Assembly: GCA_045047305.1 (NCBI GenBank)
Contig: JASFYO010000045.1
Location: 1 to 36,311, forward strand
DNA: 36,311 nucleotides
Reading direction: 5' to 3'
DNA from: Planctomycetota bacterium
GTDB lineage: Bacteria; Planctomycetota; UBA1135
Part shown: positions 1 to 36,311 of the stretch, one piece after another
How positions within the stretch are numbered: the stretch's first letter is position 1
Layout: every line of letters begins with the position of its first letter
Notes under the pieces: model-generated
The model's input: the letters and a program-made list of their open reading frames with translations, nothing else
Told to the model about the DNA's origin: nothing
Databases searched by the model: none
Translations under genes and position numbers: made by a program

Positions 1-424
1 AATCCAAGCCACAATGGGTAGCGGTACATGCAACGACCTTGACGCGGTCTAAGTTCTCATCTTCCACGCGCGCCTCTAAGTGTTTCAACATAGCGGGCGA
101 CAGATCCACGGCATAAACCGTGCCATCGGCACCTACAGCTTCCTGAAAATTGGGCTCAAATAATCCTGTACCAGCTCCGATATCGGCAACTTGCATGCCT
201 GGAGTGATCTTGAGCGCCGCCAGGACCTGGTCTCGAGCAGCACTGATTTCACGCGACTCGCCCTCAAAAATGGCCACAAAGGTTTCCATATCTTCGGGCG
301 TGGCATCCAAAAAGGGATCGTTAATCCCTGGCTTTACCGACTGCTCGGGAGCTTGGCAGGCTGCAAAACCCAGCAGTGGCAAGGTTGCTGCGAGGATGAG
401 TGTGGGATAGGGAAGAACGGCCAT
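1..424 (-). CDS. Class I SAM-dependent methyltransferase with predicted lipoprotein signal peptide (partial, runs off the window start)
   Basis: Not in the ORF track. Translated by hand from ATG 424: MAVLPYPTLILAATLPLLGFAACQAPEQ...PGMQVADIGAGTGLF...VYAVDLS. Contains the SAM-binding DxGxGxG motif and a lipobox-like FAAC, and is open to the window edge. Confidence 0.88.
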   Translation of the reverse strand, partial: MAVLPYPTLILAATLPLLGFAACQAPEQSVKPGINDPFLDATPEDMETFVAIFEGESREISAARDQVLAALKITPGMQVADIGAGTGLFEPNFQEAVGADGTVYAVDLSPAMLKHLEARVEDENLDRVKVVACTATHCGLD

Positions 425-429
425 AGCGG

Positions 430-435
430 ATTCTA
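430..435 (-). promoter_or_regulatory. -10 box TAGAAT, leaderless-type promoter of the methyltransferase
   Basis: TAGAAT lies 5 nt before ATG 424; no Shine-Dalgarno. Confidence 0.55.
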
Positions 436-457
436 TGGCCTTTCGAGTGAGCACAGG

Positions 458-667
458 TTAATCGCCCTGCTTCACGCCGCGGGTGGCGTTATCCCAACCA
501 GATCCGCCTTGATCCCCACCTAACATGGATGCGCCCTGTTGAGTTTCCACGATTTTGGGATAGGAAGTCTTAGTCGCGCGGCCGGAGCTGGATTCCGGCA
601 TAGTACAAGAGGTGCTAAGGGTGGCCACACCAAGGAATAGGGCACAAAGTGAGAAGAAACGGCGCAT
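458..667 (-). CDS. Small hypothetical lipoprotein (69 aa)
   Basis: MRR, then a hydrophobic stretch, then a lipobox-like LSTSC. Fills the gap between the methyltransferase and fumarase and has its own -10 box. Confidence 0.7.
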   Translation of the reverse strand: MRRFFSLCALFLGVATLSTSCTMPESSSGRATKTSYPKIVETQQGASMLGGDQGGSGWDNATRGVKQGD

Positions 668-673
668 GCTAAG

Positions 674-679
674 ATTCTA
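674..679 (-). promoter_or_regulatory. -10 box TAGAAT, leaderless-type promoter of the small lipoprotein
   Basis: TAGAAT lies 6 nt before ATG 667. Confidence 0.55.
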
Positions 680-725
680 CGGGACAAAGCCGTGAGCGTT
701 GGCAGGTCCTATGATGGAGCGCAAG

Positions 726-2366
<1,641 letters not shown>

Positions 2367-2441
2367 CCCAAAGAGTGGCGGGGTTACGTCGTTTCCTCCC
2401 TATACGCCGCGCCACTGCTTGCTTGCCGCCGACTGCCTCTC

Positions 2442-2960
2442 ATGCATGATTTGGGATTCCCTGGCTGGATTCCCGACCAAGAGTTTTGGAATCCCACCAC
2501 CTACGCAGAACTATTTGATTCGCGCTGCCCAGCCCCCCAACCGGAACTCTCTGGTTTGGAAGCGCAAGAACTTCAAGCACGCATTATCGAAACCGATAAG
2601 CGCACGGTATTCAATGCCAGCGTAAGCGTCCTCCAAGATGCTGGTTATGTACTGCAAAATGCTGATTACGAAACCGGACTTATCACTGCAGCTGGTCAAA
2701 CCAAAGACAACACCAACCTCTTTGGGGATCTAGCGTCCAGGTCTTCTTCCGTGCAAACCACCGCCTCTGTCTTTGAAGAGCCTTGGAACCGCAGCGGAAC
2801 TCGCATCCGTGTCAGTTTCGTCGAGGCCGAAAGAATGTCTGGTCAATACGGTCAATCAACCAACTCCGATCACACGATTTACTCGGCCGAGGTGTATCGA
2901 AATTTTTTCAACGAGCTGGATAAAGCCATCTTTGTTCGTAGCAATACCGGCGCACGCTGA
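2442..2960 (+). CDS. Hypothetical protein resembling lipoprotein-like envelope proteins; start uncertain
   Basis: The core ELQARIIETDKRTVFNASVSVLQDAGYVLQNADYETGLITA looks like a conserved alpha/beta envelope-protein domain. The first ~30 aa are atypical and lack a clear signal peptide. Confidence 0.65.
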   Translation: MHDLGFPGWIPDQEFWNPTTYAELFDSRCPAPQPELSGLEAQELQARIIETDKRTVFNASVSVLQDAGYVLQNADYETGLITAAGQTKDNTNLFGDLASRSSSVQTTASVFEEPWNRSGTRIRVSFVEAERMSGQYGQSTNSDHTIYSAEVYRNFFNELDKAIFVRSNTGAR

Positions 2961-2968
2961 GCCAAATC

Positions 2969-2992
2969 AAAGGTGCTGGAACCAGCGTTTTT
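2969..2992 (+). terminator. Possible intrinsic terminator
   Basis: GCTG-GAAC-CAGC hairpin, extendable with G-U pairs, followed by GTTTTT; begins 8 nt after the stop at 2960. Confidence 0.45.
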
Positions 2993-3122
2993 GCTTCCAC
3001 CTTCGCCAAACAAGTAGGCCTAACCCTTGCCGCGATGGATCGACTCATGATGCAAAGCCATATTCCCTATACCTGTTTTAGAAAAGACTCTCTACCCCAC
3101 GGGGCGAGTACTGAAGTCCTTC

Positions 3123-3146
3123 AACATTAAGGAAACTCTGATTAAG
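3123..3146 (+). repeat. Dispersed intergenic motif resembling an IS5-type terminal inverted repeat (copy 1)
   Basis: AACATTAAGGAAACTCTGATTAAG is 21/24 identical to 23552-23575, with an exact 15-mer AAGGAAACTCTGATT. Confidence 0.55.
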
Positions 3147-3148
3147 AG

Positions 3149-4258
3149 TTACTCGCCTTGAAAACGAACGCAAAGAATAGGGGGAAGGTGCTTACTGATA
3201 GCCTGCCAGCTGTCGCCTTGATCCTCGCTGACCCACAAACTTCCTGTGGTGCTGCCAAAGGCGAGCACGTCTCCACTTGCATCAATGTCTAAAGCGTGGC
3301 GGTAAACCAAATCATAAGCCGGTGGTTGCGGAAGCCCTTGATGGAGGGTTTCAAAGGTTTTCCCACCGTCGCGGGTTCGATTTACGACCACGCGAGCATC
3401 CACTGGCACGCGTTGTTCATCCTTCACCGCAGGCACAAACCATGCGGTTTGAGGGTCGGTCGGGTGAACCGCAACGGCAAAACCAAAACTCGATGGCGCA
3501 ACATTCTCAACCTCATCCCAGTGCACACCTCCATCGATGCTGCGAAAGATTCCATTGTGATGCTGCATCCACATTGCATCTGGATTCGCTGCGCACTGCA
3601 CGATGCAGTGTGGATCCTGGCTTAAGGGGTCGCGCATTAGCTCCTCTGGCATATACGCCGCACGTAAGCCTTCGCCAATAAGCTCCCAGCTTTTACCGCC
3701 GTCATGGGTCGTCCAAACTCCACCCACAGAAACCCCAATCGTGACATGTTGGCTGTCTCGAGGGTCCACCAAAATGGAGTGGATTGCGGCAAAATCGTAG
3801 CCCCCACCAAACCATTTCTGGCGACGCGGGTCATCCCATAAAGAACGCACCAACTCCCACGACTCCCCGTCGTCGCTGGAATGGAATAAGCCACCAGGAA
3901 GAGTCCCGCACCATAGTTCACCTGGAGCTCCTTTGCTGTATGCCCAAACCAATTTATTGCTCCACGGTAAATCGATTCCACGTCCTGGGTCTTTATCCAC
4001 CACCCCTTCCGGCTTCGCTGGATAGCTCGGAGTGGTCGTCTCTGACCAGGTAGCGCCGCAATCTAGGGAGCGTTGCATCTTTACCCCGAAGTGACCTAAA
4101 TCCAAAGCCGCATCCACGCGTTTGCCATCAGCCTCGGGAGCAACCATGGAAACTGGGTCGCCGAGAAACCAGTTTTGTTCCATGCCCCATTTCCCAGAGC
4201 CATCACGCTGCATCAGGAATAACCCTTTGCGCGTTCCAATCCATAATTTATTCTTCAT
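3149..4258 (-). CDS. Cytoplasmic BNR/Asp-box beta-propeller protein (often annotated exo-alpha-sialidase)
   Basis: Repeated Asp-boxes (SLDCGATW, SSDDGESW, THDGGKSW, SIDGGVHW, TRDGGKTF, SEDQGDSW) and no signal peptide. ATG 4258 is 1 nt after the stop of the MoaD-like gene. Confidence 0.88.
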   Translation of the reverse strand: MKNKLWIGTRKGLFLMQRDGSGKWGMEQNWFLGDPVSMVAPEADGKRVDAALDLGHFGVKMQRSLDCGATWSETTTPSYPAKPEGVVDKDPGRGIDLPWSNKLVWAYSKGAPGELWCGTLPGGLFHSSDDGESWELVRSLWDDPRRQKWFGGGYDFAAIHSILVDPRDSQHVTIGVSVGGVWTTHDGGKSWELIGEGLRAAYMPEELMRDPLSQDPHCIVQCAANPDAMWMQHHNGIFRSIDGGVHWDEVENVAPSSFGFAVAVHPTDPQTAWFVPAVKDEQRVPVDARVVVNRTRDGGKTFETLHQGLPQPPAYDLVYRHALDIDASGDVLAFGSTTGSLWVSEDQGDSWQAISKHLPPILCVRFQGE

Positions 4259-4259
4259 C

Positions 4260-4529
4260 TCATCCTCCGGAAAGGGCTTGAGCGACAAAGACTTCATCGC
4301 TTACCGTGACCACATCTGTTTGCGTGACACGGTCAGAAATCATGTCGCCATTCAGGAAGATGGTGACGTGCTTGCGCACTTCGCCTTGATCATCAAGAAT
4401 GTAACTTTGGACCTGCGGGTACTCCACAAAGTAAGCGCGTAATGCCTCGCGCACAGTGCCCCCCTTCACTTCCAAGGTAGGGGCCTGGACGTGGCGCAAC
4501 AAATTCTGAGTAAAAATCAACTTAACCAT
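4260..4529 (-). CDS. MoaD/ThiS family ubiquitin-like (beta-grasp) protein
   Basis: 89 aa from ATG 4529: MVKLIFTQNLLRH...GGTVREAL...HVTIFLNG...DEVFVAQALSGG*, ending in a C-terminal Gly-Gly. Confidence 0.92.
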   Translation of the reverse strand: MVKLIFTQNLLRHVQAPTLEVKGGTVREALRAYFVEYPQVQSYILDDQGEVRKHVTIFLNGDMISDRVTQTDVVTVSDEVFVAQALSGG

Positions 4530-4637
4530 GCTGTAAAAGCGATGTTGCTGCAGGGGGAACCCTCCTCGAGGTGAGAAAGGGCTAGCGCAGCAGCGGAGTT
4601 TCCCTATTGCATGAAAACAGCATAGCATCCAACACGT

Positions 4638-4643
4638 TAGGCT
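4638..4643 (+). promoter_or_regulatory. -10 box TAGGCT, leaderless-type promoter
   Basis: Lies 7 nt before TTG 4651. Confidence 0.45.
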
Positions 4644-4650
4644 AGAACAC

Positions 4651-7600
4651 TTGACCAAACCACCTTATCTCCTACCGCCGGATTCAGGGTCTGGAAGAAG
4701 GGGCTTTGAAACACTCATGCCCTATCGCGTGGAGGAAGTGGTGTTGGTTTCGAGCTTATACGACTCCTTTATTTTGCAAGAAGACGGCCAAGTTGCAGAG
4801 CTCTTGCTAAAAGGCGGAGAGCTTGCCATGCGCGATGCTCCTCAGATTGTGCGCATCGCAGATGCAGAAGACGCCTTAAGCCACATCGCCAAATCGCGGC
4901 GCAATATATTGGTCATTGTCACCCCGCAAATGGGCGGGATTGATCCAGTGGATTTTGCACAAGAGGTTAAGCAACATGCTGGTGCTGTCCCCGTGGTTTT
5001 GCTTGGATACGATGCCGCCGCCACACGCAGCTTGCTCGAACGCGCCACTCACAACCCCTTCGACGGCGTGTTCCTCTGGTCCGGCGACACGCGTATTCTC
5101 AATGCAATCGTGACCTTAGTTGAGGACCGCGCCAACTGTCTGCATGATTGTGTACAAGTCGGCGTGCGCTGCATTTTGCTGGTTGAAGATTCACTCAACT
5201 TCCTCTCTTCTTATCTGCCCCTACTCTATTCAGAAATTCTTCACCAGTCACGCAGTGCATTAACCGAAGGCCTAAACCTACCTGACAAACTACAGCGCCT
5301 TCGTGCGCGCCCAAAATTACTCCTTGCGCGCGATCTCCGCAATGCGCGGGACCTGTTTGATGAGTACCGGGAACATATGCTCGGTGTCATCTCCGACGTT
5401 GGGATTCCGCGCGCTCGCAACTCACACAAACCCGATGCCACCGCCGGCGCGGAGTTCGTGCAACATGTTCGACGGATAACTCCGGAACTTCCTGTGATGA
5501 TGCAGTCCGCACGGGCAGACAATGCAGAACTTGCGCAAGCCTTGGGTGTAACCTTCGTGCAAAAGGATTCGAGCATATTACATCAGGAAATGCGCAATTT
5601 TTTGCTCGATCACTTCGGCTTTGGGCCCTTTCATTTCCCCACGGAAGCTGGACACGCTGAGATTTATGCTCAATCACTGCAGGAGCTAGAAGCCGCGGTT
5701 TTTGAGGTGTCGGCAGGCTCCTTGCTGGAACTTGCCAAACAAAAACGGTTCTCCACGTGGCTCCGAGCGCGCACGCACTTTCGCCTGGCCAATGCTTTAG
5801 AGGCGAAACCGGCAGCTTCCTTTCAGGACGGCGAAGAACTCCGTACCTACTTGCTTGATGCCTTACGCCGAGCGCGAATCCACATGCAACGTGGCGCGAT
5901 TGTGGATTTCCACCGCGCCACCTACGACGAGACCATTCACTTTGCGCGTATTGGAAATGGCTCCTTAGGCGGGAAAGCTCGTGGCCTGGCTTTCGTGAAT
6001 CGCTTGCTACCGTCCTTTCTGCCCGAGGGCGACTTGAAAAATGTGCGTGTGGTGGTACCTCGCAGTGTAGTTTTGACCACTGAAGTTTTTGACCAATTCT
6101 TGCGCCGCAATCAATTGCAACACGTGGCATTGGGCATGGAGTTCGATCAAACCGAACGCGTCACGCGTTTCATGCACGGACGTTTCGCTTCTAAGGTGAC
6201 TTCGGATTTCCGCAGCATTCTACGCACCATGCATGGACCGCTTGCGATTCGTTCGTCCAGTTTACTCGAAGATTCACATCATCAACCCTTTGCCGGAATC
6301 TATGAAACTGTGATGATCCGCAACGTCGGCAGTGAGCGTGAACGTTTGGCTGAACTCTGCGATGCAGTGAAGCGCGTTTACGCCTCCACGTACTCCAATC
6401 GCGCCCACGCCTACCGCAACGCCACTGCATATAGACATGAGGAGGAAAAGATGGCCGTCATCATTCAGCCGGTATTCGGGCGCGAGCATCACGGGCGCGT
6501 TTACCCCAGCTTTTCTGGTGTGGCACGTTCGCACAACTACTACCCTTATGGTGACTGCAAACCAGAGGACGGAGTTTGCATTGTGGCGCTTGGACTCGGG
6601 CGCCTACTTGTGGCGGGAGAGGGCGGTATTCGATTCTGCCCACAGCGCCCGCAAAGTCTCCCTGAGTTCTCCGCGGTGGACGACATCTTGCAGAACGCCC
6701 AACGCTACTTTTATGCACTCCCCTTAAGCGATCCGAAGCAAGCACAGCACATCATCGAAGGGGCAAGTTGCATCGACCCTTTCCAGCCTTGTCGATATCC
6801 AATCCCGGAGGCGGAACGGGACGGGGTCCTACAGAATCTCGCATCGACCTATCTCAGCGAAGACCACCGCATCACCGACGGGGTTTCCCGCAGCGGCCGA
6901 CGCCTTGTCACTTTCGCCAGCATTCTGAAGCACGGTTCCTTCCCCCTTGCGCCCTTAGTGCAGCAAATTTTGAAAGTTGGACAAGAAGCGATGGGGTGTC
7001 CGGTGGAAGTCGAGTTCGCAGTAGATCTTGAGTTTCCAAGCGGTCAGCCCCAACAACTTGGGCTTTTACAGATTCGTCCCTTGGCCCTTTCTGAAGCAGA
7101 AATACACCTCGATATCGAGAATTTCAAGCCGGAGCAACAGCTCTGCCAAAGCGATCGCGCACTCGGTAATGGACGCATCGCCGGCATCCGCGATATCTTA
7201 TTTGTCGACCCTGCCGACTTCGACCGCAGCTCCAGCTTGGCCACCGCCCAGCAAATCGCCAAGTTGAATGCACAGCTCAAAAACCATGAACGGCCCTACC
7301 TTTTAGTCGGCCCCGGACGTTGGGGCTCGCAAGACCCGTGGCTCGGGATTGGCGTGGATTGGAGCGAAATCAGCCAAGCACGAGTACTGGTGGAAACTGG
7401 ATTTGAAGGCATGCGAGTCACGCCATCGGAGGGCTCGCACTTCTTTCACAACATCACTTCCTTCCGCGTGGGTTACTTCACCGTGAACCCACATACCAAG
7501 GAAGGAAGTCTGGATTTGGATTGGCTACGCAGTCGACCGCAACGCGAGATTTATTCCCATGGTGTGCAGCATATTCGGCTTGAGCAACCGCTGGAAGTGC

Positions 7601-7665
7601 TCCTCGACGGACGTGCAGCACGCGGGGTCATCTTGAAAGGTGAAAGCTCGTCAAACCGCTCATAA
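4651..7665 (+). CDS. Receiver-domain-containing PEP synthase/PPDK-like ATP-grasp protein with a C-terminal phosphohistidine-like domain
   Basis: Receiver-like segments (ILLVEDS...VISDV...MQS...QK), PPDK N-terminal motifs GSLGGKARGL, PLAIRSSSLLEDS, FAGIYET, MAVIIQ and PVEVEFA/LLQIRP, and C-terminal GPGRWGS and EGSHFF. No PEP-binding barrel. Confidence 0.85.
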   Translation: MTKPPYLLPPDSGSGRRGFETLMPYRVEEVVLVSSLYDSFILQEDGQVAELLLKGGELAMRDAPQIVRIADAEDALSHIAKSRRNILVIVTPQMGGIDPVDFAQEVKQHAGAVPVVLLGYDAAATRSLLERATHNPFDGVFLWSGDTRILNAIVTLVEDRANCLHDCVQVGVRCILLVEDSLNFLSSYLPLLYSEILHQSRSALTEGLNLPDKLQRLRARPKLLLARDLRNARDLFDEYREHMLGVISDVGIPRARNSHKPDATAGAEFVQHVRRITPELPVMMQSARADNAELAQALGVTFVQKDSSILHQEMRNFLLDHFGFGPFHFPTEAGHAEIYAQSLQELEAAVFEVSAGSLLELAKQKRFSTWLRARTHFRLANALEAKPAASFQDGEELRTYLLDALRRARIHMQRGAIVDFHRATYDETIHFARIGNGSLGGKARGLAFVNRLLPSFLPEGDLKNVRVVVPRSVVLTTEVFDQFLRRNQLQHVALGMEFDQTERVTRFMHGRFASKVTSDFRSILRTMHGPLAIRSSSLLEDSHHQPFAGIYETVMIRNVGSERERLAELCDAVKRVYASTYSNRAHAYRNATAYRHEEEKMAVIIQPVFGREHHGRVYPSFSGVARSHNYYPYGDCKPEDGVCIVALGLGRLLVAGEGGIRFCPQRPQSLPEFSAVDDILQNAQRYFYALPLSDPKQAQHIIEGASCIDPFQPCRYPIPEAERDGVLQNLASTYLSEDHRITDGVSRSGRRLVTFASILKHGSFPLAPLVQQILKVGQEAMGCPVEVEFAVDLEFPSGQPQQLGLLQIRPLALSEAEIHLDIENFKPEQQLCQSDRALGNGRIAGIRDILFVDPADFDRSSSLATAQQIAKLNAQLKNHERPYLLVGPGRWGSQDPWLGIGVDWSEISQARVLVETGFEGMRVTPSEGSHFFHNITSFRVGYFTVNPHTKEGSLDLDWLRSRPQREIYSHGVQHIRLEQPLEVLLDGRAARGVILKGESSSNRS

Positions 7666-7679
7666 GTGCCATGCGAGGG

Positions 7680-7688
7680 TGTTAATAT
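7680..7688 (+). promoter_or_regulatory. Extended -10 box TG-T-TAATAT of the serine cluster
   Basis: TAATAT (7683-7688) lies 7 nt before GTG 7696 and is preceded by TGn. Confidence 0.55.
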
Positions 7689-7695
7689 TCCCTCC

Positions 7696-8451
7696 GTGAG
7701 CCTCACTCAGGGCTGGCCAGGAGCCAAAATTGTCTTTCTTGACTGCGATTCCACACTCGCAGGGATTGAGGGCATCGACGAGTTAGCTGCTCGACGTGGC
7801 GTCGACGTGGCTGGGTTAACGCGAGCCGCCATGTCTGGAGAGCTTCCGTTAGATGAGGTCTTCCGCAAGCGCTTGGAATCCATCGCGCCAACGCCTATAG
7901 ATGTGGAATGGGTGGTTTCCCGCTACTGCGAAACCGAGCTGGAAGACGCCAAAGCTGTCATCGCAAGCTTGTTAGCCCTCGGTATTGCCGTGCACGTGAT
8001 TTCAGGCGGGCTGTACCCTGCAGTGGAGCCTTTCGCGCGGCAACTTGGTGTTTCAAGTGGGGCAATCCATGCGGTGCCCTTTCCACTAGACGAAAACAAT
8101 TTGGCCGACGCCATCGACATCGCTTGCGCCCACCCGCTGGCTCGTGATGGTGGCAAACCTCAAATTATTACCGAGATTTGCGCCAAGCTGGATATCGATT
8201 TGAAGCAGGCCATGCTGGTCGGCGATGGCGCTTCTGACCTCGAAGCAGCCCCCATACTTGGCTTATTTGTTGGTTTCGGCGGCGTAGTCACGCGTAATCG
8301 TATTCGCGATGAAGCCCCCATATTCCTTCCTGGCCCTGCACTTGCCGGCGTAGCACTGCTCGCCGCCGGATCCGAACGCGCTTCTCAACTGAAAGCCGCC
8401 GATCCAGACCTCTTCACTGCTGCCCAACAGCAACTCGACCTCGTCTCATGA
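7696..8451 (+). CDS. serB: HAD-IB phosphatase, probable phosphoserine phosphatase
   Basis: Motif I DCDST, EGIDELA, TRAAMSG, ISGG, the conserved Lys, and motif IV VGDGASDLE. Stop overlaps the next start (ATGA) and the gene clusters with serA. Confidence 0.8.
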   Translation: MSLTQGWPGAKIVFLDCDSTLAGIEGIDELAARRGVDVAGLTRAAMSGELPLDEVFRKRLESIAPTPIDVEWVVSRYCETELEDAKAVIASLLALGIAVHVISGGLYPAVEPFARQLGVSSGAIHAVPFPLDENNLADAIDIACAHPLARDGGKPQIITEICAKLDIDLKQAMLVGDGASDLEAAPILGLFVGFGGVVTRNRIRDEAPIFLPGPALAGVALLAAGSERASQLKAADPDLFTAAQQQLDLVS

Positions 8452-9521
8452 AACTTTTCATTCCAGGCCCGACTCAGGTTCACCCCGACATCCTGCAACA
8501 GATGGCACGCCCTGCCATCGGTCATCGCACTCCTGAATGCGCCGCCTTATGGGCGCAAGCCCGCAGTGGTTTACGCAAGTTGATGCACACGCAAAACGAG
8601 GTGTTGATGCTAACCGCACCGGCATCCGCCATGATGGAAGCTGCCATTCGCAACTTGGTCGCGGGCTCCAGCCTGCACGTGGTAAACGGAGCCTTTAGCA
8701 AGCGCTGGAGAGACATTGCGCTGGCTAATGGCAAGGATGCCCACAGCTTAGAAATCCCTTGGGGCGAGGGCGTCGATGCCGACGGTTTGCGCGCCGCCTT
8801 GAAGGAGCGCAATTACGACGTCGTCACCATCGTGCATAACGAAACGTCTACCGGCACCATGACCCCCATGGGGCCACTAGCGGAAGTCATGAAAGACTTT
8901 CCACACACCCTGCTGTGCGTCGACACCGTCAGCTCGATGGCAGGAGCCCCAGTGTTGGTCGATGCATGGGGCATCGATGTTTGTCTCTTCGGATTGCAAA
9001 AGTGCCTAGCATTACCAGCTGGCATGGCGATGGCTTCGGTGAGCGCACGTGCGATGCATCGCGCTTCCGAAGTGCCCAACCGCGGTTGGTTTTTGGATTA
9101 TCTCAAGCTGGCGAAAGGAAATGAAAAGGAGCAATCGCCAACTACGCCATCAACTGCGCACCTTTATGCCTTGGTTGCGCAATTGAAGCGCATAGATGAA
9201 GAAGGATTAGAGAACCGCTGGCAACGGCACGCAGATATGGCGCAGGCCACACGCAAGTGGGCTGCTAGCCATGGATGGACGCCTTTCCCTCGAGAGGGAA
9301 ACCGTTCGGATACCGTCAGCTGTATCGCACGGGGTGATGGCCCTGATTTTGTCGGCGCCCTTGCCGCGTTGAAAGCAGAAGGTATTTTGGTTTCCAATGG
9401 CTACGGCGACCTCAAAAACAAGACCTTCCGTATCGGCCACATGGGTGAACATGACATGACCGACCTCACCGACCTCTTCACGCGCTTCGACGTCGCCCTC
9501 AACGCCGAGGTTCAAGCATGA
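8448..9521 (+). CDS. Class V PLP aminotransferase (AGT/SgaA type), probable phosphoserine aminotransferase
   Basis: LFIPGPT, VHNETSTG, VDTVSS, the PLP lysine in GLQKCLA, PTTP and FRIGHMG. Translationally coupled between serB and serA. Confidence 0.85.
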   Translation: MKLFIPGPTQVHPDILQQMARPAIGHRTPECAALWAQARSGLRKLMHTQNEVLMLTAPASAMMEAAIRNLVAGSSLHVVNGAFSKRWRDIALANGKDAHSLEIPWGEGVDADGLRAALKERNYDVVTIVHNETSTGTMTPMGPLAEVMKDFPHTLLCVDTVSSMAGAPVLVDAWGIDVCLFGLQKCLALPAGMAMASVSARAMHRASEVPNRGWFLDYLKLAKGNEKEQSPTTPSTAHLYALVAQLKRIDEEGLENRWQRHADMAQATRKWAASHGWTPFPREGNRSDTVSCIARGDGPDFVGALAALKAEGILVSNGYGDLKNKTFRIGHMGEHDMTDLTDLFTRFDVALNAEVQA

Positions 9522-11101
9522 AAATCCTTCTCGCTGACGCGGTTGCCGATGAGTGCGGCCGTATTTTGGAAGATGCCGGCCTGGAGGTAGATAACCGCCC
9601 GGGCTTACCTATCGATGAAAAGCTAAAGGCCGTGAATGATGCGGTTGGCCTAGTGGTGCGCTCGGCTACCAAGGTCGATGCGCTGATGATGGATGCTGCC
9701 CCCGAGTTAAGGGTCATCGGCCGTGCAGGATCTGGAGTCGACAACATTGACATCGAAGCCGCCACCCAACGCGGAATCTTGGTCATGAATGCTCCGGGTG
9801 AAAACACCTTGTCAGCTGCCGAACATGCGGTTTCCTTGCTATTAAGCTTGTGCCGCAACATCCCAGCCGCCGATGCACGCATGCGTTCTGGCGCCTGGTC
9901 GAAAAAGGGATTGATGGGCGTAGAGCTCGTCGACAAAACCATTGGTGTGATTGGGCTCGGCCGCATCGGTCAAGCCGTAGCGCGACGCATGCAGGGCTGT
10001 GGCATGAAGGTTTTGGGTTACGATCCGTTTCTGCCAAAGGATGTTGCTGAGAGTCTTGGAATTGAATTGTTGGAGCTAGATGAAATCTGGCCGCGCATTG
10101 ATTTCTTGACCTTGCACACTCCCCTAACCGAGCGCACGCATCACCTAGTCAATGCCGACGTTCTCGCCGCCTGCAAACCTGGGCTACGTTTGGTCAACGC
10201 CGCACGTGGTGGTTTGGTCGATGAGGCTGCCATGCTCGCCTCCCTCGATGCCGGCCATCTTGCTGGCGCCGCACTCGATGTTTATGAGCAGGAACCACTC
10301 CCTGCAGACTCTCCGCTACGCAGCCACCCCAAGCTCATCCTGACGCCGCACCTCGGGGCGAGCACCGATGAGGCACAGGAAAAGGTTGCAGTGCGCATTG
10401 CGGAACAGATGTCGGCTTACCTCAAGGATGGTGCCGTGCGCAATGCTGTCAACTCCTTCTCGGTCGATGGACCGACTGCAATCCGCCTTGAACCATGGTT
10501 ACGCCTTGCTACTTCACTCGGCCGTTTGCATGCCAACATGCTAGATGGAGCAGTCTCCAAAATTGAAATTGAGTGTGCCGGCGACCTGCTGGATCTCCCT
10601 GTTGCTGCGATTAAGTCTGCCGTCCTCTATGGTTTTCTCGAGGTTTTGCTTAGCCGCAACATCAACCTAGTCAACGCGGTTTCAGTTGCACACGAAAACG
10701 GCTACAGCATCGCGGAAGTCCAGGGCACCGACACGGTTGGATTCGCTGGTTTACTCAAAGTGAGCCTAAATGTTGACGGCAAGCAAAGTGTGGTTGCTGG
10801 CTCCGTCATCGGCCACGACAAGCCTAAGTTGGTTCAAGTGGACCGCTTCTACCTTGAGACCAAGCTTCATCGCTCCATGCTCTTTGTACGCAATGTCGAT
10901 CAACCAGGACGACTGGCCGCCATCACCGCGACCATTGCAGACCATGGCATCAACCTTGCCAATCTGGCACTTGGTCGCGACGTAGATCTTGACCGCGCAT
11001 TTAATGCCATTCAACTAGACCAGCCCGTAAGTGTGAAACTGCGTCAAGCATTACTCGCCCTAGAGGGTGTCGAGTGGGCATGCACAGTCGATTTCGAGTA
11101 G
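9518..11101 (+). CDS. serA: D-3-phosphoglycerate dehydrogenase (type I, with ASB and ACT domains)
   Basis: VVRSAT, IGRAGSGVDNID, NTLSAAEH, GLGRIG, NAARGG, DVYEQEP, TPHLGAST and a C-terminal ACT domain (DQPG...INLAN). Confidence 0.95.
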   Translation: MKILLADAVADECGRILEDAGLEVDNRPGLPIDEKLKAVNDAVGLVVRSATKVDALMMDAAPELRVIGRAGSGVDNIDIEAATQRGILVMNAPGENTLSAAEHAVSLLLSLCRNIPAADARMRSGAWSKKGLMGVELVDKTIGVIGLGRIGQAVARRMQGCGMKVLGYDPFLPKDVAESLGIELLELDEIWPRIDFLTLHTPLTERTHHLVNADVLAACKPGLRLVNAARGGLVDEAAMLASLDAGHLAGAALDVYEQEPLPADSPLRSHPKLILTPHLGASTDEAQEKVAVRIAEQMSAYLKDGAVRNAVNSFSVDGPTAIRLEPWLRLATSLGRLHANMLDGAVSKIEIECAGDLLDLPVAAIKSAVLYGFLEVLLSRNINLVNAVSVAHENGYSIAEVQGTDTVGFAGLLKVSLNVDGKQSVVAGSVIGHDKPKLVQVDRFYLETKLHRSMLFVRNVDQPGRLAAITATIADHGINLANLALGRDVDLDRAFNAIQLDQPVSVKLRQALLALEGVEWACTVDFE

Positions 11102-11113
11102 TAAGATGGGGCG

Positions 11114-11650
11114 GTGCCTGCGCATCGCCTTCGACCCCGCTTTCAAATTGACCTACCCATGGTGGGGCATGAAGCTTTACAGCTATTGCAAGCTCGATTG
11201 GATGACCCGCAATGCCCTTGCGTCGGCATGGTTGCGGATTTGCAACTGCACTATGACTTGCGCATCCGTCAAACCGAGCGTCACCTTTGGTCGCCTGCAC
11301 TTTCTGGTCATTTCGAGGACAACGACAATGGCGGCACGGTTCTCTTTGGCCTAATCGGCCCGAATCCCAGTGTCTGGACTGCCATTGCATTCAGCTATCT
11401 TGCTTTAGGAACGGGAATTTTATTTTTGCTCACCTTAGGAGGCGTGCAGGTTTTCCTCGGTAAAAACCCCTGGGCATTTGGTGCCAGCCTTGCGCTCTTG
11501 GTTTTGATGCTAGTCGCCTGGGCAATCGCGCAAGCGGGACACAAAATTGCTGCCCCGCAAACCACGATTCTACGGCACTTTCTAGAAGACACTTTTCATC
11601 TCAACACGCGAGAACACCAACGCACCGATGAAGATCCTTATCACGCTTAA
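11114..11650 (+). CDS. Hypothetical membrane protein with two TM helices
   Basis: HLWSPALS...GLIGPNPSVWT followed by two hydrophobic helices. The GTG start has TAAGAT (11102-11107) 6 nt upstream. Confidence 0.75.
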   Translation: MPAHRLRPRFQIDLPMVGHEALQLLQARLDDPQCPCVGMVADLQLHYDLRIRQTERHLWSPALSGHFEDNDNGGTVLFGLIGPNPSVWTAIAFSYLALGTGILFLLTLGGVQVFLGKNPWAFGASLALLVLMLVAWAIAQAGHKIAAPQTTILRHFLEDTFHLNTREHQRTDEDPYHA

Positions 11651-11663
11651 CCGGTGGCACGGC

Positions 11664-13061
11664 TTAGCCTTTCCAATCCCACTTCATCCACAATTTTTTG
11701 TACTCCCTATCGCCGAGCTCCCAGCCATCGGCCCAAGCTTCAAAAATGGAGTACCGCTTGAGCGACTTCTTGTCGAGTTTCAAACTTGCGGCGGAGTCAT
11801 TCCACTCTTCCATCTTGGCTTGCATATTCCACTGAAAACCTTCAATCAAAAAGGAATCTTTCATTAGATTTACTGTGGTAGCGAAGATTTCAGAGGGGGA
11901 TTCTGATTTCCACCAAATGGAATGTATCTTGTCCGCCTTTTTTTGCTGTTTGCTTTTTAACTTGTCGTAGCCCACCTTTTTGTACCAAGCTTCCACGCTA
12001 TCCACGCCGCGGTAGTCCTCACGTACGGCAACGAGCATGCCCAGCGGTTTATCCTCATCCAAGACGATCTTTTTCGGATACGCCTTTCTCAACTCCTTCA
12101 CCACAAGGGATCCTTGGCGCTCAATTGCCGCAGCCAACTTGGATGCATCTTTGCTGATCGAAGCTGCAACATTCTCCAACGGGCGAGGGCCTTCTCCCAA
12201 TAGACGGCGCGTAACCCGTCGACTCAAAGATAGCGCAGGTGAGATTTCATATTGGTAGGAATCTGCTCCCTTGGGCGAAGCTAAGGCATTTGCCAAGCCG
12301 AGGACCTGCTCGGGGTCGGAGCTGCTCATGGCCTCACACCAATCCAAGCCTTCTGTTGCGCGAGTCGGATTTGGCCAATGGTTATAGCCTGGCATACGCA
12401 ACAAGGCCACCAGCTCTAATCCTTGGTCTAGCATGTAATCGCGACTGCCAACCGATTGGCGATAAGGCACAACAGGATCCTTAGTGCCGTGCAAAAACAA
12501 TATCGGCAAGTCTTTCATCTTGCGACCAACCTTGCTCCAAGTCCAAGCGCCGCTTGCATGGGCGACCACACCGCCAAGCATTTCCGGATGCTCCCCAGCA
12601 AAGTGAATGACGAAGAACGACCCTTGGCTGTGACCGTAAAGGAATATCTTGTCCACGGAGAACTGCTCACGCATTTCAACTAAGAAATCATGAAAGCTCT
12701 CGACATCGGCATCCTTGCCCAGGAATAAACGAGAATCATTTTGCCCTGGACTAGTGCCATCGACTGAAATCAAAATGTCGTTGGGGCGGAACGGATTTAG
12801 CTTCCTATGCCGTTCATTGAAGTTGTTGTAATAACCCCAGCGATAGTCCCCTCCTGTGCCATGCAAAAGGACAGTCATGTGCCGCGGGTCGTCTGCGGAA
12901 TAACCTTCGGGCAGTCTCCACATGTAACGCAAGTCACCTTCCGATTTGCTCCAGTAAGCGGTCTCAGTTTTTGCGCTGGGGCTCGGTTCTAAGAAATCGG
13001 GACCGTCATCTGCTTGAGGAACTAATGGCAGAGAAAGTATCAGGGAAGCTAATAAAATCAT
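11664..13061 (-). CDS. Secreted alpha/beta hydrolase (esterase-like) with a helical C-terminal extension
   Basis: Signal peptide, LLHGTG, nucleophile elbow GHSQG, LHGTKDPVV (Asp) and GYNHW (His). Confidence 0.85.
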   Translation of the reverse strand: MILLASLILSLPLVPQADDGPDFLEPSPSAKTETAYWSKSEGDLRYMWRLPEGYSADDPRHMTVLLHGTGGDYRWGYYNNFNERHRKLNPFRPNDILISVDGTSPGQNDSRLFLGKDADVESFHDFLVEMREQFSVDKIFLYGHSQGSFFVIHFAGEHPEMLGGVVAHASGAWTWSKVGRKMKDLPILFLHGTKDPVVPYRQSVGSRDYMLDQGLELVALLRMPGYNHWPNPTRATEGLDWCEAMSSSDPEQVLGLANALASPKGADSYQYEISPALSLSRRVTRRLLGEGPRPLENVAASISKDASKLAAAIERQGSLVVKELRKAYPKKIVLDEDKPLGMLVAVREDYRGVDSVEAWYKKVGYDKLKSKQQKKADKIHSIWWKSESPSEIFATTVNLMKDSFLIEGFQWNMQAKMEEWNDSAASLKLDKKSLKRYSIFEAWADGWELGDREYKKLWMKWDWKG

Positions 13062-13203
13062 TTTCGATGGGTGTAAGGGAAAACTGATTTACCCACTGCA
13101 GGGCATCATCATCATAGACCCCACCAGCGACCTCCAATTACAAGAAATCCCGCGGAAGCTTGCTGCAGAACGGTTCGGAAGGGGCGTTTTCAGCTCGCGC
13201 CGG

Positions 13204-13209
13204 TACAAT
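13204..13209 (+). promoter_or_regulatory. -10 box TACAAT of the hcr-like operon
   Basis: Near-consensus hexamer 9 nt before ATG 13219; no Shine-Dalgarno. Confidence 0.55.
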
Positions 13210-13218
13210 CTGCTCTTC

Positions 13219-13704
13219 ATGCGCGTCTTCCGACTCCAAGTCAACGGCGATACCGTCGAGGTTGCGGCCCCCGAACATTGGACCTTGCTCGAGGTCCTAC
13301 GTTACAAAATGGGCTTGACCGGATCCAAGCAAGGTTGCGATAAAGGCGATTGTGGCGCCTGTACGGTGCTCATGGACGGCGTTCCGACACTAGCCTGTCT
13401 TAGCTTGGCTGCGACTTCCGAAAGCCACGCCATCACCACCATCGAGGGCTTGCTCCCTGCGCATCGCGCCAACGGCGGCGAGGGTGCCGATCCAGTGCAA
13501 GATGCTTTTGACCGCTGCGGTGCTTTGCAATGCGGTTTTTGTCAGCCCGGCATGATCCTTTCTGCAAAGGCTCTGTTGGCGAAGAATCCAGACCCAAGCG
13601 CAAAGGAGATCAAGGATTCCCTGTCCGGTAATTTGTGTCGCTGCACAGGCTACACCCAGATTTACGAAGCCGTGGTGCTCGCTGCAAAGGGAGAACAAGT
13701 CTGA
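13219..13704 (+). CDS. hcrC: 2x[2Fe-2S] small subunit, xanthine oxidase family (4-hydroxybenzoyl-CoA reductase gamma-like)
   Basis: GSKQGCDKGDCGACTV..C and QCGFC...NLCRCTGY; TGATG overlap with the next gene. Confidence 0.8.
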   Translation: MRVFRLQVNGDTVEVAAPEHWTLLEVLRYKMGLTGSKQGCDKGDCGACTVLMDGVPTLACLSLAATSESHAITTIEGLLPAHRANGGEGADPVQDAFDRCGALQCGFCQPGMILSAKALLAKNPDPSAKEIKDSLSGNLCRCTGYTQIYEAVVLAAKGEQV

Positions 13705-16034
13705 TGGCTGCACGTGATTTACATGGCAGTGAGGCTCCTGGTGATCAGGGCTTCCGTGTCGTTGGCAAAGAGAACCGCAAGGTCGATGGCTTGGCCAAAG
13801 CGACCGGCGAAGCCATTTACACCGATGACATCCAACTCCCCGGCATGCTGCACGCCAAAATGCTGCGCAGTCCCCATGCACACGCACGGATTCTGTCGGT
13901 GGACACTTCCAAGGCGGAAGCACTGCCTGGCGTGGTTGGCATTTTGGTCGGTGCCGAGCTGCCGATTAAATATGGAGTGATTCCATGGACTCCCGATGAA
14001 AATGCACTTGCCACGGACAAGGTACGCTTCATCGGCGATGAGGTCGCGGCTGTCGCGGCAGTGGACGAAGACACGGCAAATGAGGCCGTGGAATTGATTG
14101 AGGTGGAATACGAAATCCTCGAGGCGATTCTCGATCCGCAAAAGGCTTTGGTGACCCCAGAACCAGCGATTCATGAGGACCGTAAACGTCGCGATAACAT
14201 TTCCAAGCATGTGGAATTGGAATTCGGCGACGTCGACGCGCAGCTTGCGGATGCCGATTTGGTCATGGAAAACGATTACAGTTTCCACAGCACAACGCAT
14301 GCGCCGATTGAACCGCATTGTGCCGTTGCGCAACCGAATTCCGATGGCCGCATCACCTTGTGGTCCTCCACTCAGATCACCCACTATGTGCATCGTGCAC
14401 TGGCACGCGTTCTAGAACTAAACCCTGCGCGCATTCGCGTAATTCAACCCTGCCTCGGCGGAGGCTTCGGCGGAAAATCAGATCCATTCTCATTAGAGTT
14501 TGTGGTTGCCCAGTTAGCACTGAAAACGGGACGTCCGGTGAAGATGTTGTGGACACGAGAGGAAGTGTTTTACGCTCACCGTGGACGTCACCCGATGCAA
14601 ATGCATTACCGCACCACCGCCAAGAAAGATGGCACGATTACTGGTGTGGACGCCAAGCTACTGATCGACGGCGGCTCCTATTCCAGCTTCGGTTTGGTGA
14701 CCACTTACTACTCCGGGCAGCTACTCACCGGCCCATATGATTTTCCGAACTATCGTTTTGACAGCACGCGCGTCTTCACCAACAAGCCGCCGAATGGTCC
14801 CAAGCGTGGACACGGTTCGGTGCAGCCGCGTTTTGCATTTGAAGTGCAGTTGGATGAAATCGCAACTCATCTTGGCATCGACCCGATTGAGATTCGTCGT
14901 CGTAATTTCATTGGCGCGGACACCAAAACCGTAAATGGGCAGCGGATTAGCTCCAACGGCTTTATGCAGTGCCTCGATGAAGTAGAGGATGCCAGCGACT
15001 GGAAATCTAAGCACGGCAAAATGCCGCATGGCCGGGGCCTTGGAGTTGCCGGCTCGATGTACATCTCTGGCACCAACTACCCTGTGTATCCCAACAAGAT
15101 GCCGCAGGCTGGTGTGCAACTAAAAATCGACCGCAGCGGCTTGGTCACTGTCTTCACCGGTGGCAACGACATCGGACAAGGCTCCAATTCCATGGTGGCT
15201 TATCTGGTTGCCGAAGAGTTGGGAATCCTCCCAACCAGCATTAAAGTTGTTTCTGCCGATACCGATCTTTGCCCGGTCGACCTCGGCGCTTACTCCAGCC
15301 GGGTTACCTTCATGGTGGGCAATGCAGCGATTGATGGTGCGCGAAAGTTGCGCAAGAAAATCGTCGAAGCCGTCGCCAAGCACTGGGAAATCGAGGCGCG
15401 TGATGTTCGCCTCATGGATGGCACCGTTGTGGATTTAAGTGAAGCTGCACGCAGTATGTCGCATGTGGAGGCATTCCACCTCGCGGAAGAAATGTTCGAC
15501 ACCCTCGGCAGCACTGGCGCTTACAACACCCCGGAACTCGGTGGTGATTACCGCGGAGGATCGATTGGCGCCTCCCCTGCCTACTCCTTTACCGCGCACG
15601 CCGCAGAAGTGAAGGTCGATACCGAAACCGGCCGCATTACCGTACTCAACGTTTGGGCTGCACATGATTGTGGTCGCGCGCTGAACCCGACCATCGTGCG
15701 TGGGCAGATTGAAGGCTCCACCTACATGGGTGCTGCGGAAGTGGTGCTAGAAAACCATGACCTCAACCGCTTCGGCTTACACGCCGGACCATCGCTTTTG
15801 GATTACCGCATCCCTACCTCACTTGACGCTCCTGACTTAGAAGCGCGAATTGTAGAGAGCATTGATCCAGAAGGCCCTTATGGTGCGAAAGAAGCTGGCG
15901 AGGGTCCTCTTCACTCCACCATCCCTGCGATTGCCAATGCGGTGTTTGATGCCGTCGGCATTCGTTTGCGCCACCTTCCGTTCACCCCCGCGAAAGTTCT
16001 AAAAGCCTTACGCGAATTGGAGGCACAAAACTAA
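13704..16034 (+). CDS. hcrA: Molybdopterin-binding large subunit, xanthine oxidase family (4-hydroxybenzoyl-CoA reductase alpha-like)
   Basis: LRSPHAHA, GGGFGGK, PKRGHG, DIGQGSN, GAYSSRVTFMVGNA, GQIEG and GAKEAGEG. The RGHG and YSSRVTFMVGNA segments match HcrA as I recall it. Start corrected to ATG 13704. Confidence 0.78.
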   Translation: MAARDLHGSEAPGDQGFRVVGKENRKVDGLAKATGEAIYTDDIQLPGMLHAKMLRSPHAHARILSVDTSKAEALPGVVGILVGAELPIKYGVIPWTPDENALATDKVRFIGDEVAAVAAVDEDTANEAVELIEVEYEILEAILDPQKALVTPEPAIHEDRKRRDNISKHVELEFGDVDAQLADADLVMENDYSFHSTTHAPIEPHCAVAQPNSDGRITLWSSTQITHYVHRALARVLELNPARIRVIQPCLGGGFGGKSDPFSLEFVVAQLALKTGRPVKMLWTREEVFYAHRGRHPMQMHYRTTAKKDGTITGVDAKLLIDGGSYSSFGLVTTYYSGQLLTGPYDFPNYRFDSTRVFTNKPPNGPKRGHGSVQPRFAFEVQLDEIATHLGIDPIEIRRRNFIGADTKTVNGQRISSNGFMQCLDEVEDASDWKSKHGKMPHGRGLGVAGSMYISGTNYPVYPNKMPQAGVQLKIDRSGLVTVFTGGNDIGQGSNSMVAYLVAEELGILPTSIKVVSADTDLCPVDLGAYSSRVTFMVGNAAIDGARKLRKKIVEAVAKHWEIEARDVRLMDGTVVDLSEAARSMSHVEAFHLAEEMFDTLGSTGAYNTPELGGDYRGGSIGASPAYSFTAHAAEVKVDTETGRITVLNVWAAHDCGRALNPTIVRGQIEGSTYMGAAEVVLENHDLNRFGLHAGPSLLDYRIPTSLDAPDLEARIVESIDPEGPYGAKEAGEGPLHSTIPAIANAVFDAVGIRLRHLPFTPAKVLKALRELEAQN

Positions 16035-17056
16035 TGTTGCGCTTGCCAAAATTTAAGGTGCAGAACCCTTCCAGCGTGGAAGAGGCCGTCACCATGATGC
16101 ATGCGATTGAGGGTGAAGCCCGCTTCCTAGCTGGCGGCACCGACCTGAATCCGAACATGAAGCATCGCTTGTTCACTCCGGAGCGAGTGGTCGCTCTAGG
16201 TGGCGTCAAAGAAATGTTCGGCATCGAGACCCTAGAAAATGGTGGCATACGCATTGGTGCTATGACGACCCTGGCCGATGTCGCCGCCCACCCAGACTTA
16301 GGTGCCGCTTTCCCGGCATTGAGCCAAGCTGCAATTCTTGTAAGTGGCCCTCAACTTCGCAACATGGGAACGCTTGGTGGCAACATCATGCTCGACACGC
16401 GTTGCCAATGGTACAACCAAACTTACTTTTGGCGTTCGGCGCTGGGCTTTTGCATGAAAAAGGATGGCACCAAGTGTCACGTGATTGAAGGCGGTTCCAA
16501 ATGCGTTGCCGCTGCCTCCAACGACACCGCTCCGGCACTCATGACCTTAAACGCGGAGCTGGAATTCGCTACGGCTTCCGGACGCGTGCGCATGCCGATT
16601 GCTGACCTATGGCAAGCCGATGGCATTTGGAACAAGAAGGTGCCGCACACTGATCTCTTGGTTGCGATCCATCTTCCGAAACCAAGCGCCGACCAACGTG
16701 GCGCCTATGGAAAGTTACGTGACCGAGGCTCCATCGATTTCCCACTGTTCGGTATCGCTGTACGTTTCGATTGCGGCGCAGATGGCACGATTGAACATGC
16801 TGCACTTTGCGCGGTCGCTCTTCAAGCACGCCCATGGCCGCTGAAGAAAGCGGCAACTCTATTGGTGGGAACCAAGCCCGGCGAGGCCAGCTTCGCCGAT
16901 GCGGTCGACCAAGTTGCTGCCCTGGCCGCGAAGCAGTGCCGGCCGATGCCGAACATTCCTGGCGATCACGAGTACCGCCACGCAATGGTTCCGGTCTACA
17001 CCAAGCGCACCTTGCTAGCTGCCGCCCAGGGTGACGGCCCTGTCCACCACGTTTAG
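16034..17056 (+). CDS. hcrB: FAD-binding subunit with a [4Fe-4S] insertion (4-hydroxybenzoyl-CoA reductase beta-like)
   Basis: AGGTDL and RNMGTLGGN, followed by C-X15-C-X7-C-X8-C (DTRCQWYNQ...GFCMKKDGTKCHVIEGGSKC), then SIDFP. TAATG overlap with the previous gene. Confidence 0.8.
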   Translation: MLRLPKFKVQNPSSVEEAVTMMHAIEGEARFLAGGTDLNPNMKHRLFTPERVVALGGVKEMFGIETLENGGIRIGAMTTLADVAAHPDLGAAFPALSQAAILVSGPQLRNMGTLGGNIMLDTRCQWYNQTYFWRSALGFCMKKDGTKCHVIEGGSKCVAAASNDTAPALMTLNAELEFATASGRVRMPIADLWQADGIWNKKVPHTDLLVAIHLPKPSADQRGAYGKLRDRGSIDFPLFGIAVRFDCGADGTIEHAALCAVALQARPWPLKKAATLLVGTKPGEASFADAVDQVAALAAKQCRPMPNIPGDHEYRHAMVPVYTKRTLLAAAQGDGPVHHV

Positions 17057-17079
17057 GCTGTTGCAACTTAGATTTTTGC

Positions 17080-17108
17080 GCTGATTCTCCCATGAATCAG
17101 CCTTTTTT
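17080..17108 (+). terminator. Intrinsic terminator of the hcr-like operon
   Basis: Perfect 8-bp stem GCTGATTC/GAATCAGC with a 6-nt loop, followed by CTTTTTT. Confidence 0.8.
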
Positions 17109-17184
17109 AACGGTTCTTCCGCTATCCTAGCTGGGTACCAAATCGGTATTCAATTCCCTCACCCTTCCCCACCCAGGACCATTC

Positions 17185-19059
17185 ATGTCTTTGACCATTG
17201 CCATCCTTGCGGCATCTGCACTAGCTGCACCGCAAACCATTACACCCGACCAGCAGCATGAAAAGCTCCAGGAGCTAGAGCTGCATCAACTTATTGAGAA
17301 CGCGCCTGTGGGGGAACGAATTCATGTCGATTTGGTTTTCCGTACCCAGCCAAACTTCGAGGCCTTAAAACTGGAGCTCGGGCCAATGCCGGAAAGTGAT
17401 TTACCTTTCGCATTGCGTGACCGCGCGCTTGAAATCTGCACGCCAGAACAAGCCGCTGCACTTACTCTTTTGCGCAGTTATGAAAAGCAAGGCTTGGCCG
17501 ACCTGATTGCACCGCTGTGGTTGACCAACGTGGTTGGCGTTCGCACCACCGCCGATGTCATCCTCGAGCTCGCTGACCTTGAGGAAATCGCTTACATCCA
17601 TTACGACCCACCGCGCGAAGGAACTTTGCTTTCCACCACAGCTGGTGGAGTACCCACCTGCGACCAATTGACCATCGGCTCTCCTTTCGCGTGGAATCGG
17701 ATGAATGCAACTGGCCAAGGCATGGTGGTAGCGGTGATTGATACCGGCTCGTGTTACACCCACCCCGACATTGCTAATCAGGTCTGGGTGAACCCAGGAG
17801 AAGATCTTGGCGGCGATGGCATCGTTTGGGATCCTGCTGACCAAAACGGTATCGATGACGATGGCAACGGCTACGTCGACGACCTCATCGGATTTTCCTT
17901 TGATTTCACTGCACCTGGCAGCAATGACCCAATGGACCACCAAACGCATGGCACGCACACTTCTGGAACTGTAATTGGTAATGGCGCCAGTGGCATACAA
18001 ACTGGTGTAGCTCCAGGCGCGAAACTCATGCCTATCCGCACCTCCACTCAGATTTCTCAGGAGATCGAAGTTTGGCAAAGCATGCAGTACGCGGCACTCA
18101 TGAACGCCGACGTCATTTCCATGAGTCTCGGGTGGTGGCATTCTTGGAATCCAGACCGCGCACTTTGGCGCACCAACTGCATAAATACTCAAGCGATGGG
18201 CACCATGATGGTGATTGCAGCAGGCAACGAAGGCAACTTTTCCTCGACCGATAATGTGCGCACTCCTGGAGACGTACCCGAGGTGACCACAGTAGGTGCT
18301 ACCGATTGCAACGACAATGCAGCATCCTTCAGCTCGGTTGGCCCTGTCACTTGGACCGGAGTTGCTGGATACAACGACTTCCCATTCCCACCGGGATTGG
18401 TCAAGCCAAACGTCAGTGCTCCGGGTGTAAACACCACCTCCACATTGCCTTGTAACGGCTACCAAAGCCTTTCCGGCACCTCCATGTCCACCCCACACGT
18501 TGCAGGCGTTGCTGCATTGTTGCGTTCCCTGCGCCCAGACTTGAGTATCAATGAAGTACGCGATGCTTTGATGAGCACTGCCGTCGACCTTGGCGCGGTT
18601 GGCATGGACAACCAATACGGTGCAGGCCGTGTTGATGTCCCAGCATTACTTAACGCCTATGCTCCATTACGCGCAGACAACTACAGCATCAGTGCAGCCA
18701 CTGGCGGTGTAGTGACCTTAACTCTGGAAGCGAGTGTGGCGCGTGCAGGCCAAAACTACTGGGTCCTTGCCTCAGGCTCTGGAAACGAACCGGGTATCGT
18801 GTTCGCTGGCGGATCCGTCTTGCCATTGAATCAGGATTCCGTGTACAGCTTGTCCATCGCACGTACCAATACTGCGGAGTTTGCAAACAGCAAAGGCACC
18901 CTGGATAGCGCTGGTATGGCAACTACAACCATTACCATCGCTCCGGCATCCTTGCCAGCGGGCGCTGCAGGCCAGGTGCTTTCCTTCGCCTATGCAACCG
19001 TCTCCGGAGGCGCAATCGTCTACACCTCGAACCCGGTCAATCTAAGCATTCAGCCTTAG
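17185..19059 (+). CDS. Secreted S8 (subtilisin-like) serine peptidase with a C-terminal beta-rich domain
   Basis: Signal peptide and propeptide, catalytic triad motifs VIDTG, HGTH and GTSMSTPHVAG, oxyanion AAGNEG, and an NGIDDDGNGYVDD insert. AGGA Shine-Dalgarno upstream. Confidence 0.93.
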   Translation: MSLTIAILAASALAAPQTITPDQQHEKLQELELHQLIENAPVGERIHVDLVFRTQPNFEALKLELGPMPESDLPFALRDRALEICTPEQAAALTLLRSYEKQGLADLIAPLWLTNVVGVRTTADVILELADLEEIAYIHYDPPREGTLLSTTAGGVPTCDQLTIGSPFAWNRMNATGQGMVVAVIDTGSCYTHPDIANQVWVNPGEDLGGDGIVWDPADQNGIDDDGNGYVDDLIGFSFDFTAPGSNDPMDHQTHGTHTSGTVIGNGASGIQTGVAPGAKLMPIRTSTQISQEIEVWQSMQYAALMNADVISMSLGWWHSWNPDRALWRTNCINTQAMGTMMVIAAGNEGNFSSTDNVRTPGDVPEVTTVGATDCNDNAASFSSVGPVTWTGVAGYNDFPFPPGLVKPNVSAPGVNTTSTLPCNGYQSLSGTSMSTPHVAGVAALLRSLRPDLSINEVRDALMSTAVDLGAVGMDNQYGAGRVDVPALLNAYAPLRADNYSISAATGGVVTLTLEASVARAGQNYWVLASGSGNEPGIVFAGGSVLPLNQDSVYSLSIARTNTAEFANSKGTLDSAGMATTTITIAPASLPAGAAGQVLSFAYATVSGGAIVYTSNPVNLSIQP

Positions 19060-19068
19060 AGCTATCAC

Positions 19069-19554
19069 TTACACCCAACCCGCCAACAAGGTTTCAGCCT
19101 GGTTGGCGGGTTGTTTCGTTTCTATCGCCTGCTCCACTACACCATGCACTCCGAGAACAAAGGTGTAGCGTTGCGCGTACTGGTCGCGTGCCTCCCCAAC
19201 AGCGCCAAAGGCTAGGCTCATGCTTCCATCTAAATCCGATAGCAGTGGGAAGGGAAAGCCCTGCTTGGTGCGAAAATCCTTGTTGTCCTTTACGCAGTCC
19301 ATGGAAACGCCCATGACCAAAATGTCTAGGGCATCAAATTGTTGGATTCGATCACGGAACCCTTGACCTTGTTTCGTTCAGCCTGGGGTGCTGGCCTTGG
19401 GGAAGAACCAAAGCACGACTCGTTTTCCAGCAAGGTGAGCCTGCGTCACCACTTCGCCTTCGGTGTCTAGTGCGGTGAACGCTGGGCATTTTGACCCCAC
19501 GCGGAGTGGGCCAGGATTCCCTTTTAGGAGACGACGGAAAAAGGTACGCAACAT
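19069..19554 (-). CDS. bcp: BCP/PrxQ peroxiredoxin, predicted selenoprotein (Sec59)
   Basis: Translated by hand from ATG 19554: ...GKRVVLWFFPKASTPG[TGA]TKQGQGFRD...VMGVSMD...FPFPLLSD...QRYTFV. The TGA at 19380-19378 is in frame at the peroxidatic Cys of PxxxTxxC, and the frame is open on both sides (161 aa). Confidence 0.88.
19076..19122 (+). terminator. Strong hairpin inside the 3' end of bcp, likely terminator for the convergent S8 gene
   Basis: Perfect 12-bp inverted repeat CAACCCGCCAAC/GTTGGCGGGTTG plus AGG/CCT, followed by TTTCGTTTC. Confidence 0.6.
19350..19368 (-). promoter_or_regulatory. Candidate bacterial SECIS element
   Basis: GGUCAAG-GGUU-CCGUGAUC begins 9 nt 3' of the UGA. GGUCA/UGAUC forms a stem, with a G-containing apical loop about 16 nt from the UGA. 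Confidence 0.55.
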
Positions 19555-19558
19555 ATTC

Positions 19559-19987
19559 TTAACACCCTGAATTGTTTTTCTTGACGTGTGCTGACGATGC
19601 CTTGACCAATTGTTTCAAAACCTTGAGGTCGACATCCTTCAAGTGGTTCAGATACAAGCATGACTTACCGGTCCGGTACTTGCCCAACTTTTCCATAAGC
19701 GTGGAATAGCGTGGGAAACCAGCCATGATATATAACACCAACTTTGCTTTCCGTGGCGCAAACCCAGTAAGGAACCAGCTGCCTTCGCGGCCGCTCGCAT
19801 AACGATAATCATAACGCCCAAAGCCAACCATACTTGTTCCCCACATTTCTGCAGGCTCGCCGGTGATGTCTTGCATCAACTCCAAAACGGCAAACGCGTC
19901 CTCGCGACGTGAGTCGCATTCAACCCTATTCAAAAAGGCCTTTACACTTGCCTTGGTCGGCTTGGTCTTGTTCTCTGCTCGTGCCAT
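19559..19987 (-). CDS. DUF1801 (YdhG-like) domain protein
   Basis: MWGTSMVGFGRYDY.YASGREG.W...GFAPRK...LGKYRTGKSCLYL; ends 4 nt upstream of bcp on the same strand. Confidence 0.88.
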   Translation of the reverse strand: MARAENKTKPTKASVKAFLNRVECDSRREDAFAVLELMQDITGEPAEMWGTSMVGFGRYDYRYASGREGSWFLTGFAPRKAKLVLYIMAGFPRYSTLMEKLGKYRTGKSCLYLNHLKDVDLKVLKQLVKASSAHVKKNNSGC

Positions 19988-20010
19988 GCAGCACTAACAT
20001 ACCACTCGCC
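19988..20010. promoter_or_regulatory. 23-bp spacer with overlapping, divergent -10 boxes
   Basis: Plus strand: TAACAT (19995-20000) 10 nt before ATG 20011. Minus strand: TG-G-TATGTT (hexamer 20001-19996) 8 nt before ATG 19987. Confidence 0.55.
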
Positions 20011-20631
20011 ATGAAAACCGACACCACCATTCTCTATCTTGCTGACCCAATGTGCTCATGGTGTTGGGGATTCGCCCCCAGCCTGAAGGCGATACAAGCA
20101 ATCGCTCCCCAAGTTCCAGTGCAGATTGTTCTAGGCGGTTTGGCACCCGACTCCGAAGAACCGATGGAAGCCAGCCTGAAATGCTATATCCAACAGGCCT
20201 GGCGCGATGTCGCTGCGCAGTGTGATGTGGAATTCAACTTCGACTTCTGGGAGCGGTGCTCGCCTCGGCGGTCCACTTACCCTGCATGTCGAGCGGTCGT
20301 GGTGGCTCGAATGTTCAATTTAGAAATGTCTATGTTCCAGTCGATCCAACACGCTTACTACTTAGAGGCGCGCAACCCTTCGGATTTAAATGTACTCGTC
20401 GAAATCGCGGTTACCCTTGGAATTCCGAAGCAGGAATTCCTTGACCACATGATGTTGGAGCAAACCCAGCAAGCGCTTGAAGCCGACTTCCAATTGCGCA
20501 ACCAACTTCACGGCCACTCCTTTCCTAGTATTGGGGTGCGTCGTCAGGGCGCAACACATCTATTGCACAGTGGCTACTGCAGCCCTGACGAAGCAACGCA
20601 AATATGGCGCTTATGGGATGGTCACATCTAA
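20011..20631 (+). CDS. DsbA/FrnE-like thioredoxin-fold protein
   Basis: DPMCSWCWGF, LGGLAPD, RSTYPACRAV and the cis-Pro motif SFPS. Start corrected to ATG 20011. Confidence 0.9.
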   Translation: MKTDTTILYLADPMCSWCWGFAPSLKAIQAIAPQVPVQIVLGGLAPDSEEPMEASLKCYIQQAWRDVAAQCDVEFNFDFWERCSPRRSTYPACRAVVVARMFNLEMSMFQSIQHAYYLEARNPSDLNVLVEIAVTLGIPKQEFLDHMMLEQTQQALEADFQLRNQLHGHSFPSIGVRRQGATHLLHSGYCSPDEATQIWRLWDGHI

Positions 20632-23244
20632 GCCATTGGAGAATGTCTGAGAAGCAACATCAAAGGCATGAAACCAGACACTAACACCGGAGGATCCTGC
20701 CGATAGCAGCTTGGTTGCAGTTGCATTTCCGCTTTCATCCACCACACCGTTCGCAAGGGAATGGATTGGTGCCGAGAGCATCATGTCGCCGAGCGAAGAT
20801 GGTGTTGGGCCGGCACCGGTTAAGGAGTAGCCCCACAAAACCGTTCCACCAGGCGTGCAGCGATTGATTGCCAACTCTGCGTTTTGCCCAGCAGTCAAAT
20901 TCCCAATCGTGAGCACCGGCACCATCCAATCCAACAGCGCTTGATATTTTGGTGCGCTTGCAGCTGGTTGGTCTTGATATTCCAAGGTCCCCCACGAACC
21001 AAACTTACCCCAGCTCCCTACATAACTGAAATGCACAAAGAGAGAAACACCTTCCCGTTGCAACATATCTAAATACTCTAGGTATCGCGTGCCCATACGC
21101 ACATCTCCATTGGCCTCCATCAAAAGGTTGGTAAGGGTTTCGTCGTTCTGGGCCGAAGAAAGCCCAGTAAAGTGCTGTCCCCCTTCATAACAAATCAGAG
21201 TCACGCCCTGTTCGTTTGCGATTTGTTTTTGTGTGCGCACAAAGCCTTCTTGCTCCGCAATAGATCTAACCGCAACATCTTCCAGTAATACGCTTACCGT
21301 TGGATAACTATTCACCAGAGGCGGAAGTTCGTTCGGAGTATAATTTTTGCCGAAATACGGTGCGATCGCAAGCGCATCTGGCATCACATATTCCGGATTC
21401 AAGTCTGCGTTATTCAATGCTTCGAAGCGAACTTCTGTGGTTGTAGGATTCGCCGAATGAGTGGCCAATACCTTGACAATGCGGGCATCATTTATAAATT
21501 CCTGCTCGAAGATGGTCCAGATTTCAACCGACCGCACGGCATGATACATCTGGCCCGCACGCCAACGATCCGTTGACAGGCCAAGTGCCATTCCCATATC
21601 CTGAACATAAGCGGATTGACTAAATATCCCGTTCCATGTTTCATTGGAATACTCCACATAGATTTTCTTATCCAAACTAATCTGGTCGCGCAACAAACGT
21701 GCTGCCTCCCGAATGTATTCGTCGTCCGCAGCGTGTGGGATACAAATCCATGGGTCTTGCCCAGAGATGCGCGAGAAATCCACTACATAGTCTAATGACG
21801 CACCGTTCGGAGTTGCCTGACTGAAGAAATCCTTCTTGGTGTGGTCAGCCCAGGTCACCACGGGCGAGTTGTTCGTACCACTCCAATCCATAAATCGAGC
21901 AGTCCCAAAAGGCATCAAGCGCTCGAGGTACACGGAGTCAAAAGGGTCAGTCTCATAAGTCGATGCGAACCCAGGGCGAATAATGCGAATATTGTTCAAT
22001 GGATCCGCGGCCAAGGATTCTTCCAACTCGATAAAGAGGTTGGTCCCTGCATCACTTTGCGGAACCGTAAAGCTAAAGGTAGACGATCCGCCAACAGGGT
22101 AAAAGGTCTGCCGAGTGAGGCCCGCGCGCAGCACGATGCGACCGGAACCTTCCACCAGCAATGTATATTCTCCAGGGACGCGGAGAGACACTAAGTTATG
22201 CGCATAGTGCAACCCGCCATCACTCGCGAGAAAAGGCAATTCCAATGGCCAACCATTTTCATCCACCGGCATCTCGGCGCCAAAGCCTGTATCCCACGTG
22301 CTTGGATCAGACTCTAACTTGGTTAACCACGGTCGCGCCGTGACCATAACGTTCACAAAGTCCCGAGCAGTATTCCAATCTCGAATCGAGTTTAGGTTCA
22401 TACCTAGCTCCATATGCGTGGTCGAGTTTTCCTGAAACTCGCCCTCAATCAAAAAATCCTGGTTCATCACAATCGTGCGCGGGTTCCCTTTTCCGACAAC
22501 ATCACCGCTCCACCCTGCAAACGCGTGCCCAACCTCTGGATTAGCAAAGATTTGCACCTTGGTTCCAGCTTCAAACAAATCACCGTCGGGAAATGTGGAC
22601 ACCTGTCCACCACTCATTTGATTTAGATTTAAAGTAAAAACTGGACCCCCATCGACAATCTTCAGAGCCGTCAGCGAAGTGGGATGGTTGTATTGCGCAT
22701 CGTGAGCAACCAGGCGGAACTCCACAGGACCGGTAATCCCGTCGAAGCCATCTAGAGGAAAAATAAAACCGTATTCCGCATCTTCATAGTTTTCGCGGGC
22801 GAGGCCAGGAATCTCAAATAACTCCTGGCCCTCCAAAAACCCATCTAAGCTTGAAAACAAACTGTACTTTGTCGGCGCCCAATAATTGAGGCGCTGCACT
22901 CCCAGAATCATTTTCTGCCCTCCAAGGTTTAAAGATCCTACCGTTGGCGTAAGGCTAAAGGTTAGAAACTCGTTTTCTGCAATAGCGTCGGCCAAAGTGC
23001 TGGGACCGTTACTTGGAGATACGTGATATACAAAGCAATCGGAATATCCACCGTTGGCTCCCGCACCTAAGCCAAAGTCGATGCCAGAGAACAATAAGTC
23101 CGGCGCTAAATAAGTGGTGGCGTCAAACGGCGTGTTCAGTGAGGGGTCGACGCCACGGAAATCAACTTGGAGAGTGTCTTGTTGGGATGTAGCAGTCGAT
23201 GTAAGGGAAAGTGTTAGGAGAGTAATGAGCGGTAGCAACCTCAT
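20611..23244 (-). CDS. Secreted multidomain protein: one N-terminal beta domain, an InlB-B-like repeat, a GH-A-like TIM barrel and a C-terminal domain
   Basis: Signal peptide from ATG 23244, ANPEVGHAFAGWSGD repeat, ARFMDW, PWICIPH, YVEYSNETWN (acid/base-like) and CYEGGQH (nucleophile-like). Confidence 0.8.
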   Translation of the reverse strand: MRLLPLITLLTLSLTSTATSQQDTLQVDFRGVDPSLNTPFDATTYLAPDLLFSGIDFGLGAGANGGYSDCFVYHVSPSNGPSTLADAIAENEFLTFSLTPTVGSLNLGGQKMILGVQRLNYWAPTKYSLFSSLDGFLEGQELFEIPGLARENYEDAEYGFIFPLDGFDGITGPVEFRLVAHDAQYNHPTSLTALKIVDGGPVFTLNLNQMSGGQVSTFPDGDLFEAGTKVQIFANPEVGHAFAGWSGDVVGKGNPRTIVMNQDFLIEGEFQENSTTHMELGMNLNSIRDWNTARDFVNVMVTARPWLTKLESDPSTWDTGFGAEMPVDENGWPLELPFLASDGGLHYAHNLVSLRVPGEYTLLVEGSGRIVLRAGLTRQTFYPVGGSSTFSFTVPQSDAGTNLFIELEESLAADPLNNIRIIRPGFASTYETDPFDSVYLERLMPFGTARFMDWSGTNNSPVVTWADHTKKDFFSQATPNGASLDYVVDFSRISGQDPWICIPHAADDEYIREAARLLRDQISLDKKIYVEYSNETWNGIFSQSAYVQDMGMALGLSTDRWRAGQMYHAVRSVEIWTIFEQEFINDARIVKVLATHSANPTTTEVRFEALNNADLNPEYVMPDALAIAPYFGKNYTPNELPPLVNSYPTVSVLLEDVAVRSIAEQEGFVRTQKQIANEQGVTLICYEGGQHFTGLSSAQNDETLTNLLMEANGDVRMGTRYLEYLDMLQREGVSLFVHFSYVGSWGKFGSWGTLEYQDQPAASAPKYQALLDWMVPVLTIGNLTAGQNAELAINRCTPGGTVLWGYSLTGAGPTPSSLGDMMLSAPIHSLANGVVDESGNATATKLLSAGSSGVSVWFHAFDVASQTFSNGLDVTIP

Positions 23245-23357
23245 GCTGCATCGACGGCGAGAAAGACAGAAAACTACATGGTCTTTTCCCGGCATGCAAA
23301 ATATGTTCTCCAGAATTCATTCAAGAAGGGGGCAGCCGCTATAGGAATGAGGCAGAC

Positions 23358-23575
23358 ATGAATGGCTACCACTGCTCTCCGGAGTTTCCGCAGCCATTCT
23401 TGAGTATGGCCTCGCAAAAGAACTTCATCGCACCTTCCAGCTGGGCAATATCTGCATCCGTTTTAAAAAAATGGACACCATTCCTTACGCGCTAGCTGGC
23501 GACCTAGTCACCAAAATGAGCGCGGGGGAAAGGATTCAGTTATACAATAAAAACGTAAAGGAAACTCTGATTTAG
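23358..23575 (+). pseudogene. Degraded DUF1801-family gene remnant
   Basis: 23358-23432 translates to MNGYHCSPEFPQPFLSMASQKNFIA. In another frame, 23441-23575 gives LGNICIRFKKMDTIPYALAGDLVTKMSAGERIQLYNKNVKETLI*. These resemble the GYHC.P..PLPF..LASQKN.I and MGKSCIRFKK...IP..LIG.L blocks of a DUF1801 subfamily. Confidence 0.7.
23552..23575 (+). repeat. Dispersed IS5-end-like motif (copy 2)
   Basis: AACGTAAAGGAAACTCTGATTTAG is 21/24 identical to 3123-3146. Confidence 0.55.
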
Positions 23576-23582
23576 TCTTGAG

Positions 23583-26500
23583 CTAGGGCAGCAAGAAAGT
23601 CAGACCGTTCGAGAAGCTTTGCGAATCGACGTCAAAGGCGTGGTACCAAACTCGAGCGCCCGTAAGTCCTGGAGGCAAAGCTTGGGTAGTACGTACAATG
23701 CCATCTGAACCTGCTTGCATACGCGGCATCAAAAAGAACGGCGCTGTTAATAAGAGCTCGCCAATCCCAATTTGAGTCGGTCCCCCGCCAGTGGCGGAGA
23801 AGCCCCAAGTCACCGGTCCGCCCGGCGTGCAGCGACTAATTTCAAAATCACCCGTTTGACCCGGGATAAGATTACCAACCTTGAGTACAGGGGTCTGCCA
23901 GTCGACCAAAGCACGGTACTTGTGCGCCAAACTGATTGGTTGTTCTTGCGATTCCTTCGAGCCCCAAGACCCAAACTTATTCCATGCGCCAATATAAGTG
24001 AAATGGCTGAAGACACTAACCCCTTCACTCTGCAGCATGTCCAAGTAAGTCCGGTAAAGCTCGCCGATGCGCGGGTCGCGGTTTACTGCGACCAAAATAT
24101 CGGTGAGAATTTGATCATCCCGAGTTTGATTGAGGCCAACGTAATGCTGACCGCCTTCGTAACAGATCAACTCTGCTCCCTGGCGTAAGGCCGCCAACTT
24201 TTGGCTGCGCACTTCAAGCTTCACCTCTTGAATAGATGACGGGCCGACGACGTCAAGTAAGTCATCTACGGTTGGATAGCTCGGGGCGATTGGAGGGATT
24301 TCTTCCGGCTTAATACTGTGCCCAAAATAAGGCGCAATCGCCAATGCATCTAGCATGACGTAATTCGGGTTGATCTCCGGGTCGTTCAACGCATCTAGAC
24401 GAGTCTGAGTCGTACCAATCAACACCGAATGCGTCCCAAGCACTTTCACTAGGCGATTGTTATTGACGAACTCCTGCTCAAAAATGGTCCAAATCTGAAC
24501 CGAACGCAAACTGACATAACGCTGCCCGGCCTCCCAACGATCCGTCGACAAGCCAAGCAATAAACCCTGATCCTCTGCGTAACCAGTTTGCTGAAAACTT
24601 CCATTCCAAGTCTCATTGGAATACTCGACGTAAATCTTCAAGCTCGGGTCCACGTTATCACGCAATAACCGGGCGGCCTCGCGGACGTAGTTGTCATCGG
24701 CCATGTGCGGAATGCAAATCCAAGGGTCTGCATGCGTGGCATTGGCAAACTCAGCCATGTACTGCAAAGATGCTCCTCGTAAAGTAGCTTGCGAGTAATG
24801 GTCCTTGGAAACGTGGTCGGCCCAGCTCGTGACTAGGGAGTTGTTGATCTCACCCCAGTTCATAAAGCGAACGGAGCTGAATGGCGCCAAGCCCGCTAAG
24901 TAATCCGGATGGAATGGTTGCGTAGCCACCACCGATGCAAAGCCTGGGCGAATCACGCGAAGACTCGTAATCGGGTCGGCTGCAGAAGATTCCTCTAGCA
25001 TGAGGAACATATTGTTCACCGCATCTGGCACCGGAACGACGAAGGTATAGGTGGAGCTTCCGCCAGTTGGGTTGTAAGTTTGGCGAGTCTGGCCCGCGAT
25101 TAACTCAAAACGGCCGCTGCCTTCAACCTCAACGGTATACGTCCCCGCGCTACGCAAAGCCAAAAGGGTATGCACATAATGCAGGTTGCCATCACTCGCC
25201 GTAAACGGAAGATGGGTTGGCCAACCATTTTGGTCCATTGGAATTTCATCTCCGAATCCACTATCCCAAAGACCTGAGAAAAAATCCCGTGTCAACCAGG
25301 GGCGCGCCGTCTCCATGATGTCGACGAAATCGAACTTAGGGCCGAAATCGCGCACCGCACCGAGGTTCATTCCAAGCTCCATGTTCGGCAAGGGGACAGA
25401 CTCAAAGTTCCCCGTAATCATTAGGTTGCGGTCCAGGATGACGGTTCTTGGATTGCCGCGCCCAACCACATCGCCAGTCCATCCGCTAAAACGGAAGCCA
25501 TCGTTCGGGTCTGCAATAAGCTGAACCGCACTCCCAGTTTCAAAGTAACTACCATAAGGGTTAGAACGCACTTGTCCGCCATACTGCGCTCCAAGGGTGA
25601 GAGAATACACCGGACCTGGGTCAATGATGCTCAGTTTGGTCAGGGTAGTGTCGTGATTGTATTTCGCGCTATGAGCCACCAAGCGAAACTCCACACTACT
25701 AGTGATGCCGTCATACCCGGATGGAGGGAAAATGAACCCAAAGTCATTCTCGGTGTAATCTGTGCGCTCGACAGCTTCGGTGCTGAATAATTCCTTGCCG
25801 ACGGTGAAGCCATCAATACTGCTGAATAGTGAATAGACTGCCGGCGCCCAATGATCAGTGCGCTGGATACTGAATTGAATTTTCTGACCACCAAGATTCA
25901 TGACTCCCGAAGTTGGCGCCAAGGAAAAGGACAGATACTCATCGGCAAGTACGGCATCGCGCAGCGTCGTTTCAATCGCTGGAGCGGCAAGGTGAAAAGC
26001 AAAGACATCCTGAAAGCCTGGAGTAGGAAAGCAGCCTAGCCCTAAATCGACTCCCGCAAAGGAAAGATTCGGTTGCAGCGCCGTAGTTGCAGTCCACGGG
26101 GTGTTAAGCGCGGGGTTCGTGCCGCGAAAATCTACATCCAACATGTCTGGCGAATAGATTGGGCCAGGATCCGTGATGCTTAACTCAGTAAGACTTAAGT
26201 CATGGTTGTAGCGCGCACCAAATGCGACCAAGCGAAATTCAACCGGACCTGTAACGCTGTTATAGCCCGTAGTTGGAATGGTAAAGAGGAACCTGGTTTC
26301 GTTGTAATCGGTGTTGCCAAAGGATGGCGTAGTGAAGATTTCTTGGCCACTCGCAAAACCATCAATACTGGTGAACACACTGTAGGTCACTGGCGACCAA
26401 TAGTTGCCGCGCTCGATACTGAAGACTAGATCTTTCCCACCAAGGTCCAAGAAACCCGTTGTGGGTGCCAAGGTAAACGACAAATATTCTTCATCACGGA

Positions 26501-26759
26501 TCGCGTCTTGCAACGAAGTATCGATGCTCGCCGCCGTGAGATGGAACGCATAGACGTCGTTAAAACCGGGACTGGCAAAAGCGCCTGCGCCAAAATCCAG
26601 ACCACTGAAGGAAAGGTTAGGTGCTAGGTAGGTGGTAGAAGTCCACGGCGACTGCAATGCCGGATCGACTCCTTGGAAATTGACTTCCAAAACGTCTTGG
26701 GCAAATGCGGTGAGGGGGCACCAAAGGAACAACCATGCAATGAGGGGGATGTGTCTCAT
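23583..26759 (-). CDS. Secreted multidomain GH-A-like protein, paralog of 20611-23244 with a duplicated N-terminal domain
   Basis: Signal peptide from ATG 26759, two ~180-aa repeats (LEVNFQGVDPAL.. and LDVDFRGTNPAL..), ADPNDGFRFSGWTGD, VRFMNW, PWICIPH, YVEYSNETWN, CYEGGQH and the same C-terminal domain. Confidence 0.8.
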   Translation of the reverse strand: MRHIPLIAWLFLWCPLTAFAQDVLEVNFQGVDPALQSPWTSTTYLAPNLSFSGLDFGAGAFASPGFNDVYAFHLTAASIDTSLQDAIRDEEYLSFTLAPTTGFLDLGGKDLVFSIERGNYWSPVTYSVFTSIDGFASGQEIFTTPSFGNTDYNETRFLFTIPTTGYNSVTGPVEFRLVAFGARYNHDLSLTELSITDPGPIYSPDMLDVDFRGTNPALNTPWTATTALQPNLSFAGVDLGLGCFPTPGFQDVFAFHLAAPAIETTLRDAVLADEYLSFSLAPTSGVMNLGGQKIQFSIQRTDHWAPAVYSLFSSIDGFTVGKELFSTEAVERTDYTENDFGFIFPPSGYDGITSSVEFRLVAHSAKYNHDTTLTKLSIIDPGPVYSLTLGAQYGGQVRSNPYGSYFETGSAVQLIADPNDGFRFSGWTGDVVGRGNPRTVILDRNLMITGNFESVPLPNMELGMNLGAVRDFGPKFDFVDIMETARPWLTRDFFSGLWDSGFGDEIPMDQNGWPTHLPFTASDGNLHYVHTLLALRSAGTYTVEVEGSGRFELIAGQTRQTYNPTGGSSTYTFVVPVPDAVNNMFLMLEESSAADPITSLRVIRPGFASVVATQPFHPDYLAGLAPFSSVRFMNWGEINNSLVTSWADHVSKDHYSQATLRGASLQYMAEFANATHADPWICIPHMADDNYVREAARLLRDNVDPSLKIYVEYSNETWNGSFQQTGYAEDQGLLLGLSTDRWEAGQRYVSLRSVQIWTIFEQEFVNNNRLVKVLGTHSVLIGTTQTRLDALNDPEINPNYVMLDALAIAPYFGHSIKPEEIPPIAPSYPTVDDLLDVVGPSSIQEVKLEVRSQKLAALRQGAELICYEGGQHYVGLNQTRDDQILTDILVAVNRDPRIGELYRTYLDMLQSEGVSVFSHFTYIGAWNKFGSWGSKESQEQPISLAHKYRALVDWQTPVLKVGNLIPGQTGDFEISRCTPGGPVTWGFSATGGGPTQIGIGELLLTAPFFLMPRMQAGSDGIVRTTQALPPGLTGARVWYHAFDVDSQSFSNGLTFLLP

Positions 26760-26938
26760 CGGGCCATTAAGATAACCTCGGCCCCCTGTTTGACCAAAAT
26801 CCACAGTCGTATTTTTTGCAGTTATTATGCAGAAAAATGAGGAACTTGAGGTCTTAAATGGCGTCATCAAGCTCTATTCGAGGATGCGGGCAGTAGGCCC
26901 TTGGATGTCGTCTCGGTCTCCTCTATCCTTACACCCCA

Positions 26939-27673
26939 ATGCCGCTGCTTCGCAAGCTCAAAACCGCCCTCCTCATGGCTCTACGTATTCCGTTTCACGC
27001 GGCAATGCATCCCCGCCTAGTCTGGCGGCGTTACGTACAAAAGCGTTGCGTGGTTGGCGCCATTCCATATCAGCTCCGTTTGCACAATCGTTATTGGGAG
27101 AAACGCCTAGGAGTAGACACTGAGGGCTGGGTCGCTGTCGAGCTGAACGACGGCATGCTTTACGAAGCTACGCCCTATCTACTATTAGAAGACATTCTTT
27201 GCTATTTAAATTTGGGTAAGAACGATGTCTTCCTCGACCTTGGGTGCGGTAAAGGCCGTGTGACCTGCATGGCTGCGCGCACCAAGGTCGGACGTGTTGT
27301 AGGTCTCGAACAGGACGACGGATTCCTCGAACTCGCGCGCCGTAATTTGGCCGCCGTCGCCGACGTCCGCTCTAAAGTCGACTTTCATCACGGATTGGCG
27401 CAAGACTTTGACTTTGATAGCACCACGGTGGTCTTCCTCTTCAATCCCTTCGGCGCCGACACCCTACAAGAAGTGTTAGAGCTCTTGCAGCAAAGCCTAT
27501 TGCGCATCCCCCGAAAGTTGCGCCTGGTTTACGCCAACCCTGTGCATGAACAGGTGCTCCACGACTGCGCCTGGCTCAGCAACGTGGAAACCTGGCCCAG
27601 CAGCGCATACGCCGAGTTCGAGATCCAGCCACCAAATCCGCGGCTGGTCTCATTCTGGGAATCGAAGGCGTAA
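26939..27673 (+). CDS. Class I SAM-dependent methyltransferase
   Basis: YEATPY, FLDLGCGKGR, GLE, FLFNPF and YANP; TATCCT 9 nt upstream of the ATG. Confidence 0.88.
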   Translation: MPLLRKLKTALLMALRIPFHAAMHPRLVWRRYVQKRCVVGAIPYQLRLHNRYWEKRLGVDTEGWVAVELNDGMLYEATPYLLLEDILCYLNLGKNDVFLDLGCGKGRVTCMAARTKVGRVVGLEQDDGFLELARRNLAAVADVRSKVDFHHGLAQDFDFDSTTVVFLFNPFGADTLQEVLELLQQSLLRIPRKLRLVYANPVHEQVLHDCAWLSNVETWPSSAYAEFEIQPPNPRLVSFWESKA

Positions 27674-27676
27674 GTC

Positions 27677-30268
27677 TTACTGCCCAACCAGTGCACGCAA
27701 GCCGTGGCTCATCGCCCACCCATTCGGCTGCGATGCATCGCGCATGGCGGCTTGCAGGTAACGCTCCACACCGATCAGGGCTGGATTATTCGGAATCAGC
27801 AACGGAGTTGTTGCCACTCCAGACCCATCCGCGACCAAAGTGGCACGGTAAATTTGAGTTGCAGTATCCACCAGGATGTCACCGCCAAGTAGTGGGCTAT
27901 CGTCCGAGGTCGTGCAAACGGAAAGGAATCCCGCGGCTCCTGGTGGAGCTCCACTCACGGTCAAAGTGACACTGGTACCAAGCAGTGGTTGAGCGCTGGA
28001 ACGCAGTTGCAAAGTGTTCGCGCCACTACGCAACTCTCCGTATGGAAAGAAACCTGGTGTTTCCGGGAAGTAGTCCCAAGCGCCGCGACCATAGGTCCCA
28101 AAACGAATAGCGTTACTCGAGGGGACTGCCTCGACCGACCAGTAAGTCGTAATGGGACCAGATCCACCAAGAATGCTGCTCCATTGCTGGGTAGTAGGAT
28201 CGTACTCCCAGGCTCCGTTTTCAGAGCCGGCGTACATACGACCACTGCCATCCGGAGCCTCGACAAGCCCGTAAACCAAGGTTGCGGGAAGCCCGTTGCT
28301 ACGGTCTTGCCAGTTCACACCACCATCGGTGCTCACCATGACTGGGGGGCCGCTGTAGCCTGCACCGGCAACCCACACGGTATCGACATCAGTGGAAGAC
28401 GGAACGATGGTGGTGCCGTAGAAGTAATGCGCGGTCGGTGCGCCACCGCCGGCCGAAGTCCAAGATGTGCCGCCGGTTTGCGAGGTCCACAGGTTTCCGC
28501 CAGTGGTCACGCATACCGCAAAGTTTGGATCAATCTTGGAGAATGCAACTGCCGAGATTTGCTGCCCAAACGGATTGGGATGAAGCGCGCTGTAAGTCCA
28601 ACTGCCGCTGGTGCCAACGCGTTGGTAACGCCAAATCGTTTTTCCGCAAAGGTAAAACACATTATTGTCTACAGGATCCGCGGTTAGGAACGGTAGCCAC
28701 TGCGCATCGAATCCAACTGGAAAATCCACCGTGTACAAGGCGGGGTTCGGCGCATGTGCGGTGACCAAAACGAAGCCTGGGTAATCAGAGTAAACCAAGT
28801 CATGGCTGCCATCACCAGAACTCAGGTGACCATAGTCGCCAGTGATTTCCTCGCGGAAAGTTGCCCATGAACCGGAGCTTCCCGGAATGCCAAGCTCCGA
28901 AGTTTGATACCCCTGATCTTGCGATCCGGCATGTAGGTAATCCGGATTACGTCGACTGGTATGAGTGCTGTAGTACTGACTCACACCCATGCCTGCCCAG
29001 GTCAGCCAGTCGGTGGTGCCGAGCTGGTCGACACTTTCCGACAAGCCACCGTGAGTATTAATGTACCAACGCTCCCCAGAACTCAGACTTGAGTCTGCGA
29101 TAACCGAGACGCCCATGATGTCGGCGTGCAATTTGTGGTGGCGGTTCCCAGGGTGTTCCCACCATGCATTCTGCAAGGTAAAAGTAGTGCCTGCATCGCG
29201 TGAAACCCACATTTCAACCCCGCCGTAGACCACTAAGCTGCTATCTGTAGAAGAAGTGCAGAAGGCGCTCCACATCTCATTCATTGTGTGAGCAAAGGCC
29301 CAACTATTACCCGCATCGGTGGTGCGCCAGAGCTCCCAGCTGCCGCCTTGCTTTACCGCCAAGCTGAAAGTGTTGTTACCCGAAGACTCGTGGCCCCCGA
29401 GGCGAATATCGGTGACATTAAAGCCAATGGAGTTGCCAAGGTTTGCAAAGGTTGTTCCATTGTCGGTCGACTTGTACATGCGATCTTGATCAAACAAGTA
29501 AAGCGCACCTAGGGTGTCGCGTGGAGTGAATAAATCAGATTCTCCATTCAAATTGCGGACGACTGAAAAACTTTGACCACGGTCAGAGGAACGCAACAAC
29601 TTCCATCCGCCTTGCCACACCACAGCCAAAATGGTTTGCGCGCTGTCTTCCAGCTTAATTAAACGACGCACATTGCTGATGCCACTAGTGCCGGAGGGGG
29701 TTTGCCAAGTCACTCCTTGATCCGCACTGCGCCACATCGAGTTCGACGTGGCGCGAAGAATAATGTCGGTGGTTCCGGAAGCTGGTGCGATCACCGCTAA
29801 GTGGTAGGCGCCACCAAAAACGCCGTCACCGATCGCAACCCAATCAGTGCCATCGGCTGGTCCACGGAAAACGCCGCCGCGTGCTGTGCCGACGTAAAGG
29901 TCGTTGCCATTGGTCGAAGGCACCGCAACAAACACACTGCCGGGAAGGTTATTGCTTCCGATTTCATTCCAGCGCCCGGTGGTTGGGGCACGAGAAAGCA
30001 GGGCATCTTCGCGTCGCGCCATAGCTGCTAAAACATTAGCCTCCTCCTGCGCCTCCCAATCAAAGCCCGGGGCGGCACGGTGCATCGACTCAATCCACTC
30101 CTGCCGTTCGGCATAACTTTCACCACCTTCTTCGAAGCCTGCGGGGCGCGGAAGAGGTGGGGAGTAGCCACTATCGAAATCAATCGGTGGGACGGGGGCT
30201 GTGGCACATGCTGTCCACAGAAAACATCCGCCGAGGGCAAGGGCGGTACAAAAACGGCTAGGGACCAT
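27677..30268 (-). CDS. Large BNR/VPS10-like beta-propeller lipoprotein with a C-terminal domain
   Basis: Lipobox-like WTAC, many Asp-boxes (SADQGVTW, SSDRGQSF, STDNGTTF, TTDAGNSW, SRDAGTTF, STDGGVNW), LHAD, GSQDQG and GTYGRGAW. Confidence 0.85.
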   Translation of the reverse strand: MVPSRFCTALALGGCFLWTACATAPVPPIDFDSGYSPPLPRPAGFEEGGESYAERQEWIESMHRAAPGFDWEAQEEANVLAAMARREDALLSRAPTTGRWNEIGSNNLPGSVFVAVPSTNGNDLYVGTARGGVFRGPADGTDWVAIGDGVFGGAYHLAVIAPASGTTDIILRATSNSMWRSADQGVTWQTPSGTSGISNVRRLIKLEDSAQTILAVVWQGGWKLLRSSDRGQSFSVVRNLNGESDLFTPRDTLGALYLFDQDRMYKSTDNGTTFANLGNSIGFNVTDIRLGGHESSGNNTFSLAVKQGGSWELWRTTDAGNSWAFAHTMNEMWSAFCTSSTDSSLVVYGGVEMWVSRDAGTTFTLQNAWWEHPGNRHHKLHADIMGVSVIADSSLSSGERWYINTHGGLSESVDQLGTTDWLTWAGMGVSQYYSTHTSRRNPDYLHAGSQDQGYQTSELGIPGSSGSWATFREEITGDYGHLSSGDGSHDLVYSDYPGFVLVTAHAPNPALYTVDFPVGFDAQWLPFLTADPVDNNVFYLCGKTIWRYQRVGTSGSWTYSALHPNPFGQQISAVAFSKIDPNFAVCVTTGGNLWTSQTGGTSWTSAGGGAPTAHYFYGTTIVPSSTDVDTVWVAGAGYSGPPVMVSTDGGVNWQDRSNGLPATLVYGLVEAPDGSGRMYAGSENGAWEYDPTTQQWSSILGGSGPITTYWSVEAVPSSNAIRFGTYGRGAWDYFPETPGFFPYGELRSGANTLQLRSSAQPLLGTSVTLTVSGAPPGAAGFLSVCTTSDDSPLLGGDILVDTATQIYRATLVADGSGVATTPLLIPNNPALIGVERYLQAAMRDASQPNGWAMSHGLRALVGQ

Positions 30269-30274
30269 CTTCTA

Positions 30275-30280
30275 AGCATA
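30275..30280 (-). promoter_or_regulatory. -10 box TATGCT, leaderless-type promoter
   Basis: Lies 6 nt before ATG 30268. Confidence 0.5.
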
Positions 30281-30365
30281 CTCCATGAGCAAAAAGATGT
30301 CCGTAATCCCAGAAGAACCAATCCCAGATAATCGGGTTCCGCCACTGTTCGCCCCAAGCAACATC

Positions 30366-32030
30366 ATGAAAAGAACCTTAATTCTGACCCTACTTTTCCC
30401 AGTCGTCTGGGCAAGCAACCTCGCTGCAGCACCTCAAGGCGGCCCTCTGCCGCCACCACTCGCGCCGGCGCAGAACCCTGTCACTCCAGAAAAAGCCATT
30501 CTGGGTAAGATTCTCTTCTGGGAGGAGCAGCTTTCTAGCGACGACACCATGGCATGCGGAACCTGCCACGGTGTGCCCGCTGGATTTAGCGATTCGCGTA
30601 TGCGGACCCACCCTGGCAATGATGGTGTGCTCGGTACTCCGGACGACCTCGTCACTTCTCCTGGAGTCATTCGTGCTGCAGACGATGGCACCTATGCTCC
30701 CGACGCGACTTTCGGCCTCAACGCACAACTGACCGGACGCCGCACCCCGGATATTTTTGCTGCACTTTATGCTCCAGAAACTTTTTGGGATGGGCGCGGC
30801 ACCTCCAGCTTCACCGATCCCGAAACTGGAATTCTTCTCATTGCTGCTGGAGCTGCACTCGAGAGTCAAGCCATCGGCCCGATTCTGAGCGATGCCGAGA
30901 TGGCACATGAAAATCGTGATTGGCCCGCAGTGACTGCAAAATTAGCGCAAGCTCGCCCACTCGCGCTGGCCTCCGACCTCACGCCCGACATCGTTGCAGC
31001 ACTCGCCGTTCATGCAAGCTATGCCGAGTTGTTCCGCGCTGCATTCGGCACCACCGACATCACCGCGCAACGCATTGCCTATGCCATCGCCACTTACGAA
31101 CGGACGCTATTCCCTAATCAGAGCCCTTGGGACGCATTTCAATCTGGTGACCTAACTGCACTCACTCCCAACCAAACCGCCGGATGGAATCAGTTTTCAG
31201 GACCTGCCAACTGCACCAACTGCCACACGCCTCCTTTCTTTAGCGACAATCAGTTTCACAACTTGGGCTTACGTCCCTCCGCAGAGGACAATGGTCGCCA
31301 AGGCGTGAGTGGGCTTTTCGCCGACCGTGGAAAATTCAAAACCCCATCCCTGCGTAATGCTGGTTTACGTGAACGCTTCTTTCATAACGGCCAAGCCAAC
31401 GTGCTCAACAACGGCCCGGCTCCCGGTGGCGTCGATGATATCTACATCGCAGGCGGTGGCCCCTTCCCGGACAACCGTGATCCACTTTTAGTTCCGCTCG
31501 CCGGACGCCCTGGCATCAACATGCAGCAGATTATGGATTTCGTCGGCAATGGCCTCACTGACCCGCGCGTGGCCAGTGCACTCCCACCATTCGACAAACC
31601 GACTCTCTACAGTGAATTGCATGCGCAAGGCGCTGACCGCTTCGGATCTTCGAACCCAAGTGGAAGTGGCGTCCATCCACGTCTCATCACTTTGACCCCC
31701 GGGGTCTTGGGAAGTACCTCCTTCAAAATCGGATTGCGGGATGCCCCAATCTCCGCCGCCACCGCCATGTTGGGCATCTCCCGCACCAGTGGCAGCGGGA
31801 CCTTAGTGCGTGGTGTCCCCTTCAACCTTGGCGGGCCCGTAGCTGCCTGGATCGCTGCACCCCTCCAAATCGATGCTGCTGGACGAGGATACGCAACCTT
31901 CCGCTTTGACATTCCAAATCAGAGTTCTTTGGCGGGAATCGACTTCCACGTGCAGGCCTTCATTGAGGATTTCCTCGCCCCAGGCGGCCATGGAGCAGCC
32001 ACTCAAGGCTATTCCTATCAAATGCAATAG
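30366..32030 (+). CDS. Secreted diheme cytochrome c peroxidase (CCP/MauG family) with a C-terminal domain
   Basis: Signal peptide from ATG 30366, LGKILFWEEQLS, heme motifs CGTCH and CTNCH, FWDGR, FHNLG, GKFKTPSLRN and FFHNG. Confidence 0.9.
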   Translation: MKRTLILTLLFPVVWASNLAAAPQGGPLPPPLAPAQNPVTPEKAILGKILFWEEQLSSDDTMACGTCHGVPAGFSDSRMRTHPGNDGVLGTPDDLVTSPGVIRAADDGTYAPDATFGLNAQLTGRRTPDIFAALYAPETFWDGRGTSSFTDPETGILLIAAGAALESQAIGPILSDAEMAHENRDWPAVTAKLAQARPLALASDLTPDIVAALAVHASYAELFRAAFGTTDITAQRIAYAIATYERTLFPNQSPWDAFQSGDLTALTPNQTAGWNQFSGPANCTNCHTPPFFSDNQFHNLGLRPSAEDNGRQGVSGLFADRGKFKTPSLRNAGLRERFFHNGQANVLNNGPAPGGVDDIYIAGGGPFPDNRDPLLVPLAGRPGINMQQIMDFVGNGLTDPRVASALPPFDKPTLYSELHAQGADRFGSSNPSGSGVHPRLITLTPGVLGSTSFKIGLRDAPISAATAMLGISRTSGSGTLVRGVPFNLGGPVAAWIAAPLQIDAAGRGYATFRFDIPNQSSLAGIDFHVQAFIEDFLAPGGHGAATQGYSYQMQ

Positions 32031-32175
32031 GATTCTGCATAGCGAGATTCGCGATTATGAAGTAGGATTTTGAGGAACTCTAAAGCTTCTTGCCCGTCAG
32101 CCTAGTGTGGGGCCCTCTTCGCCGAGAGCCCTTTCATTCCCCCTCCTTAAGAGCCCTCTCTCCCTAAGCTCCCGC

Positions 32176-33816
32176 ATGCGACTCTCCCTGCTTTGTATTT
32201 CTCTATTCGTGGCCGTCTCGTTTGCCGGACAGGCGCACGCTCAGCTCCAACCGCCCCCGGAGCCAGCTCAGAACCCAAGCACACCGGAGAAAATCATTCT
32301 CGGTAAGATACTTTTTTGGGAGGAGCAGCTTTCATCCAACGACACCGTGGCTTGTGGAACCTGCCACATCCCCGCCTTTAGCTTTACCGATAACCGCGAA
32401 TTCGTGCATCCTGGGGATGACGGCCTGGTGGGAACCCTCGACGATTCCATCACCTCCCCTGGAGTCGTGCGCGCCAATGCCACCAAGCAGCTCATTCCTA
32501 CTCCGCTGTTCGGTCTACGTCCGCAACAAACCCGGCGCCGCACCAACGACATTTTCGGCTCTGCTTATCAAACCAAAATTTTCTGGGATGGGCGCGCTGC
32601 AGATCAGTTCCTTAACCCAGAGACCGGTGCCGTAAGTATCCCAACGGGAGGAGCCCTAGAGAGTCAGGCTGTTGAGCCGATTATTTCTGGAGTTGAAATG
32701 GGCCACACGGGGCGCGATTGGCCGCAAGTCATTGCCAAACTAAAAGCTGCCATTCCTCTGCGTATCGCTTCCAACATCCCACCGGATATGGTCAATGCCA
32801 TCGCGCTGGACCCAACTTATCCGGATTTGTTCGCGCGTGCGTTCTCCACTCCGGACATCACTGCGGAGCGCATAGCCTTCGCAATTGCGGCTTATGAACG
32901 CTCCTTAGTGCCCGACCAAACGCCATATGATGAGCACATGCGTGGTGTTCCCAACGCGATGACACCACAGCAAATAGATGGAATGAATCAGTTCTTAGGC
33001 ATTGCCAACTGCTACATGTGCCACGCCCCACCCATATTCTCGGACGGGGATTTCCACAACAACGGGCTCCGCCCTACGCTTTGGGATGGTGGGCTACAGG
33101 ACACCACCAATGATGTGAATGACCGTGGAAAATTCAAAACGCCTTCCCTTCGCAATGCTGGCCTGCGCACGAGCTTCTACCACAATGGTTTTTTTCAAGG
33201 CCTATGGCCTCAAGGCGTGAGCAACCTCTACTGGGGCGGCGGCGGTGGATTCTTCGATAACCGTGATCCTTTGTTGGTTCCACTAAGCACCGTACCTGGA
33301 ATTAACTTAGAACATATTTTCAATGATTTCGTTGGCACTGCCTTGACTGACCCGCGAGTTGCAAATGAGACCTTTCCGTTCGATCGCCCAACCTTGTACT
33401 CCAACTTACATCCCTTTAGCTCCAACCTTTATGGCCCATTCAATCCGGGCGCAACTGGGGTAGAGCCTAGGATTACGGCGCACATGCCGGCCATTTTGGG
33501 CCACAACTTCCAAGTGGGAGTCAGCCAAGTACTAGGTGGTTCCATGGCTCACTTTGGAGCCTCTGGCGCTGCAGGATCCGGCCTCATGCGCGGCGGGCGC
33601 TTGATTAATATCTCGCTTCCGATTTTGCAGTTCTTCAGCTTGCCAACTCATGGAAGCGGGCCTGACGGTGGATGGCAATCGATTACCATTGCCCTGCCAA
33701 CCAGCCCAAACCTCATTGGCCGTAACTTCTACATGCAATGGTGGGTGGACGATTTAGGTGCTCCTGGTGGAGTCGTGTCGGCAACCCAAGGCGCCATCAT
33801 CGAAATCCTTCCCTAA
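32176..33816 (+). CDS. Secreted diheme cytochrome c peroxidase (CCP/MauG family), tandem paralog
   Basis: Signal peptide from ATG 32176 (TAAGCT 5 nt upstream), CGTCH and CYMCH, FWDGR, GKFKTPSLRN and FYHNG. Confidence 0.9.
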   Translation: MRLSLLCISLFVAVSFAGQAHAQLQPPPEPAQNPSTPEKIILGKILFWEEQLSSNDTVACGTCHIPAFSFTDNREFVHPGDDGLVGTLDDSITSPGVVRANATKQLIPTPLFGLRPQQTRRRTNDIFGSAYQTKIFWDGRAADQFLNPETGAVSIPTGGALESQAVEPIISGVEMGHTGRDWPQVIAKLKAAIPLRIASNIPPDMVNAIALDPTYPDLFARAFSTPDITAERIAFAIAAYERSLVPDQTPYDEHMRGVPNAMTPQQIDGMNQFLGIANCYMCHAPPIFSDGDFHNNGLRPTLWDGGLQDTTNDVNDRGKFKTPSLRNAGLRTSFYHNGFFQGLWPQGVSNLYWGGGGGFFDNRDPLLVPLSTVPGINLEHIFNDFVGTALTDPRVANETFPFDRPTLYSNLHPFSSNLYGPFNPGATGVEPRITAHMPAILGHNFQVGVSQVLGGSMAHFGASGAAGSGLMRGGRLINISLPILQFFSLPTHGSGPDGGWQSITIALPTSPNLIGRNFYMQWWVDDLGAPGGVVSATQGAIIEILP

Positions 33817-33822
33817 GGTTTT

Positions 33823-34413
33823 TTGAACGACTTTCCTTACCGGGTACGTCCAGTCCAAATGGACGACGCACCCGGTTTGCTTTTGATTTACGCGCCCATC
33901 GTGAAGGCGAGTTGCATCTCATTTGAATATGTGCCTCCATCCTTGAAGGAAATGCGCGACCGCATCAAAACCGGGTCGCAAAATTATCCCTGGCTCGCGG
34001 CGGTCGATGACAACGGGAACATTCTCGGTTATGCCTATGCCTGTTCCTGGCGTGTGCGTCGGGCGTATCAGTGGTCGGCCGAGGTTTCGGTTTACATTCA
34101 TCCTGACCACCAACGGAAAGGTATCGCCACAGCGCTCTATGCGGCACTGTTAAAGCAACTCAAGGCGCAGGGTTATGTAGTGGCTTACGCAGCCATCACC
34201 CTGCCGAATCCCGAATCAACCCGCTTTCACCACGCTCTTGGATTTCGTCCAAGCGGACGCTTTGAGGCCTGTGGCTACAAGCTAGGCTCTTGGCACGATG
34301 TAGAGTTTTGGGGACTGGACTTAGCACCTCGCGAAAGCGACCCAGAAGATCCCATGCCGCCCTCCATCAAGAACACTTCTCAATCCAGTACTTATCGAGG
34401 AAAATCAAGGTAG
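33823..34413 (+). CDS. GNAT N-acetyltransferase (Pat/YncA/ArsN1-like)
   Basis: ISFEYVPP, PWL, GYAYA, RRAYQWSAEVSVY, acetyl-CoA motif QRKGIA, LPNPES.RFH..LGF and GYKLG.WHDV. TTG start is uncertain. Confidence 0.9.
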   Translation: MNDFPYRVRPVQMDDAPGLLLIYAPIVKASCISFEYVPPSLKEMRDRIKTGSQNYPWLAAVDDNGNILGYAYACSWRVRRAYQWSAEVSVYIHPDHQRKGIATALYAALLKQLKAQGYVVAYAAITLPNPESTRFHHALGFRPSGRFEACGYKLGSWHDVEFWGLDLAPRESDPEDPMPPSIKNTSQSSTYRGKSR

Positions 34414-35047
34414 TAAAACCAACTGCCGCGATTCCAAAGGCAATACCCAGACCGTCGGCCACGTTGCCGAGCAAAATTGCGCGACCGGTAAGGAAAGCCA
34501 TGATAAACCAAAGCGGGCGTCGCCAGTAAATGAGTACCCAAAGCCGGGCTTTATTCGCCCTCTCGACCAGTTGCGGACGTTCCTTATGTTGCCCCCACCC
34601 GCTAATCCCTGAGGTGACTGGCATTAATTCCGAAACCAGGGCGATTAAACAAACCGCAAAACCAACGTCCTTCCATAAGGCATAGCCGAAGGTGCCAAGC
34701 ACCACCAGATGATGGATGACCAAATCGGTGCGCGGAATGATTCCGCGACTTATGCGCCCGTACCCCATCCACGCGAAGTCAGAGAGGATGTGCCCCATCA
34801 CGACTAAAACACCCTGCCACATCCACCAATCACCTGCTATTTTTTGCGGGTAGTGATGGTAAAGGTAGGCCTCATTCCAATGCCCAATCCCTACCACAGC
34901 AGCAGTCAAACCAATCGCGGTGAGGACCGCAGCAGCAAGGCCACGCGAAAGCTGGAAAGACCTGTGGTAATTCGGATTCACCCGCAATAGAAACCAAGTG
35001 TGGACCAAAACGAAAAATCCGGTGTAGGCGAACAGAGTCAAAAACAC
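34367..35047 (-). CDS. Polytopic membrane protein with TLC (TRAM/LAG1/CLN8)-like motifs
   Basis: About 6-7 hydrophobic helices with HILSDF...DLVIHHL...LVSELMP, resembling the TLC D...HH...E pattern. GTG 35047 is preferred (TG-C-TAACCT upstream) because longer starts overlap the divergent gene. Confidence 0.6.
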   Translation of the reverse strand: MFLTLFAYTGFFVLVHTWFLLRVNPNYHRSFQLSRGLAAAVLTAIGLTAAVVGIGHWNEAYLYHHYPQKIAGDWWMWQGVLVVMGHILSDFAWMGYGRISRGIIPRTDLVIHHLVVLGTFGYALWKDVGFAVCLIALVSELMPVTSGISGWGQHKERPQLVERANKARLWVLIYWRRPLWFIMAFLTGRAILLGNVADGLGIAFGIAAVGFTTLIFLDKYWIEKCS

Positions 35048-35100
35048 AATCGGGCTGAGGTTAGCACACCCGTGGTGAAAGTTTCGTATAGGATGGAAGC

Positions 35101-36311
35101 ATGTCCCCCCTTCGGAAGACGACCCTGGTCTTCCTTTGTTTAGCATTATTCCCCGTAAAGCTAAGCGCACAGGAACTTGAACCCGAACAAACCCTACTCA
35201 AAGGCAACCAAGAAGTTGCTGAGGGGGTCGCGGAGAACTTGCAATTCGTTGACCCGGAGGCCGAGGGCTGGCGCACAGAGGTTCTGCATGACTCGGCAAA
35301 AGCTGGCCTGAAAGGATTCCTCGGTTGGGTTGCTCATGGCAAAGATTTACCGGCCGGAATCCTTGCCGACGATTTCCGCTGCTCGATTTTGCGTCCGCAA
35401 ACTCTCGAGGTGGTGTTTCAAGATGCCTCGATAACAGTGCGGCATGGAGCAGGCGAACAAAGCTTGCCCTACACCAAGGACAATGTGCTGGATGCTGCGC
35501 AGAGCTTGCAAGCCGTTTTTCAAAGCGGCAACCTGCGCGATGACTTCTTCAAGATCATTACCGTCGAGCTCCAAGGGGGGCGCAGTTTTCGCACGCATTT
35601 CCTTTATCACGCTGCGATTTCTGCAGACCCTTTCGTCACTCAAGTCAACTTCGAAGGCGAAGCCTTATGGATTGTCGGCGCCTCGGACCAAGAGGTGCAG
35701 CTTCAAACCCTGAGGCTCATGCACTACGAAGAACTGGCCACCCCGCGGCCAGCCTTCGAAGACATTACCACCAGCGTGTTTGCGAGCACCAAACGTTGGG
35801 TGCCTGAAATGATGGTCGGCGTGGAGCTAATGGTGAATCGCATCGACCGGCTGATTGGCCGAAGCTTCGTCGGCAGTCAAGGTCTGGCGATTGGAGATAT
35901 CGACAATGACGGCCTGGATGACATCTATATCCCGCAACAAGGTGGCATGGCAAATCGTCTTTACCACCACCTGCCCAACGGCGAAGTGGAAGAAATCTCC
36001 GCCGAAGCGATGGTCGACTTCCTCGACAATACGCGTGGCGCCTTATTCGCGGACATCGATAACGATGGAGACCAAGATCTCGTGGTCACGATTCGCGCTA
36101 ACATCTTGATTGCCTACAACAATGGAAGTGGGATTTTTGATACGCGCAAAGTTTTGCGCTACAACGACATTGCAAATATTTACTCCATCTCCGTGGCTGA
36201 CCCAGATGGCGATGGGGATTTAGATATCTACGCTTGCCGCTATGTTGCTGGCGGTTTGGTCGGAGGCGTGCCCACGCCTTATCACGATGCAAACAACGGT
36301 GCGACAAACTT
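35101..36311 (+). CDS. Secreted FG-GAP repeat protein (ASPIC/UnbV, CRTAC1-like; partial, runs off the window end)
   Basis: Not in the ORF track. From ATG 35101: MSPLRKTTLVFLCLALFPVKLSAQ...GLAIGDIDNDGLDDIY...NRLY...FADIDNDGDQDL...ADPDGDGDLDIY...PYHDANNG. TAGGAT 6 nt upstream. Confidence 0.88.
   Translation, partial: MSPLRKTTLVFLCLALFPVKLSAQELEPEQTLLKGNQEVAEGVAENLQFVDPEAEGWRTEVLHDSAKAGLKGFLGWVAHGKDLPAGILADDFRCSILRPQTLEVVFQDASITVRHGAGEQSLPYTKDNVLDAAQSLQAVFQSGNLRDDFFKIITVELQGGRSFRTHFLYHAAISADPFVTQVNFEGEALWIVGASDQEVQLQTLRLMHYEELATPRPAFEDITTSVFASTKRWVPEMMVGVELMVNRIDRLIGRSFVGSQGLAIGDIDNDGLDDIYIPQQGGMANRLYHHLPNGEVEEISAEAMVDFLDNTRGALFADIDNDGDQDLVVTIRANILIAYNNGSGIFDTRKVLRYNDIANIYSISVADPDGDGDLDIYACRYVAGGLVGGVPTPYHDANNGATN

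Follow-up and report, generated by a model that had tools for sequence, protein, structure and literature searches.

An uncatalogued terminal domain shared by exported proteins of a Planctomycetota branch: a candidate envelope-sorting tag

Why should a peptidase, two hydrolase-like proteins, a propeller lipoprotein and two haem proteins, encoded close together in one genome, end in similar tails? The question is raised by a window of 36,311 nucleotides from a Planctomycetota bacterium, for which an initial annotation proposed that six exported proteins of unrelated families carry a related C-terminal domain. All six open reading frames (ORFs) with tails are present on the strands implied there, and each protein stops 6–7 residues after an S/T-x-G/P motif, much as claimed (Table 1). 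GH-like protein 1 (GH1) consists of a Flg_new_2 repeat, a hydrolase domain that is unclassified but has an invariant N-E and an invariant E, and the terminal domain; it has no match among PDB sequences, and its hydrolase motifs may be those of glycoside-hydrolase clan A. The lipoprotein Cys of the BNR protein is conserved in all ten homologs shown. The starts of the two di-haem proteins (CCP1 and CCP2) were inferred as the ATG preceding the signal peptide.

Table 1. Tail-bearing genes of the window and their terminal domains.
Feature	Position	Strand	Match or basis
S8 subtilase with long-subtype terminal domain and Sec signal peptide	17185..19059	+	PF00082, E 1.8e-54
S8 terminal domain, long subtype, ~15–20 aa insertion	18652..19056	+	profile envelope 18652-19053
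GH-like protein 1 (GH1), 877 aa from ATG preceding signal peptide	20611..23244	-	
GH1 terminal domain, short subtype	20614..20940	-	profile envelope
GH-like protein 2 (GH2), 1058 aa, GH1 paralog	23583..26759	-	
GH2 terminal domain, short subtype	23586..23915	-	profile envelope
BNR/Vps10-type propeller lipoprotein and terminal domain	27677..30268	-	PF15902
BNR terminal domain, modelled all-beta Ig-like sandwich, pLDDT 88	27680..28033	-	profile envelope 27683-28033, and model
CCP1, di-haem CCP/MauG-family protein 1, two CxxCH	30366..32030	+	PF03150
CCP1 terminal domain	31659..32027	+	profile envelope
CCP2, di-haem CCP/MauG-family protein 2, two CxxCH	32176..33816	+	PF03150
CCP2 terminal domain	33448..33813	+	profile envelope 33448-33810

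Six tails, one domain family

Pairwise comparison does not unite the six tails: with phmmer, E values of 1e-4 or lower were reached only within families and between the BNR and CCP tails, and the S8 and GH tails had no match to other families. A profile of 57 tails from outside the window, which were gathered by an iterative search seeded with five window tails and are therefore not wholly independent of them, matches all six (iE 7e-17 to 2e-6), against a best E of 0.13 for reversed-ORF decoys; leave-one-out recovery succeeded for 60 of 63 tails. The relatedness suggested by the annotation is thus confirmed: all six tails represent a single uncatalogued domain of 110–135 residues. The S8 tail is not the most divergent copy that it had been thought to be, as other genes also carry its longer subtype, and the profile of non-window tails gives it a better score than the BNR and CCP tails.

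The fold is predicted to be Ig-like, as seen in the model of the BNR tail. Structure searches returned generic Ig/macroglobulin-type folds as best matches (Z 9.7–9.9), and the matches to a PorU chain (Z 7.9, rmsd 3.0, 93 residues aligned) and to the C-terminal domain (CTD) of mirolase (Z 7.7, rmsd 2.3, 77 aligned) are equalled or exceeded by generic Ig rows. The conserved columns are mostly Gly, Pro and Ala, with one Tyr column at 64% and no Trp column; Trp and Tyr together make up 3.1% of the domain and Asp/Glu 5.5%. Carbohydrate-binding module (CBM) models do not match it. Searches of Pfam, NCBIfam and PDB sequences assigned no family, the best sequence-library match being a weak one to an enediyne apoprotein (E 0.002); the 30 nearest clusters in the ESM Atlas are all without a name, and no account of the domain was found in the literature searched. 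None of the libraries searched describes this family, which comprises some 9,200 clusters when grouped at 50% identity.

Copy number, distribution and exchange of the tails

In this genome (G000, 2.8 Mb) the domain occurs on 71 ORFs and caps about 65 proteins. The term "strictly terminal" used in the initial annotation is too strong: although 66 of 67 closed carrier ORFs have the domain at their end, two copies come after the signal peptide instead (C2:62355, with a Kelch propeller behind it, and C87:13429, in an ORF cut by the contig end), and among 146 top representatives of the family 135 have a single copy, 11 have tandem copies and 142 are terminal. The co-occurrence with signal peptides is borne out, as a strict heuristic finds them in 56/67 carriers vs 503/1831 other genes, and a loose one in 66/67 carriers vs a background of 907/1825. 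The motif [AGS]Q follows the hydrophobic stretch in 46/67 carriers vs 148/1831 other genes. Passengers are poor in charged residues (K+R+E 7.2%, n=60, vs 16.6% for the remaining proteins with a signal peptide, n=456) and include cupredoxins, haem proteins, peptidases and propellers, as well as choice-of-anchor proteins of type B (171.5 bits where the cut-off is 100) and type J (30.7 where it is 30). Among 180 genes flanking carriers no neighbour family recurs except small paralog sets. Elsewhere in the genome, a weak Peptidase_C25 match lies at C84:15657-17885.

Across 251 sampled Planctomycetota genomes, 51 have three or more matches, 3 have one and 197 have none; a cultured carrier is Engelhardtia mirabilis. 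A search of 61 genomes from the phylum of a Saprospiraceae genome, run without a positive control, did not find the domain. At 12 S8 and 3 choice-of-anchor-B-like loci of another genome (G015), five ORFs reach their stop within the loci and none has the domain; one neighbouring ORF at these loci ends with a dockerin-like tail.

Homologs of GH1 replace the domain at the same junction by a T9SS CTD, by dockerin-like tails or by short peptides. The domain is present in 17 of 120 such homologs; a further 21 end in a dockerin-like tail and 40 in a different one, ~85 aa long. In two GH1 relatives (L126 and L134) TIGR04183 scores above cut-off directly after the catalytic domain. The dockerin-like tails at this junction occur in Pirellulales and Sedimentisphaerales and match NF041540 below cut-off only. 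The idea that monoderms alone are tail-less was rejected: nothing follows the catalytic domain at seven Chloroflexota loci, but the same holds for loci of Gemmataceae, Bryobacterales and other diderms, and many diderm GH1 homologs have no tail whatever. With hhalign, the probabilities were 0.3% against 43 verrucomicrobial-type tails and 0.1% against T9SS CTDs, the latter in a comparison with just three CTD sequences; reversed controls gave similar values.

Comparison with known sorting signals

The CTDs used in type IX secretion are cleaved, and the cargo is then attached to a surface glycolipid. The type A CTD (TIGR04183 / PF18962; architecture as described in PMC11285876), an Ig-like 3+4 beta-sandwich, is comparable to the present domain and its predicted Ig-like fold: both stand at the end of many unrelated proteins exported by Sec, both occur at one and the same junction in GH1-type hydrolases, and both often go with a Gln after the signal peptide. 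However, it is shorter (~72–80 aa vs 110–135 aa here), and the N-terminal and tandem copies of the present domain argue against cleavage. None of 46 tails matched TIGR04183 / PF18962, even with E allowed to reach 1, while TIGR04183 finds L126 and L134; SprA and PorV were found in none of three carriers, one of them a single-contig genome, and in both control genomes. PEP-CTERM/exosortase and GlyGly-CTERM/rhombosortase signals likewise come in many copies per genome on exported proteins, but they end in a transmembrane helix and a basic tail, each seen in just one of 66 tails here (one borderline helix, reaching hydropathy 1.6; one tail with two K/R within the last 6 aa). An exosortase is present in two carriers (G000 and G161) and was not found in two others (G052 and G179, 90% and 86% complete). 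The tails therefore remain, as first supposed, neither PEP-CTERM nor T9SS signals. Dockerins (type I, PF00404; GC-type, NF041540), which have a duplicated Ca-binding loop-helix motif, share the terminal slot on the same passengers in other Planctomycetota and can also be tandem, whereas the domain here is all-beta in the model and contains little Asp/Glu; neither dockerin model matched the 46 tails.

Among type II secretion (T2SS) substrates, the Ig-like domains of Vibrio VesB (Ig-fold) and of Dickeya PelI and Pectobacterium Pel3 (Fn3) are described as bearing export information that can be transferred and that acts on a protein folded in the periplasm (PMC12369372 and PMC7949064). The VesB Ig-fold sends beta-lactamase out through the T2SS (PMC12369372); the receptor in that case is GspC. 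The likeness to the present case lies in the Ig-like domain, predicted here, and the presence of gspDEFG; the difference is that those are single-substrate signals read by the GspC PDZ domain, whereas about 65 proteins are capped by one family here, and a search of five Planctomycetota detected no GspC.

A possible export address and its alternatives

Very likely, the domain serves as some kind of tag for envelope sorting. The lineage-restricted sorting or surface-addressing role put forward at the outset is well supported by the ~70 copies, the signal peptides, the choice-of-anchor B/J passengers and the exchange with T9SS and dockerin-like tails. The dedicated machinery supposed to be encoded elsewhere fares less well, since none was identified and the likely type II route is also present in domain-less Planctomycetota. 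Two barrel candidates were rejected, a FadL-like one beside the gene with an N-terminal copy of the domain (only 7/60 genomes) and a TIGR04219-like one (6/60, including the tail-less G015).

The explanation we favour, at a little under an even chance, is that the tails are an uncleaved export address for folded proteins crossing the outer membrane, probably via the type II machine; that route is its uncertain part. Cargo would leave the cytoplasm by its N-terminal signal peptide, as a heuristic scan indicates, a Gln following the likely site of cleavage in most cases, and would fold in the periplasm, where the two-CxxCH proteins would gain their haem; haem attachment to such proteins in the periplasm is an established pathway. 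The folded tail would then be recognised by the gspDEFG machine, whose genes were found, and would stay on the cargo; it is probably not cleaved, because some proteins carry it at the N-terminus or in tandem. Cargo with a lipid anchor, for instance the BNR protein, which keeps its tail despite the lipoprotein Cys, would remain tethered to the surface.

This genome has gspD-E-F-G and three more pseudopilin genes at C21:51162-58826, with GspG above the TIGR01710 cut-off (98.6 bits, cut-off 88.85) and GspD below that of TIGR02517 (294.7, cut-off 351.35). GspG-like genes at E 1e-15 occur in 26/31 carriers vs 25/30 non-carriers, and the remaining five carriers have weaker GspG matches, four of them ~3.5 kb downstream of the best GspD-type secretin. 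Secretins are present in 61/61 genomes, in numbers that fail to tell carriers from non-carriers, and the type II genes do not follow the distribution of the domain. GspC (PF11356) was detected in 0/5 Planctomycetota searched (four carriers and G015), with controls matched; GspC sequences may often be too divergent to match this model. The T2SS signals known so far are described as composite and specific to their substrates (PMC7949064) rather than as one portable domain, which counts against the type II reading, as does the absence of any tail from many diderm homologs of GH1.

The tandem copies and the exchange with dockerin-like tails fit docking equally well, and it is possible, if on the unlikely side, that the domain is a non-covalent dockerin-like module holding exported proteins on a surface scaffold, a reading with which the N-terminal copies also agree. 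The best candidate scaffold is a conserved, low-charge lipoprotein of 1,050 residues (G000 C83:13439-16465) with Ig-like domains, Big_5 and a YncE/YVTN propeller, ending in YWRQ, whose model (pLDDT 88) has an archaeal surface-layer propeller (1l0q) as top Foldseek match. It occurs in 53/56 carriers vs one full and two weak partial matches in 79 non-carriers, and in 0/3 single-hit genomes. However, the carriers are kin and kinship alone could explain this co-occurrence, an unrelated shared protein being clade-enriched too (19/31 vs 1/30); G015 has the lipoprotein without tails, three genomes (G017, G224 and G266) have tails without a lipoprotein match, and distant matches often cover the propeller only. 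The product of one mostly single-copy gene would, moreover, need to accommodate between 40 and several hundred kinds of cargo, and lipid-anchored cargo still keeps its tail.

A signal for a dedicated, still unrecognised translocon or sortase, the T9SS analogue of this clade, would suit the many-or-none distribution by family, the predicted Ig-like fold, similar to that of T9SS CTDs (though matches to generic Ig folds are as good) and the enrichment of Gln at the mature N-terminus, which recalls the Q-rule described for Bacteroidetes (in part of PMC5837995). We regard this as unlikely: no candidate barrel tracked the domain, in a screen that took in ~2.0 Mb of a distant carrier's 2.4 Mb and 43 proteins scanned with Pfam, the SprA/PorV and exosortase results above speak against it, and N-terminal copies are impossible as sortase substrates. 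A ligand-binding or stabilising accessory module, be it carbohydrate-binding or a spacer Ig, with no sorting role is more improbable still, even though the generic fold, the weak likeness to enediyne apoproteins and the Gly/Pro/Ala-rich conserved columns agree with it; the domain is mostly single-copy and terminal, caps unrelated protein families, is poor in Trp and Tyr and occupies the slot of the T9SS CTD.

Type II substrate selection is described as unresolved (in part of PMC7949064). On the export-address reading, one portable Ig-like domain may act as a genome-wide type II label for tens to hundreds of exoproteins in a large branch of the Planctomycetota, and the other tails swapped at its place (dockerin-like, 85-residue verrucomicrobial and short terminal peptides) may be further lineage-specific labels, together forming a modular code by which type II substrates are chosen; we consider this reading as a whole doubtful. 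If true, a single graftable domain on ~3% of the proteome would make type II substrate choice directly testable. Whatever the route, the domain sits where other bacteria place their own export tags, and with its profile one can pick out what is likely the exoproteome of a clade that is abundant and mostly uncultured, Engelhardtia mirabilis being a cultured member.

A terminal, predicted Ig-like domain on exported proteins

The six tailed ORFs of the window (S8 subtilase, the glycoside hydrolase-like paralogs GH1 and GH2, BNR lipoprotein, two peroxidases) are present as described in the initial annotation. Pairwise comparison linked the BNR tail to both peroxidase tails, as well as the paralog pairs, and no other tails. 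An iterative profile seeded with five window tails converged at about 70 ORFs of the genome, and a profile rebuilt from 57 non-window tails matched all six window tails (iE 7e-17 to 2e-6; best reversed decoy, 0.13), which bears out their proposed kinship; leave-one-out recovered 60/63. At iE <1e-3 the final count is 71 ORFs, about 3% of genes (2,225 by the gene caller used), 67 closed and 4 truncated at contig ends. The strictly terminal position that had been claimed holds for 66 of the 67 closed ORFs (three are short remnants of 62-79 aa) and fails for two N-terminal copies.

An AlphaFold2 model from 46 tails predicts an all-beta sandwich (pLDDT 88). Its nearest structural matches are Ig domains, those of macroglobulin type among them, with Z up to 9.9; for T9SS CTDs Z is 7.7-8.0, inside the range of generic Ig matches. 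The tails correspond to no family in Pfam or NCBIfam. Searching 1.84 billion representatives with the profile gave 9,208 clusters at E 0.001. Some of these are noise: among the best 150, 4 are repeat proteins lacking the full domain, and the other 146 comprise 132 single terminal copies, 10 tandem arrays ending at the terminus and 4 non-terminal copies. The domain is a real, large and uncatalogued family. A description was not found in the literature searched, mostly freely accessible main texts, and the term "C-terminal" is absent from the main text of bioRxiv 10.1101/817700, bioRxiv 10.64898/2026.10.26.761892 and PMC11131199.

Among 36 scanned carriers, named passengers include FG-GAP, Kelch, BNR and PD40 propellers, S8, M10, M14 and M28 peptidases, glucose/sorbosone dehydrogenases, cupredoxins, C-type lectins and ASPIC proteins, and 11 lack a Pfam match. 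Choice-of-anchor B and J, families defined by interchangeable sorting tails, also occur above model cut-offs. The suggested association with signal peptides is seen genome-wide, a strict heuristic assigning them to 56/67 carriers vs 503/1831 other genes. A Gln follows the hydrophobic stretch in 46/67 carriers vs 148/1831 other genes (46/56 vs 148/503 among signal-positive proteins), similar to the Q-rule of Bacteroidota although outside that phylum. Passengers contain 7.2% K+R+E vs 16.6% in other signal-bearing proteins, which suggests an extracellular signature. The tails (5.5% D/E, 3.3% K/R) have neither terminal membrane helix nor basic cluster, confirming that PEP-CTERM features are absent.

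Coordinates of features in the window and in the genome (G000; C, contigs; L and P, locus and protein handles)
Feature	Location	Strand on L locus	Remarks
Serine pathway run	window 7666-11101		phosphoserine phosphatase-like, aminotransferase, phosphoglycerate dehydrogenase-like genes, by eye
Molybdenum hydroxylase operon	window 13219-17056		three genes, xanthine dehydrogenase-like, named by eye from translation; just upstream of S8 gene
DsbA-like gene; class I methyltransferase	window 19909-20631; 26939-27673		convergent with GH1 and BNR; no tail link seen
GH1 and GH2	window 20611-26759		wide family
Low-charge lipoprotein P0292, 1,050 aa	C83:13439-16465 (L062:5443-8466)	-	Ig-like, Big_5, YncE propeller
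Possible more divergent tails	C4:20108-21931; C79:1215-2855; C81:4630-7011; C3:79576-81186		ends of low-charge exported proteins, below counting threshold
Tail-less exported protein, 408 aa	C37:18908-20134		43% identity to tail-bearing 715-aa protein of distant carrier G179; no split tail seen downstream
Tail-bearing gene	C2:79810-84567		adjoins possible GspK-like gene (by eye) and short lipoprotein secretin
Signal-bearing protein, 742 aa	C84:15657-17885 (L045)		partial Peptidase_C25 match, genome without T9SS

Tail exchange on one hydrolase family

The GH1/GH2 family has no Pfam catalytic model or PDB sequence match; its N-E and E residues are invariant, presumably marking a retaining glycoside hydrolase. 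Of 901 homologs of the GH1 catalytic part, 120 were split at the domain end and their tails classed by single-linkage clustering, judged from at most seven members per cluster. Among these 120, an 85-aa tail (approximately) occurs in 40, a dockerin-like tail in 21, the tail domain in 17 and a 15-21-residue peptide in about 16, with nothing after the domain in about 10. Among named loci the tail domain is found in 4/79, all Planctomycetota; Pirellulales and Sedimentisphaerales have the dockerin-like tails, and Verrucomicrobiota with their relatives the 85-aa tail. In one Bacteroidetes and one Melioribacteraceae record the junction is directly followed by a T9SS CTD scoring above cut-off. Four homologs carry the long subtype, nearest to the window S8 tail, and GH1 itself the short one. 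Given these swaps at one junction across lineages, the tail behaves like an exchangeable module, its choice following lineage, not passenger. It acts like a T9SS CTD or dockerin in filling this slot, yet belongs to neither family.

At least six terminal tail types occur on this hydrolase family (L066-L144, P0172-P0290). The verrucomicrobial tail (L077) has no NCBIfam match, and the short peptides include IFANGFE, PVxLSxF/WxxE and VxDWxLY; both may be further undescribed sorting tags.

Distribution and candidate machinery

Twenty of 21 close genomes have 23-96 tail matches each, and G015, of the order common to them, has zero. Scoring up to 18 candidates per genome in 251 Planctomycetota gave at least three matches in 51, one in 3 and none in 197. 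The domain also occurs on a protein of Engelhardtia mirabilis, so that the family lies within the 'Saltatorellus' clade or close to it. In G179, 25 ORFs match at iE <0.01, all near C-termini.

SprA and PorV of T9SS were not found in three carriers (two control genomes were positive), in agreement with the initial view that the tails do not resemble the T9SS consensus. Exosortase is not general among carriers, and two barrel candidates failed to track the tail. The genome encodes a gspDEFG cluster with three additional pseudopilin genes; GspC was searched for and not detected. GspG-like genes occur in 31/31 of the carriers searched, in five of them only when the threshold was relaxed, and also in 25/30 non-carriers.

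A comparison of the genome with a 2.0-Mb part of G179, which gave 675 reciprocal best hits, brought out the 1,050-residue lipoprotein, which has no name in Atlas and ends in YWRQ in 83/120 homologs. It is present in 53/56 carriers, with a full-length match in 1/79 non-carriers, 30 of which were searched with a less sensitive single-protein query. Other shared proteins, as controls, gave 19/31 carriers vs 1/30 non-carriers and 27/31 vs 21/30. The lipoprotein tracks the tail-carrying clade better than these controls, among kin that are not independent and with four discordant genomes. It is possibly a surface-layer protein.

Export or docking

From the domain, its position, the heuristic signal peptides, the swaps and the gene inventory, all of which are shown, we favor a reading in which the cargo would cross the outer membrane, with the tail as an uncleaved export address that a type II system may read. 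The strong rival is that the tail is a docking module, as suggested by the tandem copies, the exchange with dockerin-like tails and the 1,050-residue lipoprotein, a candidate partner. Export is nonetheless preferred because the tail shares its slot with a proven translocation signal, because lipoprotein cargo keeps the tail, and because an Ig-fold T2SS signal has a precedent (PMC12369372). The two readings are compatible.
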